Source: Acidobacteriaceae bacterium
Lineage (GTDB): Bacteria; Acidobacteriota; Terriglobia; Terriglobales; Acidobacteriaceae
Assembly: GCA_003166855.1 (NCBI GenBank)
Contig: PMUM01000330.1
Coordinates: forward strand, 541-64,540
Reading direction: 5' to 3'
DNA: 64,000 nt
Shown: piece by piece, positions 1 to 64,000 of the stretch
Numbering within the stretch: the first letter of the stretch is position 1
Layout: each line of letters opens with the position of its first letter
Translations under genes and position numbers: made by a program
Notes under the pieces: model-generated
Told to the model about the DNA's origin: nothing
The model's input: the letters and a program-made list of their open reading frames with translations, nothing else
Database searches by the model: none

Positions 1-40
1 CCGCTTCAGTCGGAATCTCCGGAACTATTTTGTCGGTCAT
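1..40 (-). CDS. 5' end of an unidentified CDS running off the left edge
   Basis: ATG at 40..38 (minus strand) lies 4 nt downstream of the ccsA stop and is open to position 1 (MTDKIVPEIPTEA...). Only 13 codons are visible, so it cannot be identified. Confidence 0.25.
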   Translation of the reverse strand, partial: MTDKIVPEIPTEA

Positions 41-44
41 GGTC

Positions 45-1442
45 TCAGGCATATGCATGTAATCCAGGCAATAAGTAGGTAACGCCGAAGAAGGTAAACA
101 TCACCACCGCGAATCCGAGGATGGCGAAGTAGGCCGCGCGGCGTCCGCGCCAGCCGCGGGTAATGCGCATGTGCAGGTAGCCCGCATACACCAGCCAAGT
201 AATCGCCGCCCACGTCTCTTTGGGATCCCAGTTCCAGTAGGACCCCCAGGCCCGGTTAGCCCAGTAGGCGCCGGCGGCGATCATCAGGGTGAGCAAGGGA
301 AAAGCGATGCAAATTGTCTTGTACGTGATGCGATCGAGCGCGTCGGCATCCGGCAGCAGTCGTTCGAGATCCTGGCGCCGCCAGAGAAGCAGCAGGTAAA
401 GCAGGTTGGCGAAGATACCGCCGACCAGCGCGGACAGAATGAAGGGGCTCGCGGACAGGCTGGTTGCGTATAACCCTTCCGCGTCGAGCGATGGATATTG
501 TCCGGCTCGTACGCGCAGCACGAAGAAGACTAACGCCAACGATTGCAGCAGAATACTGATGAAGACGGCGCGATCGGCAACCGCCAGCAAGCCTTCGTTC
601 TTCTTGAGGCGTGACAGAATGTAGAGCACCAGCGGAGCAGCCACAGCGGCGAAGACCAGCAGCATCAGCCAGCCGAGGTCGGGGATGGTGACGAACAACC
701 GCACGCCGCGTGAGACGAATACCTCCGCCTTATTCTCAGCGTCCCAGGCAATTACGTTGAAGCCGCCCCACTTCTCGAAGCGAGTCAGCACCGCGGCATA
801 AATTCCTACGGTGAAGATGCTGGTTGCCGCCAGGAATAATTCCGTCTTTACCTTGTCCTGGATCAGGAACATCATGGCCAGTGCAAAACTCAGGGCACAC
901 GCCGCATACGCCAGCATGGCGAGGGTTACGTGAACGTGCAGCCATGTAGATTGCAGCGCCGGCACCAACGGCCGCACTTCGCTGGGCAGAAGCTGCATCA
1001 GGATGACGCCGACAATCGCGACCGGCATGGTCACGGTGCCGATGACTTTTACACCGTACTTTTTCTCGGCTATGAGGGTGAGCGCGGCCAGGGTCCACAC
1101 GAAACTCAGCAGCATTTCATAGATGCTGGCGAACGGCGGATGTCCCGCTTCATACCAGCGATGCGCCACCGCCCCGGTATTGGCCAGCAGTCCCGCCCAC
1201 GTCATGAGAGAGGCGAACTTGATGTAAGCTTCCGTCCCGGTCACGCCGAAGCCGAGATACAGCGCTCCCGCGCCCCCGTAGAAGACCAGCGCGGCATAGA
1301 GCAGATTGGCCTCACTCAGAATGTTTCCGCTCTTCACCACATTCAGAAAAGCGATGAACAGCAGAAACGCAATTCCCAACCCCACCATGACGACCAGCGT
1401 TGTGCCGGTCGCGGGATGCTGTTCAACTTTTTCGCTTGCCAT
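45..1442 (-). CDS. ccsA: cytochrome c biogenesis protein CcsA/ResC (System II heme-handling membrane protein)
   Basis: 465-aa polytopic membrane ORF. Trp-rich WWD-type motif [14 protein letters not shown] with a following conserved His. GGAGGAAG Shine-Dalgarno upstream. Starts 21 nt downstream of the ResB-like gene. Confidence 0.9.
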
Positions 1443-1463
1443 ACACTTCCTCCGTAGCCGGAC

Positions 1464-2924
1464 TCACCGACCGGCGATTGATGTGGCTTGCTGGGCAGAG
1501 GCCACGAGTTCGGGTTTCAGTTCCTTCTTAATTTGCTCCACCACGTTCTTGAATCTAAGTTCGAATGCGTCGCGATTGCGATTCGCCGTGCCACCGATCC
1601 AAAGTGCGGTCCGGCCGCGCGCATCCACCACGGGAACGACCCAGAAGCGCATGTGAACCACGTAGAACACAAAGGTCAGGCCGATCGCCATCAGCACGAC
1701 GCCTGCCCATACTGCCCACTGGCCGGGTTCGTGCGAGACCTGCAGCCCGGTGTAAATGCCAGTCTTCAGGTCTTTGGGATCGAAAGTGTAGGGGGAGGAC
1801 GCATTCTCATCGATTCCCGGCATCTCGGGCAGCCACACGTTGACGCTAGCGTTGGCTTTCTTCGACGTCACGATCATGTGGACCGCGGGATTCGTGATGT
1901 CCTTGCTGCGTGCATAGACGTGACCGTCTTGCACTACGAAGTCGGGGATGAACTCCACAAGTTGCACGCTGGTGTCGGCATCAAGCGCCACCGTCTGGTT
2001 CATGCCTAAAGAGATTTCCTGCGGCGTGCCTTTCGCGCCGTTCGCTGGAGTCGCGTTCAGAATCAACTGATCGAGCTTCCCGGTGCGGCCGTAGCTGGCC
2101 TGGTAGAAGCGCAGTCCCTGATAGACCAGCGGATCGTTGACCACGATTTCTTTTCTCGAAACCTCGCGGCCGCCTTCGACCACGGCCAGCTTCGACCACC
2201 ATCGTTTCGGCGAGCCGTCGGCATAAGTTTCCTCGCCCGTGCCGTCGCAGCGAATCGAGAACGGAATGGTCCGCATGGCGCCATTTTTCGTCTCGATCTG
2301 GTTGCTCGATGTTCCCGGACTCAGCATCAGAAATCCGCGCCACCCGTAGAGCGAGTCGACGATGAAGCCCAGGAAAATCAGCAGCAGGCTGGCATGCACG
2401 ATGTAGACAGCCATCTCGGAGATGCGACTGCGCTCTGAGAACAAAGAGAAGCTATCCGTTCGTACTATCCGCTCCGTCTTCAGTCCCAGGTGCTTGAAGG
2501 CGCGCTCGGCTGCGCTCAATCCCTGCTCTTCATCGGCAACTGCAATATGCGCCTGCGTCGGCAGAACTTTGCGGAAACTTTCGTCGGGGCTCTTATAAGG
2601 ACGCGCGAAGTACCGCCAGGCATTGGGGAAGCGCTGCACCGACGCGGCGATGATGCTCAGGCTGACCAGAATCAGCATGGCGACAAACCAGCGCGTGTGA
2701 AAGATATCGGTGAGGCCCGTGGCGTCGAGAAAGCGCAGCATGGCGGGCGAGTACGCGCGCTGCATGTCGTCGGCATCGGTCATCGGACGTTGCAGGATGA
2801 CCGTCCCCGCCGCAGAGAAGATGACAACCAGAATGATCAGAACGACGCCGGTCTTGATGGAACTGAGCGTCTGCCAGATTCTGCGGGGCATAACGCTAAC
2901 AGCGGAGCGAAGTGACAGGGCCAT
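1464..2924 (-). CDS. ccsB: cytochrome c biogenesis protein ResB/CcsB (Ccs1)
   Basis: 486-aa ORF with an N-terminal TM (GVVLIILVVIFSAAGTVIL), a large soluble domain and C-terminal TM segments (AVWAGVVLMAIGLTFVFYVV). Architecture and position directly upstream of ccsA are typical of System II. Confidence 0.85.
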   Translation of the reverse strand: MALSLRSAVSVMPRRIWQTLSSIKTGVVLIILVVIFSAAGTVILQRPMTDADDMQRAYSPAMLRFLDATGLTDIFHTRWFVAMLILVSLSIIAASVQRFPNAWRYFARPYKSPDESFRKVLPTQAHIAVADEEQGLSAAERAFKHLGLKTERIVRTDSFSLFSERSRISEMAVYIVHASLLLIFLGFIVDSLYGWRGFLMLSPGTSSNQIETKNGAMRTIPFSIRCDGTGEETYADGSPKRWWSKLAVVEGGREVSRKEIVVNDPLVYQGLRFYQASYGRTGKLDQLILNATPANGAKGTPQEISLGMNQTVALDADTSVQLVEFIPDFVVQDGHVYARSKDITNPAVHMIVTSKKANASVNVWLPEMPGIDENASSPYTFDPKDLKTGIYTGLQVSHEPGQWAVWAGVVLMAIGLTFVFYVVHMRFWVVPVVDARGRTALWIGGTANRNRDAFELRFKNVVEQIKKELKPELVASAQQATSIAGR

Positions 2925-3101
2925 GACTTTCTCTTCCTCGCATAGTGCAATGCACGTTCCGCGCCAACATTCGGGGGCTGTGCCAAGTCCTGTGCGATCA
3001 ATGAGTTAAGGCAAGAACGATGCTCCGTGCGAGCCCCTTGCATGAGGCATAACACTCATCTCTAGAAGGTCCAATTGCGAATTCACGCACTGCCGGAAGT
3101 C

Positions 3102-3117
3102 TGTGATTTCAATCACA
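3102..3117. promoter_or_regulatory. perfect CRP/FNR-family type palindrome TGTGATTTCAATCACA (TGTGA-N6-TCACA)
   Basis: Read directly in the divergent ccsB / 16-heme cytochrome intergenic region. The half-site GTGATTTCA recurs at 3173-3181. Confidence 0.4.
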
Positions 3118-3338
3118 AATGGCTTGGAATCTAGCTGAAATGGAAACTCTGCTGGACGATGGACGAACGTGCGTGATTTCACCGACGAGGTGTGGCAGAA
3201 AGCCCATTCACGGGAGCTCAGATCCGGTTCGCGACAATTCTGGTCAGTCGGAGGTGTAAGTTAGAAGATGATTTGTTGCAATAATTTACAGTCCAATCAA
3301 GAACCGGCAGTTGTTTCCACATCGGTAAGGCGAGGATC

Positions 3339-4838
3339 GTGCACATGCATCGGTTGGCAATGGTCCCATCGTCCCAAAGCCGTCTTCATATGCACAGGAA
3401 AACCAGCATCGGTCGACCCCTCCCCCGTCTTCTCCAGTTGCTGGCGATTCTCGTTCTGATCGGGGCGATGCCCGCATTCGCCAAGGAGCATCCGGTTCCG
3501 CTCGACAAGAATGTCGACTCGGCGAAGTGTCTCGAGTGCCATGAGGACAAGTCGAAAGGCAAGGCGGTTCATTCCGCGATCGCCACGGGATGCTTGAGCT
3601 GTCACGAAGTTCGAGTGAACAAGGACATCACTCGCATCAAGCTGATCACCTCGACGCCGCAAGCGCTCTGCCTCAGTTGTCACGCCGATAAGGACGCCGC
3701 CACCTTGAAAGGGACGGTGCATCCCCCGGCTGTGCGCGATTGCATCAAGTGCCACGACCCGCACACAAGCGACAACAAAAATCAGTTGCTGAAGCCGGAG
3801 TCCGGCGACAAGGACCAGAATCTTTGCCTGACTTGCCACAAACAAGGATTAAACGTCCCAGAAAAAGGCAGTCGACACGCCGCTCTCGACATGGGATGCG
3901 ACACCTGCCACACGACTCACAAGACCGGCGAACCCGGCAAGGCTGAGTTCGATTTTCACCTGACCAAGAGTGCTCCAGCGCTTTGCATTGATTGCCACGA
4001 CGTCACGGACGCCAGCCTGCAGAAGGCGCATCACGATCAGCCCTTCGCTACGGCGGACTGCACCAGTTGCCACGATCCGCACCAGTCGGCTGTTCCGAAG
4101 CTGATGCGGCAGTTCCTGCATCCGCCGTTTGCCGACATGTCCTGCGAAACGTGCCATGCGCCGGCCAAGGACGGCAAAGTCGTGCTCGCGCAAGCCGACG
4201 TGAAATCGATCTGCGTGACCTGCCACAGCGACAAAGTCGAGAAGATCGAAAAGGCGAAAGTGCCGCACCCAGGAGCGGCGGGCGATTGCACCGACTGCCA
4301 CAATCCGCATGCCAGCCGCCAACCGGGCCTGCCCAAAACTAATGCGGTCGACATATGCCTGACCTGCCATACCGAACAGGCCGATCAAGGCAAGAAACAC
4401 TTTCTGCATCAGCCTGCATTCAAGCAGGGATGCGCCACCTGCCACGAGCCGCACGGCGGTGAGAACGATCATCTGCTGCGCGCCAAGACGGCGAATGCCC
4501 TCTGCCTCGAGTGCCACGGTCCAGATTCGCAGCCCAAGAAACTCGAAGCCGAGCATATGCTGACGATTTTCAACGGAAGTGTGCGGCTGCCCGAAGACTA
4601 CTTCTCGAAGAATAAAGTGGTCGTGCTCCCGCTGAAGTTCGGGCGTGGACATCCGATCGAGGGCCACCCGGTGTCCGATGTGCTGGACCCGACTGATATC
4701 ACGAAAATACACGCAAAAATTGACTGCCTGTCGTGCCACCAGCCGCATTCGTCAGCGCAGCCCGATCTGCTGTCGAAGGACCAAGTGAACAACGCTCAAT
4801 TCTGCGCCAGTTGTCACAAGGATCTAACCAAACGGTAA
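3339..4838 (+). CDS. multiheme c-type cytochrome, 16 CXXCH motifs, secreted
   Basis: I count 16 CXXCH motifs in 499 aa, many as CxxCH(D/N/E)PH. Signal-peptide-like LLQLLAILVLIGAMPAFA. Several in-frame Met at the N-terminus, so the exact start is uncertain. Confidence 0.9.
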   Translation: MHMHRLAMVPSSQSRLHMHRKTSIGRPLPRLLQLLAILVLIGAMPAFAKEHPVPLDKNVDSAKCLECHEDKSKGKAVHSAIATGCLSCHEVRVNKDITRIKLITSTPQALCLSCHADKDAATLKGTVHPPAVRDCIKCHDPHTSDNKNQLLKPESGDKDQNLCLTCHKQGLNVPEKGSRHAALDMGCDTCHTTHKTGEPGKAEFDFHLTKSAPALCIDCHDVTDASLQKAHHDQPFATADCTSCHDPHQSAVPKLMRQFLHPPFADMSCETCHAPAKDGKVVLAQADVKSICVTCHSDKVEKIEKAKVPHPGAAGDCTDCHNPHASRQPGLPKTNAVDICLTCHTEQADQGKKHFLHQPAFKQGCATCHEPHGGENDHLLRAKTANALCLECHGPDSQPKKLEAEHMLTIFNGSVRLPEDYFSKNKVVVLPLKFGRGHPIEGHPVSDVLDPTDITKIHAKIDCLSCHQPHSSAQPDLLSKDQVNNAQFCASCHKDLTKR

Positions 4839-4852
4839 TTTACATAAGGAGA

Positions 4853-6109
4853 ATGATGACCATGACCGAATTCAGCGCAAAGTTAAGCGATAGCCGCAAG
4901 GGGCGACTCGTCCTCTGTCTGATGCTCGGCCTGGCACTGCTTGCGCCCAGTTCTGCATTTGCGGATAAAAAAAAGAAGGCTGGCGATGCAAAGAAGATTC
5001 CGGTCATCGACTATTCGAACATTGTCTGGCCCAATCCGCCTGCCATCGCTCGCATCCGCTACACAGGTTTCTATGCTGCCGAAAAGATTTCGCAGGTCGA
5101 GGCGGGAAACGACAGCAAGAAAGCGAAGTGGATGGACCGCCTGGCGGGCACGCAGCCGCAGAGCGAAGCCAAAGTGCTGTACCAGCTCGCCGAACCGTAC
5201 GGCCTCGCCATCGATTCCAAGAACAATTTGTATATTGCAGATCAGAAGGTGGGCGCCATCTTCATCTTCAATACCGAGACGCGCGAGCTGGACATGATCA
5301 AGAACAAAGCTCACGCGCACTTCAACCGCATCATCGGGTTGGCCATGGACGATGGCGATCGTCTGTTTGTTTCCGATCCTGGCCTGCGCCACGTTCTCGT
5401 TTTCAATGCTGCCCACGTGGCCGAAGATGTGATTACCGAAGGAATCGTCAATCCTGGCGCGCTGGCGATCGATCGCGAGAACCGGCTGCTGTATGTCTCT
5501 GACATCGAACTCGATCAGGTGTTGGTGTACGACGCGGATTCGCTCAAACCGCTGCGCAAGATCGGCACCACCGGACATCACCACGAGCTCACCACCCCTG
5601 GGGATTTCGCAAGGCCCACCGGGCTGGCAGTGGATGCGGATGGCAACCTTTATGTCTGCGATACGCTGAACAACCGGGTCGAGATTTTTGACGCCGACGG
5701 AAAATTCGTCAGCACCTTCGGCAAGCCCGGCGACGGCCCGGGATACTTCTCGCGGCCCAAAGGCATTGCGATCGATGGCGACAACCATATCTGGGTCGCC
5801 GATGGCGTGCAGGACCGGGTGCAGGTGTACAACCAGGAAGGGCAGTTACTGATCTCGTTTGGCGGCCATGGCCTGCTGCCGGGGCAGTTCCAGGGCATCG
5901 TCAACATCGCGGCCGACAAGAACAATCGCATCTTCACCTCCGAGATCTATCCCGGAAGGGTGCAGCAATTCCGCTACGTCACCGATGCGGAGGCCGAGCA
6001 GGCCCGCAAGGACAAGGAAGAGCAGCGCGCGAAGAAAGCGGCGGGGAACAAAGAGGTCGTCCCCGTCACGCCTCCGGCGACCGAAGCCAAGAGCCCGCAG
6101 AGCAAGTAG
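4853..6109 (+). CDS. NHL-repeat six-bladed beta-propeller protein, secreted, with K/E-rich C-terminal tail
   Basis: Six blades of the type LY(I/V)xDxxxxR(V/I)xxF (LYIADQKVGAIFIFN ... IWVADGVQDRVQVYNQEGQ). Start moved to ATG 4853 (AAGGAG 1 nt upstream, signal peptide LVLCLMLGLALLAPSSAFA), because the track start 4733 overlaps the upstream cytochrome gene. Confidence 0.8.
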   Translation: MMTMTEFSAKLSDSRKGRLVLCLMLGLALLAPSSAFADKKKKAGDAKKIPVIDYSNIVWPNPPAIARIRYTGFYAAEKISQVEAGNDSKKAKWMDRLAGTQPQSEAKVLYQLAEPYGLAIDSKNNLYIADQKVGAIFIFNTETRELDMIKNKAHAHFNRIIGLAMDDGDRLFVSDPGLRHVLVFNAAHVAEDVITEGIVNPGALAIDRENRLLYVSDIELDQVLVYDADSLKPLRKIGTTGHHHELTTPGDFARPTGLAVDADGNLYVCDTLNNRVEIFDADGKFVSTFGKPGDGPGYFSRPKGIAIDGDNHIWVADGVQDRVQVYNQEGQLLISFGGHGLLPGQFQGIVNIAADKNNRIFTSEIYPGRVQQFRYVTDAEAEQARKDKEEQRAKKAAGNKEVVPVTPPATEAKSPQSK

Positions 6110-6110
6110 G

Positions 6111-6190
6111 CCCCCCTGTCATCCCCAGCATATCGAAGGACCTCAATTGGCGGCATAAAACACATTAGTCCTTCGCTCTGCTCAGGGGGG
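6111..6190. repeat. REP-like inverted repeat (family 1, GTCATCC..AGC..CGAAGGAC type) just after the NHL gene stop
   Basis: CCCCCTGTCATCCCCAGCATATCGAAGGAC ... GTCCTTCGCTCTGCTCAGGGGGG. The arms are complementary. Related to the copies at 8596-8665, 26617-26818 and 29112-29171. Confidence 0.6.
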
Positions 6191-6552
6191 CAACGTTGTG
6201 AATCCACGCGACTGTGCCAGCTGCTGCGATTTGCAACACACCTGCTGTGAACATCTGCAACTGAGGAATTTCACCAACCAACGTCGGCAGGTGGTTGTTT
6301 TCCCCCACTGAATGCGATTTTCCCGAATCGGAACGTAGGAGGAGAAGTGGATGTACGGGCTTTATATTCAATGACTTAGACGGAAAAATCTCCGAAATCG
6401 GAAACCCGCCTGTTTCGGGCGGCCAGTTGCACTTACATGGTCCGAGGGGCGGTTGCGACGAGTGCCCAGGCACAAAACGCAGCCCACGGCCTAAGCCTCT
6501 GGGAGTTCAGTAACAACTGGAAACACATCATTCATGGAGGTCGTGAAATTTT

Positions 6553-7467
6553 ATGAAGAAAGCGATGTTAGTTGTAATGTTCGTTCTAGCAGTCGGGGGC
6601 TTGGTGATGGCGCAGACTTGGTCATCGCCGGTTGACGTCCTCGGCGCACACAACAATAACGGACGCGGCTGCGCGGGCTGTCACTCGCCGCACAGCGGCT
6701 CTTTCGGTTCCGGCCACGCCGGCGCCGCCGATACTGGCAGCTATGCATTGTGGGGGCAGGATGCCAGCCCACTGTACGGTAAGACGATCGCATTTGGCGA
6801 CACCGGAAAGTACACCGAACTTCTGCCCTCCAGCATCTCCACGGGCAGCACCGAAGTCGGCGGCATTCTCCTTTGCCTGAGCTGCCATGACGGCAACGTC
6901 ACGGCCAGCAACATGATGGTCAACCAATCCTATGAACAGAGGATCGGCCTTCTGACCAATACCTCTTATGGGACGGGCAAGATTCCTACCCTGCTCGGTA
7001 ACGACGGCACGACGGCCGGCAACTACACCAACGACCACCCAGTGGGCCAGCTGGCTCTCATCAGCACTGGCAGCGGATTGGTCAACACCGCTGGCGTTCT
7101 GTCGGTAACCGCTGGCAGCCCCTATGCGCAGTTCGTAGCCAATTACGGGTGGCCGGCACTGGCCCCTGGCAAATGGTCGAGCCCCTACGGCGTCACCTCT
7201 ACAGGCGCGCCATATGTAGTTTGCACCACTTGCCACAACCAGCACGTGATGACGGTTTACACGTCCAGCGCTTCGAGCCCGATCGCGAACGACGGCGGCG
7301 GCAAGTACTATGCCACCTACTTCTTCGTGAACGGCCCCTACAATCCGAACATCAACAACGTGGCCAATGCGAACGCTCCTTCGACCACGCAGTTCTGCCG
7401 CCAGTGCCACTTTGGCGAGTCGAACGAAGCCAACAACACCAACAACATCACGACAGTATTCCAGTAG
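6553..7467 (+). CDS. tetraheme c-type cytochrome, secreted, low heme density (candidate filament/extracellular cytochrome)
   Basis: 4 CXXCH motifs (CAGCH, CLSCH, CTTCH, CRQCH) in 304 aa. 9 His in total, enough for bis-His ligation of 4 hemes. Signal peptide MKKAMLVVMFVLAVGGLVMAQ. G/S/T/N-rich. GGAGG about 13 nt upstream. Strong terminator directly downstream. Confidence 0.85.
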   Translation: MKKAMLVVMFVLAVGGLVMAQTWSSPVDVLGAHNNNGRGCAGCHSPHSGSFGSGHAGAADTGSYALWGQDASPLYGKTIAFGDTGKYTELLPSSISTGSTEVGGILLCLSCHDGNVTASNMMVNQSYEQRIGLLTNTSYGTGKIPTLLGNDGTTAGNYTNDHPVGQLALISTGSGLVNTAGVLSVTAGSPYAQFVANYGWPALAPGKWSSPYGVTSTGAPYVVCTTCHNQHVMTVYTSSASSPIANDGGGKYYATYFFVNGPYNPNINNVANANAPSTTQFCRQCHFGESNEANNTNNITTVFQ

Positions 7468-7487
7468 ACCTGGGATGATGTGCAAAA

Positions 7488-7517
7488 GGGGGAGAGGATT
7501 ACTCTCCCCTTTTTTTA
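7488..7517 (+). terminator. rho-independent terminator after the tetraheme gene
   Basis: GGGGAGAG-gatta-CTCTCCCC followed by a run of 7 T, about 20 nt after the stop codon. Confidence 0.8.
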
Positions 7518-7550
7518 CGAACACCGTATGAAGTTAGTAAGCGAGGAAAT

Positions 7551-8573
7551 ATGAAATACCAACTCCCCATCTGCGGTTTTCTGGCCCTGGCACTCTCGGC
7601 GGCATCGGCCCAAATGGCTTCACACTCGCCGACCGCGATCACGAACACGGCCTCTGCCCAGACCTCACCTCTGCAAGTGAGCGACAAGCCCGTGGCACGG
7701 GTGAACGGCGCAGTGCTGACCGATCGCGACCTGCTGCGCGAGATGTATATGATCTTTCCCTACGCGCAACAGCACAACGGATTCCCCAAGGCGCAGGAAG
7801 CAGAGATCCGCCAAGGTGCGCTGGAGATGATCATTTTCGAGGAACTTGTCTACCAGGAAGCGGTGCGGCGCAAGCTGACGATCTCGCCAGAGAAATTGAA
7901 TCGCGCCCAGGCTGATTTTCGTGGCCAGTTCAAGAGTCCCGACCAGTACCAGCAATACCTGCAAACTGAAATGCAGGGTTCCGAGCAAAAATTGCGCCAG
8001 CAGATGAGGCGCTCATTGCTCATCGAGCAAGTCCTGAAGACCGACGTGGAAGATAAGTCCGCCGTTTCATTGGCTGAAGTACAGGCGTACTACGCCAAGA
8101 ATCCGGCGAAGTATCAACAGGGAGAGACATTCACATTCCAGAGTATTTCAGTAGTGCCTCCGCTGAAAGACACTCCCGAGCAGGCGAAGCAAGCTCGCGG
8201 CAAGGCTGAGGACGCGCTGCGCCAGGCCAAGGCGACGAAGAGTTATCAGGATTTCGGATTGTTGGCGGAAAAGATCTCCGAGGACGATTTCCGGGTGAAC
8301 ATGGGCGACCACAAAGTTGTTCCGGCGGACAAGCTACCGCCCCAGGTTGTGAAAGCTTTGCAATCCATGCCAGCAGGACAGGTCAGCGGATTGATTCAGA
8401 TTGAGAGTGCCTTCACGATCATTCGCCTGAATGCCCATACTGCGCCGCGCAAGAAGCCGCTGTCCGAGGTCAAGACCGAACTGAAGACCAATTTGCAGAA
8501 GAGCAAATACGAGAAACTGCGTTCGAACCTTGCGAAGCAATTGCGTTCCAAAGCCAAGATTGAAATGGTGTAG
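7551..8573 (+). CDS. peptidyl-prolyl cis-trans isomerase, SurA/PpiD-like with parvulin (PpiC) domain, periplasmic
   Basis: Signal peptide (ICGFLALALSAASAQ), helical SurA_N-like N-terminal part, and a parvulin-like segment MPAGQVSGLIQIESAFTIIRLN. GAGGAA Shine-Dalgarno. Confidence 0.8.
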   Translation: MKYQLPICGFLALALSAASAQMASHSPTAITNTASAQTSPLQVSDKPVARVNGAVLTDRDLLREMYMIFPYAQQHNGFPKAQEAEIRQGALEMIIFEELVYQEAVRRKLTISPEKLNRAQADFRGQFKSPDQYQQYLQTEMQGSEQKLRQQMRRSLLIEQVLKTDVEDKSAVSLAEVQAYYAKNPAKYQQGETFTFQSISVVPPLKDTPEQAKQARGKAEDALRQAKATKSYQDFGLLAEKISEDDFRVNMGDHKVVPADKLPPQVVKALQSMPAGQVSGLIQIESAFTIIRLNAHTAPRKKPLSEVKTELKTNLQKSKYEKLRSNLAKQLRSKAKIEMV

Positions 8574-8595
8574 TCCCTAAACTTTTTTGTCTTGT

Positions 8596-8665
8596 CATCC
8601 TGAACGAAGTGAAGGATCTATGTACTCTCGGGAAAGTACATAGATCCTTCACTTCGTTCAGGATG
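8596..8665. repeat. perfect 31-bp-stem hairpin (REP family 1); probable transcript-end structure after the PPIase gene
   Basis: CATCCTGAACGAAGTGAAGGATCTATGTACT, an 8-nt loop, then the exact reverse complement. It generates the mirrored pseudo-ORFs 8470..8652 and 8609..8791. Confidence 0.7.
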
Positions 8666-8813
8666 GCAGCGCTAATTTGCGGGTCGGTTTCACTGTTGTG
8701 TGTTCCAACTCGGAGGCCGGGTGATATGCCGCACCTGTCCCGAAAATCCCCCTCCGTGGCAGTTGTAAATCCCCTGTTTTCAATTGATTAGAAATCGGAA
8801 AGATCATTGCCTT

Positions 8814-8829
8814 TGGCAATCGTTGTGCC
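8814..8829 (+). promoter_or_regulatory. sigma54-like -24/-12 element TTGGCAATCGTTGTGC
   Basis: GG-N10-GC spacing is correct: TGGCAa / gTGC versus the consensus TGGCAC-N5-TTGCW. Lies about 50 nt upstream of the beta-barrel gene ATG. Confidence 0.35.
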
Positions 8830-8878
8830 TAACCACATGTAAGTACGAGGCGGTTTCTAGTCGGAAGGGCAGAGCCTA

Positions 8879-10732
8879 ATGAAGGCAGCGAATCGAATCA
8901 TCGGATTAGCAATACTGATGATGGCGCAACTTATATGCGCCCAAAGCGTGCCCCAGTCCCAGACCCCAGAACTCTCGATTGGCGAAAACACAAAGCTGAG
9001 CGCCGGCGGCCTGTTCACCTTCGGATACAGTGGAGATTATGGCGACGTCATTCCCTCCGACCACGGACTGACATTCGGAGTTGACGGCAAGCTCTCCGGT
9101 TATTACTACAATCCCAACTTTATTTCATTCACGGCATCGCCGTACTACAACCAGTCGCGGGCCGATTCCAGCTATCAATCGCTGACTGGGGCGAGCGGCG
9201 TCAGTGCGACAGCCAACCTCTTCAGCGGCAGCCATTTTCCGGGATCGGTGAGCTACCGCTATGACCGGAACAGCAGCGGGACGTTTGGTCTGAGCGGGCA
9301 GCCCAACTTTACGACCATCGGAAAGGGCGATGGTTTCGCTGTCAACTGGAGCGCCCTGCTTCCGAATCTGCCCACTCTTTCTGTTGGATATTCGCAAGGC
9401 GATGGCAGTGGCACGATTTATGGAACCAGCGAAGAAACAACGACGAGCACGAGACTGTTCAATGTGCGCTCCGGCTATCAGATCGCGGGATTTCGGCTGA
9501 ACGCTTTTTACGACCGCAACAGCTTGAACTCAAAATTTCCGGAATTCCTGTCAGGCCAGTCGGAATCGGTGCAGGACTCAACTGGCCACGACGTGGGAGT
9601 TGGAGCGCAACACGCTCTGCCCCTTCACGGCCAGTTTTATGCGAACTACAACCGATCGTCGGCCGAGAGCAACTACTTCTCAGATACGGGACAGAGTTCC
9701 AACGTCTCGAACTATACCGACGATATCGTAAACACCGGCGCGAGTTTTCATCCCACGCAGAAACTATCACTGAATGTCACCGAGAATTACACGAGCAACC
9801 TGAATGGATATCTTGCCCAGAGTTTGAGCAGTAACGGAACCGCACAGCCTGGAATCAGCTTGGGGACCGGGGCGCATTCCTCGACCATAGGCGGTGGCGC
9901 GACCTACCAGTTCACGAATTTTCTTTCGGCGTCATCGCAGGCCACCTATTACGACCAGGAATATTTCGGGAAGAGCTACACCGGAACTTACTTGAGCGGC
10001 ACGGTGAACTACGGTAAGCGGCTGTGGGATATGTTCACGTTCTCCGGCTCGGTGGTGGACAGCAGCAACGGCCAGGGGACCAACGCCTTGGGGTTCATTG
10101 GCAATGTGAATTTCTTTCACCGTTTCAAGGGCTGGCAGACATCAGGCGTATTCAGTTATGCCCAGAATGTGCAGTCGTTGCTGGTGACGTATACGAGCTC
10201 GTACTACAGCTACAGTGTGAATTTGCATCGCCGTTTGCCTGCCGGGTTGACCTGGACGGCGGCGTTCAACGGAACCCGCAGCGGTCTGACGAACTACCAG
10301 GGAACGAGCAGCCAGGGGGAAGGTTATTCGACGTCGCTTAGCTCGCGGAGGTTCGCTGTTACCGGTAATTACACACAGTCGACGGGGATCTCGCTGCTCG
10401 GCGCTGGCGGATTCGTGCCGGTTTCAGGAACACCCGGCGTGACTGATTTCATTACCTTTGGCGGATCAAGTTACGGCGGTGGCATTTCGGCAACCCCGAT
10501 CCGGCGGCTTGTCATCGCGGGGAGTTTTAGTCGCGCTATCAGCAATACGATTGGTGAGACGATCTCGCACAACAATACCGAAATCTACAATGCCCAGTTG
10601 CAGTACCATCTACGCAGGATCGGACTGCAGGCTGGGTACACGCGCTTCACGCAGGGCATCAGCGCGGTGGGAGCGCCAGCCAACACGACATCTTATTTTG
10701 TGGGTATCTCCAGATGGTTCGACTTCTTCTAG
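8879..10732 (+). CDS. outer-membrane beta-barrel protein (porin-like), no heme sites
   Basis: Signal peptide MKAANRIIGLAILMMAQLICAQS. The mature part has no Cys, is S/T/G/N/Y-rich with alternating hydrophobic residues, and ends ...YFVGISRWFDFF (aromatic C-terminus typical of BAM-assembled barrels). Confidence 0.6.
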   Translation: MKAANRIIGLAILMMAQLICAQSVPQSQTPELSIGENTKLSAGGLFTFGYSGDYGDVIPSDHGLTFGVDGKLSGYYYNPNFISFTASPYYNQSRADSSYQSLTGASGVSATANLFSGSHFPGSVSYRYDRNSSGTFGLSGQPNFTTIGKGDGFAVNWSALLPNLPTLSVGYSQGDGSGTIYGTSEETTTSTRLFNVRSGYQIAGFRLNAFYDRNSLNSKFPEFLSGQSESVQDSTGHDVGVGAQHALPLHGQFYANYNRSSAESNYFSDTGQSSNVSNYTDDIVNTGASFHPTQKLSLNVTENYTSNLNGYLAQSLSSNGTAQPGISLGTGAHSSTIGGGATYQFTNFLSASSQATYYDQEYFGKSYTGTYLSGTVNYGKRLWDMFTFSGSVVDSSNGQGTNALGFIGNVNFFHRFKGWQTSGVFSYAQNVQSLLVTYTSSYYSYSVNLHRRLPAGLTWTAAFNGTRSGLTNYQGTSSQGEGYSTSLSSRRFAVTGNYTQSTGISLLGAGGFVPVSGTPGVTDFITFGGSSYGGGISATPIRRLVIAGSFSRAISNTIGETISHNNTEIYNAQLQYHLRRIGLQAGYTRFTQGISAVGAPANTTSYFVGISRWFDFF

Positions 10733-11832
10733 ACGATCGAGGCAGAGCGGTGGTCCGCAGCGGACTGGCTCTTGCCGGGCTGACGGTTGCGCTCGCGCTG
10801 TTGCTGGCGTCCCCTGCAGACGCGGCGAAGCGTCCGAAGGAGATGGTCGCACCCTCCGCACCCGACTTGCTGATGGACGGCGGGCGCAAGCTCTCATTCG
10901 AGCGCAGCTTCAGCCTGGAGCGCGAGGTCAAGCCCAAGCGCAGTTTCTGGACCCGTGTGGTCGACGTGATCGCGGGCCTGCCCGATTTTCATTATCTGGT
11001 AAGCCCCTACAGTGTGGTCACCGATTCACGCGGGCGCATCATCGTTACCGATGTAGCGGCGTCTGGCGTGCACATCTTCGACTTCGAGCAGCAGAAATAT
11101 AAATTCCTCTCGCGGCGCGATGCGAGGAAGGATCCCATGCTCACGCCGCAATGCGTGGCCGTCGATGCCCAAGACAATATCTACGTAACTGATTCGCAGG
11201 CGGGCAAGGTTTTTGTGTTCGATGCGAATGGCAAGTATCGCCGCGCGATTGGCAGCTTGAAAGGTGGCGAAGGATATTTCAAGCGTCCCACGGGCATTGC
11301 CGTGGATTCCGCGGCCCAGCGCATTTACGTTACCGACACGCTTCGTAACAAGATTTTCATGATGGACATGCAGGGCAGCGTGCTGCAGACCATCGGAAAG
11401 ACGGGCGCCGGCGACGGCGAGTTCAACTATCCCACCGAACTGCGGCTGCATGGACAGGATTTGGCGGTGGTCGACGCCATGAATTTCCGGGTGCAGGTGT
11501 TCGACCGCTCCGGCACCTTCCGCTACGCCATCGGCAAGGCTGGGGACGGCGCGGGATGGATCTTCCGGCCCAAAGGCATCGGCTTTGATTCCGAATCGCA
11601 CTTGTATGTGGTCGATGGAGCTTGGGGCGTGGTGCAGGTCTTCGACGAACAGGGGCAGTTGCTGTATTACTTCGGCGGAAAAGGAACCGGGGCAGAACAG
11701 TTTCAACTGCCCACGGGACTGCAAATTGACAATCACGACCGCATATACGTGGTCGACTCCTTCAACCGTCGCGTCCAAGTGTTTCACTACTACGGCGTCA
11801 CGCAGGCGGCCGACGGGAGGAAGCAACCGTGA
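10714..11832 (+). CDS. NHL-repeat six-bladed beta-propeller protein, secreted
   Basis: Six blades (IIVTDVAASGVHIFD, IYVTDSQAGKVFVFDANGK, IYVTDTLRNKIFMMDMQG, LAVVDAMNFRVQVFDRSG, LYVVDGAWGVVQVFDEQGQ, IYVVDSFNRRVQVFHY). An alternative GTG start at 10750 has GAGG upstream and would remove the 19-nt overlap with the barrel gene. Confidence 0.8.
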   Translation: MVRLLLDDRGRAVVRSGLALAGLTVALALLLASPADAAKRPKEMVAPSAPDLLMDGGRKLSFERSFSLEREVKPKRSFWTRVVDVIAGLPDFHYLVSPYSVVTDSRGRIIVTDVAASGVHIFDFEQQKYKFLSRRDARKDPMLTPQCVAVDAQDNIYVTDSQAGKVFVFDANGKYRRAIGSLKGGEGYFKRPTGIAVDSAAQRIYVTDTLRNKIFMMDMQGSVLQTIGKTGAGDGEFNYPTELRLHGQDLAVVDAMNFRVQVFDRSGTFRYAIGKAGDGAGWIFRPKGIGFDSESHLYVVDGAWGVVQVFDEQGQLLYYFGGKGTGAEQFQLPTGLQIDNHDRIYVVDSFNRRVQVFHYYGVTQAADGRKQP

Positions 11833-13745
11833 AGCCGCTCCTGTCACTGGCATGCCTGTTCGTCGTCGCGCAGAGTTTTGCCCAGGTGCAGCCCAACGGG
11901 GATGTGCTGGGCATGCACAACCTGTCTTTGTCCAGTGGCGCGTCGGTCTATTCGCAGGGGAGTCTTGGTTGCACGTTTTGCCACGCTCCGCACAGTGGAT
12001 TGGGCGGCAACACCCCGCTCTGGAATCAGAAGCTGTCGCAGAAGTCGTACGTGCCTTACAGCAGCACCACCGATCCGAATCTGGGCAACACGCAGCCCAC
12101 GCTGGGAGTCACCAGCAGTCTGTGCCTGAGTTGTCATGACGGAACCGTGGCCGTCGGACAGTCCGCGGCTTACGGACAGTTGCCGACGGTCGGATCGCTG
12201 AATGCGGCTGATTCCTTCGGCACTACCCTGACCGGCTCGCACCCGTTCAGCCTGGTCATCCCGCTGAAAGATGCTTCCAACCTGGTTGCTTCGCTGGCCT
12301 CGCAAGGCAAGACGGCCGATCCTACTGGAGCAGTGAAACTGATTAAAGGCAACATCGAATGCACGAGTTGCCACAGTCCACACGTTCAGAACATCGACAG
12401 GATTGCGCAGAATTTTCTGGTGCGCGACAGTTCCAACGCGCAGATGTGTCTGGCGTGCCACGATCCGACGCGCGTGGTGCAGGGACAGGTCAATCCGCTG
12501 GCTGGATTCACCAATAGCATCCATCAGACCGCCACGAATCAGGTTTCCCCCGACGCGCACGCCGGTGCGTACGCCACCGTTGGTGTGAACGCCTGCACGT
12601 CGTGCCACATGTCGCACGATTCGGTCGCTCCGGCCCGCCTGCTTCGGCCGGCGGTACCCTCGGCCCCGTCGTATGATCCGGTCACGCAGAGTTGCATGAC
12701 TTGCCACGGCGGAGGCACCTATCTGGCGCCGGCAATTCCCAACATCATGGCCGAGGTGGCGAAGGTCAGCCATCCCATGCCTTCGGGAAATAACTTCCAC
12801 GATGCCGGCGAAACGCCGCTGCTGAACAACAACCGGCACGCCACTTGCGTGGATTGCCCCAGCGCGCACGCGTCCAATCCGGAGTTGCAGTTTTCCGCGC
12901 CACCCACCATTCGTCCGCCGCAGTCTGGCGCAACCGGCATCAGTGCCCTCGACGGCATCACCGCGATCATTCCAGCCGTCAATCAATACGAAACCTGTCT
13001 GCGTTGTCACGGAACCAGCATCGGCAAGCAGCGGATGGTGATTTACGGTTACGCGCCCATTCGAGTCGTCACGGCTCCAGATTCGTTGAACATCATCCCG
13101 GAACTCGCCTCGACGGCGACGTCGAGCCATCCGGTGACTCACACTCGTTCCAGTCCACTGCCGCAACCCAGCCTGCTGGTGAACATGCTCGACGAGAAGG
13201 GACTGGCATCGGCGCGCCTGGTCGGTACTCAGATCTTCTGTACCGACTGCCACAACAGCGACGACAACCGGGAGTTCGGTGGCGCCGGACCGAATGGTCC
13301 GCATGGGTCGATCAACTCGCACATTCTGGAGCGCAACTATCAGTTCAGCCAGGCGGCCGTCCCTGGCGGACCGGTCACGAATCTTTTCCCCAATCCCGAT
13401 ACCAGCGTCGCCGGCCCTTACTCGATGTGCGCGAAGTGCCACGATCTCACTCAAATCTTCGCGAACACCAGCTTTCCGCAGCACAATCTGCATTCCTATC
13501 AGTATGGGTTCAGCTGCTCGGTCTGCCACACTGCACACGGAAATGGAACCACGTCACCCACTATCACCGGCGAGCGCTTAGTGAATTTCGACGCCAACGT
13601 CGTCGGCGCGAACGGCGCCGCTCCCATCGCTTACAACCACGGCACCAATACCTGCACGCTGATGTGCCACTCCGCCGCCCACAATTCGGATGGAACTGTG
13701 ACCTCGACTGCACCGTCGGTGAAACCTAAAGGGAAAGCGAAGTGA
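11829..13745 (+). CDS. multiheme c-type cytochrome, 10 canonical CXXCH plus one CX3CH and one degenerate CXXCP site, secreted
   Basis: GTG start overlaps the NHL gene stop (GTGA). Signal peptide MKPLLSLACLFVVAQSFAQ. CXXCH counted by eye at 10 positions, plus CTLMCH near the C-terminus and CVDCPSAH at residues 340-347. Confidence 0.9.
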   Translation: MKPLLSLACLFVVAQSFAQVQPNGDVLGMHNLSLSSGASVYSQGSLGCTFCHAPHSGLGGNTPLWNQKLSQKSYVPYSSTTDPNLGNTQPTLGVTSSLCLSCHDGTVAVGQSAAYGQLPTVGSLNAADSFGTTLTGSHPFSLVIPLKDASNLVASLASQGKTADPTGAVKLIKGNIECTSCHSPHVQNIDRIAQNFLVRDSSNAQMCLACHDPTRVVQGQVNPLAGFTNSIHQTATNQVSPDAHAGAYATVGVNACTSCHMSHDSVAPARLLRPAVPSAPSYDPVTQSCMTCHGGGTYLAPAIPNIMAEVAKVSHPMPSGNNFHDAGETPLLNNNRHATCVDCPSAHASNPELQFSAPPTIRPPQSGATGISALDGITAIIPAVNQYETCLRCHGTSIGKQRMVIYGYAPIRVVTAPDSLNIIPELASTATSSHPVTHTRSSPLPQPSLLVNMLDEKGLASARLVGTQIFCTDCHNSDDNREFGGAGPNGPHGSINSHILERNYQFSQAAVPGGPVTNLFPNPDTSVAGPYSMCAKCHDLTQIFANTSFPQHNLHSYQYGFSCSVCHTAHGNGTTSPTITGERLVNFDANVVGANGAAPIAYNHGTNTCTLMCHSAAHNSDGTVTSTAPSVKPKGKAK

Positions 13746-13923
13746 ACGTAACGGGTTTGCCTCAATAGTCTCCAAACGACAAATATGGCAAAGGGGTTAA
13801 AACACACGCTGGATGAGGGGAAAGGCACCGTGGTGGTCCTTTGAAGCCACATCGGCTGCGCCGCACGGAAGATAAACGATTGAAACCATTGCTCAATTGG
13901 TGGCGCTGATGGAAAAGTGGCTT

Positions 13924-13939
13924 TGGCAACTCTGGTGCA
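13924..13939 (+). promoter_or_regulatory. second sigma54-like -24/-12 element TTGGCAACTCTGGTGC
   Basis: GG-N10-GC spacing is correct. Shares the CTTTGGCAA...GTGC context with the element at 8814-8829. Lies about 230 nt upstream of the SGNH/TPR gene. Confidence 0.3.
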
Positions 13940-14165
13940 ATTACCTCAGGTTGCGATGTGTATCTGCGCCCGTACTTCGTTTTTCCGCGGCATAACATGT
14001 TCCGCTTTCAAGCGGAACATAGCATGCACGGGGACCGGCAGGGCTGGATGATTTTCGATCTGACGCTGTGGTTAGGCCTACGGAATCGGATCGAGTCCAG
14101 CCCTGTATCGCGAAAGCCGCAATTTGCCGCTATTTGAAGGACAGATCCTCGGGAACGATCGAACC

Positions 14166-15851
14166 ATGCCTACACCTGCAGAGCCCGTACCCACCAAGAG
14201 CGAACGCCACAACCCCGTAAGGCGGTATGGGCTGCAAATCGCCAGCGCCATTGTGGTGCCTCTGGTGCTCTTGGGTGTGATCGAGGGCGCGTTGCGCCTG
14301 TTCGGCGTCGGCTTTCCCACGGAACTGACAGTGCCTTGCACTCTGCGGGGCAAGCCTGCTGCCTGCTACAACCTGTTTTTTCCCGCGCCTTTCTTCCCGC
14401 CGGGCATGATCAAGACCCCGCAAGCGTATGCGATTCCAGCGGAGAAAACGCAGGGCACCTTCCGCATCTTTGTGCTCGGGGAGTCCGCGGCCATGGGCGA
14501 TCCGGATCCGGCCTACGCTTTCAGCCGGTACCTCGACGTGATGTTGCGGGAACGTTTCCCGTCGATGAAGTTCGAGGTCGTGAACACCGGGAGCGTAGCC
14601 ATCAACTCTCACGTGCTTCTGCCGATCGCGAAGGGTCTCGCGGAACAGCATCCCGACCTGTTCATCATCTACTCAGGCAACAATGAAGTCGTGGGACCCT
14701 ATGGACCCGGGACCGCGCTGACCACGTCCGGCATGAGCCTGCCGGTCATCCGCACCAGCATCTTCGTCCGCTCCACCCGCATCGGCCAGTTCCTCACCAA
14801 GGTCGGAACTCAAAAGAAAGAATGGCGCGGGATGGAGATGTTTCTCGACAAGCAGGTGCGGGAGAGTTCGCCACTCATGCAGTATTCGTACGCCAACTTC
14901 GAGCAGAACCTGCGGGACACCGTTGCCGTTGCGCACAATTCCGGCACCCGAGTCATTATCAGCACCGTCGCCACCAATCTGAAAGACTGCGGACCGTTCT
15001 CATCTCTGCACCGCGAGAACTTGGGTCCTGACGACTTGCGTTCGTGGACAACGCTTGTGCAGCAGGGAGCGGACCTGGAGAGCACTCGCTACTACGCCGA
15101 TGCCCTGAAGGCCTACCAGGCGGCGACCAAGATCGATGACCAGTACGCCGAGTTGGAATTTCGCATTGCCCGGAGCCTGTGGATGCAGGGAGATTATGCG
15201 AGCGCGAAACAGCATTACCTTCGCGCTCGCGATCTCGACACGCTACGCTTCCGCGCCGACACCAGAATCAATGACATCAATCGCTCGGTTGCGTCCTCGT
15301 CTCCGGGCGCAGAACTCGTGGACGCCGATGCCATCTTTTCCAAAGAAAGCCCGAACGGGATCATTGGCAGTGAACTTGTGTATGAGCATGTCCACATGAC
15401 TCCCCTCGGCAATTATCTGCTCGCTCGGGCGATGTTCTTACAGATAGCGAGCAAGTTGCCATCCGAGGCCGGACATCCCTTGACGGAAGCCGACGTTCCC
15501 TCTCAAGCAGAGTGCGAGCAGTTCCTGGCGTTCACCGGCCATGACCGTTCCCGCATCGCGACGGAAATGCTGGATCGCTTGCAGAAGCCGCCTTTTACCA
15601 ATCAACTGAACCACTCCGATCAAATCTTGCGCTTGATGCTCAAATCGCAGGAGCCTGCGGAAAATCCCGATGAAACTGCCGCCGAGTACGAGTGGGCGAT
15701 CCGGAAGAATCCGGGCGACCCAGTCTTGCATTACAACTACGGACTTTTCCTCTTCGAGCACAACCGCAATGCCGCGATCCAACAGCTGAGCTTGTCCCGC
15801 CCATGGGATGGATTTCCAGTTTTTACGCCGGACGGGATGCCCGTGCCATAA
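14166..15851 (+). CDS. SGNH/GDSL-like (DltD/AlgX-like) membrane-anchored protein with TPR repeats
   Basis: N-terminal TM (IASAIVVPLVLLGVIEGAL). FRIFVLGESAAMGDP and IIYSGNNEV blocks resemble SGNH blocks I and III. TPR-like YADALKAYQAATKIDDQYAELEFRIARSLWMQGDYASAKQHY. The track ORF begins at TTG 14124; I use the first ATG. Confidence 0.6.
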   Translation: MPTPAEPVPTKSERHNPVRRYGLQIASAIVVPLVLLGVIEGALRLFGVGFPTELTVPCTLRGKPAACYNLFFPAPFFPPGMIKTPQAYAIPAEKTQGTFRIFVLGESAAMGDPDPAYAFSRYLDVMLRERFPSMKFEVVNTGSVAINSHVLLPIAKGLAEQHPDLFIIYSGNNEVVGPYGPGTALTTSGMSLPVIRTSIFVRSTRIGQFLTKVGTQKKEWRGMEMFLDKQVRESSPLMQYSYANFEQNLRDTVAVAHNSGTRVIISTVATNLKDCGPFSSLHRENLGPDDLRSWTTLVQQGADLESTRYYADALKAYQAATKIDDQYAELEFRIARSLWMQGDYASAKQHYLRARDLDTLRFRADTRINDINRSVASSSPGAELVDADAIFSKESPNGIIGSELVYEHVHMTPLGNYLLARAMFLQIASKLPSEAGHPLTEADVPSQAECEQFLAFTGHDRSRIATEMLDRLQKPPFTNQLNHSDQILRLMLKSQEPAENPDETAAEYEWAIRKNPGDPVLHYNYGLFLFEHNRNAAIQQLSLSRPWDGFPVFTPDGMPVP

Positions 15852-15867
15852 GAACGTCTACCTGTGC

Positions 15868-17346
15868 CTAGAACTTGTTGTACATGAACTGCGCCGTGCT
15901 GGCCCCGCGCGTCAAAGTCACGATCAATAAGAAAATCAATGCCAGCGCGTAGAGCGGCGGGAGCCAGAACCAGCGCGAGCGTGCCATGAACCCGATGATT
16001 CCCGTGTGAGCTGCGGATTCCGAAGTCTGCGCTTCACTGGAGTAGCGTTCGAGTGCGTCGCTCACGAACACCACGATCGCGTATCCCGCAGCCATCGCCG
16101 CCACCAATAGATACAGACTCCCACCCAGAAAGTGCGAACCGTAGCTCGCGGGCGACAGGACAGCCGACAACATCTGACCTGCTTCAGGTAGGGAATTGGC
16201 GCGGAAGAAAATCCATCCTAGATTGATGAGCAGCATGGTGGCCATCAAGGAAACCGGTATCCAGAACCTGGCGGCTGGCTCCCAGTCGAACTTCCGCTGC
16301 ATCCGCTGCAGTTGACGATGCAAGACCAGCAGCACTCCGTGATAGCAGCCCCACAGCAGAAAGAGCACAGTCGCTTTGTGCCACAGCCCGAACAGAATCA
16401 TCGCGACCAGCAGAGCCAGATTTCGCCACCACACTTCCCGGCGCAACATCGCCAGCGGGAGAAAAATGTAGTCACGAATCCAGAACGACAGCGACATATG
16501 CCATCGGGTCCAGAAGATCGAGACGTTAGTGGATTGGAAGGGGCGCGCGAAGTTTTCGGGGACGATGAAGCCCATCGCTTGAGCGGCGCCGATTGCGATG
16601 TGCGAGTATCCGGCGAAATCGAGAAAAAGCTGCAGGCCGTATCCCAGCGCCAGGCACCAGACATCTGTGCCACTCCAGTGCGTGACGCGATCGAACCCGC
16701 TCGCGATATCATCGCCGCCCAGGATCCCTTGGCCCAGCAGTTTGGCCAGTTGCACCATGAACACGCCGGTAGCGATACGCCTGAACCCGTGACCGATGTC
16801 GTCCCAGCGCGTCAGTGTCTCGGAACGGAACTGCGGCAGCATGTCGGGCATGCGGCAGACTGGTCCAGAGATCGTGACGGGAAAGAAAACCATGTACAGG
16901 GCAAACTCAAAAACAGAAGCATTGAGTTCTTCCCCGCGATAAAGATCAAAGAGGTAACTCATCGCCTGGAAGGTCCAGAACGACAATCCCAAAGGCTGAG
17001 CCAGATGCGAGAACCTCTGCAACGACGAAAACGGAAGATGGACGGCCACCTCGGGGAGGTACTTGAAGCTGCCGAGCAACGCCAGATTTAACAGAATGCC
17101 GAGAGAGAGGATGGCCGCGGAAGGCCTACGCTGAAGCCACCGCCCGATCAGGAAGTTGAGCACGGTCGATGAAGCCAGAACGGCCGCGAACCATGGTCCC
17201 CAGGTGACATAGAGCGCATAACTTGCAATCAGCAGCACCGTCTGCCGCGCAATTCGCGAGCGGACCTTCGCGAAGATAACTACGCAAAGCAGAAACAGCA
17301 GACAGTACAGGATGCCTTGGAACAACCTTCCTCCGTGCTTCAACAA
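15868..17346 (-). CDS. MBOAT family O-acyltransferase (DltB/AlgI-like)
   Basis: 492-aa polytopic membrane protein with the MBOAT signature region NVSIFWTRWHMSLSFWIRDYIFLPL (conserved His). TTG start as given in the track. Confidence 0.85.
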   Translation of the reverse strand: MLKHGGRLFQGILYCLLFLLCVVIFAKVRSRIARQTVLLIASYALYVTWGPWFAAVLASSTVLNFLIGRWLQRRPSAAILSLGILLNLALLGSFKYLPEVAVHLPFSSLQRFSHLAQPLGLSFWTFQAMSYLFDLYRGEELNASVFEFALYMVFFPVTISGPVCRMPDMLPQFRSETLTRWDDIGHGFRRIATGVFMVQLAKLLGQGILGGDDIASGFDRVTHWSGTDVWCLALGYGLQLFLDFAGYSHIAIGAAQAMGFIVPENFARPFQSTNVSIFWTRWHMSLSFWIRDYIFLPLAMLRREVWWRNLALLVAMILFGLWHKATVLFLLWGCYHGVLLVLHRQLQRMQRKFDWEPAARFWIPVSLMATMLLINLGWIFFRANSLPEAGQMLSAVLSPASYGSHFLGGSLYLLVAAMAAGYAIVVFVSDALERYSSEAQTSESAAHTGIIGFMARSRWFWLPPLYALALIFLLIVTLTRGASTAQFMYNKF

Positions 17347-17474
17347 ACCGAGGTGCGCGGGAGACCAGCTTTTGACACGCCCGCCGAAGACAGCGAACCA
17401 GAATAGCGAACCAGAATAAAGGTCTGATTCGCCAGTTACAAGAACACTCGCCTCCCTGGATGCAATAATGTTGC

Positions 17475-19166
17475 GTGCGATTCCGCAATCTGATCGAAGC
17501 CCTCAGCGCGGCCCCGCCCGACCGTCCATTTATCACGTCATGGATTGACGAAGATGAGCAGGTGACGCTGACCTTTGCCGACTTTCGCCGGCATGCGTAT
17601 CTGCAGGCTGGGATGCTTCGTGACCAGGGTGTGACCGCCGGCGACCGCGTTGTCATCATCATGCCACAGGGCATTCCGGCGATGACTACGTTTGTCGGAG
17701 CGATGATGCTGGGCGCGGCGCCCACGTTCCTCGCCTATCCGAACTTCAAGATCGAGCCATCCAAGTACCGCTCCGGATTGACCGGGGTCACCGCGAATCT
17801 CAAGGCCAAGACCGTGGTCATCGACGAAGCATTCCCCGACGAGATGCTGGGCCATGTGTCGCTCGACGAAGGAACCAGGCTGGTTCGTGCAGGAACTGGA
17901 AACGTCGCGGACGACAAAGATTTGGTTCGTCCCGACATTCAGGCCGATAGTCTGGCATTCATCCAGCATTCGGCGGGAACAACCGGCCTGCAAAAAGGAG
18001 TGGCCCTGACTCACGCGGCGGTGCTGCGTCAACTCGATCACCTATCGCAGGCGCTCAAGATCGATACTGCTACCGACCGGATTTACAGTTGGCTGCCGCT
18101 CTATCACGATATGGGCTTGATCGCATGCTTCATGCTGCCCATGGTTTTTCACATCCCGATCGTAATGCAATCGCCGCTCGACTGGGTGATGCACCCGGAA
18201 ACCATGTTGCAGATCATCAGCGAATACAAATGCACTCTGGCATGGCTGCCGAATTTTGCCTTCCAGTTTGCGCCCCGTCGGACTTCTCAGCGCTCTCGAA
18301 CACAATACGATCTGTCGTCGGTGCGCGCCTTGATCAACTGTTCTGAGCCGGTTCGCGCGAAGAGTATGAGCGAGTTTCAGAATGCGTTCGGGGCGGCAGG
18401 ACTTAAGAGAACGGCCCTGCAATCCTCATACGCCATGGCTGAGAATGTTTTCGCGGTCACCCAGTCCGACCTTTCACGGCCGTCCGGTCCGCCCCGCTTA
18501 TGGGCGGATGGTCCGCAATTTCGAGGTGCCCGTCAGATCGTAGCCGTTGCGGAGGGGGCTTCGGGCGCGGTTGCGTTCACCTCCTCAGGCCGATTGCTAC
18601 CCCATCATGAAATTCGCATCGCCTCCGATTCTGGCGCCGTTCTCGGAGACGGCCGCGTCGGCGAGATTCTGGTCAAAAGCGACTGCCTTTTTGACGGCTA
18701 CCATAACCGTCCCGACCTTACCGCACAGGCAATCATCGACGGCTGGTACCACACCGGCGATCTGGGCTTCTGTCTGGAAGGCGAACTCTATGTCGTAGGC
18801 AGAAAGAAAGACCTGCTGATCATTGGCGGCGAGAATATTTATCCCCAGGACATCGAAGAAATTGTTGCCAGCCATTCCACCGTTCGCGACGGCCGTGTGA
18901 TCGCCATGGGCCTGTACAATCCCGATCTCGGGACGGAAGACATTGTGGTCGTTGCAGAGTTAGAGCATGAAGAACAGCTCGCGCAAGCCACCAAAATTGA
19001 AGGCGAGATTCGAAGCCTTGTCGTGGCCGGAATGGGAGTCGCGATCCGTACAATCTTTCTGAAGCCCCCCAAATGGATTGTGAAGAGCACCGCCGGCAAG
19101 CCGGCCCGCTCCGCGACTCGCGAGAAGCTGTTGCAGGAGCATCCGGAACTTGGAACCGAGTCTTAG
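17475..19166 (+). CDS. adenylate-forming enzyme (acyl/aminoacyl-AMP ligase, DltA/FAAL-like)
   Basis: AMP-binding core motif IQHSAGTTGLQKGVALTH, YHTGDLG, GRKKDLLIIGGENIYPQDIE. GTG start. Divergent from the MBOAT gene and immediately upstream of an ACP gene. Confidence 0.8.
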   Translation: MRFRNLIEALSAAPPDRPFITSWIDEDEQVTLTFADFRRHAYLQAGMLRDQGVTAGDRVVIIMPQGIPAMTTFVGAMMLGAAPTFLAYPNFKIEPSKYRSGLTGVTANLKAKTVVIDEAFPDEMLGHVSLDEGTRLVRAGTGNVADDKDLVRPDIQADSLAFIQHSAGTTGLQKGVALTHAAVLRQLDHLSQALKIDTATDRIYSWLPLYHDMGLIACFMLPMVFHIPIVMQSPLDWVMHPETMLQIISEYKCTLAWLPNFAFQFAPRRTSQRSRTQYDLSSVRALINCSEPVRAKSMSEFQNAFGAAGLKRTALQSSYAMAENVFAVTQSDLSRPSGPPRLWADGPQFRGARQIVAVAEGASGAVAFTSSGRLLPHHEIRIASDSGAVLGDGRVGEILVKSDCLFDGYHNRPDLTAQAIIDGWYHTGDLGFCLEGELYVVGRKKDLLIIGGENIYPQDIEEIVASHSTVRDGRVIAMGLYNPDLGTEDIVVVAELEHEEQLAQATKIEGEIRSLVVAGMGVAIRTIFLKPPKWIVKSTAGKPARSATREKLLQEHPELGTES

Positions 19167-19181
19167 GAGGGGAATCTCCCC

Positions 19182-19433
19182 ATGACCGACGAAGCGCAGC
19201 AAATGGTCCAACACATTGTTCAACTCATTCGAAAGCCGGGCGTGAACCTGGACGAGAATACCCCGCTGGTTTCGTCGGGACTGATCGATTCGATGTCCCT
19301 GATCGATTTGCTGGTGAAGCTCGAGGACCTCACCCACATGCGTATTCCGGCAGGGAAGGTGCAACCCAAGGATCTGGATACCGTGGCAAAAATGTTTGCG
19401 ACCGCGCAGCGGGTAGGGAAGCCTCGCAAGTAA
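19182..19433 (+). CDS. acyl/peptidyl carrier protein (DltC-like)
   Basis: 83 aa with the phosphopantetheine attachment motif GLIDSMSLIDLLVKLE. AGGAGG Shine-Dalgarno. 15 nt after the ligase gene. Confidence 0.8.
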   Translation: MTDEAQQMVQHIVQLIRKPGVNLDENTPLVSSGLIDSMSLIDLLVKLEDLTHMRIPAGKVQPKDLDTVAKMFATAQRVGKPRK

Positions 19434-19477
19434 ACTTCCTCAACTCCGCAACCGAGAACCTGAGTCTCCAGCAACGC

Positions 19478-19930
19478 CTATTGCTGCTCTCGCATCGCCA
19501 TCGGGTCCAGGTGGTGGCTGATCATCGCTCTAGCCGTCTCCTCCTCAATCATTTGATTGCGATCCCATTCCGGACGCAACACCATGGCCTTGATGTGGAA
19601 ATGCGACTCCTTCGATGCATCATCAATGCGAATCAACATTTCGTTTTTCTGCAATCGGAAACGCGTGATCTCGGCCAACGGGATGAGCTGGTCGGAAGTC
19701 TTGCCACTGATGACGTACACCACCTTATCCCCCACCGGAACGTACTCGGGACACATCGCCCCGGCTTCGACTTTGCCCTCGCCCGACATGGCGGCCATGA
19801 ATCCATGCTGCGGACCCAGGCAATCCGTCATGCGCATGCGGATGATCGTGCCTTGCTGGTGAGAGTGATTTTGCGCCGAGAGAAATATCGGAAAGGCGAG
19901 CACAAAAATACAGCACAGCATACGTTTCAT
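19478..19930 (-). CDS. hypothetical secreted protein
   Basis: 150 aa with signal peptide MKRMLCCIFVLAFPIFLSAQ. 12 nt downstream of the VWA gene. No motif recognised. Confidence 0.5.
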   Translation of the reverse strand: MKRMLCCIFVLAFPIFLSAQNHSHQQGTIIRMRMTDCLGPQHGFMAAMSGEGKVEAGAMCPEYVPVGDKVVYVISGKTSDQLIPLAEITRFRLQKNEMLIRIDDASKESHFHIKAMVLRPEWDRNQMIEEETARAMISHHLDPMAMREQQ

Positions 19931-19942
19931 AGGCCCTCAAAG

Positions 19943-20869
19943 TTACCAAGCTCGGTTGGGATAGTAATATCCGCTTCGGCTGCGGAACTGCAGGTTCAGG
20001 TTGTGTGTGGGAAGAATCCGGACAGTGTGAAATCCGGAAACGTGACTGGGAAGTCGATAGCTGATCGAATAGCTTGCTCTGAACCCTTCCAGGATTACAT
20101 TCAGTGCCTGCGCTGCGCCGCCCGGGGCGGGAAAATATCGGCCTCCGGTTGTGTCGGCAAGACTGCGCAGCGTCGCAGCGCCTTGCGACCGGTAAGCGGG
20201 CTTGTTGAGATCAATGCAATCCAGTTCCACCTCGCTTCTCAGTGCGGAGTTGACGGCATCGCCCATCGCGTTCCGGCTGATCGTATCCATACCATCCGAG
20301 AAGACGATGAGGACTTTCTCGGCGTGCTCATCCCCGTGGCTGGAAAGATAGTCCGCCGCGAACACGATCGTGTCGAACAGCGGAGTCAGGCCTCGGGCAC
20401 CGGCCGCCGGAATCCGCTCGAGGGCGTGCGATGCCCGGCAGTTTCCGGCGCACAGCAGCGCAGGCTGTGAAGCCGCGAAAGAGAAGATGGAAAGATTCTC
20501 GTCAGGAACGCCATCGGTCTGCGACACCAGTTCCAGAACGTCCGCCATTTCCTGGTGGAATCGCGGTGTGGCGGATTCGCTGGCGTCGATCAGAATCGCG
20601 ATTTCAAGCTTCGTCCAATCGGAACGGGTAAAGCTTTGAAAGTTGCGGACGATAACATCAGTGTCAACGATTGCAAAGTCGCTGGCCTGCAACGTGGCCA
20701 CGCCGTGATTGTTCTGGTCGGTGGCAGAAAAGCTGAGGCGCACCTCGCTAGCGTTGGTGTGGTAGGTGTAGTCGGGCCGGTCCCCTGCGATTCCCGGGGA
20801 GATCCCCCCGCACAAGACTAGAAGCGAGAGCAGGGGCGCGGTATGCCAACAAGATAGACGTCTGGCCAT
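19943..20869 (-). CDS. VWA domain protein (acidobacterial VWFA-related family)
   Basis: MIDAS-type DxSxS (IAILIDASESA), secreted N-terminus, and a preceding beta-rich domain (SEVRLSFSATDQNNHGVATLQASDFAIV) as in the Acidobacteria-restricted VWFA-related family. Confidence 0.7.
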   Translation of the reverse strand: MARRLSCWHTAPLLSLLVLCGGISPGIAGDRPDYTYHTNASEVRLSFSATDQNNHGVATLQASDFAIVDTDVIVRNFQSFTRSDWTKLEIAILIDASESATPRFHQEMADVLELVSQTDGVPDENLSIFSFAASQPALLCAGNCRASHALERIPAAGARGLTPLFDTIVFAADYLSSHGDEHAEKVLIVFSDGMDTISRNAMGDAVNSALRSEVELDCIDLNKPAYRSQGAATLRSLADTTGGRYFPAPGGAAQALNVILEGFRASYSISYRLPSHVSGFHTVRILPTHNLNLQFRSRSGYYYPNRAW

Positions 20870-21090
20870 ACCGACTACATCGGCCTTTCGTACGAAACTT
20901 TAGGGACGCGTTGATTACGTACGTCATTTCATTTTCCTTGGTTCTGCGGGATGTGGACGGACACTTGCCCCAAAGCCCGCTTCCGTAGCGGATTCTGAGA
21001 GATTCTAAATCTGGCGGGATTAGAAAAGTCCTCGCCATCCAGCTAGGGATGGCGGCGGATCACGGCGTCTGGAGATCGCCGGTGAACCAG

Positions 21091-21744
21091 TTACTGGCTC
21101 ACTTTCGGCTTGCGCGCCTCGGCAATCAATTTTTGGACCGCGGCTTTTTTGTCGTCGGACAGCGTCGGATTTAACTTCAGCAACTGCTGCCACGCTGCCA
21201 CTGCGCCGCTGGGATCGTTCTTGGCCTGCAAGCGAATCATTCCCAGGTTGAACAGAGAATTCGCGTCTTTGGGATCGTAGGTGAGCGATTGCTGCAGTTG
21301 CTGGATCGCTCCGTCGGCATCCCTTTCATAGAATAGGCACGACGCTAGATCGGTGCGCGCGGCCACATTCTTGGGATCGGCGTCGATGGCCTTCTGGAAG
21401 TATCCCGCAGCCTCTTTGAACTGATGGGTCGATTTGTATAGCGTTCCGATCTGATTCAGCAGGTCGGAGTTGTTGGGGTCAGTCTTCAGTTTCGCGAGAA
21501 GAGGTTCGGCCTTTTTATCGGCCATGTGCTTCATCTCTTCCAGACTCGGCATCTGTGGCGTACCGCTCGGAATGCCCGTGGCGGCGGCCACTTGCGGCGC
21601 AGGAGAAGGTTGTGCGGAGCGCGACGCCGACCCGCGAAACAGATAGCCCAAAGCCAAGCCCACAACCAGACAGATGGTGGCCATGGCATACACCTGCGAC
21701 GTCCGCCAGCCTCGCGCTACGCCGGGTTCTGCTTCATTCGCCAT
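21091..21744 (-). CDS. membrane-anchored TPR repeat protein
   Basis: TM anchor (VYAMATICLVVGLALGYLF) followed by TPR units (NQIGTLYKSTHQFKEAAGYFQKAIDADPKN ...). Start set to the ATG with AAAGGAAG upstream; the track start 21807 is 21 codons longer. Confidence 0.75.
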   Translation of the reverse strand: MANEAEPGVARGWRTSQVYAMATICLVVGLALGYLFRGSASRSAQPSPAPQVAAATGIPSGTPQMPSLEEMKHMADKKAEPLLAKLKTDPNNSDLLNQIGTLYKSTHQFKEAAGYFQKAIDADPKNVAARTDLASCLFYERDADGAIQQLQQSLTYDPKDANSLFNLGMIRLQAKNDPSGAVAAWQQLLKLNPTLSDDKKAAVQKLIAEARKPKVSQ

Positions 21745-21978
21745 AGTTCTTCCTTTAGGATTCCAGGTCGTAAACCTCCGATATGGCACGCGTGGTTCCA
21801 TCTTCATTCAACATTCAATCCTTGCATACCCTTGTTTTTACAATGACTTACGAGGAGGACCTTGGCGCTGAGAGATGCGCCTACGTTTGAGCTCGGGGCT
21901 TTCTTCGCAGTTTCTGCGCTTTTTTCCCGCGACCTCGCAGGACCAGGCAATTTCCCTCCAAGTCAAATCACATTCTTG

Positions 21979-21994
21979 TGTGAGCCGCCTCACT
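21979..21994. promoter_or_regulatory. CRP/FNR-family type palindrome TGTGAGCCGCCTCACT (9/10 match to TGTGA-N6-TCACA)
   Basis: Read directly in the divergent TPR / M48-like-heptaheme intergenic region, about 290 nt upstream of ATG 22284. Confidence 0.3.
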
Positions 21995-22283
21995 GTCCGC
22001 ATCCGGCCATCTTCGTTAGCATTGCGGTTGTCCTTCCCCTAGGTGCTCGGAAACTGCCTTTTTGGGCCCTTTCCCTTCCGAGAGTGAGGCTTTATGCAAG
22101 GCCTCAGAAGTCGGTCCTTTCGCCCATGCTTGGCGGAGGTGGGTCCCCACCCGCATCCCTTAGGACTGATTCTGTCTCGTTCCCTGCGTGATCCCTTACC
22201 CCCGCCTTGATGCTGGGGCCCGGCCCCGATGTCGCACTCAGTCCTGTGGCTTCAGACGACGTAGATCTGCAGGGAGGCGAACA

Positions 22284-23894
22284 ATGACGCGGCGCTCCTT
22301 TCTCACAGTGGTTATCCTGCTGGCCTCCACTCCGGCATTCGCAGGCACTCCGAAATCCAATCCCGATCAGGCGATCGACCGAATTGTCGCCAACGAACGA
22401 GCCCTGAGCACCACCATGCGCAGCTACAGCCCGATGGTAGAAACCTACCTCCAGCGCATGCAGCCCGACACGACCATGGGATTCCTCCCCGCCGAGGACC
22501 ACTACTTCCTCGGGCGCGTTCAGTTTCAGCAGGCGAAGGAGGAGTTCTATCTCGACAAGCGCCTGGTCGAACGCATGGCGGGTTCGTTTTCGAAGCTCTA
22601 TTCCCTCAGCCCCGTGGGCTTCTCCGCCATGATCTTTGTCGATCGCTCCGGCTTTGACCGCAAGAATTACGAACTGCACTACTTGCGCAGCGAGTTTCTG
22701 GGCGAGGTACGCTGCCTGCTCTTCGAGGTGAATCCCCGCAAGGATCGGAAGGTGCCCCGCTTCAAAGGCGCCATCTGGGTGGAAGATGGCGACTATCAGA
22801 TTGTTCGTTTCAACGGCAGTTACGGCACCTTCCATATCGATAGCTGGCGCATGAACTTGCGCGAAGGCGTCTGGCTTCCCGCCGTGGTGTACTCCGAAGA
22901 ATTCGATTCCAACAAACCGCAAACCCAGGGTCCCCGATTGAAGGCGCAGACGCGTATATGGGGCTACAACCTCGGCCCGCGCCGGGAATCAGAGTTTGCG
23001 GAAATCGTCGTGGATCCTGCGGTCGCCAAAGACTCGTCGGAGAATCCCGACCAGAGTCCGCTCGACATTCAGCGCTCCTGGCAGCGCCGCGCCGAAGACA
23101 ACGTCATCATCAAGCTTGAAGAACTCGGACTGGTCGTCCCGGAAGGCGAGGTCGACAAGGTTCTGCAAACCGTCATCACGAATCTGGAAGTCACCAACAA
23201 GATTGTTCTCGATCCCGAGGTTCGCTGCCGGATTATTCCCACAACGCCGATCGAAGTCGCCACGATCGGCCACACGATCCTGGTCAGCCGCGGATTGCTC
23301 GACGCCTTGCCGAACGAAGCTGCGCTCGCCGTGATTCTGGCTCACGCTCTGGCGCACGCGACCTTGGGACATGACCTCGACAGCAGTTTCGCGTTCAACG
23401 ACCGCATGGTCGTCCCCAGCCTGCGGCAGTTGCCGCTGTTTGATTTCAAGCACACTCCGGAGCAGGAACGGGAAGCCGATGCGCTCGGATTGAAGTTCCT
23501 TGCCAACTCACCCTACAAAGACAACCTTGCCGAAGCGGGACTGTTTCTCAAGGCTCTGGCCAAGTATGAGCGGAAGGTTCCCAATCTGACCAAGGCCACC
23601 CTCGGCGAGAGCCTGGTCGCCGACAATCGGATTTCGTTCATGAGTCCCATTGCCGACGCCGCTCCCGCGCTCGAACTCGACAATCCCGAGCAGATCGTCG
23701 CCTTACCCCTCGGCAGCCGCGTGAAGGTCGATCCCTGGGCGGGACAGTTGAAGTTCGTGAAAGCGCGGCCGCCCCGCATCTACTCGGCGAAAGACAAATT
23801 GGCGTTGGAAGTCACACCCTTCTCGCCATACTTGGTTCGTCTAAAGCCTGTCGCGGCGAGTGGAGTTCCAGAGGATTCAACCGAAGACCGTTGA
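22284..23894 (+). CDS. M48-family peptidase-like protein with HALAH in place of HEXXH (probable pseudo-protease), secreted
   Basis: Start at ATG 22284 (AGGGAGG upstream, signal peptide FLTVVILLASTPAFAG). LAVILAHALAHATLGH aligns to the M48 motif xxxLAHExxHxxxxH with Glu replaced by Ala. The downstream EQEREADALGLKFL matches the M48 third-ligand ExxAD block. Confidence 0.6.
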   Translation: MTRRSFLTVVILLASTPAFAGTPKSNPDQAIDRIVANERALSTTMRSYSPMVETYLQRMQPDTTMGFLPAEDHYFLGRVQFQQAKEEFYLDKRLVERMAGSFSKLYSLSPVGFSAMIFVDRSGFDRKNYELHYLRSEFLGEVRCLLFEVNPRKDRKVPRFKGAIWVEDGDYQIVRFNGSYGTFHIDSWRMNLREGVWLPAVVYSEEFDSNKPQTQGPRLKAQTRIWGYNLGPRRESEFAEIVVDPAVAKDSSENPDQSPLDIQRSWQRRAEDNVIIKLEELGLVVPEGEVDKVLQTVITNLEVTNKIVLDPEVRCRIIPTTPIEVATIGHTILVSRGLLDALPNEAALAVILAHALAHATLGHDLDSSFAFNDRMVVPSLRQLPLFDFKHTPEQEREADALGLKFLANSPYKDNLAEAGLFLKALAKYERKVPNLTKATLGESLVADNRISFMSPIADAAPALELDNPEQIVALPLGSRVKVDPWAGQLKFVKARPPRIYSAKDKLALEVTPFSPYLVRLKPVAASGVPEDSTEDR

Positions 23895-23906
23895 TGGAGG
23901 ACCTTA

Positions 23907-24617
23907 ATGAGTGTCTCCGCGCGGTTCGTCCTTCGCGTGATTGTCGCGTGCCTGATGGGCACGTGCGTATGCTACGCAGGTTCGCATCCCGTTCGAGTCG
24001 AGCAGAACTCAAACTGCCTGGAGTGCCACGCCGATCACGCCACGGGAGATCATGTTCATCCTGCCGTCACGATGGGGTGCACTTCCTGCCACAGCATCGA
24101 CAACCGGGAAGATGCCACCTATGTCGTTCTCAAGCAGACAAAGGGCGTCGCTTGCTTCGATTGTCATGACCCGGCCGCGTTCCTCTATCCGCACCTTCCC
24201 TATGCTTCCGGGATGTGCACGCGCTGCCACAATCCGCACGTTTCAGCGAATCCTCGCCTGCTGCGCGCTAAAGTGAACGAGCTTTGCCTGAGTTGTCACC
24301 TGCGCACGAAGGAGAGCGTGTCCTCGCGCTACATGCCGACGATCGAACTCACCGCCAACAACAGCATGGGACACCCCTACCTGCGGCATCCCGTGAGCGG
24401 CAGCCACGATGCGCTCAACGGTGGGGAGATGTCGTGCATAAGTTGCCATCAGGCGCATGGAGGAATGCAACTGCACCTGCTCAAGGCGGCGGCTGAGATT
24501 CCGGAAGATGCCCTGAACCACGACACGGAGACCAAGGACATGTGCCGCCAGTGTCATCTACGGATGTGGGGACTCGAGGGCGCCCCGCTAAAGAAGAAGC
24601 ACAAGAAGGATCACTAG
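23907..24617 (+). CDS. heptaheme c-type cytochrome, secreted
   Basis: 7 CXXCH motifs in 236 aa. Signal-anchor FVLRVIVACLMGTCVCYA. GGAGGA Shine-Dalgarno. 12 nt after the M48-like gene. Confidence 0.85.
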   Translation: MSVSARFVLRVIVACLMGTCVCYAGSHPVRVEQNSNCLECHADHATGDHVHPAVTMGCTSCHSIDNREDATYVVLKQTKGVACFDCHDPAAFLYPHLPYASGMCTRCHNPHVSANPRLLRAKVNELCLSCHLRTKESVSSRYMPTIELTANNSMGHPYLRHPVSGSHDALNGGEMSCISCHQAHGGMQLHLLKAAAEIPEDALNHDTETKDMCRQCHLRMWGLEGAPLKKKHKKDH

Positions 24618-24667
24618 CTCATGTGGGGACAGCCGCTTTCGGCTCTCCGTCGAGCGAAGCTCGACGG
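24618..24667. repeat. REP-like element family 2 (CTCATGTGGGGACAGCCGC...CGAGCGAAGCTCG)
   Basis: Two adjacent hairpins between convergent genes. Near-identical copy (reverse orientation) at 39308-39355 and a partial copy at 36574-36607. Confidence 0.6.
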
Positions 24668-24708
24668 CATTGGGTCAGCAGCAGAACTCAATCGGAAACT
24701 CCGGAGGT

Positions 24709-26505
24709 CTAGGTGATGCTCACTTCCGTGTATGTGCCGTACACCTGCCGCAAGGCTTCGCAGATTTCGCCGACCGTGGCGTAAGCACGCACGGCGTCCA
24801 CGATGTACGGCATGGTGTTGGCGGAGGAGACATTGTCGTTCGTTCCCGCATTCGGCTCTTGCGCTGCGGCCTTCTTCAGCGCATCAAGCGCCCGCTGCAC
24901 CGCCTCATTCGACCGCCGTGCCCGCAGAGTCTTCAGCTTGGCTGACTGCTGGCGCGCTACACTCTCGTCGATGTAGAGAATGTGCGGCGACTCCTCCTCG
25001 ATGACGAATTCGTTGGCCCCGACGATCACTTTCTCACGGGCCTCGGCCGCGCGCTGGTACTGGTACGATGCCTCGGAAATTTCTTTCTGCGGGTAGCCAC
25101 GCTCGATGGCCTTCACCATTCCGCCCATGGCGTCGAGCTTGCCGAAGTAATCGAGGGCGCCGTGTTCCATTTGCAGCGTTAAATTTTCCAGGAAATATGA
25201 GCCGCCCAGCGGATCGACCGTCTGCGCGACTCCCGACTCGTACGCGATGATCTGCTGCGTGCGCAGCGCGATGCGTGCCGCTTCTTCGGTCGGCAGGGCC
25301 AGAGCCTCGTCGTAGGAATCGGTGTGCAGCGACTGGGTTCCGCCTAACACGGCCGCGAGCGCCTGCACCGCTACGCGAGCGATATTGTTCATCGGCTGCT
25401 GTGCCGGCAGCGATACTCCGGCGGTCTGTGTGTGGAAGCGCATCAGCCAGGTGCGCTGGTTCTTCGCGCCAAAGCGGTCTTTCATCACGCGGTACCAGAT
25501 CTTGCGCGCCGCCCGATACTTGGCGATCTCTTCAAAGAAGTCGTTGTGCGCATTGAAAAAGAAGCTCAGCCGAGGACCGAACTCGTCCACATCGAGCCCG
25601 CGCCGCCGCGCCCACTCCACGTACTCGACGCCGTCATAGAGCGTAAATGCCAGCTCTTGTAAGGCAGTGGATCCGGCCTCGCGAATGTGATATCCGCTGA
25701 TGGAAATCGTGTTGAAGCGCGGCGTGAACTTCGATCCGAACTCAAACGTGTCGATCACGAGCCGCATCGACGGCGCGGGCGGATAAATATATTCCTTCTG
25801 CGCGATGTATTCCTTCAGGATGTCATTTTGAATCGTGCCCGAAATGTTCTTCCAGTCTGCGCCCTGCTTCTCCGCGACCACCAGGTACATCGCCCACAGC
25901 ACCGACGCGGGTGAATTAATGGTCATCGATACGGTGGTCTTTTCCAGATCGATGCCACCAAACAGAATTTCCATGTCTTCAAGCGAATCGATGGCCACGC
26001 CGCACTTGCCCACTTCGCCTTCGCTGGCCGGATGGTCGGAGTCGTAGCCCATCAGCGTAGGCAGATCGAAGGCGACCGAGAGGCCGCTGCCGCCATGCTC
26101 GAGCAAGTATTTGTAGCGCTGGTTAGTCTCCTCGGGCGAGGCGAAGCCTGAAAACTGCCGCATGGTAAAAAGCTTGCCGCGATATCCCGTGGCGTGAATC
26201 CCGCGTGTGTACGGCGCCTGGCCGGGATAGCCGAGGTACTGCTCCTCGCTCCAGTCCTGCGGGAGATCGGCCTGAGTATAGAGGCGGCGAATCGGCACAC
26301 CTGAAATCGTGGTGAAGCGCGCGTGTCCGTGCTCGTCAAGATTTACGCCGGTGGGCGCGCCAATCGGCCGCTCGGGAGACTTCTCCAGCGTAGGCGCCAG
26401 CGTATTCTCCGCCCACTTTTTTTCACCCTCGGCAGGATGGCGATCTTCAAACACATCCGCGATTGGGCTCTCGGCAACTTGCGGCTTTACCGGCTTCTTT
26501 TCCAT
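24709..26505 (-). CDS. methylmalonyl-CoA mutase family, catalytic (large) subunit without B12-binding domain
   Basis: [35 protein letters not shown] and the rest of the mutase TIM-barrel are recognisable. No C-terminal DxHxxG cobalamin domain. Start set to MEKKPV (26505). Confidence 0.85.
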
Positions 26506-26616
26506 GCGAACCCCAGTGTTCTGTCTCGATAATAGGGAAGTGAGCGCCGAGGAGCAAGGCGGGAACCGCAGGTGCAAACGACCGGTCGGTCAGCCTGGGA
26601 CGTAATTGGTTGCCTT

Positions 26617-26818
26617 GTCATCCTGAGCGGATGGGAAGTTCGCGAACGCGAACTTCCCACCCAGTCGAAGGATCCCTATGGCTCCCGCAGTCCTGACGAT
26701 CGAGACAGGTCTTCTATGGTTCTCAGGAACTACCTGCTACATTGTCGGTCGTGATAGGGATCCTTCGACTCCGTGACTGCTTCGCATTCTGCGAAGCAGT
26801 CACTCCTCTCAGGATGAC
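26617..26818. repeat. pair of REP family 1 elements in inverted orientation (BIME-like composite)
   Basis: Left copy 26617-26680: GTCATCCTGAGCGG-[hairpin GGGAAGTTCGCG/CGCGAACTTCCC]-TCGAAGGATCCCTATG. Right copy 26754-26818: ATAGGGATCCTTCGA-[hairpin GTGACTGCTTCGCA/TGCGAAGCAGTCAC]-CTCAGGATGAC. Confidence 0.7.
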
Positions 26819-26824
26819 ATAAAT

Positions 26825-27691
26825 TTACTTGCGCGAGAGTTCCCACGCCTTGGCGTATTTCCACGAAACGTAGGCGGCATGGTAGAGGTGCAGCAGCAGG
26901 CCCTCACGGCCGTCGAGGAATCCGAGGCGAAAGAAATAGTTGTAGACGAACGTCGCGAACGGCCGCAGCACGATGTTGCTGACGCTGAACCGAACCTTAC
27001 GATTGCCCTTGGCCACAACCATCTCCGCGCCCAGCGACGAGTAGCGGTTCATGTGCTCGATGTAGTCGGAGAGCGTCGGGTAGGAGTGGTGGAGGATGGG
27101 ACCTCTGAGTCGCACCGCAAACCCTTGAGTGTGCGCATCTTCGTGTACCTTCCGGTCCTCGAATACGGCTGAACCTTTCTTAAACAAACGCAGTTTCCTG
27201 TCTGGATGGAAACCGCCGCGCCGTATCCATCGCCCCAGAAAGAAGTTCTTTCGAGGTATCTCGATCCCGGAAAGACTGCCCTCACGCTGATCCTCAAAAG
27301 TTACATATAGATCGTCTTTGAGCTCGATCCAAGAGTCGTAGGCTCCGCGGCTAGACAACTTGTGAACAGCCTTGCCGGGTTGAAGCACAAGCAACTCAAG
27401 TACCTCTGTCGACAAGTCGTCTGAGACTTCTTCATCCGCGTCGAGACTCAGAATCCAATCGCCAGTCGCTTTCTCGATGGCCGAGTTCTTCTGCGCGGCG
27501 AAGCCTCTCCATTCCTCGACGGACACCTTCGCGCCGAATGATTTCGCGATCTCGACTGTGCGATCGGTTGAGCCCGAGTCGACGACGATGATCTCTCCTT
27601 TGCCGTCAGTCACCAGGGGTTGCACGCTGGCGAGAGTGCGGCCGATGTTGGCCTCTTCGTTAAGAGTAATAATGACGACGGAAAGGTTCAT
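26825..27691 (-). CDS. family 2 glycosyltransferase (KdtX/WaaE-like)
   Basis: N-terminal LSVVIITLNEEANIGRTLASV ... VVDSGSTDRT, a DAD motif (LSLDADEEV), and a C-terminal GFLDGREGLLLHLYHAAYVSWKYAK block. Confidence 0.8.
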   Translation of the reverse strand: MNLSVVIITLNEEANIGRTLASVQPLVTDGKGEIIVVDSGSTDRTVEIAKSFGAKVSVEEWRGFAAQKNSAIEKATGDWILSLDADEEVSDDLSTEVLELLVLQPGKAVHKLSSRGAYDSWIELKDDLYVTFEDQREGSLSGIEIPRKNFFLGRWIRRGGFHPDRKLRLFKKGSAVFEDRKVHEDAHTQGFAVRLRGPILHHSYPTLSDYIEHMNRYSSLGAEMVVAKGNRKVRFSVSNIVLRPFATFVYNYFFRLGFLDGREGLLLHLYHAAYVSWKYAKAWELSRK

Positions 27692-27745
27692 AGGTGGAAT
27701 GCGGGCATTCCAGTTTCAACATTCGTTCGCGGACTCGAAATTGTC

Positions 27746-29038
27746 TCACACTGGATCCTGTTGTCGAGGCGCGCTGTCCGCGTGCACCGGCGAAGCCGTG
27801 CGTCTTCCAACTTCCGACAACAGAAACACGATCAAGATGATCAGCTCCGGCTCGATGGGATGCCGGTAGCGGGCGTGCGGAAATACGAAGTAGTAGACCG
27901 TGGGATAGGTCAGCGCCAGTCCCGCGAAAAGCCACGCCCCGGGCCGCTTCTGCCGCACTGCGCGGCCGAGTCCCCACAGAGCCAGCGCTGACGTTGCAAG
28001 GAAAGCCGACGTGCGGAAGTCCACGGGCGCGAGGCTGCTGGTTGCTCTCGGAACGCCGTTCCAGTAGTAGAAGAAGCGCTTCAAGCTGATCACCGCAAAG
28101 CGGGCCGGATGCTCGCGGACCCAGTCGAATGCCATGCGCTTGCAGGAGTCCGCATACGCCAGTTCGCCCATGCGCTGGAACTTCTCGAACTCCAGTCGGT
28201 TGAGATTGGGCTGCAGGTAAGGCATCAGCAAGCCATCGGCATAAGGACCGTTACCCAGACGGAACTGCAATCCGAAATCATCGCGGAGAAACACGAAGCG
28301 GCCAAACACTTCATAGTTCCGCACGACCCACGGAGTCAGCACCAGAAAGAACACGATGGACGCAAGCACGATGCCACCCAGCGAAGACAGACCTCGCTTG
28401 TATCGCTGCCGCCAAATCCAGAGACCGCAGAAGGGAAGGAAGGCTAACATCGTGGGATTAGCGAGGGCTCCAACGCCATACAGCGCGCCGAAGATCGCCC
28501 AGCCTTGCCAGCCCGGCCATTCTTGCAATTCCAAGGCGAGCAGGAACAGACAAGCCAGCACGAGTGGCGTGAATGTCGTGTCCCAGATCCAGTGAACCGA
28601 CCAGTACCAGACGTACGGACAGAGCGCCCACGATGCCGCGGACCACACGGCAATGCGTTCCCCGAAAGTTCTGTGCGCGATCCAGAAGATGGGGATGCAA
28701 GTGAGCGTTGTGAACAGGCTGTTGATGCTGAGCAATATCCACGCGGAAGCATGAGTGTAGATGCCAAAGATCCTGAAGACACCGCCCATCAGGTACGGAT
28801 AGAGCGGCGGTTCCCACGCAGTTGGGCCAGTGTCACCGCCGTATGGACTGCTGAAACCGTTGCCCAGAGCGATCGAGCGGGCAACGCGGCCCATCTCCCA
28901 GCCAAACTCGAAATTGTCGTCGCCCGGACGCGTCCGATACTGATGGAACGCTCCGATCGTCGCCACCTGGAGCGCGAACGACAGAGGCAACAGCCAGAGG
29001 AAGAATCTGGGGAGTGCAGGCCGGGACGGTCTCGCCAT
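27746..29038 (-). CDS. polytopic membrane protein, GT-C (ArnT/PMT-like) glycosyltransferase candidate
   Basis: 430 aa with many hydrophobic segments. Only general resemblance to GT-C enzymes; no catalytic motif confirmed. Confidence 0.45.
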   Translation of the reverse strand: MARPSRPALPRFFLWLLPLSFALQVATIGAFHQYRTRPGDDNFEFGWEMGRVARSIALGNGFSSPYGGDTGPTAWEPPLYPYLMGGVFRIFGIYTHASAWILLSINSLFTTLTCIPIFWIAHRTFGERIAVWSAASWALCPYVWYWSVHWIWDTTFTPLVLACLFLLALELQEWPGWQGWAIFGALYGVGALANPTMLAFLPFCGLWIWRQRYKRGLSSLGGIVLASIVFFLVLTPWVVRNYEVFGRFVFLRDDFGLQFRLGNGPYADGLLMPYLQPNLNRLEFEKFQRMGELAYADSCKRMAFDWVREHPARFAVISLKRFFYYWNGVPRATSSLAPVDFRTSAFLATSALALWGLGRAVRQKRPGAWLFAGLALTYPTVYYFVFPHARYRHPIEPELIILIVFLLSEVGRRTASPVHADSAPRQQDPV

Positions 29039-29111
29039 CGGGCGTAGTGTATCAGGCGAGGACTAGCGTTCGCCCCGACGCGATGCAGGAAATGGACGCG
29101 ACCCAACAGCA

Positions 29112-29171
29112 GGTCCCTCGACTGCGCATTGCGATTGATACATCCAATCGCAATGCTACGCTCGGGATGAC
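29112..29171. repeat. REP family 1 element (reverse orientation) with internal hairpin
   Basis: GGTCCCTCGA-[GCATTGCGATTG..CAATCGCAATGC]-CGCTCGGGATGAC, the reverse complement of the GTCATCCCGAGCG...TCGAGGGACC pattern. Confidence 0.6.
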
Positions 29172-29315
29172 AGGGTGTTGAGTAAAACAGAGTGTGGCGC
29201 GCAAGAGTGCCGAAGTGTTCCTGCAGGAACACTTTTCGTACAAAACTGTATGTACAATCAGCGTAAGTCTATTGTCTGCAATGCCGCCAAAATCGCCAGA
29301 GGGCTCGACGCGACT

Positions 29316-31427
29316 CTACATTTGCCCTCCGGACGGTGCAGGTGAGGGGGGCATCGGCGTGGAAGCAGGTGGTGCCGCAGGCGTTGTATCTGTTCGCGGG
29401 GCGACATAGGGGACGTTGGGCAGGTGCGTGACCTGGCCGCGGCTGGCGTCGCTAACGTCGATTCCGGCGTGGTCAAGCAGCAGTCCGGTAGCGCGATCGA
29501 GTTCGATGCGCGACTTTTCGTAGGCTGCCTTCGCCGACACCAGATTCGACTCGCCCGTGGTCAAAGTCGCGGCATCCTGTAGGATTGCGGTTTGCGTGGT
29601 GAGTCCCACTTTTAGTTTCTGCTGATCGGCGTCGAGCGTCTGGCGCGCCAGGTCTACCGCCGATTGGGCCGCCTGCACCGCGACCCGGTTCTGCTTCACA
29701 TCGAACTGGGCATTGCGTACTTCGATGCGGATCTGATTTTCGAGTTGGTGCAATCGCACCTGAGCCTGGCGATATTCGAGTTGCGCGCGCACCTCGTTGG
29801 CCTGCGCTTCGCGATTGCGCAGCGGGATGGTGAGCGAGAGCCCCAAACCCTTGTCGGGCGCCGTGGAATTGACCAGCTGATTCAGGGTCGTACCGTAGCC
29901 GACCGAGCTTGAAGTCTGGAACGGTGGCGGGGCCGTCGACGGTGTGTAACAAAACTTGCTGGAGTTTGCGGAGCATACGGGAACCAATGGATTGACCTGT
30001 CCACCCACGCCGGATCCGCCATAGTAGGCGAAGGCATCGAGCGTGGGCAGCAGCGCATTGCGGACTGCTTTGTTGCTGACGTCGCGGGAATTGAGGTCGA
30101 TGCGTGACTCGGCCAGTTCAGCGCGATGCTGCAGCGCTTCATTGATCAGATCCTGAATGGGAACGGCGGGCTCCTGATCGGGAATCTGCACGGCTGACGT
30201 CGGGACAACATCAGCCTCGGCCAGTACGGGATCCTCGATGCTGCGGCTGAGAGCGTTCTTCACGAGCAATTCCTGCAGTTGCAGGTTGTTCTGCGCGACG
30301 ATCAGGTTCTGTTGATCGGTGGCGACGGTGCTCTGCGAACTCACGACCTGAATGGGAGGCGCGGTCCCGACCTGAGCCTGGCGTTTGGAATCTTCCAGAG
30401 CCTTTTGCGCATAGGTGAGCGATTCCTCTTGCACGCGAACGTTCTCGTAGGCGAATACCAGATCCCAGTACATGTTTTCGATCTGGTCGACAGTCGTGAG
30501 CACCTGCAAGCGGAAGGCTACGTCGGAGATTTCACGGTTGTTTTTTGCAATCCGGATAAACCGTGTGTTGGGTAAAAAGCCGAAACCCTGGAGCAGATTT
30601 TGCGTGAAGCGAAACTGGAAATTCGAGCCCAACTGTGGCGTCAGCAGGCTGGTGGGATTATTGGTGGTCAGATGAGTGTTGTTAAACGAGCCGGTAAGCG
30701 CTCCACCCCATTCGAATCCCTGGGAATAGCCGAAGTTTGCGGTGTAAGTGTTCTGGGCCACGATCGGGGTGGGACTGAAGACACTGACGGATTCGGTTTC
30801 GTTCTTGTCGAGTTGCAGGGTGCCGGTCAGAGCAGGATCGAATGCGGTGATAGTGGATCCAATGCCCAAGGTCGAGGCGACCAGGCCGTTGGTGCCGGTG
30901 CCGGCACCTCCGGCGGCAACCGTGGTGCCACCCGTGCCGGAACCGACCGTGCCGCCGAGTCCGCCCACGCCGCCTCCGGGGGTATTCTGCACAACGCCGG
31001 TGTTGACGCCGAGAATGTTGGCACCCGACTTGGCGCGCAGCAAGTCGGCGGCTGCGATGTTCAGGTTATAGCGGGCGATGTCGATGTCGAGATTGTTCTC
31101 GAGCGCAAGCGCGATTGCGTCATCGATGGAGAGATAGATCTTGCCATCGCGCATGAGTGCGTCGATACGCGGTGAGTTGGCCTGGTTGGGCTGCGCCAGG
31201 TCCTGCGCCATATAGGGCTGCAGCAAGTGGGGGAAGGCCGACCGCGGAATCGAATAGTCCCTGAGATGAACGGCCTGCGGTTGTGCCGGCTGAGGCGCCG
31301 CGGGCGGGGCCGACTGCGTGGGTGAGGCTATTTGCGCCCAGAGTGCGAGTGGGACCGAAGCAGAAATGACGGCGGCCAGGCAGAGCGGCAGCAGCCGAGC
31401 CATGGAAATCAAACGCGGTAAACGCAT
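29316..31427 (-). CDS. TolC-family outer membrane efflux protein, paralog 1, with Gly-rich insert
   Basis: OEP repeats (DAIALALENNLDIDIARYNLNIAAADL; second half LINEALQHRAELAESRIDL). Start set to MRLPRL (AAGGAGAAG upstream). Insert: NTPGGGVGGLGGTVGSGTGGTTVAAGGAGTGTNG. Confidence 0.8.
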   Translation of the reverse strand: MRLPRLISMARLLPLCLAAVISASVPLALWAQIASPTQSAPPAAPQPAQPQAVHLRDYSIPRSAFPHLLQPYMAQDLAQPNQANSPRIDALMRDGKIYLSIDDAIALALENNLDIDIARYNLNIAAADLLRAKSGANILGVNTGVVQNTPGGGVGGLGGTVGSGTGGTTVAAGGAGTGTNGLVASTLGIGSTITAFDPALTGTLQLDKNETESVSVFSPTPIVAQNTYTANFGYSQGFEWGGALTGSFNNTHLTTNNPTSLLTPQLGSNFQFRFTQNLLQGFGFLPNTRFIRIAKNNREISDVAFRLQVLTTVDQIENMYWDLVFAYENVRVQEESLTYAQKALEDSKRQAQVGTAPPIQVVSSQSTVATDQQNLIVAQNNLQLQELLVKNALSRSIEDPVLAEADVVPTSAVQIPDQEPAVPIQDLINEALQHRAELAESRIDLNSRDVSNKAVRNALLPTLDAFAYYGGSGVGGQVNPLVPVCSANSSKFCYTPSTAPPPFQTSSSVGYGTTLNQLVNSTAPDKGLGLSLTIPLRNREAQANEVRAQLEYRQAQVRLHQLENQIRIEVRNAQFDVKQNRVAVQAAQSAVDLARQTLDADQQKLKVGLTTQTAILQDAATLTTGESNLVSAKAAYEKSRIELDRATGLLLDHAGIDVSDASRGQVTHLPNVPYVAPRTDTTPAAPPASTPMPPSPAPSGGQM

Positions 31428-31580
31428 GAGTCTTCTCCTTGCATAAAAGCGGGCGCGCATTCTTGTGCACGCGGAATTCGGATAATGCCAATGTTGGATG
31501 CAAGACACAAAAATATGTCACTTCATCTTAGCGGGAGAAGTTTCGCGAAAAGGGCGGGGGATTGTAAAGAATTGTGAGGA

Positions 31581-31620
31581 GAAAGAAAAAGCGCCGCTGT
31601 CGATTTGAACAGCGGCGCCA
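31581..31620 (-). terminator. rho-independent terminator of tolC paralog 2
   Basis: On the minus strand GCGCCGCTGT-loop-ACAGCGGCGC is followed by TTTTTCTTTC, about 17 nt after the stop. Confidence 0.8.
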
Positions 31621-31636
31621 CCTGGTGATACGAGTG

Positions 31637-33697
31637 CTACTGCTGAGGCGTTTCGGTTGTCGGCGGAGCCGGTGTGATCGAAGGTAGATCCTTTCGCGGC
31701 GCCACGTGCGGAACATTGGGCGTGCTCGTCACATGTCCCCTAGCGGCGTCGTCAATGCTGATGCCGGCGTGATCGAGCGTAGTACCAACCGCGCGGTCAA
31801 GTTCGATCCGCGATTTTTCGTAGGCGGCCATAGCCGACATCAACGTGGATTCCGCGGTTGCCAGCGCACTCTGCGTCTGCAGGACAGCCGTCGTGGTCGA
31901 GGTACCGAACTGATACTTCTTCTGTTCGGCGTCCAGAGACTGCTTGGCATAATCCACCGCGGCTTGGGCGGAGGCTACACTGGCTCGGTTCTGTTCGACT
32001 CCGAACTGGGCGTTGCGGACCTCGATGTTGATCTTGTTCTCGGCTTGCTGCAATGCCATCTGGGCCTGCTGATACTCGAGTTCCGAGCGGATCTGAGCGG
32101 ACTGGGCTGCCCGGTTGCGTAGCGGGATATTGAGTTGCAAGCCGACGCCTTTGTCGGGAGCTGTAGAGTTGACGAGCTGGTTAAGAGTGGCCCCGTAGCC
32201 GACTGACGTCACTGGCGTGGTGGCGCAGCCGAAGCCCTGCAATGAGGGGTCAAGATTCGAGCAAAGGTTCGCCGGATTCTGGGAGCCGCCTACGCCTGCA
32301 CCGCCATAGTAGCCGTACAGGTCGAGAGTGGGGAGAAGAGCATTGCGCACCGCCTTATTGCTCAGTTCAGTGGTGTTGAGTTGGATGCGGGACTCCACGA
32401 GTTCGGCGCGATGCTGCAACGCGTTAGCAACCAGATCCTGAGTGGGTTGGATCGGTTCATTCGGTGGAATTTCCATGGTGGACGTGGGAATCACTTCCGC
32501 GCCCGCCAGAGTCTGATCGCGCAGGGTACGGCTGAGCGCGTTTTTCATGAGCAACTGCTGCAATTGCAGGTTGGTCAGGGCAATGGTCAGAACTTGCTGG
32601 TCCTGGGCGACCGTGCTCTGAGCGCGGACCACCTCGATAGGGGCCAGGCTGCCGATTTCCACCTGCTTCTTGGTGTCCGAGAGTGTCTTCTGCGCAAATG
32701 CCAGCGATTCTTGCTGAACGCGAGCGTTTTCGTATGCGTAGACGAGATCCCAGTACATCGTCTGAATCTGATTGACGGTCGTAATGATCTGCAAGCGGAA
32801 GGCCACGTCGGAGATCTCGCGATTGTTCTTGGCAATGCGGATGAAGCGGGTGTTGGCCGCAAACCCAAACCCTTGAAGAAGATGTTGAGTGACCTGGGCT
32901 CTGAAACTCGAGTTCAGCGCCGGACTGAGGCTTGAGAAGAAGCTGTTGGTGGTATTGCGGCCGTTATTGAATCCCACCGATAGGTTCGTGCCCCACTGAA
33001 AAGCCTGTTGGTAAGCGAAGTTCACGGTGCCGGTGTTTTGAGCCAAGCTTGAGCCTGGCAGCACACCTTGAAAAATACTCGTCGCCTGTTGACTGAAATG
33101 ATCCTCTTGCAGGGTACCGGTGAGTATGGGATCGAAGCTGTTGATTAGAGAACCAATGCCCAGCGTGGAACCGTTCAGGCCACCAACGCCGGCTCCTGCG
33201 CCACCCGCTCCGAGGCTTGTGCCACCCGTGCCAGAGCCAACCTGCCCGCCGAGGCCGCCGACGCCGCCACCGGGAGTGTTTTGCACAATGCCGATGGGCA
33301 CACCCAGAACGGCCGCGCCCGCCTTGGAGCGGAGGATATCGGTATCGGCGATATTAAGGTTGTAGCGCGCGATGGCGATGTCCAGGTTGTTCTCGAGCGC
33401 GAGCGCGATGGCGTCGTTCAAAGAGAGATAGAGCTTGCCATCGTGCATGAGTTGGTCGATGCGTGCCGTATTCGACAAATTCGGCGCCGACAGGTACCGC
33501 GACTTGTAGGGCGCGATTGGATTAGGAAAATGCGACACTGGCTTGGCGTAGTTCAGGATGGGCAGCGGCTGGTTGGCTGGCAGCTGAGGCATCGGGGCAG
33601 CGACTGACTCCTGGCCCCAGCACGCGGCGGTCATTGTTACGAAAAGGCTGGCAGCGGCGGCGAGCCGGACGGTCGACATCAAGCATGGGAATGGCAT
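31637..33697 (-). CDS. TolC-family outer membrane efflux protein, paralog 2, with Gly-rich insert
   Basis: 686 aa with signal peptide. Long blocks identical to paralog 1 (FIRIAKNNREISDVAFRLQ, LNQLVNSTAPDKG). Insert: NTPGGGVGGLGGQVGSGTGGTSLGAGGAGAGVGG. Confidence 0.8.
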   Translation of the reverse strand: MPFPCLMSTVRLAAAASLFVTMTAACWGQESVAAPMPQLPANQPLPILNYAKPVSHFPNPIAPYKSRYLSAPNLSNTARIDQLMHDGKLYLSLNDAIALALENNLDIAIARYNLNIADTDILRSKAGAAVLGVPIGIVQNTPGGGVGGLGGQVGSGTGGTSLGAGGAGAGVGGLNGSTLGIGSLINSFDPILTGTLQEDHFSQQATSIFQGVLPGSSLAQNTGTVNFAYQQAFQWGTNLSVGFNNGRNTTNSFFSSLSPALNSSFRAQVTQHLLQGFGFAANTRFIRIAKNNREISDVAFRLQIITTVNQIQTMYWDLVYAYENARVQQESLAFAQKTLSDTKKQVEIGSLAPIEVVRAQSTVAQDQQVLTIALTNLQLQQLLMKNALSRTLRDQTLAGAEVIPTSTMEIPPNEPIQPTQDLVANALQHRAELVESRIQLNTTELSNKAVRNALLPTLDLYGYYGGAGVGGSQNPANLCSNLDPSLQGFGCATTPVTSVGYGATLNQLVNSTAPDKGVGLQLNIPLRNRAAQSAQIRSELEYQQAQMALQQAENKINIEVRNAQFGVEQNRASVASAQAAVDYAKQSLDAEQKKYQFGTSTTTAVLQTQSALATAESTLMSAMAAYEKSRIELDRAVGTTLDHAGISIDDAARGHVTSTPNVPHVAPRKDLPSITPAPPTTETPQQ

Positions 33698-33709
33698 CTA
33701 CTCATCTCC

Positions 33710-33762
33710 GTTCGTTAGTACTAGTTCGTTAAAACCAGTTCGTTAACACCAAGTTCGTTTAA
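33710..33762. repeat. four direct repeats of (A)GTTCGTT(A)A with 14-15 nt period, 13-65 nt upstream of the tolC paralog 2 start
   Basis: GTTCGTT at 33710, 33724, 33738 and 33753. On the coding (minus) strand these read TAACGAAC x4 and end just before GGAG and the ATG. Confidence 0.6.
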
Positions 33763-34135
33763 GAACCAACCGAATTAAGACCTTGCTGCGAATACACTTG
33801 GGTTTGCCCGAGACAAATCGACTTGGTAATAAAGTCCTACTCAGGCATTGGTACGCAAAGGACCGGCGGAAGGTTCCGGAAAGCTGGGAGAAAAATGACC
33901 TTCCCCGCGGCTGCGCTGTTGTCGTTCCTGGTTTCCTGCGCTCTGTGTTGCCTGGGACGTAGTGGCAGAGAGGTCTCGATACTGAAAGACCGGGGTTCCG
34001 CGGAAACCGTCCAGTATAGCTGACAGGAACGCGACTTGACTTGCACCACATTGCTCCTGGAACTGGTAAATTGCTGGCAAAGCCAGAAATCGGTTGGATG
34101 ATGCGGCGGCGGCACGGGACTCGAAAGATCGCAGG

Positions 34136-34888
34136 ATGCGCAATCTCAAAGTGACTCTCTCCTATGACGGGGCGGAATTCTCCGGATGGCAGGTGCAGCC
34201 CGATGTTTCGACAGTGCAGGGCACACTTGCCTCAGCCATTGGACGCATTACCGGGGAAAAGGTATTGCCGCAAGGCTCGGGCCGCACCGACGCGGGAGTG
34301 CACGCGCTGGCGCAGGTGATGACATTTGTCACGGAGTCTTCGGTACCCACTGGGAATTTCCTCAAAGCTCTGAACGATATTTTGCCGGCGTCGGTGCGAG
34401 TGCTGGAGGTAGAGGAAGCGCCGGCGGAATTTCACGCTCGGCATTCGGCCAAGGCCAAGACGTATCGCTACCGCATTTATCGCGAGTCGATCTGTCCGCC
34501 GTTTCTGGCGCGGTACGTTTGGCACTTTCCTTACCGGCTGGCGGAGGAGGAGATGGGGCGGGCCGCTGCGCTCGTTGTCGGGGAGCATGATTTCACTTCG
34601 TTCGCGGCGGTTGATCCGGAGCGGGGGCGCGGCGAAGCACCGACGTCCAATTCGCGAAAAATATTCTCCTCGTCGTGGGAGCGGTTGGGCGACGAGTTGA
34701 TTTACACGGTTCGCGGCTCGGGATTTCTGCACCACATGGTGAGGAACCTGGTGGGCACATTCATTCTGGTAGGCAAAGGGACGCTCCGGGTTGAGGATGT
34801 CACGCGCATCCTCGAGGCGCGAAATCGGTCGGCGGCCGGAGCGACTGCGCCTGCGAGTGGGCTTTATCTAGTGAACGTCGAGTACTAA
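34136..34888 (+). CDS. truA: tRNA pseudouridine(38-40) synthase TruA
   Basis: MRNLKVTLSYDGAEFSGWQVQ N-terminus and catalytic GRTDAGVHA motif. Start set to the ATG that gives the canonical N-terminus. Confidence 0.9.
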   Translation: MRNLKVTLSYDGAEFSGWQVQPDVSTVQGTLASAIGRITGEKVLPQGSGRTDAGVHALAQVMTFVTESSVPTGNFLKALNDILPASVRVLEVEEAPAEFHARHSAKAKTYRYRIYRESICPPFLARYVWHFPYRLAEEEMGRAAALVVGEHDFTSFAAVDPERGRGEAPTSNSRKIFSSSWERLGDELIYTVRGSGFLHHMVRNLVGTFILVGKGTLRVEDVTRILEARNRSAAGATAPASGLYLVNVEY

Positions 34889-34954
34889 GCGGGGCGTGGG
34901 TAGCGGCGAAGAAGAGACGTGGCAAGCTGCGTCTCTACGGACTAAGATTTATTC

Positions 34955-36526
34955 ATGGCCACTGATCTACAAATCGCGGCGCTGAAGATTGTTTCGGTGA
35001 ATCCGGCGACGGGCGAGGTTCTGCGGGAACTGGAGTGCGCGGGCGAAGGGGTGGTTGAGGCTGCGGTTGCACGGGCGCGTGCGGCGCAGGCGGCGTGGGC
35101 TGAGCTGGGACTGCGGCGGCGGATTGAGGTGCTGCGCGAGTTTCAGGGGAAACTGTACGAGAAGAAGTCTGAGATTGCGGCAGCCATTACGCGTGAAGTA
35201 GGTAAGCCACTGGTCGAGGCCCTGGTCACCGAGGTGCTGGTGGTGCTCGACGCGGCGCGATTTCTGATCGACAACGCCTGGGGATTGCTGCGCGATGAGC
35301 CAGTGCCGCACGGCAATCTGGTCACTAAGCTGAAGAGTGGATGGCTGGTCCGCGAACCGCATGGCGTGATCGGAATTATTTCGCCGTGGAATTATCCGTT
35401 TTCGATTCCGGCGACCGAGACGCTGGCGGCGCTGGTGGCGGGCAACGCCGTGGTGCTGAAGCCGTCAGAATTGACTCCGCTGGTGGCGTTGGAACTGGCT
35501 TCGTTGCTGCATGCGGCGGGTGTGCCCCGGGATGTGTTTCAAGTCGTGGTCGGAGAGGGTCCGGCGGGGGCGGCGCTGCTGCGATCGCCGATTGACAAGC
35601 TCGTGTTCACGGGCAGCGTTCCGACTGGGAAGCGGATCGCGGCGGCTGCCGCCGAGCGGCTGCTTCCCGTGGTGCTCGAGTTGGGCGGGAAAGATCCGAT
35701 GCTGGTGCTCGACGACGCCGACGTGGACGTGGCTTCGAGCGCGGCGGTTTGGGGAGCGTTCGTTAATGCGGGGCAGGCGTGCTTGTCGGTCGAGCGCTGC
35801 TATGTGCATCGGAGTTTGTACGAATCGTTTGCCCGCGCGTGCGCGGAAAAGACCAAGCAGTTGCGCATGGGCAATGGCATGGATTCGTACACCGATGTGG
35901 GCCCGATGATTCAGGAACGGCAGGTGCGGATTGTGGAATCGCACGTGGAAGACGCGAAGGCGCGCGGAGCGCGTGTTCTCGCGGGAGGCACGCGGCTTCC
36001 GGAACTCGGAGTGAACTTTTATGCTCCTACCGTTCTTGCTGACGTGACGCAGGACATGCGCATCATGCGGGAGGAAACGTTTGGTCCGGTGCTCCCCGTG
36101 ATGGCATGCGATAACGACGACGAAGCCGTGCGTTTGGCCAATGACTCCGAGTATGGGTTGGCTGCGAGCGTGTGGACGCGCGACCGCAAGCGCGGCGAGC
36201 GTTTGGCGCGGCGCATTCATGCGGGCACCGTGATGGTGAACGATGTGATTTCGTGCTTCGGCATCAGCGAGGCTCCGCACGGTGGCGTGAAGGCCAGCGG
36301 CGTGGGGCGTACCCACGGACGTTTCGGGTTGGACGAAATGGTGCGGGTGAAATATCTCGATATGGACCGCGTGCCGGGGATGAAGAAAGTCTGGTGGCAT
36401 GGGTACGGCGAGAGCTTCCGGCGGCAGATGGAAGGGTTTTTGGATATGCAGTTCGCGCGAGGGTTGGGGACGCGGATGCGCGGCGCGTTGCGGGCGGCGG
36501 GGGTTTTAAACCGCAAACAGTTGTGA
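34955..36526 (+). CDS. aldehyde dehydrogenase family protein
   Basis: ELGGKDP, the catalytic-Cys region FVNAGQACLSVER, and EETFGPV motifs. Confidence 0.85.
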   Translation: MATDLQIAALKIVSVNPATGEVLRELECAGEGVVEAAVARARAAQAAWAELGLRRRIEVLREFQGKLYEKKSEIAAAITREVGKPLVEALVTEVLVVLDAARFLIDNAWGLLRDEPVPHGNLVTKLKSGWLVREPHGVIGIISPWNYPFSIPATETLAALVAGNAVVLKPSELTPLVALELASLLHAAGVPRDVFQVVVGEGPAGAALLRSPIDKLVFTGSVPTGKRIAAAAAERLLPVVLELGGKDPMLVLDDADVDVASSAAVWGAFVNAGQACLSVERCYVHRSLYESFARACAEKTKQLRMGNGMDSYTDVGPMIQERQVRIVESHVEDAKARGARVLAGGTRLPELGVNFYAPTVLADVTQDMRIMREETFGPVLPVMACDNDDEAVRLANDSEYGLAASVWTRDRKRGERLARRIHAGTVMVNDVISCFGISEAPHGGVKASGVGRTHGRFGLDEMVRVKYLDMDRVPGMKKVWWHGYGESFRRQMEGFLDMQFARGLGTRMRGALRAAGVLNRKQL

Positions 36527-36573
36527 CGATTCGGCCGGGCTTTGCCTCTTCGACTTCGTTCAGGGCAGGCTCT

Positions 36574-36607
36574 GGCCGGACGGCCGAGGCGGCCGTCTCC
36601 ACATGAG
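36574..36607. repeat. partial REP family 2 element (reverse orientation)
   Basis: GGCCGGACGGCCGAGGCGGCCGTCTCCACATGAG is the reverse complement of the CTCATGTGGAGACGGCCGCC... pattern. Preceded by CTTCGACTTCGTTCAGGGCAGGC, which resembles family 1. Confidence 0.5.
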
Positions 36608-36636
36608 TCGTGCCGCATCCGCATGTTTCCACTAGC

Positions 36637-37041
36637 TCACTCGTTGAACCGGTCGCCGTGGCTGCGGGGGTGCGATATCACCAGGAAACGAACCGGGACG
36701 GACGAGGGATTGCGGATCTGATGGCGTTGTCCCGGCATTACGCGAATGCCGGTTCCAGCATGCAGGAGCGTGGTCTGACCTTCCACCTCCATGATTACTT
36801 CACCCGACACGATGTAGAAAAACTGCTGCGCCTTTTCGTGGTGGTGGCGAATCTCGGCCGCGCCCGGGGGCATGAACTCTTCGATCACGCTGAGTTGTTC
36901 GTCGTTGACCAAATACCAGGCGTCACAATCCACTCCCCAGCGATAGTGCTCGGCATTGTCCCGGCTCACGGCGGCGGGCGTAACGGAACGTGCATGAACC
37001 GAGGCGCTTGGGAGCGACTCTGATGGGACTTTTCTCTCCAT
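36637..37041 (-). CDS. cupin domain protein
   Basis: Cupin motifs HHHEKAQQFFYIVSGE ... GTGIRVMPGQRHQIRN. Start set to MERKVP so that it does not overlap the divergent neighbour. Confidence 0.65.
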   Translation of the reverse strand: MERKVPSESLPSASVHARSVTPAAVSRDNAEHYRWGVDCDAWYLVNDEQLSVIEEFMPPGAAEIRHHHEKAQQFFYIVSGEVIMEVEGQTTLLHAGTGIRVMPGQRHQIRNPSSVPVRFLVISHPRSHGDRFNE

Positions 37042-37080
37042 GCTTTTCGTCTCCTGTAAGACCAGTGTAATCTGGTCGCC

Positions 37081-37584
37081 ATGAGCGATCCTATCCAGAA
37101 TATTTCTTCTTCCGATCCTAAGCGGGAATTGCTGCGGCACACTGTGGCCACGGTCGCGTATCGAGGCGGCAAAGCCGTGCGCAACGCGCCGGCTAGCTTC
37201 GCAGATTTCCAGGCGGGTGAGGGAACGCGCACCCCGGGCCAGATCCTGGCGCATATCGGAGACTTGTTTGACTGGGCGCTATCGATTGCCAAAGGTCAAC
37301 AAAAGTGGAGTGACTCGAAGCCTCTGCCGTGGGAACGGGAGGTAGAGCGATTCTTTTCCGCTCTCAAGAAGTTCGATGATTTTCTTGCTTCGAGCGAGTC
37401 GCTGCATGCGCCGAGCGAGAAGTTGTTTCAAGGTCCGGTGGCGGATGCATTGACGCATGTTGGGCAGATCAATATTCTTCGGCGGCTTGCCGGCGCGCCT
37501 GTAAAAGGCGAAAGTTATTACGTGGCGGAGATTCAGACCGGACGCGTGGGAGCGGATCAGAACAAACCGAAGCGCGAGTTCTGA
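37081..37584 (+). CDS. DinB-family (four-helix bundle, His-triad) protein
   Basis: Size (167 aa) and spaced His in ILAHIGDL and ALTHVGQINILRR are typical of DinB-like proteins. Weak call. Confidence 0.45.
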   Translation: MSDPIQNISSSDPKRELLRHTVATVAYRGGKAVRNAPASFADFQAGEGTRTPGQILAHIGDLFDWALSIAKGQQKWSDSKPLPWEREVERFFSALKKFDDFLASSESLHAPSEKLFQGPVADALTHVGQINILRRLAGAPVKGESYYVAEIQTGRVGADQNKPKREF

Positions 37585-37602
37585 AGGCGCCGCACCTGTA
37601 AT

Positions 37603-38166
37603 TTATTTGGAGCGATTGCGGTAGAGCGACGCGTCCACCTGTTGGGTCATCGCTTCCACATCGAGCGGGATTCCGAGAAATTGTGCGAGGTGCTGGGCGA
37701 CATCCTTCGGCTTGCTCAGAACTTCGTGATAAGGCACGCGAAGGGCTTTGACGTAGGTTTTGCCATCCATCCACGCATACACTTCGCGCAAGTGCTTCTC
37801 GAATGCTGCGGAGATCGCGGCGGGGTTTGCGCCCTCCTTATAAGTCCCACGGCGCTTCAACATTTGATCTTGCGAAGCCAGCACTTCCAGTAGCGGGCGC
37901 AGCATGAAGATGATGCGGTATTCGTGGCTCGCGGGAAGTGAGAGCAACAGCCGCGAGATTACTTTGACAACTTTGCCTTCGCCTTCCGCGATGCACGCTG
38001 GATCATTGGGGAGTTGCTTGATCCGCTCCCACTCCAGGTAGCCGCGTGGATTGTCGGTATCGGCCTGCCGTTCGCCGTCAGAGAGCGCGTTCATCCCGCC
38101 CGCAACCAGCATCTGCATCATGAGAGAGGTGCCTGAACGAGGCAGTCCCGAAACGATTGTGATCAT
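37603..38166 (-). CDS. sulfotransferase family protein
   Basis: N-terminal PAPS-binding loop IVSGLPRSGTSLMMQML. 187 aa. Confidence 0.65.
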   Translation of the reverse strand: MITIVSGLPRSGTSLMMQMLVAGGMNALSDGERQADTDNPRGYLEWERIKQLPNDPACIAEGEGKVVKVISRLLLSLPASHEYRIIFMLRPLLEVLASQDQMLKRRGTYKEGANPAAISAAFEKHLREVYAWMDGKTYVKALRVPYHEVLSKPKDVAQHLAQFLGIPLDVEAMTQQVDASLYRNRSK

Positions 38167-38254
38167 GCGTTCCCGTCAAATGTGCGGAGGGGCAAGCCCG
38201 GTCCACGAATGAACTTCGATCCTACAGCCTAGCAGAGGTCTGGGGCGCGCCAGG

Positions 38255-38734
38255 TCAGTTCTGATTCTTCAGCGGCACTTCGGCGCGGTAGATGGCCTGC
38301 CAGCGACCCTTTTTGAAGATGTAGACCGAACTGCCATTCATGTACACCGGAACTTTTTGTCCGCCGCAGGTGGCGTGTTGCTCGCCTTTGTAGGTGAGCA
38401 GGTAGGTGCCTGTGGCCAACGGCAGCACTCCGAAGTCCGAAAGACTGTAGCCCTCCACCACGCACGATTGTGCGGATTGTTTCTGCTCCTCGAGTTGCTG
38501 GTCGCGCGAAAAGCTGCCGTATTCGCCCCAGAAGACTCCGTTCTCGGGAATGTGATTGCGGAAGTAGGCTACGTCCTTGGACTTCCAGGCCTCGAAGAAG
38601 CCGGTTTCGGTGCGGACGAGTTCCTGATTGACATTGCTTTTTGTCTTCGGCGCTTGTGCGTGCGCCGGCCGGAACGGAAGGGCGAGGAAAATAAGAAATG
38701 CGGCGAAGGTGAGCGAAGTCCTGAGCATGCTCAT
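38255..38734 (-). CDS. secreted SnoaL/DUF4440-like (NTF2 fold) protein
   Basis: Signal peptide LTFAAFLIFLALPFRPAHA. ETGFFEAWKSKDVAYFRNHI resembles DUF4440. Confidence 0.5.
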   Translation of the reverse strand: MSMLRTSLTFAAFLIFLALPFRPAHAQAPKTKSNVNQELVRTETGFFEAWKSKDVAYFRNHIPENGVFWGEYGSFSRDQQLEEQKQSAQSCVVEGYSLSDFGVLPLATGTYLLTYKGEQHATCGGQKVPVYMNGSSVYIFKKGRWQAIYRAEVPLKNQN

Positions 38735-38907
38735 AAAGTCTGCCTAGCATACGCCATCGGGATTAGCTCGGGAATGTCCAGACCCTCTTCCTGAGTGAAT
38801 CTGAGGGCGCCTTGGTCGTACATGTTTCGCCTCCCGCGTTTCGGTTACAATGACCGCGTAAGGCCGAATCCGGCGGCGTTTGGGCCGCCCGAACGAGGGG
38901 TACGTCC

Positions 38908-39246
38908 TTGGCGACTGGCGAAGTGACCACTTCCAATACCCAGAATATTCCGCAGCTTCCCAACCATAAGGTGAAGGTCAAGAAGGCCGGGCAGCGCGCC
39001 TGCAACGAGAAAAACGAGAAGGGAAAATTCTGCGGCGGGCACTTGAAGCTCTGGTTTTATATGACCGACGCGGTCGAGCGCGAGTGCGGCGACGTCGAGA
39101 AAGCCTGGGGTCCGAAGGCGGAAGTGTATCGCTGCGAAAACTGCAGGGCGCTGTATCTGCCAACGCCGGGCGAGACCAAGATCAACGTCGCGGGGCAGGG
39201 GATGATTTCGGTGTTCGGGTTGACGCTGCCGCCGAAGGAGAAGTGA
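38908..39246 (+). CDS. hypothetical small Cys-containing protein
   Basis: 112-aa ORF with a TTG start and 5 Cys including CENC. Coding status is uncertain. Confidence 0.35.
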   Translation: MATGEVTTSNTQNIPQLPNHKVKVKKAGQRACNEKNEKGKFCGGHLKLWFYMTDAVERECGDVEKAWGPKAEVYRCENCRALYLPTPGETKINVAGQGMISVFGLTLPPKEK

Positions 39247-39247
39247 G

Positions 39248-39391
39248 GAAGCTTCTAGCTGCTAGCTAAGGCGCAGTGCGATTCATTCTGGGGATCCACC
39301 AACGCAAGCCGAGCTTTGCTCGGCGGACAGCCGAAGGCGGCTGTCCCCACATGAGTTTTGCTAGGAGCTAGCCGCTAGAAGCTAGCAGCTG
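39248..39391. repeat. composite: tandem heptamer arms (AGCTnCT x3 / CTAGnAG x4) flanking a REP family 2 copy (39308-39355)
   Basis: Left arm GAAGCTTCTAGCTGCTAGCTAAG. Right arm CTAGGAGCTAGCCGCTAGAAGCTAGCAGCTG ends 5 nt before ATG 39397. The arms are largely complementary. Confidence 0.65.
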
Positions 39392-39396
39392 TTTCC

Positions 39397-40644
39397 ATGA
39401 ACACTCCTGACCTCATTTACGACTGGAACAAGAATCATCCGCCTGGGTTGAAGCCGCCGGGGCCGGTGCTGATCAATGACGAGACCTTGCGCGATGGGCT
39501 GCAGTCGCCGTCGGTGCGCGATCCTTCGATCGCGGAGAAGATTGAGATCCTTCATCTGATGGAGGCGCTGGGGATCCACTCTCTGGCGTTGGGATTGCCA
39601 GGGGCCGGGCCACGCGCGGTGGAGGCTGTCACTGCGCTCGCGCGCGAGATCGCGGCGCACAAGATGAAAATTCGCGCCAACTGCGCGGCCCGAACGCATG
39701 AGAACGACATCCGCCCAGTCGCCGAGATTGTCCAGAAGACGGGGTTGTCCATCGAGGCCGCGACCTTCATCGGTTCCAGTCCGATCCGCAGATTCACCGA
39801 AGGATGGACGGACGATTTTCTTCTGCACACGACAGAGAAGGCCGTGAAGTATGCCGTCTCGCTCGGGCTCGACGTCATGTACGTCACCGAAGACACGAGC
39901 CGGTGCGATCCGGAGACGGTCAAGCGGTTGTACACGGCGGCGATCAACTGCGGCGCCCGGGCCGTCTGCATTTGCGACACGGCCGGGCACGCCACGCCCA
40001 TGGGCGCTCTGGCGCTGGTGCGGTTTGTGATTGCGGAATGCGTGAAGCCCTCGGGCGAGAACATTCGTGTCGATTGGCATGGACATAGCGACCGCGGCCT
40101 CGCGATCGCAAATTCGATGGCGGCCATCATTGCTGGCGCAAATTGCGTGCACGGCTGCGCGATTGGCCTGGGTGAACGCGTCGGCAACACGCAGGTGGAT
40201 CAGATGCTCGTCAATCTGAAACTGATGGGCATTGCGCCCTGGGATCAGCAGGATCTGACGAAGCTCAAGCAGTATTGTCAGGCGGTGTCGCGGGCAACCG
40301 GCGTGCCGATTCCGGCGAATTATCCGGTGGTCGGTGACGATGCCTTCCGCACCGCAACCGGTGTGCACGCGGCGGCAATCATCAAGGCATATCACAAAGA
40401 CGACGTCGTGCTGGCGAATACAGTCTATTCGGGCGTGCCCTCGCACGTCTTTGGGCTGGAGCAGATCATCGACATCGGTCCGATGAGCGGAAAGTCGAAC
40501 GTGCTGTGGTGGCTGGAGCGGCACGGCATCCCGGTGAGTGACGGAATCGTCAACCGCATTTACCAGCGAGCCAAGCAGAGCGACCACACGCTGAGCGAGG
40601 CGGAAATTCTGGAATGCGTGCCGACCGCGGCGCAGAAGAAGTGA
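39397..40644 (+). CDS. HMGL-like DRE-TIM metallolyase (2-isopropylmalate/homocitrate synthase family, no LeuA regulatory domain)
   Basis: ETLRDGLQSP and WHGHSDRGLAIANSMAAIIAGA (HxH...N metal site) motifs. 415 aa. Confidence 0.75.
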   Translation: MNTPDLIYDWNKNHPPGLKPPGPVLINDETLRDGLQSPSVRDPSIAEKIEILHLMEALGIHSLALGLPGAGPRAVEAVTALAREIAAHKMKIRANCAARTHENDIRPVAEIVQKTGLSIEAATFIGSSPIRRFTEGWTDDFLLHTTEKAVKYAVSLGLDVMYVTEDTSRCDPETVKRLYTAAINCGARAVCICDTAGHATPMGALALVRFVIAECVKPSGENIRVDWHGHSDRGLAIANSMAAIIAGANCVHGCAIGLGERVGNTQVDQMLVNLKLMGIAPWDQQDLTKLKQYCQAVSRATGVPIPANYPVVGDDAFRTATGVHAAAIIKAYHKDDVVLANTVYSGVPSHVFGLEQIIDIGPMSGKSNVLWWLERHGIPVSDGIVNRIYQRAKQSDHTLSEAEILECVPTAAQKK

Positions 40645-40651
40645 CCCGCGC

Positions 40652-41554
40652 ATGGCCCCCTTGAGACATGCGATTCTCGGCGTGGGCGGAGTTGGAGGCC
40701 TGATCGGCGCCTGCCTTGCGCGGTCGGGCGAGACGGTCACGGTGGTGGTTAGGCCCGAATCCCTCGCGCAATATCCCGAACAAGTTCATCTGGAAAGCGC
40801 GTTTGGAAATTTCAGCGTGCCGGTTGCCCGTGCCGACGAGGTGCCGCCTGCTGACGTCTTGTGGATTGCCGTGAAGGCCACGCAACTGGATGCAGCGCTG
40901 GCTGCTTTAACCAAGCCCGAGTCAGTGAGAGCCATCGTTCCTCTGCTCAACGGGATCGACCACCTCGCGGCACTGCGCGCCAAGTATGGTCCCGAAAAAG
41001 TCATCGCAGCAACAATCGCCGTCGAAACCGAGCGCGTTGCACCCGGACACATCGTCCATCGCACTCCGTTTGCTCGTCTGAACGTGTCTTCAGCCGGACG
41101 AAGTCTCCTCGGCGCTGTCGTTGATGAGTTTCAGAAGATGGGTTTCGAGTGCCACTTCATCGATGACGAACCGACGCTGATGTGGAGCAAGATTGTTTTC
41201 CTCGCCCCGTTCGCTCTGACGACCACCGCTGCGGATCGCACGACGGGAGCGGTCATCGCCGATCCCGAGTGGAAGCAGCAACTGGAATCCTGCGTTCGGG
41301 AAGCATGCGCGGTTGCCGTGGCAGAGGGCGCCAAAGTGGACGCGGACGCGATCATCGCAGCGATGATAAAGATGCCCCCGAATATGCGCAGTTCCATGCA
41401 GAAGGACGTCGAGCGCGGCAATGTCCCCGAAATCGACGCGATCGCAGGACCCATCCTGCGCGGCGGTCAGCGTCACAGGATCGAGGTGCCCACTACGAGG
41501 AGACTGGTCGCGGCGGTGGAGATTCGAGCCGGGAATCGACGCTCCCTCGTGTAG
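40652..41554 (+). CDS. panE: 2-dehydropantoate 2-reductase family (PanE/ApbA-like) oxidoreductase
   Basis: Rossmann motif ILGVGGVGGLIGACLA, LLNGIDH, and SSMQKDVERGNVPEIDAIAG typical of the ketopantoate reductase family. Substrate not proven. Confidence 0.65.
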   Translation: MAPLRHAILGVGGVGGLIGACLARSGETVTVVVRPESLAQYPEQVHLESAFGNFSVPVARADEVPPADVLWIAVKATQLDAALAALTKPESVRAIVPLLNGIDHLAALRAKYGPEKVIAATIAVETERVAPGHIVHRTPFARLNVSSAGRSLLGAVVDEFQKMGFECHFIDDEPTLMWSKIVFLAPFALTTTAADRTTGAVIADPEWKQQLESCVREACAVAVAEGAKVDADAIIAAMIKMPPNMRSSMQKDVERGNVPEIDAIAGPILRGGQRHRIEVPTTRRLVAAVEIRAGNRRSLV

Positions 41555-41563
41555 CATTCCGAA

Positions 41564-42157
41564 ATGACCTGGACGGAAATCCTGGGTTTTGTGACGGGCG
41601 CCGCATCGGTTCTGCTGGCGGTCCGCGAAAGCGCATGGAACTGGCCTGTCGGAATCGCGAACAATATCTTTTTCCTGATCCTTTTCTGGAAAGCGAAACT
41701 CTACGCGGATGCGGTCCTGCAGATTGTCTACATCGTTATCTCGGTCTTCGGCTGGTGGAACTGGGTGCGCGGTGGGACAGGTCATACCGAACTGCCCATC
41801 AGTAAGACCACAGCTCGAGCCGGAATTACTCTTACCCTGATCACCGTCACAGCGACGGCGCTGCTCACCGCAGCTCTGCGCCGCTTCACCGACAGTGCCG
41901 TGCCCTTCGGCGACGGCGTTACCACGGCGCTCAGTTTGACCGCGCAGTACATGCTCAGCCGGAAGCTGCTGGAGAACTGGTGGGTATGGATGACGGCAGA
42001 CGTGATCTACATCGCACTCTACTGCTACAAGTCTCTTTACCAGACCGGCGTTCTCTATCTCGTCTTCTTTGCGATGTGCATCGCAGGATACACGGGCTGG
42101 CGAAAGTCTCTGGCGTCGAACACCGCGCGGGCTCCGCAGGAGGCGGCAGTACTGTGA
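41564..42157 (+). CDS. pnuC: nicotinamide riboside transporter PnuC
   Basis: 197-aa membrane protein with a PnuC-typical N-terminus EILGFVTGAASVLLAVRESAWNWPVGI and W-rich helices. Confidence 0.8.
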   Translation: MTWTEILGFVTGAASVLLAVRESAWNWPVGIANNIFFLILFWKAKLYADAVLQIVYIVISVFGWWNWVRGGTGHTELPISKTTARAGITLTLITVTATALLTAALRRFTDSAVPFGDGVTTALSLTAQYMLSRKLLENWWVWMTADVIYIALYCYKSLYQTGVLYLVFFAMCIAGYTGWRKSLASNTARAPQEAAVL

Positions 42158-43164
42158 CACGCGGATTAGTGATCGGCAAGTTCTATCCGCCCCATCGCGG
42201 GCACAAATTTCTCATCGAGACGGCGCTGGCCCAAGTGGACCGTCTCGACGTATTGATCTGCGTGCGACCCGATCAGCGGATTTCAGGAGGGCTGCGGGCG
42301 CAATGGCTGCGTGAGATGCATCCTTCCGCTTTTGTGAGGGCAATTGACGATCCCGGCGAAGACGACAATTCCGAGTTCTGGGCTCAATACACGGCGCAAA
42401 TCCTGGGGACTGTACCAGACGTAGTGTTTACTTCTGAGGACTATGGTGAAGCCTACGCCCGCTTTCTAGGCTGCCGTCACGTGATGGTCGACCGGAATCG
42501 AACCCATGTGGAAGTTTCGGCGCGCGCGATTCGGGCAGCCCCCCTGCGGCATTGGGAGTATCTTGAGCCCTGCGTTCGTGCTTTCTTTGCCAAGCGGGTT
42601 AGCGTCGTGGGAGCGGAATCGACCGGTACAACAACTCTCGCGCGCGATCTGGCCTTGCATTACGATACGGTTTGGGTGCCGGAGTACGGTCGCGAATACT
42701 GCGAGAAGTTGCAGGCGGCAGGCGTGGACTTGTGGACCTACCAGTGGCGCAGCGCGGAGTTTACGGAAATCGCCCGCAAGCAGCAGGAGATGGAAGACGA
42801 CATGGCACGCGAAGCCAACCGTGTCCTGATTTGTGACACAGACGTTCTGGCAACAGAGATCTGGCACGAGCGCTACCTGCGGACTGGTTCTCCTGATGTG
42901 GGGGCCATTGCCGCGGCCCACCGTCACCATCTCTATCTGCTCACGGACTGTGACCTTCCTTTCGTGCAAGACGGGTTGCGGGATGGGGAGACGATCCGGC
43001 AGTGGATGACGCGCCGTTTCGAAGACGTGCTGACGGAGCGCGGACTCCCATGGGTCAAGATCTCCGGTACGGGGGAGCAGCGGCTGTCCGCAGCCGTTGC
43101 CGAAGTCGACAAGCTCTTCGAGCAATGCGCGCGAATTGGCGCCGAACATCGATTTGCGCGGTGA
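42154..43164 (+). CDS. nadR: NadR-type NMN adenylyltransferase / ribosylnicotinamide kinase
   Basis: GTG start overlaps the pnuC stop (GTGA). Nucleotidyltransferase motif GKFYPPHRGH. Walker A VVGAESTGTTTLARDLA. Confidence 0.8.
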   Translation: MTRGLVIGKFYPPHRGHKFLIETALAQVDRLDVLICVRPDQRISGGLRAQWLREMHPSAFVRAIDDPGEDDNSEFWAQYTAQILGTVPDVVFTSEDYGEAYARFLGCRHVMVDRNRTHVEVSARAIRAAPLRHWEYLEPCVRAFFAKRVSVVGAESTGTTTLARDLALHYDTVWVPEYGREYCEKLQAAGVDLWTYQWRSAEFTEIARKQQEMEDDMAREANRVLICDTDVLATEIWHERYLRTGSPDVGAIAAAHRHHLYLLTDCDLPFVQDGLRDGETIRQWMTRRFEDVLTERGLPWVKISGTGEQRLSAAVAEVDKLFEQCARIGAEHRFAR

Positions 43165-43299
43165 AACGAAGGGGTGTTTGTTTCCGGGCCAAAGGACAGT
43201 CCAACCGGTACCCCAACGACACAGTGCCCAATCATCTTCCGTAACGCCCTCGCCAATCCCCAATCCGGCCAACGCGTTGTAAACTAACGCAATACTTCC

Positions 43300-44571
43300 A
43301 TGAGCCCGAATCCCCCGCGCTCGGACTTGCCGGACGCCGCGCTTGCGCCCTCGGTGCAGCAGGAAGTGGCGCGCCTCGCCGCATCCCCGGAAGTACGTTC
43401 CGCATTCAACTGGTTTCGCACCCAGGAAGCGCAACTGGCGCACTGGCAAATGGAGATGGCGCGGATTCCGGCGCCTCCGTTTGGCGAGTCGGCGCGCGCG
43501 GCCTGGCTGTCGGAACGCTTTCGTGAAGTCGGGTTGGACGATGTTCGCATCGACGACGTGGGCAACGTATTCGGCACGCATCCCGGATTTGGGCGGCGCT
43601 ATGTGGCTCTGAGCGCGCATATCGACACCGTGTTTCCCGCCAACACGCCTCTGAATATCCGCCAGCAGGGAAGCCGCATCTACGGGCCGGGAGTTTCCGA
43701 CAACGGCGCAGGTGTCGCGGCGCTGCTGGGCATTGCATCGCTGTTGCGCAATGTTCGCATCCGGCATTCGCTCCCGTTTGTGTTTATCGGGAATGTGGGC
43801 GAGGAGGGCGAGGGCGACCTGCGCGGCATGCGGCACATTTTTGCGACGCCTCGCTGGAAAGATTCGATCGCGTACAGTCTGGTACTCGACGGCGCGGGCG
43901 CGGACACGATTGTGGCCGAAGCCCTGGGCAGTCGCCGCTTTGAAGTGATCGTGCGCGGGCCGGGCGGCCACTCGTGGAGCGATTTTGGCGCGCCCAATCC
44001 TATTGTGATTCTGGCGAAGGCAATCGAAACCTTCGCGGCGACCCCGGTTCCGACCGCGCCGAAGACCACGTTCAACGTCGGTGTGATTCGCGGAGGGACC
44101 TCGGTGAACTCCATTCCCGAGTCGGCCAGCATGAAAGTCGATATCCGCTCGACATCGATGACCGAAATGGAGCGCTTGGAACAGTCGCTACGCCTGGCGC
44201 TGAATCGCGCGGTGGAAGATGAAACCATGGCCGCCGAGATGCGATCGTCCGCGCAGAAGCGGCCATCCGGAGTGAGTTGCGAGGTGGTGGTGATCGGGAA
44301 CCGTCCGGCGGGAGAGTTGCGGGCGGGGGCGCGAATTTTGCAGGTGGTGCGCGCGGTCGATTCGCAACTCGCCAATGCGGCGCAGGTGCAGCGCGCATCG
44401 ACGGACGCGAATATTCCGCTTTCGCTGGGGCAGGAAGCAATTGCCATCGGCGGCGGCGGGTCGGGCGGCGGGGCACATACATTGCAGGAGTGGTTCGATT
44501 CCAACGGACGCGAGTTGGGCCTAAAGCGGATTTTGCTGACGATGATGGCGCTGGCGGGGGTGGGGGAATGA
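43300..44571 (+). CDS. M20 family metallopeptidase (PepT/ArgE-like)
   Basis: SAHIDTVFP, GVSDNGAGVAAL and GNVGEEGEGD metal-ligand blocks. Confidence 0.75.
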   Translation: MSPNPPRSDLPDAALAPSVQQEVARLAASPEVRSAFNWFRTQEAQLAHWQMEMARIPAPPFGESARAAWLSERFREVGLDDVRIDDVGNVFGTHPGFGRRYVALSAHIDTVFPANTPLNIRQQGSRIYGPGVSDNGAGVAALLGIASLLRNVRIRHSLPFVFIGNVGEEGEGDLRGMRHIFATPRWKDSIAYSLVLDGAGADTIVAEALGSRRFEVIVRGPGGHSWSDFGAPNPIVILAKAIETFAATPVPTAPKTTFNVGVIRGGTSVNSIPESASMKVDIRSTSMTEMERLEQSLRLALNRAVEDETMAAEMRSSAQKRPSGVSCEVVVIGNRPAGELRAGARILQVVRAVDSQLANAAQVQRASTDANIPLSLGQEAIAIGGGGSGGGAHTLQEWFDSNGRELGLKRILLTMMALAGVGE

Positions 44572-46370
44572 TGCTTAGATTTGCAACGGTGGGATTTTGG
44601 AAGGGAAGCAATGCGATATCTGCTCTTTTCTGTGGACTGCTCTGTCTCGTCGCTCCGATTGCTCGTGCCCAGACCTCGACGACCGTGACGCCACCTCCTT
44701 TGCCCCCCGAACATATGGTGAGAGATCCAAAGTCGATGGCCGACATCATCTTCATGCACGCCAACGTCTATACGGGCGTGCCTGCCAACACGCCGTTCAG
44801 TTCCATTCTGCGCGAGGAAGCGATCGCCGTGCGCGGCGACCGTATCCAGGCAGTGGGCAAGGTCGTTGACATTAACAAGCTGAAAGGGCCGCAGACGCAA
44901 GTCGTCGACCTCGGCGGGCACTTCGTCATGCCCGGGTTCAACGACGCTCACCTGCATCTTGATGATGCTGGAATGACGAAGCTGAGCCTGGATCTGACGG
45001 GGGTGAAGTCTCTCGATGACCTCCGCGCGCAAGTCGCGAAGAAAGTCGAAGAGTCGAAGGCCGGCGATTGGATTCTGGGATCGGGCTGGGACGAAACTCT
45101 CTGGCCAGTGAAAGTGACGCCCACTCGCTGGGATCTCGACGAAGTGTCAGGCGGGCATCCGGTATTCCTCGTCCGAATCGACGGACACATCGCCGTGGCC
45201 AATACTCGGGCGCTGCAACTGGGCAGCATCACGCTGGCCAGCCGCAATCCACAGGGCGGGCAGATCGATCGCAACGAGAATGGTGAGCCCACCGGCATTG
45301 TGCGGGAGACGGCGCAGGCCGCGATTCTGGAAGTGGTTCCTAAACCGACGCACCGCCTCCGCCGTCAAGCCCTTGAGCTTGCTCTCGCTGATCTGACCGA
45401 ACATGGCGTGACGTCCGCGCAGGATTATTCGCCCAACTGGGAAAATTTTCAGATCTACGAGGAACTGGAAAAAGAAGGCAAACTCACCGCCCGCATCACG
45501 GAATGGCTGCCCTTCGACGATCCCGTCGAAGAGTTGGACAAGAAGCGCAACTCGCATCCGCAGTCGGACCTGATGTTGCATACCGGGATGCTGAAGGGGT
45601 TCATGGACGGCTCACTGGGATCGCACACGGCCGCGATGCTGGAGCCCTATGCGGACGATCCGAAGAACTCCGGCCTGCCGCGATACGACGCCGCGAAGCT
45701 GAACGACATGACGAAAGAGCGCGTGCTGGCGGGTTTCCAGATCGGCTTTCATGCGATCGGCGACAAGGGCGTGCAGATGGCGCTCGACGCCTTTGCCGAG
45801 GCCGAAAAGGCCGCGCGCGAGGCGCACGTGAAAGCGCCCAACGGCGGCGAAGATTTCCGCCTGCGGATCGAACACGCTCAGGTCACCACCGCCGCGCAGA
45901 TCGCGCAGTTCAAGACTCTCAGAGTGATTGCTTCGATGCAGCCCAGTCATTTGCTGACCGACATGCGTTGGGCTCAAGACCGGCTAGGACCGAAGCGCGC
46001 CGCAACCTCGTACGCTTGGCTGGCCTTTCTGAATAAGGGCGTCACGCTGGCCTTTGGCACGGATTATCCGGTGGAACCGGTCACGCCATTCCGGGGGCTC
46101 TACGCCGCCATTACGCGCAAAAGCGAGAACGGCAAGCAGGAATACTTCCCCGAAGGGCGGCTCACCGGGGACCAGGCGATCGCCGCGTACACTGTGGGTT
46201 CGGCATTTGCCGAGTTCGAGGAGAAGGAAAAGGGGAGACTGGTCCCCGGAATGTTGGCCGATTTTATCGTCCTGGACCGGGATCCCACGGCGTCCGCGCC
46301 GGAGAAGTTGCTGGGCACCAAGGTACTGCGCACCGTATTGGGCGGGAAGACGGTGTACGAAGCGAAGTAA
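44568..46370 (+). CDS. amidohydrolase family 3 (YtcJ-like) metal-dependent hydrolase, secreted
   Basis: ATGA overlap with the M20 gene stop. Signal peptide ALFCGLLCLVAPIARAQ. VMPGFNDAHLHL metal-binding HxH. Confidence 0.75.
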   Translation: MMLRFATVGFWKGSNAISALFCGLLCLVAPIARAQTSTTVTPPPLPPEHMVRDPKSMADIIFMHANVYTGVPANTPFSSILREEAIAVRGDRIQAVGKVVDINKLKGPQTQVVDLGGHFVMPGFNDAHLHLDDAGMTKLSLDLTGVKSLDDLRAQVAKKVEESKAGDWILGSGWDETLWPVKVTPTRWDLDEVSGGHPVFLVRIDGHIAVANTRALQLGSITLASRNPQGGQIDRNENGEPTGIVRETAQAAILEVVPKPTHRLRRQALELALADLTEHGVTSAQDYSPNWENFQIYEELEKEGKLTARITEWLPFDDPVEELDKKRNSHPQSDLMLHTGMLKGFMDGSLGSHTAAMLEPYADDPKNSGLPRYDAAKLNDMTKERVLAGFQIGFHAIGDKGVQMALDAFAEAEKAAREAHVKAPNGGEDFRLRIEHAQVTTAAQIAQFKTLRVIASMQPSHLLTDMRWAQDRLGPKRAATSYAWLAFLNKGVTLAFGTDYPVEPVTPFRGLYAAITRKSENGKQEYFPEGRLTGDQAIAAYTVGSAFAEFEEKEKGRLVPGMLADFIVLDRDPTASAPEKLLGTKVLRTVLGGKTVYEAK

Positions 46371-46587
46371 ATCGAGGCCCGTACGCTCGATCGACGATCG
46401 AGTCCATGGTTAGCACTCTCGCGGAGAGTATCTTACTTAAATCCCTTGAGCATCAAACGGTTTCGTGGGTTTGTGCGTCTAATAACAGAACTCTCTATGG
46501 CGGGATCTGCACTGTCACAACCGACAGTACCGGTATGTAAATGGGTATACTATAAGGGTTTAATCGGTTTCGGAGGGAAGTAGACAT

Positions 46588-48174
46588 ATGGATTCGGGCG
46601 CAATGTGGATGCGCATGAAGGCTCATGGCTGGGCCTACACGCTGAGTATTCTGGCAACGCTTTCCGTCGGCATTCTGATCGGGACGGTCGTTTCCTACGG
46701 AGTCAAAGGGAAAGAAGGGCAAAAGAGCGACGCGACGCCGCTTACGCTGCCCGCACCGCAGCAATTGTCGAACACGTTTTCGCAGATTGCGAAGCAGATG
46801 GAACCGAGCGTGGTCAACATCAACACGGAATCGACCATTAAGAACGTCCACAAGCGTCGCGGGCAGAATCCCGACGACGAAGATGGCGGCGATGGCAGCG
46901 GGATGGACGACTTCTTCAACCACTTCTTCGGTGGTCCGGGTGGCCAAGGTGCTCCCGGGGGGCCTGGCGATGGCGCGATCCGCGAGCGTTCGCTGGGTTC
47001 CGGCGTGATCGTCGATCCTAAGGGATACATTGTTACCAACCGGCACGTAGTCGAGAAGGCGGATCGCATTCGGGTTCGCTTCGAAGATGATCCGCCGGGC
47101 GTGCAGCACGACGCCAAGGTCATCGGCACCGATCAGGAAACAGATCTTGCCGTGATTAAGGTGGACATTGACCGCGTGCTGCCAGCTGCCAAGATGGGTA
47201 ATTCCGACAGCATGCAGGTGGGCGACTGGGTACTGGCCGTTGGCAGTCCATTCGGCCTGTCCGAGACGGTGACCGCGGGAATTGTTTCGGCCAAGGGCCG
47301 TGACATCGTCCCCGGCCGTCAGTTCCAGACATTCATTCAGACGGATGCGGCAATCAACCCCGGAAACTCGGGGGGACCGCTGGTCAATATGAACGGTGAG
47401 GTCATCGGAATTAACACAGCGATTCTGAGCGAGACCAACGCCTATGCCGGCGTGGGGTTCGCGCTGCCCTCGAAGACAGTGGTCGACGTTTACAACCAGC
47501 TGACCGGGCCGGAACACAAGGTTTCGCGCGGCTCGATTGGCATCATGTTCGATGCGGTCGAGAATCCTGCGATTGCCCGCGTGTACGGTTCGGGATCGGG
47601 TGTGACTGTATCGAGCGTCGTGCCGGGCAGTCCGGCCGACCAGGCTGGCTTGAAAGTCGGCGACACGATCACCAGCGTGGACGGCAAGAAGGTGACCAAG
47701 GGTTCCGAACTGGTGGCCGACATCGCCTCGCGCAAGCCGGGATCGAAGGCGAACCTGATTTTCCTGCGCAACGGAAAATCGCAGGAAACTTCGGTGACCA
47801 TCGCAGACCGCGCCAGGCTGTTTGCCGCGCGGCTGGGCGACGATCAGGAGAACGAAGACGAGAGCACTCCCAAGCAGAGTAAATTCGGTGTGATGGTTCG
47901 AAAGCTGACACCGGAAATGGCCGACCGTCTCGATATGCCGGCCGGAAAAGGCGTCATCGTGCAAGACGTGAAGCCCCGCTCTTTTGCGGAAGACGTAAAC
48001 CTGGGACGCGGCGACATTATTCTGGAAGTGAACAAGCAGCCGGTGAATAGCGAGGAAGAGTTCGCCAAGGTCGAGTCGAGCCTGAAGAGCGGCCAGGACG
48101 TTGTGTTTCTGGTACGCTCTCGCGGTTCATCGAAACAGGACGGAACCATCTTCCTGGCCGGTACACTTCCGTAA
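46588..48174 (+). CDS. HtrA/DegP family serine protease with two PDZ domains
   Basis: Catalytic triad contexts TNRHVV, TDLAVIK and GNSGGPLVN, followed by two PDZ-like segments. Confidence 0.9.
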   Translation: MDSGAMWMRMKAHGWAYTLSILATLSVGILIGTVVSYGVKGKEGQKSDATPLTLPAPQQLSNTFSQIAKQMEPSVVNINTESTIKNVHKRRGQNPDDEDGGDGSGMDDFFNHFFGGPGGQGAPGGPGDGAIRERSLGSGVIVDPKGYIVTNRHVVEKADRIRVRFEDDPPGVQHDAKVIGTDQETDLAVIKVDIDRVLPAAKMGNSDSMQVGDWVLAVGSPFGLSETVTAGIVSAKGRDIVPGRQFQTFIQTDAAINPGNSGGPLVNMNGEVIGINTAILSETNAYAGVGFALPSKTVVDVYNQLTGPEHKVSRGSIGIMFDAVENPAIARVYGSGSGVTVSSVVPGSPADQAGLKVGDTITSVDGKKVTKGSELVADIASRKPGSKANLIFLRNGKSQETSVTIADRARLFAARLGDDQENEDESTPKQSKFGVMVRKLTPEMADRLDMPAGKGVIVQDVKPRSFAEDVNLGRGDIILEVNKQPVNSEEEFAKVESSLKSGQDVVFLVRSRGSSKQDGTIFLAGTLP

Positions 48175-48182
48175 CCGAAACG

Positions 48183-48258
48183 AGCCCAACGGGAACTGGC
48201 GCTGTACTCTCCCATAGTGGATGATTACAATGCCAGCGTCCGTTGGGCTTTTTATTTT
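48183..48258 (+). terminator. terminator-like long hairpin with T-tract after the htrA-like gene
   Basis: AGCCCAACGG ... CCGTTGGGCT followed by TTTTATTTT. The 47-nt loop has some internal pairing. Confidence 0.45.
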
Positions 48259-48275
48259 GAGGTAAAGGTTTCCGG

Positions 48276-48896
48276 TTGAGAAGTTGGACTCCAATCCGTA
48301 GGGCACGGTTCATTGCCTCGGGCACGCTGGCGATATTGGCGTGCGTCGGTGCGGCGAAGGGTGGCCAAACATCGACAAGTGATACCACGGAAAAGAAGCC
48401 AGCTAGTACCACCTCCTCTTCTCATAAGACGCCTCACAAGAGCACAACAAAAGCTTCCACCGCTTCAACAGGCAAGACCAAGTCCGGTTCTACGCACACC
48501 GCATCGTCAGGAAAACATTCCTCGCACAAGAAGTCGGCGAAGACGCGCGGCCAGCAGAAAATCGACTCCGAGAGGGCACAAGCAATCCAGGAAGCGCTGA
48601 TCCGCGAGCACTACATGACCGGAGAAGCGACGGGCACCTGGAACGAGGCCAGCGAACAGGCCATGCGCCGCTACCAGGCGGATCACGGCTGGCAGAGCAA
48701 GACGGTACCCGACTCGCGGGCACTGATCAAGCTGGGCCTGGGACCGAGCAAGGACCATCTGCTGAATCCTGAAAGCGCGATGACCACTGTTCCAGATGCG
48801 CCACGCGCAGAGCCGCTGCCCACCGCATCGCACAGCACTCCGCCTGCGGCCGATCCAGCGCCGCCCGCCAACCCGAACGATTCCCGCCCGCAGTAG
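48276..48896 (+). CDS. peptidoglycan-binding (PG_binding_1-like) protein with S/T/K-rich linker
   Basis: TTG start, signal peptide. RAQAIQEALIREHYMTGEATGTWNEASEQAMRRYQADHGW resembles the PGRP-type binding repeat. Confidence 0.6.
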   Translation: MRSWTPIRRARFIASGTLAILACVGAAKGGQTSTSDTTEKKPASTTSSSHKTPHKSTTKASTASTGKTKSGSTHTASSGKHSSHKKSAKTRGQQKIDSERAQAIQEALIREHYMTGEATGTWNEASEQAMRRYQADHGWQSKTVPDSRALIKLGLGPSKDHLLNPESAMTTVPDAPRAEPLPTASHSTPPAADPAPPANPNDSRPQ

Positions 48897-49029
48897 CTAT
48901 TGACAGCAGTCACCACCCAGCATTCGGTCAAAACAGATGCACGGCTCGCATCAGTTCGTCTGGCTGAGACTGGAATGCCTGTTGGCGAAACTTTCCCAAC
49001 TGGCTGGGCTGAATGCCGATGGCGGACGG

Positions 49030-49824
49030 CTAGTTCTTCTTGTAGCTCATCATCCCCGGCTGCGGGAAGTAAGGTAAGGTCTGGTTGGTGATGATGGCGC
49101 GGGGATTCGTTTCCACTAGAGCTTCGGCGACGTCTTTTCCGCAGATGGCGGCGGCAGCATCGCGCGCCGTGGAAAGAATCGGAACCCGTTTTTCGAGATC
49201 GTGAGCATCGGTCGCGAGAACGTGGACGGCTTGGTGTTCGAGCAGCCATAGCGCTGCGCGCCGCGTCCGATCGCCCCAGAATCCGGTCAGAGCCGAGCCC
49301 GTCATCTGAACCACGCATCCCTGGTCCGCCCACTCCAACACGCGCTGCGGGGTCTCGCGCAAAATAGGGTTGCGCTCGGGATGGGTGATGACCGGCGTCA
49401 TTCCGCAATTCCTAAGCTTGTAGAAGTGCTCCGTCGTCTGGTCCGAGATGCTGAAGTTGCTGAACTCCACAAGCAGGTAGCCCGTGCCTTCGATGACGTA
49501 GCGGGTCGGGTTGGCCAAGGCGTCCTGGATATTGTCGTAAGACAGGTGAAAGTCGCAGCCCAAGCCGATTTTGAGCGAATCGCCGACGAGTTCCTGCAGA
49601 TGCGCGGCGAGTCCCTTCAGGTACTCGCGGTCGTAATGATAGCGATCGTTGGCGTGAGGCGTGGCCACCATGTGCGTAATCCCGTCGGCGGCCGCCGCGC
49701 GGCACAGGGCGACCGAAACGTCCCACGATTTCGGGCCGTCGTCTACCTCAGGAAGAATGTGAGAATGGATGTCGACCACAATTGTACGAACACCCGCACG
49801 CCGCTGATAGTTGCCCTTCCTCAC
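49030..49824 (-). CDS. PHP-domain protein-tyrosine phosphatase (CpsB/YwqE-like)
   Basis: VDIHSHILPEVDDGP and ATPHAN motifs. The true start may be the GTG at 49779. Confidence 0.75.
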   Translation of the reverse strand: MRKGNYQRRAGVRTIVVDIHSHILPEVDDGPKSWDVSVALCRAAAADGITHMVATPHANDRYHYDREYLKGLAAHLQELVGDSLKIGLGCDFHLSYDNIQDALANPTRYVIEGTGYLLVEFSNFSISDQTTEHFYKLRNCGMTPVITHPERNPILRETPQRVLEWADQGCVVQMTGSALTGFWGDRTRRAALWLLEHQAVHVLATDAHDLEKRVPILSTARDAAAAICGKDVAEALVETNPRAIITNQTLPYFPQPGMMSYKKN

Positions 49825-49973
49825 GATTTAAACAGATTCGTCTGCAAAGTCCAAGCCGCGCGGGAACTGGCAGATTGTGTTCGATGGGTTCGAAAGAATT
49901 GCTGGGCCCAACTCCACTTGCGCTTTCAACAGGGCGTGCCGGTACGCGCTGGTTTGTTTCGCGACCTTCGCGG

Positions 49974-51194
49974 TTACAAACTCGTCCCATATCGCTCGCG
50001 AATGAACTCCGCAATCCCCGCGTAGGCTTTCGTCAGCGTCGCTTCATCTGGCAAGAACACAATCCGGAAATGTTGCGTTCCCGGCTTCTGGCCGAAGCCG
50101 GAGCCATGCACGACCATGACGTGTTTCTGGCGGATGAGTTCCTTCACGAAGATCTCGTCGCTCTCCCGGATGTCGATGCGCGGGTAGGCGTAGAACGCTC
50201 CCCGCGGCGCGACGCAACTCACCCGCGGAGTCGCCTCGCACCACTTCTGCGTGAGATCGCGGCGCGAGCGCAGTTTGCGCTGCACTTCGGCGAGATGATC
50301 CTGCGGCCCTTCCAGCGCGGGCTTGATCGCGTACTGCTCGGGATGGTTGGCACACAAGCGTGCCCTCAGCAGGCGGTGAACACCTTCTGTGTAAGTCTTT
50401 ACAGCGGCTGCGTCGCCGGAGACGATGCCCCATCCGATGCGCCATCCCGGGACGAGGTAGTTCTTCGACATGCCGCCGAAGGTTACGCAAGGCACGTCGG
50501 GCGCGACTGAGGCGAACGCAATGTGGGGCGTGCCGTCGAGAATCAGCTTGTCGTAGATTTCGTCCGAGAAAACGATCAGGTTGTGGCGGCGAGCGAGTTC
50601 CGCGACCTGCTCCAGCATCTGCCGCGTGCATAGTGATCCCGTAGGGTTGTTGGGGTTAATCAGAACGATGCCGCGTGTGCGCGGCGTGAGCTTGCGCTCG
50701 ATGTCGGCCAGTTCCGGCTGCCAAGCGTCGTCTTCGTTCAAGTCATAGGCGTTAAGCCCGATCCCCAGCTTGCAGAGCACCGCCGAGTACAGCGGATAGT
50801 CCGGGCTGGGAGTCAGAACGTTCTCGCCGGGATTCACGAGGGCGGACAAACACAGGTCGACCGTCTCACTCACTCCGGCCGTAACGAAAATATCCCGCAC
50901 GGTGGTAAGACCCTTGCGCCCGGCCTCGCCACGAATGGCCTCGATCGCCTCCGGGATGCCCGGAGACGGCGCGTATCCGTTCTTACCGTCGCGCATGGCC
51001 TTGTACACGGCCTCGATGATGTGCGGCGGCGTCTGGAAATCGAAATTCAGAGGATCGCCGACGTTGAGCGGAAGGACCCTGTGTCCCTGCTTCACAACTT
51101 CATCGGCGACGCAGGCCAGGTCGCGGATGGCGTAGCGGACGTTATCGAGGCGGGAGGCGGCAGCAATCTCGTGAGCTGAGCTGATGGGAGTCAT
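49974..51194 (-). CDS. class I/II pyridoxal-phosphate aminotransferase (alanine/aspartate aminotransferase-like)
   Basis: PLP-Lys context GGMSKNYLVPGWRIGW, plus INPNNPTG. Confidence 0.85.
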   Translation of the reverse strand: MTPISSAHEIAAASRLDNVRYAIRDLACVADEVVKQGHRVLPLNVGDPLNFDFQTPPHIIEAVYKAMRDGKNGYAPSPGIPEAIEAIRGEAGRKGLTTVRDIFVTAGVSETVDLCLSALVNPGENVLTPSPDYPLYSAVLCKLGIGLNAYDLNEDDAWQPELADIERKLTPRTRGIVLINPNNPTGSLCTRQMLEQVAELARRHNLIVFSDEIYDKLILDGTPHIAFASVAPDVPCVTFGGMSKNYLVPGWRIGWGIVSGDAAAVKTYTEGVHRLLRARLCANHPEQYAIKPALEGPQDHLAEVQRKLRSRRDLTQKWCEATPRVSCVAPRGAFYAYPRIDIRESDEIFVKELIRQKHVMVVHGSGFGQKPGTQHFRIVFLPDEATLTKAYAGIAEFIRERYGTSL

Positions 51195-51334
51195 GGAAGC
51201 CTCGCCACGGCGAAGGTTCCGGGCCGCGGCTCAAGAGAAATTCTAAATGCACGGGACGCGCTAGAGCGCAGAAATCTGCGCCCGGTCCCCGCCAGTTGCG
51301 AACGAGGGGCGGCAAGACTGAAGAGTGGGAAGAC

Positions 51335-51715
51335 TTACTTGTTAGAGTTGAATGTGAACACGGCTTCTTCGAGAGTCTGGGCTGGGCCGGGTGCGTATTT
51401 CCAATGCATCACAGCCTGTGAGGCATACTGGGCCAGCATGGGGTTGCCGCCCTTGCACTCAACCTTCGAAACCGTCCCGTTCGGAAGCACGGTCGCCGCC
51501 AGGCGAACCTGTCCTTCAAAGTGCCCATTCCTGAGGACATACGGATAGTCGGGCTCGGTCATCACCAGGACCTTGCGGTGTATCTTGGCCGTGTCCTGAG
51601 CCAAAAGACGCGGAGTGGAAACATCCATTAGTCCGAGCAGCACGGCCAGGGCGGCAAGACAGAGCCTGTTCCTGACGCTCAGATTGCGAACGGTGCGAAA
51701 TTGACGATCCATCAC
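51335..51715 (-). CDS. secreted TonB C-terminal domain protein
   Basis: EPDYPYVLRNGHFEGQVRLAATVLPNGTVSKVE matches the TonB_C fold pattern. Has a signal peptide. Confidence 0.6.
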   Translation of the reverse strand: MMDRQFRTVRNLSVRNRLCLAALAVLLGLMDVSTPRLLAQDTAKIHRKVLVMTEPDYPYVLRNGHFEGQVRLAATVLPNGTVSKVECKGGNPMLAQYASQAVMHWKYAPGPAQTLEEAVFTFNSNK

Positions 51716-51860
51716 AAGACGACCCCAAAGGCAAGAGTTGAGACCTGGAGGGAAGCCTCATGCGGTTAAGTTAGGTTGCCAGCAAGGGGTGAACAAGATT
51801 ACCGAAGTACTCAGGAAAGCAACCCGCAGCTTACTGGCTTCGCGGGGAAAAACGACGTCG

Positions 51861-51900
51861 GAAAAGAAAATCAGCCGTCAGAACAGATTCTGACGGCTGA
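51861..51900 (-). terminator. rho-independent terminator of the aldehyde dehydrogenase gene
   Basis: On the minus strand TCAGCCGTCAGA-loop-TCTGACGGCTGA is followed by TTTTCTTTTCC. Confidence 0.75.
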
Positions 51901-51914
51901 ACGCGGAGGGGAAC

Positions 51915-53450
51915 CTAGTCTTCCCGGTCGATCTGGGCTTTCTGCAACTTGTCCGAATAGTCGACGTAAACCGACTTCCACTCCGTGTAGAAGTCGATCG
52001 CGCCGATTCCACCCTCGCGATGCCCATTGCCCGTGGCTTTGGTGCCGCCAAAGGGCAGGTGCACCTCGGCGCCGATCGTCGGCGCATTGATGTAGGTGAT
52101 GCCTGCATAGAGGTCTCGAATGGCCGAGAACGCCTTATTAACATCCTTGGTGTAGAGCGCGGACGACAAGCCGTACTCGATCCCGTTCGCGATTTCGATG
52201 GCGTCTTCGAGATCGTCGCAAGGAATGATCGCTACGACAGGGCCGAAGATTTCTTCCTGCGCGATGCGCATCTTGGGGTCGACGTCGGTAAAGACCGTCG
52301 GCTCCATGAACCAGCCGTACTGGTAGTCGCCCTGATCGAGACGATTGCCGCCGCAGACCAGCTTTGCGCCTTCATTTTTGCCGATGTCAACATAGCTGAG
52401 ATCCGTCTGAAGCTGTTTCTCGTTGACGGCCGGTCCCATCTGTACGGTCTCGTCCAGGCCGTTGCCTACCTTCAGTTTTTTGGCACGCTCGACCAACCGC
52501 TCGACGAATTCCCGATACACGCCTTTTTGCACGATCATGCGACTGGTCGCCGTGCAGCGCTGGCCGGTGGTTCCGAACGCTCCCCAGAGCCCGCCTTCGA
52601 TGGCCAGATCGAGGTTGGCGTCGTCGAGTACGATCATGGGATTCTTGCCGCCCAACTCGAGCGAGCAATGCTTGAAACTCTTGGCCGCGATGCCGCCGAT
52701 AATGCGGCCCACCGCGGACGATCCCGTCAGAGAAACCGCGCGAACGTCGGCATGCTCGGCGATCGGAGTGCCTACGTCTGCCCCGAATCCGCTCACGACG
52801 TTGATGACGCCCTTCGGCAGGCCCGCGTCGGTGAGTGCACGAACCAGATTAAAAGTCGAGAGCGGAGTATCCTGCGCGGGCTTGATGACGCAGGTGTTGC
52901 CGCAGACAATGGCCGGCAGAAGCTTCCAGGACGAAATCGCCATCGGGAAGTTCCATGGCGTAATCATCCCGCATACGCCAATCGGCTGCCGGACGGCCAT
53001 GGCGAACTTGTTGGGCATTTCCGAGGGCACGGTGGGGCCAAACAGCCGCCGGCCTTCGCCGGCGTTGTAGTAAGCGGCGTCGATGGCTTCCTGTACGTCG
53101 CCGCGCGTCTCGGCCAGAACCTTGCCCATTTCGCGGGTCATTTCTCGCGCATAATCGTCCTTGCGCTCGATCAAAATCTCTGCGGCGCGGAAAACAACCT
53201 CGGCGCGGCGCGGGGCGGGCACGAGTCGCCACTTCGTGAAGGCGCGCTTGGCGGCAGCGACGGCAGAGTCCACGTCAGCCTTGGCGGATTTCTGGAAGAT
53301 GCCGACCAGGTCGCGGGTGTCGGCGGGATTGCGGTTCTCGAACGTCTCTCCGGTCGAGGCCTCGACCCATTCGCCGTCAATGAAATTCTTGAAAACCTTG
53401 GTCTTGCCGTAGTTGAGCGTGGCTGGACTGGTCAAAGTATCGGTTGCCAT
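51915..53450 (-). CDS. aldehyde dehydrogenase family protein
   Basis: [16 protein letters not shown] (catalytic Cys) and EEIFGPV motifs. Start set to the ATG preceded by AGGAG (MATDTL...). Confidence 0.85.
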
Positions 53451-53537
53451 GATGTCTCCTAGGGTTTCTGAATATGAAGGCCCAAACAATTGATGCTACA
53501 ACCCGCAAGGAAGGTGCGGCAAGAGAGGTTCGACAAC

Positions 53538-55127
53538 CTACCGCCAACGTTTCAATTGCGGCCAGATCTGAGTCAGTGTCCCGAACTTTGCGCCTTTGCA
53601 GATGTAGACGCCGATCTGCGACTCCAACGCCCACGGATTGTCGGCTGACGTGCCAATATATTCGACCTGTTCGAAAAGCTGCTCCAGACGTTCTCTTCTG
53701 TCGCCGAGCACGATCATGCAATTGCCGGAATACCCGCGCGGTCCCCAGAGAAAATATGTGCGGTCGCCGCTGAGAGCGGGAGGCAAGCCGTGCGACCGGC
53801 CAAAGAAGTCGATGGCCCCCGCCTGGCCGTAGTCTTGCGCGAAGATGGCGCAGTCAGAGCGCTGGTCGACTGGGATGCGGTTCCACGCCACCTCGGCCTC
53901 GTCCGCAATCTCCTTCCAGCCAAACTGGTCGGAGTACCACTGTGGCAGCGCCGCGCGCGCATGGGAGTACTCATTCACCGGGAGCTTGAACGGAAGAGTC
54001 TTCGTATAAGTCAGGAAATGGTCCGGCGAGAGAACCGGAACAACGATTGGCATAAGGTGGATTCCACTGGCCAGCAGGACGATCACAATAGTTGGCTTCA
54101 ACCACTGGAGGCGCGGCCTCGCGCTTTCCGGACGGTCCAGCCAATGTTCAATCCCCACCGCCCCCGCGGCCAGCAACATCGGGTAAATGGGAGCAAGGTA
54201 GTAGTTCTTGCCGTGAAGCAGGAACAAGATCGTATAGGTAACCAGATAACTCCAACCCAGCAGCCGATACGGCCGGAGGCGTGCGGAGAATAGCAGGGCG
54301 AACAACCCGCCCAGCCAGAGGGGCGCGACCAAAGGATTGGTGACCAGCACCTGCTGAAAGAAGAATTGAGCGGGCCCCCACACAACGTCGCGCCCTTCGG
54401 ACCGGATGGCGCGCATCAACTGTACGAACGGCCAGTCGTAGTGAATGTTCCATAGCAGATTGGGCAGGAAAATCAGAAACGCGGCGAGTCCTCCCAGCCA
54501 TATCCACTTGTTCAGGAATTCGCGGCGCTGCTCGGTGAGCAACAGGCCCACGACAATTCCCAGGCCGAAGATGGCGATGGTGTACTTGTTTTCGAGTCCG
54601 ACACCGGCGCACACGCCGAACCACAGCCAGTAGCGGGGATTGTCTTGCTTGATGGCCAGGATGGCGAAGTAGGCGCAGCCCATCCACAGGTTGGGCTCAA
54701 GACAATTTGTGCCGAGCAAGCTGCCGTTGGAAAGATACTGCGGCACGATGACGGCGCAGACGGCACTGAGCAGCACGGCGTAGCGGCGTCCTCCCATCTC
54801 GCGAGCGAGGACAGCGGTCTGGACGACAAGCAAGGAGGACGCCAAGGCAGGGATGAAGCGAATGCTTCGCAGCGAGTCTCCCAGCACAGCGCGGCAGATG
54901 TGGATCAGAAAAGGAATGAGCGGAGGTTGGTCGACATATCCCCACTGCAGATGGTCGCCGCACGACATATAGTCGAACTCGTCGCGAAAATATCCGTAGC
55001 GGTTGTTGAAATAAATGTGGAAGAGCAGCTTGGCCAAGGCGATTGCCCAGATCACAGCCATGCCCGAAGCGAGGAAAGATTGCTGGTTGCGGTCGAGAGC
55101 CAAGAGTGCCGGGGGATGGGCGGCCAT
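53538..55127 (-). CDS. GT-C family glycosyltransferase (ArnT / PMT_2-like)
   Basis: 529-aa polytopic membrane protein. The first loop YFRDEFDYMSCGDHLQWGYVDQPPLIPFL matches the ArnT/GT39-83 type acidic-loop motif. Confidence 0.7.
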   Translation of the reverse strand: MAAHPPALLALDRNQQSFLASGMAVIWAIALAKLLFHIYFNNRYGYFRDEFDYMSCGDHLQWGYVDQPPLIPFLIHICRAVLGDSLRSIRFIPALASSLLVVQTAVLAREMGGRRYAVLLSAVCAVIVPQYLSNGSLLGTNCLEPNLWMGCAYFAILAIKQDNPRYWLWFGVCAGVGLENKYTIAIFGLGIVVGLLLTEQRREFLNKWIWLGGLAAFLIFLPNLLWNIHYDWPFVQLMRAIRSEGRDVVWGPAQFFFQQVLVTNPLVAPLWLGGLFALLFSARLRPYRLLGWSYLVTYTILFLLHGKNYYLAPIYPMLLAAGAVGIEHWLDRPESARPRLQWLKPTIVIVLLASGIHLMPIVVPVLSPDHFLTYTKTLPFKLPVNEYSHARAALPQWYSDQFGWKEIADEAEVAWNRIPVDQRSDCAIFAQDYGQAGAIDFFGRSHGLPPALSGDRTYFLWGPRGYSGNCMIVLGDRRERLEQLFEQVEYIGTSADNPWALESQIGVYICKGAKFGTLTQIWPQLKRWR

Positions 55128-55267
55128 GGGAAACTAAGAATAGCTGATTCCCCGCGCAGTTTCAGGTGCGCCGAATCACTTCTCTCCGACTTCCCCGCAG
55201 TGACGCCAGGCAGAGGCTTCGGCACTTCGGTAACGTCTCAAACTGATTACCTGTTCTTTCCTCCGTT

Positions 55268-56620
55268 TTGCTTGTGCTAACGTTGCTCTTTACCGCATAT
55301 TTGCAAAGGTTTAGCGAGGTTTTTCGATCCCAAGTGTCTTCCGATAACCGCAAACCGGGGATCCACGTTGCGTGGACCACCATCACCTACCGCAGTGTCG
55401 CCCTGCTGATCATGGCCGGCGCGGTCATCTTCTATTTTGTTGTGCGTTTCACCTTCCCACAATTCACCGAGAACACGGTCAAGGCTGGCGGGAATGTAGT
55501 CGGCAAGTTGCTGGACCATGTTGCGGGCATGGCTCCGGCAACTGGACCTGGAACCTCGACGGCCCAGCAGGCGCACTTCACCGCTCTCGATGGCACCGTG
55601 CGCGTCAAGAAGAGCAACGGCAATAGCTGGGTCACCGGCGACTACAGCATCCCTCTGGAAAAGGGCGATGTCGTCCAGACCGGTTCGGAAGGCATGGCCA
55701 AGGTCGTGTTCAACGACGGCACGAGCTACACCGTGAAACAGGATTCGCTGATCGTGATCGAAGAGAACTCGGCCAACGACCAGCAGCAGACCAATGTGGC
55801 CGTAGCCGTCAGCACCGGAACGGTTGATCTCTCGACTGCGACCTACAGCCAAGGTTCGAAATCGCAGGTGATTGTGGCGGGCGCCACGGCTTCGCTGTCG
55901 CCGGAGTCAGCGGCGCAGGTGCATAACGATCCCAAGGCCGATCAGCACGAAATCCTGATGAAAAAAGGTGCCGGTGAGGTCTCGCGTAATGGCGAAACGG
56001 TAAAACTGGCCAACTGGGAAAAAGTCACTTTCCAGGGGCAACAATCGCACCTGGAGAAGGCTAAAGAAATTGGACCTCCCACGCCCATCGCTCCCGCCAA
56101 CATGGCGCCGCTGTTTTCCGCGGGCGAGGCAACCAAGGATGTGGAATTCTCCTGGACGCCGATGGCGAATGCAGTTGGTTACCGCCTGCGCATCTCCCGC
56201 AATCCTTATTTTTCTTCTACACTCGTTGACAAGAAGGTTAATACAGCGGCGGTAACCGTCACCAGCCTCGGCGAAGGCGCCTATTACTGGATGGTCCAGT
56301 CGTACGACACAGCCGGGAAAGAATCGGTGGAGAGCGAGAAGAACCGCTTCACCATCATTTCCAAAGGCAAGGAGACCGAGGCCATCGAATTGGATCTGGA
56401 TCCGTTTATTCAGCATGGACACGTCATTGAAGTGACAGGCAAGACCCAGACCGGGGCGCGCGTCATGGTGAACGGCAGCGAGGTTCCCATGATCGGCACA
56501 GATGGCCAGTTTCATTACTTCACGCCGCCGTTGCCGACCGGGGAAGCGGTGATCACGGTGACGGCGCAAACCGCGCAGGGCGGAGTGAATACGCAGCAGA
56601 AGAAGATCATTATTCAGTAA
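55268..56620 (+). CDS. membrane-anchored FecR-domain-like protein with Ig/FN3-like C-terminal domains
   Basis: TM (VALLIMAGAVIFYFVV). GTVRVKKSNGNSWVTGDYSIPLEKGDVVQTGSEGMAKVVFNDGTSYTV resembles the FecR domain. Start uncertain (TTG in the track). Confidence 0.45.
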   Translation: MLVLTLLFTAYLQRFSEVFRSQVSSDNRKPGIHVAWTTITYRSVALLIMAGAVIFYFVVRFTFPQFTENTVKAGGNVVGKLLDHVAGMAPATGPGTSTAQQAHFTALDGTVRVKKSNGNSWVTGDYSIPLEKGDVVQTGSEGMAKVVFNDGTSYTVKQDSLIVIEENSANDQQQTNVAVAVSTGTVDLSTATYSQGSKSQVIVAGATASLSPESAAQVHNDPKADQHEILMKKGAGEVSRNGETVKLANWEKVTFQGQQSHLEKAKEIGPPTPIAPANMAPLFSAGEATKDVEFSWTPMANAVGYRLRISRNPYFSSTLVDKKVNTAAVTVTSLGEGAYYWMVQSYDTAGKESVESEKNRFTIISKGKETEAIELDLDPFIQHGHVIEVTGKTQTGARVMVNGSEVPMIGTDGQFHYFTPPLPTGEAVITVTAQTAQGGVNTQQKKIIIQ

Positions 56621-56795
56621 GCGCCGTCGCTGCCAGACACTGGGTTGCGACCTTTGGGATAGCGAACTTTCGATTTGAGCACGGTTGCCGGGCATCTCGT
56701 AGAATGAAGATAGCCAGCACCCTGACAGAAAAAAGGAAGACACCGGGAGAACTCCCGGCAAAGCAGCACGTAGAAAGACGCGGGAACATTTCGTC

Positions 56796-57860
56796 ATGTC
56801 AAACAACGGATATCATTCAGGCCCGACGCGCAGTCACAACCTCCGGTCGCTGTTCAGCATTTTCTCCAGCGATCTGGCCATCGACCTCGGCACCGCCAAC
56901 ACGCTTGTGTATGCGCGCGGCAAAGGGATCGTCGTCAACGAGCCTTCCATCGTCGCCATCAACAAGAACACGGGCGAAGTCGAGGCCGTTGGCAAAGAGG
57001 CGAAAGAGATGCTGGGCCGTACGCCGGGCAACATTGTCGCCATCAAGCCCATGAAAGATGGCGTGATCGCCGACTTCAAAGTCACCGAGAAGATGTTGAA
57101 CTACTTCATCCAGAAGGCGCACAACCGCAAGATGCTGGTGCACCCGCGCATCGTGATTGGCGTGCCGTCTGAGATCACGCAAGTGGAAAAGCGCGCGGTT
57201 ATGGATTCAGCTTATCGCGCCAAGGCGAGCGAAGTGCACCTCGTCGAGCAGGCCATGGTTGCCGCGATCGGCGCCGGCCTTCCTATCACCGAACCCAGCG
57301 GCAACATGGTGGTCGACATCGGTGGCGGCACCACAGACATCGCAGTTATTTCTTTGAGCGGCATTGTCTATTCGCGTTCCGTGCGTATGGCGGGCAACCA
57401 GATGGACGAAGCCGTCATGAATTACCTGAAACGGAAATATAACTTGCTGATCGGCGAACGTACCGCCGAGCAGATCAAGATGGAAATCGGCTCCGCGCAC
57501 CAGCTCGACAAGCCGATGACCATGGAAATCAAAGGCCGCAACTTGATCGAAGGCGTGCCCAAGACGATCACGGTCGACGACGGCGAAATCCGCGAAGCGC
57601 TCAGCGAGTGCGTTTCGACCATCATGAACGCGATCCGCGTGGCCCTCGAGCGGACGCCTCCCGAGCTCTCCGCCGACATCAGCGACCGCGGCATCGTCCT
57701 CACTGGCGGCGGGGCGCTCCTCAAGAACCTCGACAAGCGTATCCGCGAAGAAACGGGCCTGCCTGTTTCCATCGCCGACGATCCGCTGTGCAGCGTGGTT
57801 CTTGGCACCGGCAAAATGCTCAGCGACTTCAAGCTGCTGAGAAAGATATCGATTGAGTAG
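56796..57860 (+). CDS. mreB: rod shape-determining protein MreB
   Basis: Actin-fold motifs DLAIDLGTANTLVY, VVDIGGGTTD and LTGGGALL. Confidence 0.95.
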   Translation: MSNNGYHSGPTRSHNLRSLFSIFSSDLAIDLGTANTLVYARGKGIVVNEPSIVAINKNTGEVEAVGKEAKEMLGRTPGNIVAIKPMKDGVIADFKVTEKMLNYFIQKAHNRKMLVHPRIVIGVPSEITQVEKRAVMDSAYRAKASEVHLVEQAMVAAIGAGLPITEPSGNMVVDIGGGTTDIAVISLSGIVYSRSVRMAGNQMDEAVMNYLKRKYNLLIGERTAEQIKMEIGSAHQLDKPMTMEIKGRNLIEGVPKTITVDDGEIREALSECVSTIMNAIRVALERTPPELSADISDRGIVLTGGGALLKNLDKRIREETGLPVSIADDPLCSVVLGTGKMLSDFKLLRKISIE

Positions 57861-57974
57861 GTTTCAAGGTTTCAGAGTTTCAAGGTTTCAAGGTGCTGAG
57901 GCTGCGAGTAGATTCTCAAAGTCGCGGCGGCAGTTGGTTCCTTGCAACTTTGAAACCTTGAAACTTTGAAACTG
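57861..57974. repeat. tandem octamer GTTTCAAG x4 and its complement (C/T)TTGAAAC x3 forming a long inverted repeat between mreB and mreC
   Basis: The left arm 57861-57893 starts on the base after the mreB stop. The right arm 57947-57974 ends 7 nt before the mreC ATG. Confidence 0.75.
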
Positions 57975-57981
57975 TTTTCTT

Positions 57982-59250
57982 ATGGAATCCGTACTCGGCC
58001 GCTACCGCAACCTGGTCATTCTTGTAGGAGTGTTGTTTCTGCAAGTGCTCGGGCTGGCCATGCAGGTGAAACGCAGCGGCGGCAACGATGTCGAGGACAC
58101 ACGCCTGATCCGCATCTGGGGCGTCGGCGCCATCACTCCTTTCGAGCGCATTCTAGTCTGGGCCCAAAACAGCACGGGCAATGTCTGGCACAACTACTTC
58201 TACCTCCGCGGCGTGCGTGCCGAGAACCGCCAATTGAAAGAGCAGATCGAGCAAATGCGGCTCGAGCAGGTGCGCCTCAGCGAAGACGCTGCCCAGGCGC
58301 GGCGTCTGCAAACGCTGCTGGCCTTCAAGGAACAATTCATCTCCCGGACCGTGGCTGCACAAGTGATTGGATCCAGCGGCAGCGATCTTTCTCGCATCAT
58401 CTATATCGATAAGGGGGAGAACGCCGGCATCAAGCGCGATATGGCCGTCATGACGTCCGACGGAATCGTTGGCAAGGTCCTCGTCGTCTTTCCGTCGGTC
58501 TCGCAGGTGCTGTTGATCAGTGATCAGAGCAGCGGCGTCGGCGCCATCCTCGAGAAGACCCGCCTGCAGGGAGTCCTGCGCGGTACTGCCAATGGCGAGG
58601 TCGTGCTCGAACGGGTGATGAGCGATGAGCAAGTTCCGGTGGGTGAAACCGTGCTGACCAGCGGCGGCGACCAGATTTTCCCCAAGGGCCTGCCGGTCGG
58701 TACGGTCACGAAGGTCGGAAACGGCAAGGATTTGTTTCTGAATATCAAAATCAAGCCTGCCGCCAACCTGAGCAAACTGGAAGAAGTGCTGGTGCTGGTC
58801 GAGAAGCAGGAACGGCAGGCCATTGCGGAAGACAGCGTGCGCGTCCGCGCCGCCGACATTCTGGCACAACGGCTGCCCTCCGTGCCCGATAAGCCGGCCA
58901 CGGATGCGAACCCGGCTGCGGGAACTGTAGAAGGGTCCGCCAAACCTGCAGTCGCAAAGACCACGGCGAAACCCACGGGCACAGCCGCGACCACAACGCC
59001 TTCTGCCAAGAATCCATCCGGGCTGAGCATTGCTCCCGGCGCGTCCGGAGTGAGCCCAGCAGGGAAGCCCGCCGGGACCTCCGTCGTGAAGAAAAGCGTG
59101 ACCGCCCCGGCCAATCCGCCGACTGGACCAAAGCCGGCCGCAACTCAGACCGCACCCGCAAACGACCAGGCGAAACCGGCTGATCCAATCGCACCCACCG
59201 CGCCGCAGCCTAATCCGCAGCCCCCGCCCAACGAGAGCAGCCCACAATAG
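57982..59250 (+). CDS. mreC: rod shape-determining protein MreC with long Pro/Ala/Thr-rich C-terminal extension
   Basis: N-terminal TM, coiled coil (ENRQLKEQIEQMRLEQVRL) and the MreC beta-domain (GIVGKV..., PKGLPVGTV). The last ~135 aa are low complexity. Confidence 0.9.
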   Translation: MESVLGRYRNLVILVGVLFLQVLGLAMQVKRSGGNDVEDTRLIRIWGVGAITPFERILVWAQNSTGNVWHNYFYLRGVRAENRQLKEQIEQMRLEQVRLSEDAAQARRLQTLLAFKEQFISRTVAAQVIGSSGSDLSRIIYIDKGENAGIKRDMAVMTSDGIVGKVLVVFPSVSQVLLISDQSSGVGAILEKTRLQGVLRGTANGEVVLERVMSDEQVPVGETVLTSGGDQIFPKGLPVGTVTKVGNGKDLFLNIKIKPAANLSKLEEVLVLVEKQERQAIAEDSVRVRAADILAQRLPSVPDKPATDANPAAGTVEGSAKPAVAKTTAKPTGTAATTTPSAKNPSGLSIAPGASGVSPAGKPAGTSVVKKSVTAPANPPTGPKPAATQTAPANDQAKPADPIAPTAPQPNPQPPPNESSPQ

Positions 59251-59251
59251 C

Positions 59252-59773
59252 GTGCCGATCACCTACACATCCAATGAGCAGGTTGAGGTATACCGGTTCA
59301 GTATCCCGGTAACGATTGGCGTGCCGCTGCTGGCGCTCTTTGTGCAGGCATTTCTGCCGCTTCGGTTCCCGCGCTTTGCGGTCTATTTTGACTTGCCGCT
59401 GCTCGTGACCATCTTCTTTGCCATGGCGCGCCGCAGCCCGGTAGCTGGCCTGTTCACGGGAGCCGTCATTGGCCTGGCGCAGGACATGCTGGGCCACAAT
59501 CCCATCGGAATCTACGGAATCGCTAATACCGTGGTGGGGTATGGAGCTTCGTCGTTGGGTGTGAAACTCGACGTCGAAAACGCCGGGGCCCGCCTGCTGG
59601 TTACGTTGGGTTTTTCTCTGATCCAATCCGCGGTCCATTTCACCGTTGCCCGAGGGATGGTCAACATGAACGTGACGTGGAGTTGGCCTCATGTCATTTT
59701 GGGCGGTCTCGCGAACGCGATCCTGGGAGTCGCACTGTTCTTCCTGCTCGACAAATTTAAGCAGAGAACGTGA
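59252..59773 (+). CDS. mreD: rod shape-determining protein MreD
   Basis: 173-aa hydrophobic protein 1 nt after mreC with a GTG start. Called from position and size. Confidence 0.8.
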   Translation: MPITYTSNEQVEVYRFSIPVTIGVPLLALFVQAFLPLRFPRFAVYFDLPLLVTIFFAMARRSPVAGLFTGAVIGLAQDMLGHNPIGIYGIANTVVGYGASSLGVKLDVENAGARLLVTLGFSLIQSAVHFTVARGMVNMNVTWSWPHVILGGLANAILGVALFFLLDKFKQRT

Positions 59774-59777
59774 ACAA

Positions 59778-59978
59778 CAGTTCTCAGTTCCCAGTTCTCA
59801 GTCCTCAGAAAGCAGGGGTGACTTACGTTACTACCCGGCCGAGATCGAATCGTCTGTCTGGATTAGAATCGAATTACAGCAGTGCACCGCAGTTTTCCAG
59901 TCTCGGTGAGCCGCAGGATGCAACCAACCGGAACTGAGAAGCGAGAACTGAGAATCGAGAACTGAGAAGCGAGAACTG
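59778..59978. repeat. tandem heptamer AGTTCTC x4 and complementary GAGAACT/GAGAAKC x7 arms between mreD and mrdA
   Basis: The left arm 59778-59808 starts 4 nt after the mreD stop. The right arm 59931-59978 abuts the mrdA ATG. Confidence 0.75.
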
Positions 59979-61946
59979 ATGTTCGGCCGCGACGAGAAAG
60001 TTTCCGAAGTCCGCCTCACGGCGGCGCAATACATCATCCTTGGCATCTTCCTGATCCTCGCCTACGGACTGTGGAAGCTGCAGGTGATGGAAAGTGGCTA
60101 TTACGCCTCGGCCGCCGAGAAGAATCGCATTCGCAACGTTCCGGTGCTCGCGCCGCGCGGCAAGATTCTCGACCGCGAAGGCCGCACCATCGTCGACAAT
60201 TACCCGTCGTTCTCTGCGCTGCTGCTGCGTGACTCTACTCGCGACCTGATCGGCGATGCGGACCTGATAGCCCAGGGTTTGCATCTTGATCCGAACGAGG
60301 TGCGGGCCCGCATCCGCCACTTCGCGGCGTTGCCGCAGTACCAGCCGATCTTCCTGAAAGAAGACATCACTCCCGACGAGTTGCAGTTCATCGAAGCGCA
60401 TCGCAACGAGTTGCCCGAACTCGACACGATCATGGCGCACCGTCGCCTGTATCCGCGCAACGGATTCATGGCGCACCTGATCGGCTATGTTGGCGAGGTC
60501 AGCGAAGACATGCTGAACCAGCCCCAGTTTGAGCTTTACAACGCCGGCGACGTCGTCGGCATTTCCGGCGTCGAGCGCCAGTACAACACGCTGCTGATGG
60601 GACAGAATGGATCTCGCCAGGCCCTGGTCGATAGCCACGGCCGCGAAGTCGGGCGCCTCGGTGAAACCGAAGCGATACCCGGCAAGCAACTCAAGCTGAC
60701 GGTCGACATCGATTTGCAAATTGCCGCCGAAGAGGCTCTGGCGGGTAAGAACGGAGCCATCGTTGCTATGGACCCGCACACGGGCGAGATTCTTGCGATG
60801 GTGAGCGGGCCATCCTTTGATCCCAACGATTTTGCCGTACACGTGTCGCGCGATCAGTGGAACAAGCTGGTCACCGACCCCGACAAGCCTCTCATGAACA
60901 AAGCAATTCAGGCGCAACTTGCGCCCGGCTCGACCTTCAAGATCATCATGTCGGTTGCTGGCTGGCAGGAAGGGATTGCGCAAGATCTTCACGTGAACTG
61001 CACTGGAGGTGCCGAGTTCTACGGCCGGCGGTTCGGTTGTTGGGTGAAAGGCGGCCACGGACCGGTAACGCTGGAGAAAGCGATCTACCAGTCCTGTGAC
61101 GTTTTCTTCTACACGCTCGCGGAAAAGCTGGGCATCGACCGCATTGCGAAGTACGCGACTGAGTTGGGTCTGGGCCAGAAGACCGGGATCGATCTTCCCA
61201 ATGAAGTGAGCGGAGTCATGCCTTCGGAGGAATGGAAGATCAAGAATTTTAAGCAGAAGTGGTTCGCGGGCGAAACGATCTCTGTCGGCATCGGTCAGGG
61301 CGCAGTTGCAATCACCCCCGTGCAGTTGCTCCGCGCCGTCAGCGCAATCTCCATGGGCGGCCGCATGGTTGTGCCCCACGTTATCAATCCAACGGATGTG
61401 CCGCCGGGCTACGTCGAAGCTGCTCGCTATACGGAGGTGAAGAACGTCCCGATTGACCCGAATGGGTGGACCTTCATCACCGATGCCATGTCGCGCGTTC
61501 TTCTGCCGGAAGGGACGGCTCAGTCCGCCCACATTCCTGGGATCGACATCGCAGGCAAGACGGGTTCGGCGCAAGTTGTCTCCCTGACGACTCGTGCCAA
61601 GTTCAAGAACAGCGAAGATCTGGCGCAGAACGGATGGTTCGTGGGATTCACGCCACGCCGCAATCCCGACATCGTGGTGTGTGTTCTGTTCCAAGGCGGC
61701 GAGCACGGCAAGTTGGCAGCCCGCCTGGCGACTCAGGTAATCAAAGCGTTCGTCGACAAACAACACCGGACCCCGCAGAAGATGGTGGAGAAGCCAAAGA
61801 GCAACAGTACGGTGGATATCGGCGGCCTCTGGACCGAACCCGAGTCCGACGGAGACAAAGAAAAGCTGCAGGGCGGACGCTTCGTGCTCGCTCTCCCCAG
61901 GAAGCCGCTGGCAGTAGCCGTCGCAGCCCCAGGAATGCATCAGTGA
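59979..61946 (+). CDS. mrdA: penicillin-binding protein 2 (elongasome transpeptidase)
   Basis: N-terminal TM, PBP dimerisation domain, and the transpeptidase motifs STFK, a SxD variant of SxN (SCD) and KTGS. Confidence 0.9.
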   Translation: MFGRDEKVSEVRLTAAQYIILGIFLILAYGLWKLQVMESGYYASAAEKNRIRNVPVLAPRGKILDREGRTIVDNYPSFSALLLRDSTRDLIGDADLIAQGLHLDPNEVRARIRHFAALPQYQPIFLKEDITPDELQFIEAHRNELPELDTIMAHRRLYPRNGFMAHLIGYVGEVSEDMLNQPQFELYNAGDVVGISGVERQYNTLLMGQNGSRQALVDSHGREVGRLGETEAIPGKQLKLTVDIDLQIAAEEALAGKNGAIVAMDPHTGEILAMVSGPSFDPNDFAVHVSRDQWNKLVTDPDKPLMNKAIQAQLAPGSTFKIIMSVAGWQEGIAQDLHVNCTGGAEFYGRRFGCWVKGGHGPVTLEKAIYQSCDVFFYTLAEKLGIDRIAKYATELGLGQKTGIDLPNEVSGVMPSEEWKIKNFKQKWFAGETISVGIGQGAVAITPVQLLRAVSAISMGGRMVVPHVINPTDVPPGYVEAARYTEVKNVPIDPNGWTFITDAMSRVLLPEGTAQSAHIPGIDIAGKTGSAQVVSLTTRAKFKNSEDLAQNGWFVGFTPRRNPDIVVCVLFQGGEHGKLAARLATQVIKAFVDKQHRTPQKMVEKPKSNSTVDIGGLWTEPESDGDKEKLQGGRFVLALPRKPLAVAVAAPGMHQ

Positions 61947-61985
61947 ACCAAAAGCGATTCCGAACCGTGGATCCCTCAAGGGAAA

Positions 61986-62025
61986 AGCTAGAAGCTAGGA
62001 GCTAAAAGCTCGAAGCTAGAAGCTG
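61986..62025. repeat. tandem heptamer AGCTAGA x5.5 immediately upstream of rodA
   Basis: AGCTAGA AGCTAGG AGCTAAA AGCTCGA AGCTAGA AGCTG, ending 4 nt (TTTT) before the rodA ATG. Confidence 0.75.
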
Positions 62026-62029
62026 TTTT

Positions 62030-63127
62030 ATGGCACGTTACGTCTCATACCGCGACTTCGACTGGGTCCTCCTGGGCTTCGTGCTCATCATTTGCGGCCT
62101 GGGTGTCATGGAGATTCACAGCGCCACCCAGCACACGAAGTTCGCCGGAGCCCACGTCAAGCAGGTCTATTGGGTTGTGGCCGGCGTCGGCGCAATGTTC
62201 ATCATCAGCTTAGTCAACTATCAGGCGTTGCTCGATCAGATTCACTGGTTCTACATCGCCGGAGTCAGTTCGCTCGTGGCCGTCTTGCTGTTCGGACAGA
62301 AGTATCTGGGAGCGCGACGCTGGATCAAAATGCCCGGTGGCAACCACTTCCAGCCGTCCGAATGGGTGAAGCTCATCCTCATCCTGGCAGTGGCCAAGTA
62401 CTTTGCCGACATGCGCGAACGGGAACTTTCCTGGGCTGATTTTATGAAGGCTGCAGCGATCGTCGGCATCCCCATGCTGATGGTGCTCAAACAGCCAGAC
62501 CTGGGCACTGCTCTTACCTACCTCCCGATTGCGGCCATGGGTGTGTTTCTGGGCGGACTGCAATGGAAGCAGGGGTTAACCGTGGCCCTGCTTGCGACCG
62601 TCGGTTTGGGAGCAGTCTTTTTCATCCCAAGGGTGCACGTCCTGAAGTCGTATCAAAAGCAGCGGTTGACTAGCTTTGTCGACCCTGAACTCGATCCGCA
62701 GGGCTCTGGGTACCAAGTTGAGCAATCCAAGATCGCCGTGGGTTCCGGGGGCCTGTGGGGCGGCAAAGGCTCGCAAACACACGGTGCGTTCCTGCCGGTT
62801 CCGCAAACGGACTTCATTTTTGCCGCTTTTTCAGAAGAACATGGATTCGTAGGCGCTCTCGGCGTTCTGCTGTTATACTTCATTGTGCTCATGCGTTTGA
62901 CCCAGAACGCGCAAACAGCGCCCGACCGCGCTGGCACGTTCGTGGTGATGGGTGTGGTGGCTGTGCTTAGCTTCCATATCCTGGTCAATGTCGGCATGGT
63001 GGTGGGCTTTATGCCGGTCACCGGAATACCCCTGCCGCTGATGAGTTACGGTGGGTCTTCTGTGTTGTTCATGTTCCTGGCGCTGGGGATGGTTATGAAT
63101 GTTCGTATGCGCCGCTTCGTGAACTAA
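62030..63127 (+). CDS. rodA: SEDS-family peptidoglycan polymerase RodA
   Basis: 365-aa polytopic protein with FtsW/RodA motifs (LQPSEWVKL-type, PVTGIPLPLMSYGGSS). Confidence 0.9.
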   Translation: MARYVSYRDFDWVLLGFVLIICGLGVMEIHSATQHTKFAGAHVKQVYWVVAGVGAMFIISLVNYQALLDQIHWFYIAGVSSLVAVLLFGQKYLGARRWIKMPGGNHFQPSEWVKLILILAVAKYFADMRERELSWADFMKAAAIVGIPMLMVLKQPDLGTALTYLPIAAMGVFLGGLQWKQGLTVALLATVGLGAVFFIPRVHVLKSYQKQRLTSFVDPELDPQGSGYQVEQSKIAVGSGGLWGGKGSQTHGAFLPVPQTDFIFAAFSEEHGFVGALGVLLLYFIVLMRLTQNAQTAPDRAGTFVVMGVVAVLSFHILVNVGMVVGFMPVTGIPLPLMSYGGSSVLFMFLALGMVMNVRMRRFVN

Positions 63128-63587
63128 CTGGTGCTTGGTTAGACGAGCCAGTTAGGACGGAACAGATTCAGAAGCAACGGGTTCAGGAACCAGGAAGAAA
63201 CGGCAGGATTAGCAGTTTGTTGCGCTCGCAGGCGCAACCCCAAGAATATCGATCGCCCTCGCGTTAAGGGGGCATTTCACCGGCTAGTCGAGCAGTAGAA
63301 GGCCGGGCAGGATTGAAGTTGAGCAGTCGGGCAGGGAACGGCCCCCCGACCCTAGTTGGGTCTGAGAGTGCGGTCACAAACCCCGGCAGAAGTTAAAGCG
63401 ATAAGTGCAAAAGATTCCCAAGCTTGTGCAGCGGACTCGGCGCAGAGAAGATCTCTGTAGCCCAGTCTGCCCCCAATTCGGGGCAGCATCGCGACGCTCT
63501 TCACTTCATCCTCCCGCACCTCTTCTGACTCCGCCCCGGTGAAGCCCGACCGACCTCGGTAATGAGTCGGCGGGACCGGAGTGTTCG

Positions 63588-64000
63588 ATGAACAAAGAAC
63601 TATTTGTCTCTTCTACCCCCCACGAAACAAAGGTGGGCCTGGTGGAGGACGATCTGCTCGCGGAAGTCTATCTTGAGCGCGAGAACGAGTACACCCTAGC
63701 TGGATCCATCTACAAAGGCCGCGTAACCCGGGTGCTCCCTGGCATGCAGTCGGCCTTCGTCGACATCGGCCTGGAGCGCGATGCCTTCCTCTACGTTTCC
63801 GACTTCATGGAGTTGGAAGAGCACGACGACGATTTGACCGACGTAGTCCCGGCCAACCGCAACGTGCCCGACCTGCGCCAGCAACCCTCTCGGCTCGAAG
63901 CCCCGGTTTCGATGGATGCTCCTCAAGCGGCCGATGGAACAGAAAGCGATTTGCAGGAGGAATCGGGTCAGGAATTTGTTGAGACCGACGTCCAAGGTGA
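63588..64000 (+). CDS. rng: RNase E/G family ribonuclease, 5' part (runs off the right edge)
   Basis: Not in the ORF track because there is no stop in the window. My translation is MNKELFVSSTPHETKVGLVEDDLLAEVYLERENEYTLAGSIYKGRVTRVLPGMQSAFVDIGLERDAFLYVSDF, the S1-domain N-terminus typical of Rne/Rng. Confidence 0.8.
   Translation, partial: MNKELFVSSTPHETKVGLVEDDLLAEVYLERENEYTLAGSIYKGRVTRVLPGMQSAFVDIGLERDAFLYVSDFMELEEHDDDLTDVVPANRNVPDLRQQPSRLEAPVSMDAPQAADGTESDLQEESGQEFVETDVQG

Follow-up and report, generated by a model that had tools for sequence, protein, structure and literature searches.

The window analysed here is a 64,000-nucleotide stretch of DNA from an Acidobacteriaceae bacterium. Its host is a peat or soil Acidobacterium near Candidatus Sulfotelmatobacter. 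Seven open reading frames for secreted proteins, termed g1 to g7, were found on the plus strand (Table 1), in agreement with an earlier note that had described seven co-directional genes from the sequence alone; a Sec-type signal peptide was read by eye on all seven products. The cytochromes named in that note were recovered with the same heme counts, i.e. a 16-heme protein (g1, 16 CXXCH motifs), a tetraheme protein (g3, four motifs) and a 638-aa protein with at least 10 hemes (g7, 10 CXXCH motifs plus one CX3CH, CTLMCH). The two NHL propellers (g2 and g6, both matching NHL/DUF5128 in Pfam) and the parvulin-type prolyl isomerase (PPIase; g4, SurA_N plus parvulin rotamase, PF13145 and PF13624) were also found as claimed. 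The CXXCH motifs of the seven products sum to 30, where at least 30 had been counted. In the window, this motif is essentially confined to cytochromes; the ORFs beyond 19 kb contain only seven, all in one cytochrome (23907-24617).

Table 1. Features of the cytochrome cluster and its divergent neighbours; positions are those of the window.
Feature	Position	Strand	Basis
CcsA-type System II cytochrome c synthase subunit	45..1442	-	PF01578, E 2.6e-48; TIGR03144, 248 bits (cutoff 188 bits)
ResB/CcsB System II heme-handling protein	1464..2924	-	PF05140, E 2.3e-79
g1, 16-heme MtrA/DmsE-family cytochrome, predicted periplasmic	3390..4838 (alternative start 3339)	+	CXXCH count, TIGR03508
g2, NHL/DUF5128 six-bladed beta-propeller	4853..6109	+	Pfam
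Conserved leader 5' of g3	6443..6552	+	Near-identical block in relatives
g3, OmcE-family tetraheme cytochrome, candidate filament subunit	6553..7467	+	Family profile, heme ligands
Intrinsic terminator or attenuator directly 3' of g3	7488..7518	+	Hairpin and U-tract
g4, secreted SurA_N and parvulin PPIase	7551..8573	+	PF13145, PF13624
g5, large predicted outer-membrane beta-barrel, ~26 strands	8879..10732	+	AF2 model
g6, NHL/DUF5128 beta-propeller	10750..11832 (alternative start 10714)	+	Pfam, similarity to omcE-cluster propellers
g7 residues 1-213, complete OmcE-like tetraheme module	11829..12467	+	Family profile
g7 C-terminal extension, 6-8 further hemes	12468..13745	+	PF22113 overlap

The gene bounds given previously held for all ORFs except at two starts: public gene calls begin g1 at 3390 (ATG, 482 aa) rather than 3339, and g6 at 10750 (360 aa) rather than 10714. 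Depending on which g6 start is chosen, g5 and g6 are adjacent or overlapping; the g6 stop and the g7 start overlap by 4 bases. The head-to-head System II ccsBA genes were located as a minus-strand resB/ccsA pair divergent from g1. The CcsA-type protein carries the label “CcsB” in NCBIfam and is syntenic in relatives. No quinol dehydrogenase adjoins the cluster in this window, and the cluster contains no catalytic-subunit gene. GT2 and PMT_2 genes lie downstream, at 26.8-29 kb.

Family profiles of g3 and g7 were compared with the PDB. For g3, the matches were 9yuq (the OmcE filament of D. soudanensis; E 2.6e-11) and 7tfs (the OmcE filament of G. sulfurreducens; E 0.0018); for g7, they were 7tfs (E 6.3e-25) and 9yuq (E 3.9e-20), with the whole length of OmcE covered. 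The next best PDB matches in both searches had E values of at least 0.005. C40/H44, C108/H112, C224/H228, C282/H286, H47, H162 and H231 are invariant in g3, the N-terminal part of g7 and both solved OmcEs, and H33 is present in every sequence of the alignment, but misaligned. Thus counted, g3 and the N-terminal module of g7 keep four CXXCH motifs and four distal histidines, i.e. all eight heme ligands, in the same order. Judged from profiles and ligands, g3 and residues 1-213 of g7 are homologous to the subunits of both solved OmcE filaments. Both structurally solved members of the OmcE family are extracellular heme filaments (PDB 7TFS, 9YUQ). Modelled by AF2 as a monomer without hemes, g3 came out poorly over the N-terminal half (overall pLDDT 70), and a Foldseek search with this model gave no match.

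The leader of g3 is almost identical in the window and at loci L090 and L095, and the upstream gene differs in L095. The leader had no match in Rfam; it probably serves as a 5' UTR, transcribed from a separate promoter that lies upstream of it. The site behind g3 is the best terminator-like site of the region. A hairpin and U-tract occur at this position in five loci (z-scores -2.0 to -3.9), with different stem sequences in L097 and L098. The PPIase gene g4 lies directly 3' of a g3 homologue in the window, L090, L095/L096, L097 and L098; in L095/L096 these two genes occur by themselves, and in another Terriglobales genome they adjoin the hydrogenase maturation genes hypFCDE. This recurrent pairing makes g4 a candidate foldase or chaperone dedicated to g3.

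Beyond its OmcE-like module, g7 contains a degenerate 12th site (CVDCPSAH, 12846-12869) where its family has CVDCHSAH. Residues 177-343 matched PF22113 (MtrC/MtrF domain II/IV-like) with 50 bits (cutoff 30 bits), and no match was obtained with TIGR03507 (the OmcA/MtrC decaheme family). The g7 orthologues in L090, L097 and L098 have 11 CXXCH motifs, with one additional CX3-4CH in L097 and L098, and a 593-aa protein of locus L089 is homologous to g7 over its full length.

With TIGR03508 (the MtrA/DmsE decaheme family), g1 scored 201.1 bits, above the cutoff of 192.2, though it has 16 hemes and not 10. It also matched the MtrA chain 6r2q_A (E 1.1e-23) and the OscI-position cytochromes of omcS loci (E 6e-94), and its orthologue in L097 keeps all 16 hemes. 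These matches place g1, with its 16 hemes, in the MtrA/DmsE family and relate it to OscI-like cytochromes. The AF2 model of g5 is all-beta, with 26 long strands; the C-terminus reads ...WFDFF, and the orthologues in L097 and L098 are 32-35% identical. The barrel of 617 aa had been called Cys-free. The mature protein is indeed so, because the sole cysteine falls within the signal peptide. The best Foldseek match of the model was the MtrB chain 6r2q_B (E 1.3e-6, TM 0.32), in a search that barely separated large barrels (E values 1e-6 to 1e-5, TM 0.18-0.44), and no Pfam or NCBIfam model, MtrB_PioB included, was matched at E <= 0.01. The model is consistent with a weak likeness to MtrB, at the level of the fold only.

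The cluster was also compared with MtrCAB of Shewanella (PDB 6R2Q). Shared with it are the family of g1 (by curated cutoff), the ~26 strands and top structural match of g5, and the MtrC domain II/IV-like stretch of g7. In contrast, the heme count of g1 is 16, against 10 in MtrA, g5 is not matched by the MtrB_PioB model, g7 falls outside the OmcA/MtrC family, and Mtr has no propellers, PPIase or OmcE-type subunit.

Part of the cluster agrees well with the acidobacterial “EET1” system, a porin-NHL-CytC triad found in 49 peat MAGs and reported to be transcribed (Fiorito et al. 2026, bioRxiv 10.64898/2026.05.27.727921). Like g5-g6-g7, EET1 comprises an MtrB-like porin without a domain match, a DUF5128 NHL propeller and an OmcE-like multiheme “cytochrome c3 family” protein, and it comes from the same lineage (Terriglobales from peat). 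An AF3 model of the g7-type protein was reported to match OmcE at TM 0.70. As matched by this published description, EET1 and g5-g6-g7 are very probably the same system, so that the earlier word “undescribed” does not hold for the triad. EET1 differs in being defined as a three-gene core, with the propeller called a scaffold; the text and supplements of the preprint make no mention of the g3-type tetraheme, the PPIase, the 16-heme g1 or homology to omcE or osc clusters. No experimentally characterised equivalent from Acidobacteriota was found in the searchable literature.

These likenesses raise the alternative of a non-filamentous porin-cytochrome conduit of the Mtr/Pcc type, in which g1 would thread g5 and hand electrons to g7 as the surface terminal reductase (the MtrC role), the propellers would be scaffolds, and g3 would be a soluble or surface-bound monomeric shuttle, with no nanowire. 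We regard it as rather unlikely. The MtrA, MtrB and MtrC-like matches argue for it, as do the tight coupling of g5, g6 and g7, the conserved triad core in the 49 MAGs (bioRxiv 10.64898/2026.05.27.727921) and locus L089, which has the triad without a separate tetraheme gene. Set against this, the complete ligand set of OmcE, a family whose only solved members are filaments, is present both in g3 and in the N-terminal module of g7, the leader and terminator around g3 are as expected for a subunit produced in surplus, and g5 lacks a match to the MtrB_PioB family. A conduit of this type and an omcE-type nanowire can, moreover, both hold.

The propellers g2 and g6 are 31% identical to each other; g2 has a Lys/Glu-rich C-terminal tail. 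Against omcE-cluster propellers, g2 showed 28-31% identity (E 1e-32 to 9e-44). Over its full length, g6 is 35-37% identical to the lipoprotein propellers encoded at L086 and L089 (E 3e-52 and 3e-69), alignments that mark it as an orthologue-level relative of the omcE-cluster propeller. Both are also homologous to the NHL gene upstream of omcS. Neither has a lipobox, unlike the Desulfuromonadia propellers.

The minimal omcE cluster consists of two multiheme cytochromes, two beta-propellers, OmcE and a large barrel, and adjoins resB/ccsB (Petersen et al. 2025, bioRxiv 10.1101/2025.10.22.684050). This composition, including the resB/ccsB neighbourhood, was reproduced at the reference locus L086, and every part on the list is filled here: the cytochromes by g1 and g7, the propellers by g2 and g6, OmcE by g3 and the barrel by g5. 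In comparisons with the Desulfuromonadia accessory proteins, the propellers reached E values of 3e-52 to 3e-69 and the heme-dense cytochromes 1e-18 to 1e-43; for the barrel, the hhalign probability was below 3%, i.e. no detectable homology. In sequence terms, the seven-gene cluster is a relative of the “cytochrome nanowire” omcE cluster of Geobacter and Desulfuromonas. The two have in common an OmcE-family tetraheme with all eight heme ligands, two homologous NHL-type propellers, heme-dense MtrA-like periplasmic cytochrome(s), a large outer-membrane barrel, resB/ccsB neighbours, and glycosyltransferase and TPR genes further downstream. The present cluster differs in several respects. It belongs to Acidobacteriota, absent from the five phyla listed for OmcE homologues; g3 is ~70 residues longer than OmcE and forms a distinct subfamily; a PPIase is built in; one cytochrome is an OmcE module fused to ~425 residues with 6-8 more hemes; the barrel family is unrelated in sequence; the propellers are not lipoproteins; and resB/ccsA is divergent rather than co-directional.

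The earlier note had likened the cluster to omcS/omcE companion genes and had placed its parts among the osc genes. The osc cluster of Geobacter (Shen et al. 2025, Cell Chem Biol, as cited in later papers) resembles the present one in that its filament gene has an NHL/DUF5128 propeller as neighbour, its PPIase (OscH) combines SurA_N with a rotamase domain, its periplasmic cytochrome OscI is very dense in hemes and homologous to g1, and a large barrel-like protein is present. Its filament subunit, however, is OmcS, a hexaheme protein without sequence similarity to g3; none of g1-g7 is an OmcS-like hexaheme protein, and a comparison of g3 with 78 omcS loci gave a single marginal match (E 3.5e-4). 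The protein at the OscD position is a 7-bladed YncE/lactonase-type propeller and not an NHL protein, which makes the pairing of OscD with the NHL propellers incorrect. The proposed counterpart of g5 among OscE/F/G also fell away: no homologue of these proteins was detectable in the cluster, and hhalign probabilities of g5 against the osc 752-aa, 375-aa and 580-aa families were below 1%. The omcE-cluster barrel and the osc 752-aa protein are mutually related (hhalign 95%). The OscH-like PPIase stood in its architecture (SurA_N_3 plus Rotamase_2 in both); OscH is about twice the size of g4 and weakly similar (E 2e-9), and g4 is no closer to it than to generic SurA-type PPIases (E 2e-17). The companion-like apparatus thus survives in the OmcE homology of g3 and g7, the propellers, the g1-OscI relation and the g4-OscH architecture, and the closest known cluster is omcE rather than osc. 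Of the comparisons that the note had proposed, those by profile linked g3 and g7 to OmcE and g1 to MtrA, and no link of g5 to the osc and OmcE barrels was detected.

We consider it reasonably likely that the locus is an acidobacterial omcE-type cytochrome-nanowire cluster, whose products would together conduct respiratory electrons through the outer membrane and on beyond the cell; with them, the cell could probably pass these electrons to solid acceptors. Quinol-derived electrons would reach g1 in the periplasm (in L097, genes for a Rieske/cytochrome b module and a 9-heme cytochrome immediately precede the cluster), and g1 would enter, or dock beneath, the g5 barrel. The g5, g6 and g7 proteins, presumably made stoichiometrically given their adjoining or overlapping genes, would form a membrane complex, with the OmcE module and MtrC-like multiheme domain of g7 exposed at the cell surface. 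With a leader of its own and a terminator behind it, g3 would be transcribed in excess; g4 would assist its folding, export would run through g5 or alongside it, and the subunits would join head to tail via inter-subunit His-heme ligation, by analogy with OmcE; the OmcE module of g7 may serve as a base or cap. Fe(III) minerals would be likely acceptors, as would humics and particulate organic matter in peat. Tetrahemes resembling OmcE occur widely, and some of them may not polymerise (Petersen et al., bioRxiv 10.1101/2025.10.22.684050). Counted against the nanowire reading were the want of a filament-level observation for the g3 subfamily, the reliance of localisation on signal peptides read by eye, the propellers' missing lipobox, the lack of a sequence tie between g5 and the OmcE or osc barrels, the poor g3 model, the distance of g4 from OscH and the lack of an adjoining quinol dehydrogenase.

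A more specific version, which we think unlikely, is a heteromeric nanowire: the g7 OmcE module, seated on the g5/g6 pore, would nucleate or cap a g3 homopolymer, the MtrC-like extension would offer solvent-exposed hemes, and g4 would be a subunit-specific prolyl isomerase. The base or tip of the filament is not encoded in known omcE operons (Petersen et al. 2025, bioRxiv 10.1101/2025.10.22.684050); if true, this version would identify it, and the Terriglobales, dominant in peat and acid soils, would be nanowire producers respiring particulate organic matter.

Either direction of electron flow is compatible with the sequence. Mtr/Mto-type conduits work in both directions (MtoAB, PioAB), and the same hardware could run inward, with Fe(II), reduced humics or a partner cell as the electron donor, or could act in detoxification or as a periplasmic electron sink; the g3-g4 pair beside hypFCDE would suit such a role. 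We hold this to be quite improbable. The Rieske/cytochrome b module that lies, with a 9-heme cytochrome, directly upstream of the L097 cluster fits either direction, and neither Cyc2-type nor other markers typical of iron oxidation turned up in the window. Fiorito et al. (2026, bioRxiv 10.64898/2026.05.27.727921) took the peat transcripts to reflect anaerobic respiration, in keeping with the outward flow favoured above.

Conservation of the gene neighbourhood, another proposed check, was borne out: the order g3-g7 is kept at 33-42% g3 identity, with g1-g7 complete in L097 (33%) and g3-g7 in L098. This synteny bears on a last alternative, a strictly periplasmic multiheme redox module with the barrel as an ordinary substrate channel, the propellers as enzymes and no extracellular electron transfer. 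NHL/SGL-type propellers do include lactonases and other enzymes (Pfam matches), g5 has no family match in Pfam or NCBIfam, and the signal peptides were read by eye. The conserved seven-gene order, the specific homology to nanowire subunits and nanowire-cluster propellers, and a cluster devoid of a catalytic-subunit gene make this module highly improbable beside the omcE-type nanowire. Within the cluster, conservation is highest for g6 (62-68% identity to its counterparts in L097 and L098), and g3 (33%) and g5 (32%) evolve fastest, the others being 48-62% identical; surface cytochromes have been reported to evolve fastest in Geobacter (PMC12977616).

The earlier note had described seven co-directional ORFs that include two NHL propellers, a parvulin-type PPIase and at least 30 CXXCH motifs, head-to-head with System II maturation genes; this description was borne out. 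All seven were found on the + strand where it had placed them (3339-13745): g1 (16-heme cytochrome), g2 and g6 (propellers), g3 (tetraheme cytochrome), g4 (PPIase), g5 (barrel) and g7 (large cytochrome). Thirty CXXCH were counted (16 in g1, four in g3 and 10 in g7), and g7 holds one CX3CH besides. The other long ORFs of the window contain only seven, all in one cytochrome (23907-24617). Because the motif is almost confined to cytochrome ORFs, its enrichment in the cluster is not due to chance. Using Pfam and NCBIfam, NHL/DUF5128 was confirmed for both propellers and SurA_N plus parvulin for g4, as were ResB and CcsA-type genes divergent from g1; g5 had no match in either database. In public gene calls, g1 begins at 3390 and g6 at 10750.

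The exact window proteins were seen again on at least 24 metagenome contigs. Taxonomy was taken from named homologs of 81-86% identity, which carry the names Candidatus Sulfotelmatobacter sp. or Terriglobales bacterium. Peat and acidic soils count Terriglobales and Ca. Sulfotelmatobacter among their most abundant bacteria. In public data, homologs of g3 form more than 4,700 sequence clusters, those of g7 more than 5,300 and those of g5 ca. 1,060.

Searches of the PDB with g3 and g7 as single sequences gave no match; OmcE was detectable from them by family profiles only. The g3 profile was built from g3 and 45 diverse homologs, and all of its full-length members have four hemes and a length of 276-377 aa. 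It matched the OmcE filament bundle of D. soudanensis (9YUQ, E 2.6e-11) and the OmcE filament of G. sulfurreducens (7TFS, E 0.0018). The same two structures were found with the g7 family profile (E 3.9e-20 and 6.3e-25, respectively), residues 1-213 of g7 matching OmcE over its entire length. A joint alignment with both solved OmcEs showed the four CXXCH and the distal His to be conserved in g3 and in the N-terminal part of g7; these two also resemble each other directly (E 7e-7). The comparison with nanowire cytochromes by profile and structure that the earlier note had suggested was thus positive in part: the profiles found OmcE and left OmcS, OmcZ and the archaeal filament cytochromes in the PDB unmatched, and a Foldseek search of the PDB with the AF2 model of g3 returned nothing at E ≤ 0.001. 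That model has a pLDDT of 70, with the N-terminal half below 50. As modeling a coil-rich cytochrome without its hemes is uninformative, g3 was judged by the sequence profiles, which make it a candidate subunit that could plausibly form filaments.

In g7, the OmcE module is followed by ca. 425 residues with 6-8 further hemes; a Pfam match resembling MtrC/MtrF domain II/IV (residues 177-343) straddles the boundary between the module and the extension. At window positions 12846-12869, g7 reads CVDCPSAH, and more than 90% of the family has CVDCHSAH. Pro344 (codon CCC) replaces the His, and one heme site is therefore left without its proximal His; orthologs in three loci related to the cluster (L090, L097 and L098) have 11 CXXCH vs. 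10 in the window. The NCBI protein P0241 is 100% identical to g7 across the BLAST alignment, so the variant is no read error.

The smallest omcE clusters always comprise two multiheme cytochromes, two beta-propeller lipoproteins, OmcE and a large beta-barrel, and they adjoin resB/ccsB (Petersen et al. 2025, bioRxiv 10.1101/2025.10.22.684050); the OmcE homologs listed in that work belong to five phyla, Acidobacteriota not included. Both OmcE sequences were rebuilt from PDB alignments, and five metagenome omcE loci were fetched. One of these, L086, has the canonical Geobacter-type order: purD, purE, resB, ccsB, a 9-heme cytochrome, an 8-heme cytochrome, a propeller lipoprotein, OmcE, a 746-aa barrel and glycosyltransferases. 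Its propeller aligned with g6 at full length (35% identity, E 3e-52). Another, L089, from an organism with 43% GC, encodes a 673-aa barrel, a propeller and a 593-aa, 11-heme OmcE-fusion at 266-5102; 8-, 7- and 18-heme cytochromes and a second propeller lie downstream. The first propeller, a lipoprotein, is 37% identical to g6 (E 3e-69), and the fusion is 32% identical to g7 across its full length. This is the same triad as g5-g6-g7, and the OmcE-fusion family therefore extends beyond Acidobacteriota. We conclude that the cluster is a Terriglobales variant of the omcE-type nanowire/porin cluster, and a function in extracellular electron transfer is likely. Four features set it apart from the characterized clusters: the PPIase built into it, the cytochrome with an OmcE fusion, the barrel family, which is unrelated by sequence, and propellers that are not lipoproteins.

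For omcS, the companion genes of which in Geobacter are termed osc, the OmcS query was taken from the PDB and 78 loci were fetched; the best match was 67% identical among species-representative genomes, and the 80 loci kept included no Geobacter sulfurreducens record. An NHL/DUF5128 propeller like g2 and g6 lies just upstream of omcS in ca. 51 of the 78 (E 1e-10 to 1e-15). A g1-like cytochrome was present in 40 (E < 1e-5) and a PPIase matching g4 in 22 (E ≤ 1e-3; seven of them at E < 1e-5); a g5 homolog was found in none of the 78. In the Citrifermentans bremense locus (L035), the gene in the OscD position encodes a YncE/lactonase-type seven-bladed propeller, and OscH consists of SurA_N_3 plus Rotamase_2. 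A paper citing the osc work assigns folding to OscH, secretion to OscEFG and morphology to OscD. In an “uncultured Acidobacteriota” MAG (L072, 8395-11194), an NHL propeller gene precedes that of an OmcS homolog with 52% identity and six CXXCH; the phylum therefore has OmcS-type clusters too.

The g1 cytochrome scored above the curated DmsE/MtrA family cutoff. Its matches include MtrA from the solved Mtr complex (E 1.1e-23) and the heme-dense cytochromes that occupy the OscI position in omcS loci (E 6e-94). A non-filamentous Mtr-like conduit is a serious rival to a nanowire. The AF2 model of g5 (pLDDT 64, pTM 0.46) consists of beta structure throughout, including 26 long strands, and supports assignment to the very large outer-membrane barrels as the predicted fold class. 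The last residues of the protein are ...WFDFF, and an aromatic residue in the final position is typical for outer-membrane proteins. MtrB (6r2q_B) was the top Foldseek match of g5 (E 1.3e-6), with LptD and TonB-dependent receptors close behind; given a TM-score of 0.32 and these nearly equal scores, a specific kinship with MtrB is unsupported. Comparisons of g5 by hmmsearch --max and hhalign, with narrow and broadened profiles, revealed no link to the OmcE-cluster barrel or to three osc families. The match to the positionally equivalent L089 barrel was marginal (E 0.016-0.083). The OmcE-cluster barrel and an osc protein are mutually related (hhalign 95%).

Gene-neighborhood conservation, a check proposed in the earlier note, was found for g1-g7 in L090-L092 and L097 and for g3-g7 in L098. 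L090-L092 (73% g5 identity) also keep the histidine kinase, ccsA and resB, as well as the TPR protein, MBOAT, AMP-binding enzyme and carrier protein; every cluster protein of L090 is 72-83% identical to that of the window. The exact order is retained in L097 despite just 33% identity of g3, which together with g5 (32%) is the fastest evolving; g6 (62%) is the slowest. Fast evolution of g3 and g5 would agree with g3 and the barrel loops being exposed at the surface (compare PMC12977616). Directly upstream of g1-g7 in L097, and co-directional with them, are genes for a Rieske protein, a cytochrome b and a 9-heme cytochrome (4412-7180), plausibly a quinol-oxidizing entry point; a monoheme cytochrome c follows the g7 homolog. 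Together they give the appearance of an entire quinol-to-surface route, encoded within a single operon-like block. In L095/L096, an isolated pair of g3 (83% identical) and PPIase lies at 10001-12015 beside hypF, hypC, hypD and hypE; barrel, propeller and g7 genes are absent from its surroundings. Since the g3-g4 pair stands alone in these other Terriglobales contigs, the tetraheme cytochrome and PPIase form a unit. The context of the distant g3 representatives P0398 and P0365 came from short contigs only. Among distant relatives, g3 is one of the least conserved cluster proteins; an impression that it was unusually conserved was rejected, as it rested on top matches that were all at least 81% identical.

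In each of the five loci examined, a GC-rich hairpin with a U-tract (7488-7518 in the window) comes directly after the g3 stop codon, and its stem sequences differ in L097 and L098. The stretch of ca. 110 bases preceding g3 hardly varies, even between loci in which another gene lies upstream, and the g6 stop overlaps the g7 start. We propose that g3 would be made in excess, as a structural subunit, and g5, g6 and g7 stoichiometrically, as a complex. In the g2-g3 gap (6110-6552, 443 bases), several blocks upstream of the conserved leader are shared by the window, L090 and L095, among them GCTGCTGCGATTTGCAACAC and TTTTCCCCCACT. These are possible promoter or operator sites; they contain no sigma-70 or sigma-54 consensus and match no Rfam family. 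An Rfam search of the whole window found nothing. A sigma-54 promoter search, prompted by the sigma-54 activator and histidine kinase genes on the flanks of the cluster in relatives, gave 35 matches vs. 35 expected, none upstream of g1, g3 or g5. A sigma-70 promoter scan showed no enrichment.

The g5-g6-g7 triad has already been published in a preprint (Fiorito et al. 2026, bioRxiv 10.64898/2026.05.27.727921) as “EET1”, a porin-NHL-CytC core in 49 peat Acidobacteriota MAGs with an OmcE-like, 13-heme cytochrome, transcribed at depth. Its text and supplements make no mention of the tetraheme cytochrome, the PPIase or omcE/osc clusters. New here are the link to omcE clusters, the g3/g4 module including its attenuator, and a candidate for the base or tip of the filament, namely g7. 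In bogs, anaerobic carbon oxidation has to be balanced in the absence of inorganic electron acceptors, and the way in which this happens is an open question. If OmcE-type filaments were formed, cytochrome nanowires would be a mainstream soil trait and not a Geobacter speciality, and peat respiration of humics or particulate organic matter would gain a concrete molecular handle. The cluster also offers a compact parts list (subunit, dedicated PPIase, barrel, propeller and OmcE-fusion) for studying how insulated cytochrome filaments are folded, exported, anchored and terminated, questions described as unanswered by Petersen et al. (bioRxiv 10.1101/2025.10.22.684050).

Features of the window downstream of the cluster
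Coordinates	Strand	Feature	Remark
14124-15851		TPR protein, weak SGNH/non-GDSL lipase match	directly downstream of g7
15868-17346	-	MBOAT acyltransferase	
17475-19166		AMP-binding enzyme	
19182-19433		83-aa phosphopantetheine carrier protein	
21091-21807	-	CcmH-like TPR protein	
22188-23894		568-aa protein, weak M48 peptidase match	
23907-24617		7-heme paired-CXXCH cytochrome	
26825-29038	-	GT2 + PMT_2 (GT39-like) glycosyltransferases	
29316-33697	-	two unusually large OEP/TolC-family proteins, 730 and 686 aa	

The genes at 14124-19433 make up a Dlt-like set that is syntenic in L090; it is absent from L097 and L098 and so probably lies outside the cytochrome system. In freshwater omcE clusters, GT2, GT4 and GT39 genes are located downstream, and OmcE is glycosylated (Petersen et al., bioRxiv 10.1101/2025.10.22.684050). 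The stretch at 21091-24617 is a second small cytochrome locus.

Follow-up and report, generated by a model that had tools for sequence, protein, structure and literature searches.

The window analyzed here is a stretch of 64,000 nucleotides from an uncultured relative of Ca. Sulfotelmatobacter in the acidobacterial order Terriglobales. It carries a cluster of genes coding for multiheme cytochromes, NHL beta-propellers and a putative outer-membrane barrel, and within this cluster lies the gene that we focus on (6553-7467). The features of the region are as follows.

45-1442, reverse strand: ccsB, system II cytochrome c maturation (Pfam/NCBIfam), divergent from the cluster.
1464-2924, reverse strand: resB, system II cytochrome c maturation (Pfam/NCBIfam), divergent from the cluster.
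3390-4838, forward strand: 16-heme DmsE/MtrA-like periplasmic cytochrome (16 CXXCH; TIGR03508 at 201 bits, above the cut-off).
4862-6109, forward strand: NHL beta-propeller 1, directly upstream of the focal gene (Pfam NHL; start taken from gene calls).
6110-6552, forward strand: upstream non-coding region of 443 nt, presumed to hold the focal gene's own promoter and 5' UTR (alignment of 78 loci).
6553-7467, forward strand: focal gene, secreted tetraheme c-type cytochrome of 304 aa (open reading frame and translation, ATG start).
6553-6612, forward strand: Sec signal peptide MKKAMLVVMFVLAVGGLVMA, followed by QT, without a lipobox Cys (from the sequence; cleavage site inferred).
6649-6693, forward strand: heme-1 site, His33-x6-C40AGCH44-SP-H47, with two conserved extra His (alignment of relatives).
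6874-6894, forward strand: heme-2 site, C108LSCH112DG, invariant in relatives and aligning with the CLSCHDG signature of OmcE.
7030-7047, forward strand: distal His motif N160-D-H162-P-V-G, conserved in relatives; its OmcE counterpart in the alignment is NDHPIG.
7222-7245, forward strand: heme-3 site, C224TTCH228-NQ-H231, with a conserved distal His; invariant, aligning to CSSCHDVH of OmcE.
7396-7410, forward strand: heme-4 site, C282RQCH286 (from the sequence; conserved in relatives).
7488-7517, forward strand: intrinsic terminator (hairpin and T-run) directly 3' of the focal gene.
7551-8573, forward strand: SurA-like periplasmic peptidyl-prolyl isomerase/chaperone (Pfam SurA_N_3 and Rotamase_2), always the next gene.
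8879-10732, forward strand: 617-aa protein with a signal peptide and the C-terminal end ...RWFDFF, predicted to be a large outer-membrane beta-barrel (AF2, Foldseek).
10750-11832, forward strand: NHL beta-propeller 2 (Pfam), homologous to the propellers of omcE clusters.
11829-13745, forward strand: decaheme cytochrome of 638 aa (10 CXXCH).

The focal protein contains four CXXCH motifs (at C40, C108, C224 and C282), which account for all eight of its Cys, and nine His (at 33, 44, 47, 55, 112, 162, 228, 231 and 286). The signal-peptide region is a helix in the AF2 model (residues 2-19), and the first Cys of the protein is C40. The low heme density pointed out in a preliminary description of this DNA was borne out, with one heme per 76 aa of the full protein (about one per 71 to 76 aa overall), which is approximately three times below that of c3-type proteins and close to the one per 68 aa of OmcS (6 hemes in 407 aa). 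Equally correct was its account of the mature protein (284 aa) as G/S/T/N-rich (43%) and nearly uncharged (13 D+E, 8 K+R). Among 47 diverse relatives, down to 33% identity, family-wide conservation comprises eight His and eight Cys (H33, C40xxCH44, H47, C108xxCH112, H162, C224xxCH228, H231 and C282xxCH286); at the heme-1 site, H33, C40, C43 and H44 never vary, and H47 is kept in at least 90%. His55 is H or Q in close relatives and is not conserved, so the protein has no spare heme ligand. The nine His of the preliminary description therefore stand, but not the spare one, and we rejected His55, since it alternates with Gln, as a ninth or inter-subunit ligand and as the sign of a "stopper" protein.

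The same description had read the first motif as OmcS-like. The spacing is indeed shared, as the focal motif GCAGCHSPHSG and the mature N terminus of OmcS (PDB 6EF8), FHSGGVAECEGCHTMHNS, both follow H-x6-CxxCH-xx-H, but CxxCHxxH is generic to PF09699 cytochromes. The focal protein scores above the gathering threshold of the doubled-CXXCH families PF09699 (27.0 versus 20.6 bits) and TIGR01905 (25.3 versus 25.2 bits), where no single stretch passes alone and the best covers about 13 to 15 residues at heme 1. PF09699 is a generic motif family, and a match to it says nothing on function. As for the curated tetraheme families, the scores fell below the cut-offs (in parentheses) for PF03264 at 17.4 (24.1), PF14537 at 19.1 (25), PF14522 at 19.3 (24.8) and NF047727 at 17.8 (180) bits, and PF22678 gave no match. 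The sub-threshold matches to c7, c3, NapC/NirT and CctA models of Pfam/NCBIfam cover single heme motifs.

Profile comparisons identify the focal family as a detectable, distant and enlarged homolog of the OmcE nanowire subunit. When a profile of the diverse family (A2) was searched with hmmsearch against all PDB sequences, the only significant matches were two solved OmcE nanowires, 9YUQ (E 6.8e-11), the D. soudanensis OmcE bundle (DSOUD_2954, identity confirmed), and 7TFS (E 0.0022), OmcE of G. sulfurreducens (GSU0618). The diverse profile was needed for significance, as a profile of close relatives reached 9YUQ only marginally (E 0.008); the single-sequence PDB search returned nanobodies only, as compositional matches. 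Aligned by hhalign to an OmcE-family alignment (A3), the same profile gave a probability of 99.4% (E 2e-21, 147 columns), and this alignment takes in non-heme signatures, namely LW after heme 1, CLSCHDG and NDHP[IV]G, which the two families have in common together with CxxCHxPH. The ligands, four CXXCH and four further conserved His, follow the same order in both. In a pairwise BLAST the focal protein matched an OmcE homolog at E 4e-5. OmcS did not appear among the PDB profile matches at E values up to 10, and the focal protein does not belong to the OmcS-type hexahemes, since it has four motifs in 304 aa and no detectable sequence similarity to OmcS, which has six hemes in 407 aa.

The homology to OmcE covers mainly the N-terminal 175 residues, with an identity of only about 26% over the N-terminal half. 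The C-terminal half is barely alignable, and aligns at the heme-3 motif only, in a separate alignment. The focal protein exceeds OmcE in length by about 50% (mature, 284 versus about 200 residues); inserted stretches separate each ligand motif from the next, and the heme-4 motif is followed by a conserved 18-aa tail that OmcE does not have. The spacing before heme 1 is H-x6-C versus H-x17-19-C in OmcE. It is also highly conserved among relatives, whereas the loops of OmcE vary freely. The heme-free AF2 model (pLDDT 71, pTM 0.68) consists of coil to 67%, with 19% helix and 14% strand, values that fall in the range reported for cytochrome nanowires; the focal protein, like OmcE, is coil-rich and secreted. 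Foldseek found nothing in the PDB with an E below 4 for this model, neither OmcE nor any other protein, which we take to say little about a coil-rich holo-cytochrome modeled without its hemes, and not to speak against the OmcE reading. A fold of the NrfB or NapC/NirT kind, which the preliminary description had named as the contrary outcome, was not seen, with family scores below the cut-offs and no such Foldseek match.

The flanks of the focal gene fit a separately transcribed single-gene unit, as both the terminator and parts of the upstream region are conserved. The terminator hairpin (7488-7508) with its T-run has a folding energy of -24.6 kcal/mol (z = -4.7), and a hairpin with a T-run is found within 90 nt past the stop codon in 77 of 80 related loci; at locus L005 the terminator is conserved with sequence changes that preserve the stem. 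Upstream, the alignment of 78 loci revealed conserved islands at about 6222-6240, 6261-6275, 6292-6307, 6415-6436 and 6480-6501, and a GGAGG ribosome-binding site lies within 6110-6552. A search for sigma-54 promoters gave 35 matches against 35 expected, none of them in this leader, a sigma-70 consensus scan gave no match in it, and a search of the whole window, leader included, found no Rfam family. The leader and the terminator had both been described before, at about 440 nt for the former, and both hold. What does not hold is that the leader is the only long gap of the cluster, as others precede the barrel gene (about 305 to 345 nt) and a TPR gene (about 380 to 420 nt), and the divergent resB and 16-heme genes are about 465 nt apart. 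What sets the focal gene apart within the cluster is that it stands singly, with a long region upstream and a terminator after it.

The cluster as a whole matches the published minimal omcE cluster of Desulfuromonadia in content. There the subunit is joined by a large beta-barrel and by two each of multiheme cytochromes and beta-propellers, with resB/ccsB adjoining. All these parts are found in the window, the local order of NHL propeller, subunit and barrel is the same as in the OmcE loci L001 and L006, and the adjacency of resB/ccsB, which has been reported for omcE clusters, is also seen at L006. The focal gene thus sits in the omcE position, after an NHL propeller and ahead of a large barrel. 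Homology links the propellers and the large cytochrome of both kinds of clusters: NHL propeller 1 of the window is 27 to 30% identical to its omcE-cluster counterparts (E 1e-37 to 1e-44), and the 16-heme protein shares 33% identity with a 19-heme protein encoded in an omcE cluster. The window propellers have Sec signals, whereas those of omcE clusters have lipoprotein signals, and a dedicated SurA-like chaperone gene after the subunit gene is a further difference. The 617-aa protein resembles an outer-membrane barrel. It has no Pfam match, and BLAST detected no similarity to the barrels of omcE clusters. Its AF2 model, of low confidence, contains about 30 long strands, and the Foldseek matches of this model are outer-membrane barrels, MtrB among them; the AF3 model of a homolog likewise matches MtrB (Fiorito et al. 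2026, bioRxiv 10.64898/2026.05.27.727921).

All seven core genes occur in the same order in 55 of the 61 Terriglobales species loci with full flanks. Petersen et al. chose probable wire formers by a nearby large barrel and beta-propeller, and both are encoded with the tetraheme in these 55 loci. The SurA-like gene directly follows the focal gene in all 61, including a genome that retains the tetraheme and chaperone pair only, with no barrel cluster within 10 kb. In one genome the tetraheme gene adjoins hyp hydrogenase-maturation genes, and more distant family members (37 to 40% identity) are found in unrelated gene contexts. By sequence comparison, the focal protein ranks with the most conserved products of the cluster, with a mean identity of 81% across loci that were picked by similarity to the focal protein itself. 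We considered it as the most conserved of all and softened this, given the values of 84% for CcsB and 81% for the second NHL propeller. A profile scan of genomes found at least 307 GTDB species with the focal family; among the best 80, every genome is uncultured and 79 belong to Acidobacteriota. In the protein database, the family amounts to thousands of sequence variants.

The decaheme cytochrome contains an OmcE-like module of its own. Its residues 25 to 212, approximately, form a complete four-heme, eight-His unit with the OmcE spacing (H-x17-C), which matches an OmcE homolog by BLAST at E 3.6e-14 over residues 30-211, while the match of the decaheme to the focal protein is at E 7e-7. Since the focal protein matches OmcE less closely (E 4e-5) than this module does, the decaheme is a second wire candidate. 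The AF3 model of a decaheme homolog matches 7TFS with a TM score of 0.70 and is predicted to be extracellular (Fiorito et al. 2026, bioRxiv 10.64898/2026.05.27.727921). The same preprint describes a peat Terriglobales cluster, "EET1," that seems to be the cluster of the window and is reported to be transcribed in peat; its core (an MtrB-like porin, an NHL propeller and an OmcE-like large cytochrome) corresponds to 8879-13745. In that work the OmcE-like element is the large cytochrome, and the separate tetraheme gene and the SurA-like chaperone are unmentioned.

The sequence evidence supports the focal protein as a divergent member of the OmcE family and a putative nanowire subunit. The central claim of the preliminary description, which saw in this OmcE/OmcS-like tetraheme the best candidate for a polymerizing subunit, is thereby supported, because of the distant homology, the order of the eight ligands, and the omcE-like gene position and cluster content. 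We consider it probable, with considerable room for doubt, that the focal protein is the building block of an OmcE-type extracellular cytochrome wire. The pre-protein would be exported via Sec, and its four c-type hemes would be attached by the adjoining ResB/CcsB system. The dedicated SurA-like chaperone coded by the next gene would handle the tetraheme in the periplasm, from where it may reach the surface through, or at, the 617-aa barrel with the aid of the NHL beta-propellers. Outside the cell, the subunits would stack head to tail, so that the four bis-His hemes of each join into a single continuous, insulated heme chain, with one His out of the conserved eight ligating a heme of the adjacent subunit, as in OmcE and OmcS, which have a common heme geometry and His ligation between subunits. 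Electrons would pass from the 16-heme DmsE/MtrA-like periplasmic cytochrome through the barrel to the wire, the decaheme would probably join the barrel to the wire or cap the wire through its OmcE-like N-terminal module, and the focal gene may be highly expressed.

OmcE-type wires need exactly eight His. Eight His for four hemes are equally compatible with a monomer in which all hemes are ligated in-chain. The focal protein could be an OmcE-family cytochrome that keeps the ancestry without the filament. As a monomer at the surface or in the periplasm, it would then carry electrons and dock on the conduit of barrel and cytochromes, in the role of terminal reductase or shuttle. Petersen et al. 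found OmcE-like tetrahemes to be widespread, with only some of them likely wires; many may not polymerize. The C-terminal half and the 18-aa tail are unlike OmcE; the genome in which the gene has no barrel cluster nearby and the other contexts of distant relatives fit a carrier as well. We nevertheless regard such a carrier as unlikely, though it has to be taken seriously, as the barrel and propeller accompany the gene in 55 of 61 loci, the coil-rich model and low heme density are typical of wire subunits and not of compact carriers, and the single-gene unit with its strong conserved terminator suggests an expression distinct from that of the conduit genes.

A different division of labor, in line with the view of Fiorito et al. 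on the homolog, would make the decaheme the main extracellular or long-range element and leave the tetraheme an accessory role as cap, adaptor or periplasmic feeder. The N-terminal module of the decaheme is a full OmcE-like unit with the better match, the model of its homolog resembles 7TFS and is predicted to be extracellular, and the gene is translationally coupled to the second propeller and the barrel. Every solved OmcE-type wire is made of a small tetraheme and not of fusion proteins, however, and the six-heme C-terminal extension would get in the way of simple stacking, head to tail, on one side, as would be more fitting for a base or tip. As the focal gene, and not the decaheme, holds the omcE position beside propeller and barrel, and its product is among the cluster's most conserved, we judge this arrangement to be quite improbable. 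The idea of an ordinary soluble periplasmic tetraheme carrier unrelated to wires (of the c3, STC/CctA, NrfB or NapC/NirT kind), for instance for a hydrogenase or another respiratory enzyme, is already disfavored and seems very improbable indeed. Compact tetrahemes share the four bis-His c-type hemes and the Sec signal with the focal protein, the weak family matches point to them, and hyp genes adjoin the gene in one genome. All those matches are below the curated cut-offs and limited to single heme motifs, however, while the PDB profile search found OmcE wires and no such carrier, Foldseek gave no match to such a fold, the heme density is about three times lower, and the synteny with barrel, propellers and multiheme cytochromes extends over 55 of 61 loci.

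Coming back to the wire, a more specific version is possible, though we offer it only tentatively: Terriglobales would build it from an enlarged, unusually conserved tetraheme with the help of a SurA-like chaperone, the decaheme being its base or tip. If true, the decaheme would be the first cluster-encoded candidate for a filament-end protein, which according to Petersen et al. is absent from the omcE operons of Desulfuromonadia. For two questions of how wires are assembled the cluster offers candidates, one for a dedicated chaperone in the periplasm and one for the protein at the filament end. Cytochrome nanowire structures have been reported for G. sulfurreducens, D. soudanensis and two archaea, and Acidobacteriota are not among the five phyla in which Petersen et al. 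list OmcE homologs. Acidobacteria, which are very common in soil and peat, may also build OmcE-type wires. If the tetraheme polymerizes, dominant bacteria of soil and peat would be capable of long-range extracellular electron transfer, and they would have a concrete molecular route to respire particulate organic matter, a process that has been proposed to suppress methane formation in bogs.

The tetraheme cytochrome gene (6553-7467, +) starts with an ATG preceded by a GGAGG ribosome-binding site, and its 304-aa product carries a typical Sec signal peptide (MKKAMLVVMFVLAVGGLVMA, followed by QT). The four CXXCH motifs counted in the preliminary description (C40, C108, C224 and C282) hold all eight cysteines, and the mature protein is, as described there, rich in Gly, Ser, Thr and Asn (43%) and nearly uncharged (13 acidic and 8 basic residues). 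That description also read its nine histidines as leaving one spare ligand; the count stands but the spare does not, as position 55 varies between His and Gln even at more than 80% identity. Family-wide conservation extends to eight histidines only (33, 44, 47, 112, 162, 228, 231 and 286), exactly two per heme. Apart from this point and the uniqueness of the leader (see below), what the preliminary description recorded was correct. Given six N-x-S/T sequons and the Ser/Thr-rich composition, the protein may be glycosylated.

Curated family libraries matched the protein only to the generic doubled-CXXCH model, with sub-threshold hits to c3, c7, NapC/NirT and CctA models that covered single motifs, and a single-sequence search of the PDB gave no real match. 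A profile built from 47 divergent members of the family, down to 33% identity, was then searched against all PDB sequences and had two significant matches, both to the tetraheme nanowire subunit OmcE: the Desulfuromonas soudanensis nanowire bundle (9YUQ, E 6.8e-11) and the Geobacter sulfurreducens filament (7TFS, E 0.0022). NrfA ranked third (E 0.03), and as an internal control no OmcS, OmcZ, MtrA/MtrC-type, STC or NrfB chain appeared at E up to 10. Neither of the kinships named beforehand as refuting, NapC/NirT or NrfB, was recovered above threshold in the library and PDB searches. When profiles were compared with each other, the match to an OmcE-family alignment centered on the D. soudanensis protein (99.4% probability, E 2e-21, 147 columns) took in non-heme signatures as well (CxxCHxPH, the LW after it, CLSCHDG and NDHP[IV]G), and the OmcE likeness first proposed from sequence is thereby borne out as homology.

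The eight heme ligands come in the identical order in both families, but our protein is about 50% longer than OmcE, with insertions between every motif pair and a conserved 18-residue C-terminal tail; in its C-terminal half the heme-3 motif alone aligns (CTTCHNQH / CSSCHDVH). Its N-terminal H-x6-CxxCH-xx-H has exactly the spacing of OmcS, a resemblance already seen in the first motif, whereas OmcE has H-x17-19-C. The decaheme cytochrome of the same cluster bridges both, with the DVLGxHN motif of our protein and the OmcE spacing, which argues that His33 is the counterpart of the OmcE N-terminal distal His. A heme-free AF2 model (pLDDT 71) had no Foldseek match at all; its coil content of 67% is within the range published for cytochrome wires.

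Genes of the cytochrome cluster in the window (coordinates, strand, product)
45-2924, -, ccsB and resB (divergent)
3390-4838, +, 16-heme DmsE/MtrA-like cytochrome
4862-6109, +, NHL beta-propeller 1
6553-7467, +, tetraheme cytochrome
7551-8573, +, SurA-like peptidyl-prolyl isomerase
8879-10732, +, 617-aa protein without Pfam match
10750-11832, +, NHL beta-propeller 2
11829-13745, +, decaheme cytochrome
14166-15851, TPR protein
15868-17325, -, MBOAT acyltransferase

The 617-aa protein begins with a signal peptide and ends in RWFDFF, and a low-confidence AF2 model gives it about 30 long beta-strands; among the Foldseek matches listed all are outer-membrane barrels, MtrB included. The cluster has the parts list of the minimal Desulfuromonadia omcE cluster, which adjoins resB/ccsB and always has two multiheme cytochromes, two beta-propeller proteins, an OmcE subunit and a large beta-barrel (Petersen et al., bioRxiv 10.1101/2025.10.22.684050). 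At two OmcE-family comparison loci (L001 and L006), an NHL propeller gene precedes OmcE and one for a large barrel without Pfam match follows it; the tetraheme gene occupies the OmcE position. The propellers are homologous across phyla (27-33% identity, E 1e-37 to 1e-50), as is the 16-heme protein to the 19-heme protein of the omcE cluster (33%, E 7e-35), while the two barrels have no BLAST similarity; a SurA-like gene is absent from both comparison loci. TPR and glycosylation genes often follow omcE clusters (bioRxiv 10.1101/2025.10.22.684050), with glycosylation families 2, 4 and 39 after many of those of Geobacter, and they are paralleled downstream here by the MBOAT gene, an AMP-binding enzyme (17475-19166, +), a GT2 glycosyltransferase (26825-27691, -) and a protein mannosyltransferase-like PMT_2 (27746-29038, -). 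The window also holds a second small cytochrome unit (22188-24617, +), in which a 568-aa protein that weakly matches M48 peptidases precedes a heptaheme doubled-CXXCH cytochrome of 236 aa, near a CcmH-like TPR protein (21091-21807, -). Inside its Desulfuromonadia-type cluster, L006 encodes another OmcE-like tetraheme (6679-7344), which has nine His. Nine His with four hemes has been proposed to mark a filament "stopper", found in D. soudanensis only outside the cluster (Petersen et al., bioRxiv 10.1101/2025.10.22.684050), but this count by itself may mean little, as the L001 OmcE homologue also has nine.

Relatives number more than 4,700 in the protein database (clusters at 90% identity), the best 120 being 81-93% identical; clustering at 50% gave 360 representatives, and the full-length ones examined all have four CXXCH. 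With one genome scanned for each GTDB species, close relatives turned up in 307 species. The 80 best matches all come from metagenome-assembled genomes and none from a cultured isolate; 79 of these genomes are Acidobacteriota (Ca. Sulfotelmatobacter, Acidobacteriaceae, Terriglobales and Ca. Acidoferrales). The other, labelled Verrucomicrobiia (L089), has the complete acidobacterial cluster (64-73% identity), which could be a binning error or lateral transfer. Among the 61 loci with full 10-kb flanks, 55 share the complete set of seven core genes, identically ordered, and all 61 have the SurA-like gene directly after the tetraheme. One genome (L009/L078) keeps this pair only, next to hyp (hydrogenase-maturation) genes, and the two genes are the tightest unit of the cluster. 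Distant family members (37-40% identity) have other gene contexts.

The tetraheme ranks with the best-conserved proteins of the cluster, at a mean identity of 81% that is inflated by the choice of loci for similarity to it, a bias that favors it in every comparison: 67-77% for the barrel, multiheme cytochromes, NHL1 and chaperone, 75% for the other cluster proteins across the 55 loci, and, against locus L005, 86% versus 53-75%. NHL2 (81%) and CcsB (84%) alone reach similar values. Differences between homologues of the tetraheme cluster in a single loop (residues ~169-189), where some relatives carry an 8-aa insertion. The fastest-evolving cytochromes of Geobacter are reported to be those of the surface and of nanowires. 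The loops of OmcE, too, lack conservation (Petersen et al., bioRxiv 10.1101/2025.10.22.684050); in contrast, our protein is strongly conserved, even if its figure is raised by locus selection.

The preliminary description singled out this gene as the only one with a leader of about 440 nt and a terminator. Both features hold: the upstream gap is 443 nt, and a GC-rich hairpin with a T-run starts 20 nt past the stop (-24.6 kcal/mol, z = -4.7 against shuffles). Uniqueness does not, as long gaps also precede the barrel and TPR genes and lie in the divergent resB region; what distinguishes the gene is that it stands alone, with a long conserved region before it and a terminator behind. In 77 of 80 loci the homologue, too, is followed by a hairpin with T-run, and in L005 the stem is preserved despite differing sequence. 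Alignment of 78 loci revealed several conserved upstream islands (6222-6501), for example:

around 6264, GGAATTTCAC
6292-6308, TGGTTGTTTTCCCCCAC
6488-6499, GGCCTAAGCCTC

The islands had no Rfam match, and the leader showed no match to the sigma-54 promoter consensus. A family member of 37% identity is flanked by the genes of a sigma-54 response regulator and a HAMP histidine kinase, a pair like the two-component pair adjoining ccsB just past the left edge of the window (L008, 1649-2518; L002, 701-3506). The latter pair may regulate the cluster.

On the best-supported reading, the tetraheme is probably the subunit from which an extracellular heme wire of the OmcE type is built. From homology and synteny we infer each further step, namely location, polymerization and the roles of the parts. 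The pre-protein would be exported by Sec, receive its hemes from ResB/CcsB, be handled in the periplasm by the dedicated SurA-like chaperone and be delivered at the barrel or through it, the propellers acting as a scaffold. Outside the cell, head-to-tail polymerization would link each subunit's four bis-His hemes to those of its neighbors in one unbroken chain, with a histidine from the conserved eight ligating a heme of the next subunit, as happens in OmcE and OmcS, and the 16-heme periplasmic cytochrome would supply electrons via the barrel. An OmcE-like carrier that does not polymerize is a less probable but serious alternative, and sequence does not separate it from a wire, since eight His also fit a closed monomer. 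An ordinary periplasmic tetraheme of c3 or NrfB type is very improbable, with family scores, PDB search, heme density and synteny all against it.

It is unlikely, though arguable, that the decaheme is the main extracellular element and the tetraheme an accessory; Fiorito et al. read its homologue in this way, and the AF3 model of that homologue matches 7TFS (TM 0.70).

Residues ~25-212 of the decaheme form a complete OmcE-like module (H30, C48xxCH, H55, C99xxCH, H140, C179xxCH, H186 and C208xxCH), followed by six more hemes. By alignment scores, this module is closer to OmcE (E 3.6e-14 against a whole OmcE homologue) than the tetraheme is (E 4e-5), which makes the decaheme, alongside a putative tetraheme wire, a natural candidate for the conduit-wire junction at the filament base or for the tip. 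Desulfuromonadia omcE operons encode no such protein (Petersen et al., bioRxiv 10.1101/2025.10.22.684050).

Neither the family of OmcE wires nor its gene cluster is new, and OmcE homologues have been listed in five phyla, Acidobacteriota not included (Petersen et al., bioRxiv 10.1101/2025.10.22.684050). The porin-NHL-cytochrome core of the Terriglobales "EET1" cluster, which appears to be the same cluster as ours, was described as transcribed in peat in a May 2026 preprint (Fiorito et al., 10.64898/2026.05.27.727921) that makes no mention of the tetraheme and chaperone. We therefore place the novelty in phylum, size, conservation, chaperone and decaheme: an enlarged, strongly conserved, putative OmcE-type subunit in a new phylum, together with a predicted dedicated chaperone and a decaheme with an OmcE-like module.

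Follow-up and report, generated by a model that had tools for sequence, protein, structure and literature searches.

The Dlt system of Firmicutes (DltA, DltC, DltB, DltX and DltD) attaches D-alanine to teichoic acids. In Gram-negative bacteria, the MBOAT-SGNH acetyltransferases PatA/PatB, AlgI/AlgJ/AlgX and WssH/WssI use acetyl-CoA and have neither a carrier nor a ligase. An FxYxxF acyl-shuttle motif has been defined in these systems; its Tyr is acylated in PatA, and in Dlt the motif is found on DltX. PatB and DltD dock on their MBOAT. Current models hold carrier-fed MBOAT acylation to be special to Gram-positive Dlt, with acyl-CoA as the donor for all other bacterial MBOAT-SGNH pairs (PMC12148441). 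In cyanobacteria, too, a carrier and an MBOAT are encoded together with an adenylating enzyme, as AerO/AerP/AerQ (stand-alone A domain/PCP/MBOAT) of varlaxin; these lie inside NRPS clusters and serve small-molecule decoration (PMC10143770).

The window (the whole 64,000-nucleotide stretch of DNA that was analysed) comes from a diderm Acidobacterium of soil or peat and carries four genes that recall these systems. They encode a membrane-anchored SGNH-fold protein with TPR-like helices (SGNH-TPR; 14166-15851, + strand), an MBOAT (15868-17346, - strand), a FAAL-type ligase (17475-19166, + strand) and a carrier protein (ACP; 19182-19433, + strand). The SGNH-TPR and MBOAT genes are convergent with a gap of 16 bp, the MBOAT and ligase genes are divergent with a gap of 128 bp, and the carrier gene lies 15 bp 3' of the ligase gene. 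The preliminary description had these points right: the four genes and their coordinates, the divergent adenylating enzyme, the 83-aa carrier with a DSM Ser site and the diderm host. None of the four proteins reaches the curated cutoff of a named equivalog in the NCBIfam search, and no published account of such a module was found in the literature.

Like Dlt, the module has an enzyme for adenylation, a small carrier with Ser as its phosphopantetheine site, an MBOAT akin to DltB, a shuttle Tyr and, outside the membrane, an anchored enzyme of SGNH fold. In contrast to Dlt, its ligase is FAAL-type, its shuttle motif is fused to the MBOAT, its SGNH protein is outside the DltD family and bears TPR-like helices, its host is a diderm that presumably lacks teichoic acids, and its genes do not form a single co-directional operon. 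Unlike PatA/PatB-type systems, it has a carrier and a loader that are co-conserved with the MBOAT. Unlike AerO/AerP/AerQ, it has no NRPS or PKS genes and includes an anchored SGNH partner. The four genes probably encode one trans-membrane O-acylation relay that mixes Dlt and PatA/PatB features (probability roughly 0.6).

The SGNH-TPR protein

The SGNH-TPR protein (P0001, 561 aa) is a predicted acyltransferase or esterase. It has a transmembrane anchor (residues 17-45), an SGNH core (approximately 96-432) with a helical/TPR insert (288-378), and C-terminal TPR-like helices (413-542). Pfam (E<=0.01) returns TPR families and a weak non-GDSL lipase match; no DltD-family match is returned. The AF2 model (pLDDT 92.8) shows an SGNH fold. 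It superposes on acetylxylan esterase 7ddy with Z 17.7 and rmsd 2.7 A over 192 residues (VIA), and Foldseek also returns SGNH structures.

Blocks I (GxS), III (GxN) and V (DxxH) of the SGNH superfamily are all present together with the fold. The predicted nucleophile, Ser107 (codon 14484..14486, + strand), lies in block I (LGESAAMG); all 40 family members compared (36-54% identity) have G105 and S107. Block III is GNNE (residues 171-174), and N172 and N173 are nearly invariant. Block V, E407-H-V-H410 (15384..15395, + strand), holds a DxxH-type acid/His pair; both His residues (H408 and H410) never vary, and family members have either E or D at the acid position. As expected of the SGNH partner in a PatA/PatB-type system, the protein joins an N-terminal transmembrane anchor to a Ser/His/acid set.

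The family is large, with 2243 clusters (50% identity) matching at E<1e-30. Most members are 700-900 aa long and have longer TPR tails than the 561-aa protein described here. The protein had been called DltD-like, with an atypical TPR fusion. The likeness holds for the SGNH fold and for nothing else, and membership of the DltD family is not supported; a fusion to TPR is unusual only if DltD is the yardstick, and is the norm in the protein's own family.

In other phyla the family is paired with a different donor. Carbamoyltransferase/SxtJ/DUF5989/GDSL (SxtL-like) cassettes have a member of the same SGNH-TPR family as neighbour (40-62% identity), and their gene sizes match sxtI/J/K/L of saxitoxin clusters. 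They include a 52-aa DUF5989 protein that is homologous to the C-terminal hairpin of the module's MBOAT and ends in FIYxLF. They differ from the module in that the donor is a carbamoyltransferase instead of FAAL/ACP/MBOAT; a carbamoyl group would be transferred. To our knowledge, SxtJ and SxtK have no demonstrated function.

SGNH enzymes may act as esterases instead of transferases. In one alternative, the relay is real but does not end in transfer by the SGNH-TPR protein, which would act as an Ape1-like esterase to remove or edit the modification; or else the acceptor would be a membrane lipid and not a polymer or protein. The nearest structural neighbours, which are carbohydrate esterases and the thioesterase/lysophospholipase TesA, fit this explanation, as do the many family members in other genomes with no donor genes within 10 kb. 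However, P32, E40 and G49 are invariant in the N-terminal anchor region of the family, and the protein has such an anchor in common with PatB and DltD. The family also has two different donor systems as partners, and the Tyr-shuttle element is all that these have in common, as would suit a protein that accepts acyl groups. The module has no second SGNH gene. An editing enzyme or a lipid acceptor is unlikely on this evidence, and terminal transfer by the SGNH-TPR protein is preferred.

MBOAT, ligase and carrier

The MBOAT (P0002, 492 aa) has a DltB-like core to about residue 381 and two extra transmembrane helices (approximately 409-441 and 458-478; AF2). Its start codon is TTG, and the true start is uncertain. 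It belongs to the MBOAT superfamily (PF03062, E 4.9e-15, 56.1 bits against a gathering cutoff of 27). DltB (TIGR04091) is the sole NCBIfam match (E 5.5e-52); homology covers model positions 11-376, and a C-terminal extension of 110 residues lies beyond it. The score of 177 bits against a cutoff of 375 excludes the protein as a DltB equivalog. PDB relatives are DltB only (8jem/6bug, E 1e-29 to 1e-30). H283 (16498-16500, - strand) and the catalytic-type H323 (16378-16380, - strand) are invariant in 21 homologues.

A shuttle hairpin (residues 450-492; 15871..15999, - strand) ends the protein in FMYNKF, a tail of low pLDDT that follows the two extra helices. Tyr489 (15880-15882, - strand) and F492 are invariant in the 21 homologues, and all 33 MBOAT homologues from fetched loci end in [FLM][MI]YxxF. 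A C-terminal FxYxxF fused behind two extra helices is also found in PatA/PatB, AlgI/AlgJ/AlgX and WssH/WssI. Since the shuttle tail is fused to the MBOAT, a separate DltX is not needed. The hairpin also aligns with free-standing DUF5989, an SxtK-sized microprotein (hhalign probability 95.8%, E 7e-9, 42 columns to both C-termini). PF19451 (DUF5989) is matched by 7 of the 21 MBOAT members; the module's own MBOAT gives a sub-cutoff match (E 0.0033). The DUF5989 layout, a single transmembrane helix followed by a C-terminal FxYxxF, is confined to residues 450-492. This fused tail had not been mentioned in the preliminary description.

The ligase (P0003, 563 aa) has an AMP-binding domain (Pfam, E 2.8e-52). 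Its best NCBIfam matches are PRK07768 (7.5e-102) and the FAAL PRK09192 (7e-96), and its top PDB matches are the FAAL domains 7r7g, 3kxw and 3pbk. Residues 280-420 align end to end with FadD32, with three gapped positions; the alignment includes the stretch matching the FAAL-specific insertion (approximately residues 332-375; 18468-18599, + strand). Acyl-CoA ligases align from about residue 367 only. With both the insertion and closest likeness to proven FAALs, the ligase is classified by its sequence as FAAL-type. It had been described as a DltA-like enzyme that activates a small acid, with HMM classification (DltA versus FAAL) proposed as a check; the classification places it with FAAL, and the DltA model is absent among the NCBIfam matches listed. 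A DltA-type D-alanine--carrier ligase is rejected, as the best NCBIfam and PDB matches are FAAL or long-chain instead.

The carrier (P0004, 83 aa) matches PF00550 (E 9e-5) and contains the motif LIDSMSL. Ser37 (19290-19292, + strand) is the predicted phosphopantetheine attachment site. D36 and S37 are invariant in 13 orthologues, with a mean column identity of 84%. Its best NCBIfam match is DltC, weakly so (2.4e-6, 27.5 bits against a cutoff of 68). The one indication that the ligase would transfer its product to this carrier and not to CoA is the adjacency of the two genes.

The loader varies between genomes. It is a FAAL in most; in one (G155) an LnmK-family acyltransferase/decarboxylase (121 bits, cutoff 100) stands in its place beside the MBOAT and ACP genes. 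The MBOAT-carrier pair is therefore constant and the loader variable. The MBOAT of this variant is a close relative (64% identity), and the founding member of the LnmK family makes a short (propionyl) carrier thioester. This suggests that a close relative of the module's MBOAT handles a short acyl group, which weakens the reading that the acid is fatty.

A true Dlt orthologue in a diderm would have D-alanine, or some other small acid of the amino or hydroxy type, as the substrate of its ligase, and would place a charge-modifying ester on an anionic envelope polymer. The MBOAT core, with DltB as its sole named relative, the carrier's weak best match to DltC and the LnmK-like loader of one genome are all in keeping with this. 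The ligase is not: besides the FAAL and long-chain matches and the insertion region, a generic model of amino-acid adenylation falls well short (121 bits against 341). A separate DltX and a DltD family match are also lacking. A Dlt orthologue is accordingly quite improbable, and a relay with a FAAL-type loader is favoured over it.

Co-conservation and the proposed relay

Co-conservation was counted in 35 Acidobacteriota loci, each flanked on either side by 6 kb of sequence or more. The full set of SGNH-TPR, MBOAT, FAAL and ACP genes is present in 28 of these, and loci holding the full set show at least four gene orders; donor genes are absent nearby in five. In a divergent full set, the proteins (MBOAT 31%, FAAL 34-39% and ACP 43% identity) have the same classification. 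The SGNH-TPR gene is apparently an orphan in five genomes, four of which have an MBOAT orthologue elsewhere. The surroundings of this orthologue were fetched for three genomes; in two, MBOAT, FAAL and ACP remain together, away from the SGNH gene. No PKS, NRPS or lipid-synthesis gene was found as a conserved neighbour.

Neighbourhood conservation had been proposed as a check in the preliminary description. As contrary evidence it had named a ligase and ACP that group with FAALs of an unrelated lipid pathway, and an MBOAT/SGNH pair that is not co-conserved with them; the ligase does group with FAALs, but no unrelated pathway is seen and the pair is co-conserved with the ligase. With the genes co-conserved in 28 loci, a logic like that of Dlt, in which ligase, carrier and MBOAT serve an SGNH protein outside the cytoplasm, is supported; the small acid and DltA, the DltD family and the atypical TPR fusion are not.

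From the observed families, folds, conserved catalytic residues, fused shuttle motif and gene co-conservation, we infer the chemistry of each step of the relay, which way transfer runs, what the acyl group is and what accepts it. The cytoplasmic FAAL-type enzyme would adenylate a carboxylic acid, most likely fatty or otherwise hydrophobic, and tether it through a thioester to the phosphopantetheine of carrier Ser37. The DltB-like MBOAT would take the acyl group from the carrier at the cytoplasmic face, using His323, and place it on Tyr489 of its flexible tail on the periplasmic side. Ser107 of the SGNH-TPR protein, with E407 and H410, would then receive the acyl group and pass it to a hydroxyl of an envelope acceptor, which may be a protein or else a glycan of the periplasm or the surface. 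The relay would be a hybrid, with a carrier donor as in Dlt and a fused shuttle as in PatA/PatB.

Complex prediction for the MBOAT and carrier gives a score of 0.50 (best control 0.00), which passes a mark reached by 58 of 80 solved complexes and 2 of 110 mismatched pairs. This is weak support, as passing scores of 0.60 or below comprise only 7 of the 80 solved complexes plus both passing mismatches. The prediction runs share at least 95% of contacts, and partner pLDDT is at least 78. The structure of a DltB-DltC complex has already been solved, and the pass may reflect mere likeness to it. The fused-tail MBOAT could still use acyl-CoA, since MBOAT/SGNH pathways other than Dlt have no carrier and use acyl-CoA as donor (PMC12148441); gene context argues for the carrier.

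It is very unlikely that the genes are two unrelated neighbouring units, an ordinary acyl-CoA-dependent PatA/PatB-type acetylation pair (MBOAT and SGNH-TPR) and a FAAL and ACP that serve some other pathway for a lipid or natural product. MBOATs that use acyl-CoA do typically have the fused FxYxxF tail (PMC12148441), and an ordinary carrier-less MBOAT-SGNH pair does lie on another contig of the same genome, but MBOAT, FAAL and ACP stay adjacent through rearrangements and away from the SGNH gene, a divergent MBOAT is accompanied by equally divergent partners, a lost FAAL is replaced by another carrier loader, and genes of a separate pathway are not conserved nearby.

Acidobacteria that are abundant in peat and soil commonly carry the module. 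Its combination of carrier donor and fused shuttle implies that diderms can export ligase-selected acyl groups onto the envelope, where fatty chains instead of acetyl are possible. One SGNH-TPR family is accompanied by donor sets that can stand in for one another, which suggests a general plug-in design for acylation and carbamoylation outside the cytoplasm.

Cytochrome genes around the module

The module is embedded in an extracellular-cytochrome island, which the preliminary description had not mentioned. A cluster encoding an OmcE-like multihaem cytochrome, an NHL propeller, a PPIase and a beta-barrel (3339..13745, + strand) ends 420 bp upstream of the SGNH-TPR gene; Pfam matches it to multihaem and NHL families. 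Of the 35 well-flanked loci, 28 have such a cluster at most 10 kb away from SGNH-TPR. Since the module adjoins an OmcE-like cluster in Terriglobia, the extracellular cytochrome apparatus is a candidate target; if it is the target, the module bears on the building and anchoring of extracellular electron-transfer structures in uncultured soil bacteria.

A more specific proposal is speculative and, taken as a whole, unlikely. The module would belong to the machinery that assembles the neighbouring OmcE-like ("nanowire"/porin) system, ester-linking an acyl chain to a cytochrome subunit, its glycan or an anchoring polymer. Lipidation or acylation would fill in Acidobacteria the role thought to be played in Geobacter by the glycosylation block downstream of omcE. 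The SGNH-TPR family would be a universal periplasmic receiver for interchangeable Tyr-shuttle donors (FAAL/ACP/MBOAT, LnmK/ACP/MBOAT and carbamoyltransferase/SxtJ/DUF5989).

Three recurrent neighbours, all on the - strand, follow the carrier gene. They encode a secreted protein of 150 aa (19478-19930), one with a VWA domain (19943-20869) and one with a membrane anchor and a CcmH/CycH-like TPR (21091-21807; Pfam). In other Terriglobia loci the TPR gene is directly upstream of SGNH-TPR, and SGNH-TPR is separated from MBOAT by the VWA and 150-aa genes. The opposite flank of the island encodes an M48-like protein and then a multihaem cytochrome (22188..24617, + strand); in one genome (G152) this pair is found beside a separated MBOAT-FAAL-ACP trio.

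Gene layout and the acyl donor

The module lies in a diderm Acidobacterium, and all four open reading frames of the preliminary description were found at the coordinates proposed for them. The gene for the SGNH-TPR protein P0001 (14166-15851, plus strand; 561 aa) gives Pfam matches to TPR repeats and, weakly, to a non-GDSL lipase family. It converges, across a 16-bp gap, on the MBOAT gene (P0002; 15868-17346, minus strand; 492 aa, TTG start; Pfam MBOAT). The MBOAT gene is in turn divergent from the ligase gene (P0003; 17475-19166, plus strand; 563 aa, GTG start; Pfam AMP-binding), with 128 bp between them; the carrier gene (P0004; 19182-19433, plus strand; 83 aa; Pfam PP-binding) begins 15 bp 3' of the ligase gene. 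A promoter and terminator scan of 13600-19700 gave fewer sites than shuffled sequence.

The ligase had been taken as DltA-like; classification against DltA and fatty-acyl-AMP ligases (FAALs) overturned this. In NCBIfam, where every match of P0003 scores under its curated cutoff, the top ranks are long-chain and FAAL subfamilies (PRK07768, 7.5e-102; PRK09192, 7e-96), followed by the FadD32, FadD21, FadD28 and MbtM models; the score for the generic amino-acid adenylation model is much lower. The closest solved structures are FAAL domains (7r7g; 3kxw, Legionella FAAL; 3pbk, E. coli FAAL). Over residues 280-420 the alignment to FadD32 has gaps at only three positions, and it spans the FAAL-specific insertion stretch; alignment to acyl-CoA ligases starts only at about residue 367. 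Judged by these comparisons, P0003 is FAAL-type and not DltA-like. P0004 is the best conserved of the four proteins (84% mean column identity among 13 orthologues, in which D36 and S37 of the site motif LIDS37MSL are invariant); its best named NCBIfam match is DltC, weakly.

DltB is the sole NCBIfam match of the MBOAT (177 bits against a cutoff of 375, with nearly the full model covered), and its solved relatives are DltB structures only; H283 and H323 are invariant among homologues. Past the DltB-like core, P0002 has two extra hydrophobic helices and a tail ending FMYNKF. The C-terminus of all 33 MBOAT homologues from the fetched loci reads [FLM][MI]YxxF, its Tyr and last Phe being invariant; by its sequence, the tail is the FxYxxF "acyl shuttle" motif. 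In the Dlt system this motif is carried by a separate microprotein, DltX; PatA-type MBOATs bear it as a fusion in which the Tyr is acetylated, and MBOAT/SGNH pathways other than Dlt have no carrier protein (PMC12148441). In the module, a Dlt-type donor is therefore combined with a PatA-type shuttle. Of the Dlt-like logic first proposed, the predicted working of the relay stands, yet on most tests of Dlt membership the module falls outside that system. It shares the architecture of PatA/PatB, to which a carrier and a loader are added.

Among published systems, the closest parallel is the trio of A-domain, PCP and MBOAT in the varlaxin cluster (PMC10143770); in the literature searched, no account was found which unites an MBOAT, an acyl carrier protein and a fatty acyl-AMP ligase in one system. 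The module, in which an MBOAT with PatA/PatB architecture would be fed by a carrier and loader, is widespread; the combination is new to that literature.

A second, carrier-less MBOAT gene is present in the same genome (locus L002, contig C440:2657-3829); it ends FLYFQF, and codon 355 is followed by an in-frame TAG. A gene for a 426-aa anchored SGNH/AlgJ-like protein (GDS...DDTH) begins within it. This pair is of the ordinary PatA/PatB type; it may be a pseudogene or reflect an error of assembly.

The SGNH-TPR family and its partners

An AF2 model of P0001, built from an alignment of 40 family members, has a pLDDT of 92.8 and a pTM of 0.91. It comprises a transmembrane helix (residues 17-45), an SGNH core (residues ~96-432) with a helical TPR-like insert (residues 288-378), and further TPR-like helices up to residue 542. 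In Foldseek and VIA-align comparisons the core groups with GDSL/SGNH esterases, acetylxylan esterases and TesA (best match Z 17.7, rmsd 2.7 A over 192 residues), and PatB is found further down the Foldseek list. DltD and AlgX/AlgJ structures are absent from the best 50 Foldseek/VIA matches, which is no proof of a different fold; the Pfam search likewise did not match the DltD family. Invariant in the family are G105 and S107 of block I, G171 and E174 of the block III sequence GNNE (N172 and N173 are nearly so), and H408/H410 of block V, which are preceded by E or D; P32, E40 and G49 are invariant in the anchor helix. The TPR fusion had been considered atypical. At E<1e-30, however, the family forms 2243 clusters at 50% identity, the majority 700-900 aa long with longer TPR tails; the fusion is therefore the norm within P0001's own family.

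Scanning a genome collection with the family alignment (the family occupies at least 574 genome loci) yielded 80 loci, which were classed by tblastn. Forty-six are of Acidobacteriota type (53-86% identity), and counts use the 35 with at least 6 kb on each flank. The neighbourhood is conserved: MBOAT, FAAL and carrier genes all adjoin the SGNH-TPR gene in 28 of these 35 loci. One has the MBOAT alone, one has a carbamoyltransferase set, and five have no donor genes. Gene order is variable; the MBOAT gene may be on either strand, the trio may lie upstream or downstream of SGNH-TPR, and in some loci VWA and 150-aa genes separate SGNH-TPR from MBOAT. A divergent set (MBOAT 31%, FAAL 34-39%, ACP 43% identity) with the same classification is found in two loci (L040, L043).

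Five genomes lack donor genes near SGNH-TPR; four of them have an MBOAT orthologue elsewhere, and in two of these four the MBOAT, FAAL and ACP genes are still adjacent. In genome G154, a second SGNH-TPR copy adjoins a split MBOAT and a FAAL. In genome G155 (L094:10393-11575), an LnmK-family acyltransferase/decarboxylase (121 bits against a cutoff of 100) takes the place of the FAAL beside the MBOAT (64% identity) and carrier. Since the trio is kept when apart from SGNH-TPR and the FAAL is swapped in G155, the MBOAT-carrier pair is what stays constant and the loader is exchangeable. Of the evidence for the carrier as the MBOAT's probable donor, this constancy in gene content weighs most. A long acyl group is not a given, as the LnmK variant warns; in G155 the group is possibly short, of propionyl type.

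Structure prediction weakly supports the pairing. The MBOAT and carrier scored 0.50 (best control 0.00), passing a mark that 58 of 80 solved complexes also pass, against 2 of 110 mismatched pairs, although at scores of 0.60 or below only 7 of the 80 solved complexes pass, as do both passing mismatches. Contact agreement between runs was at least 95% and partner pLDDT at least 78. The pass may be explained by the solved DltB-DltC complex.

A membrane and TPR protein of about 546-548 aa is often encoded between MBOAT and FAAL or beside the carrier gene (L092:10271-11917, minus strand; also L025, L030, L042, L013, L029 and L045). Its C-terminus is a TPR domain, and family searches gave no match for the N-terminal 400 residues; comparison ruled out a paralogue of SGNH-TPR. 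This protein may be a fifth, optional component. Five fetched loci contain an FAD amine-oxidase/desaturase-like gene; in L023 (15276-16793, plus strand) it starts 8 bp 3' of the carrier gene, so its product may modify the acyl chain there.

A carbamoyltransferase donor set

In other phyla (Myxococcota, Planctomycetota and more; 40-46% identity) the SGNH-TPR gene lies beside a different donor set, as it does in one Acidoferrales locus (62% identity). This set consists of a NodU/CmcH-type carbamoyltransferase, an SxtJ-family membrane protein and a 52-aa DUF5989 protein, and is found in 16 of the 34 loci of that group (carbamoyltransferase-type loci: L003:5588-10199; L053-L060, L072, L073, L079, L082, L084, L086). 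The cassette matches sxtI-J-K-L of saxitoxin clusters in gene sizes and order; there, SxtL is a GDSL lipase, and no role is known for SxtJ or SxtK. APFIYxLF is the C-terminal sequence of DUF5989 proteins. Profile-profile comparison aligns them with the MBOAT C-terminal hairpin (probability 95.8%, E 7e-9) over 42 columns reaching both C-termini, and 7 of 21 MBOATs match PF19451 directly. This homology to the shuttle hairpin suggests that the set could act as a trans-membrane carbamoyl relay. Pseudouridine synthase, HAD, YjeF and ABC genes are also conserved neighbours in non-Acidobacteriota loci; they were rejected as functional partners, being local synteny of housekeeping genes.

Cytochrome neighbours and the acceptor

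No polysaccharide synthase or exporter was found among the conserved neighbours of the module. In Terriglobia the conserved neighbour is an OmcE-like cytochrome, NHL, PPIase and barrel cluster (3339-13745 in the window). In 28 of 35 well-flanked loci this cluster is no more than 10 kb from the SGNH-TPR gene. These linked loci cover the inverted arrangement and each donor type. A single inversion can explain the inverted arrangement and the genomes are all related, so the linkage is suggestive and not proof. SGNH-TPR loci outside Acidobacteriota have no cytochrome association. Around ten distant Acidobacteriota homologues (25-32% identity), recognisable donor genes are found in none and multihaem cytochromes near one.

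A GT2 and PMT_2 (GT-C, protein-mannosyltransferase-like) gene pair lies about 7 kb downstream of the carrier gene (26825-29038, minus strand); such GT2 and GT-C pairings serve periplasmic glycosylation. In Geobacter, omcE is reported to be followed by GT2 and GT39 genes (PMC13712944). A 2026 mBio paper describes large glycosylation gene blocks following Geobacter omcE clusters, and probable glycans on OmcE; a preprint on peat cytochromes does not mention acyltransferases. Given the Geobacter blocks and the GT2/PMT_2 pair in the window, the cytochrome apparatus or its glycan can be entertained as the module's target, as a minority possibility.

A 26%-identity SGNH-TPR homologue from another Acidobacteriota family (L098; genome G119, C114:39500-59000) lies amid multihaem cytochromes; four such ORFs (6-26 CxxCH motifs) and an NHL protein surround it. 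Recurrent immediate neighbours of the module are a CcmH-like anchored TPR protein and the pair of VWA and 150-aa genes. In the window, the membrane-anchored TPR protein (21091-21807, minus strand) matches the CcmH/CycH cytochrome-biogenesis TPR domain just under cutoff (E 3.6e-10); in many Terriglobia loci a CcmH/CycH-like TPR gene is directly upstream of SGNH-TPR. The opposite flank of the module carries an M48-like and multihaem pair.
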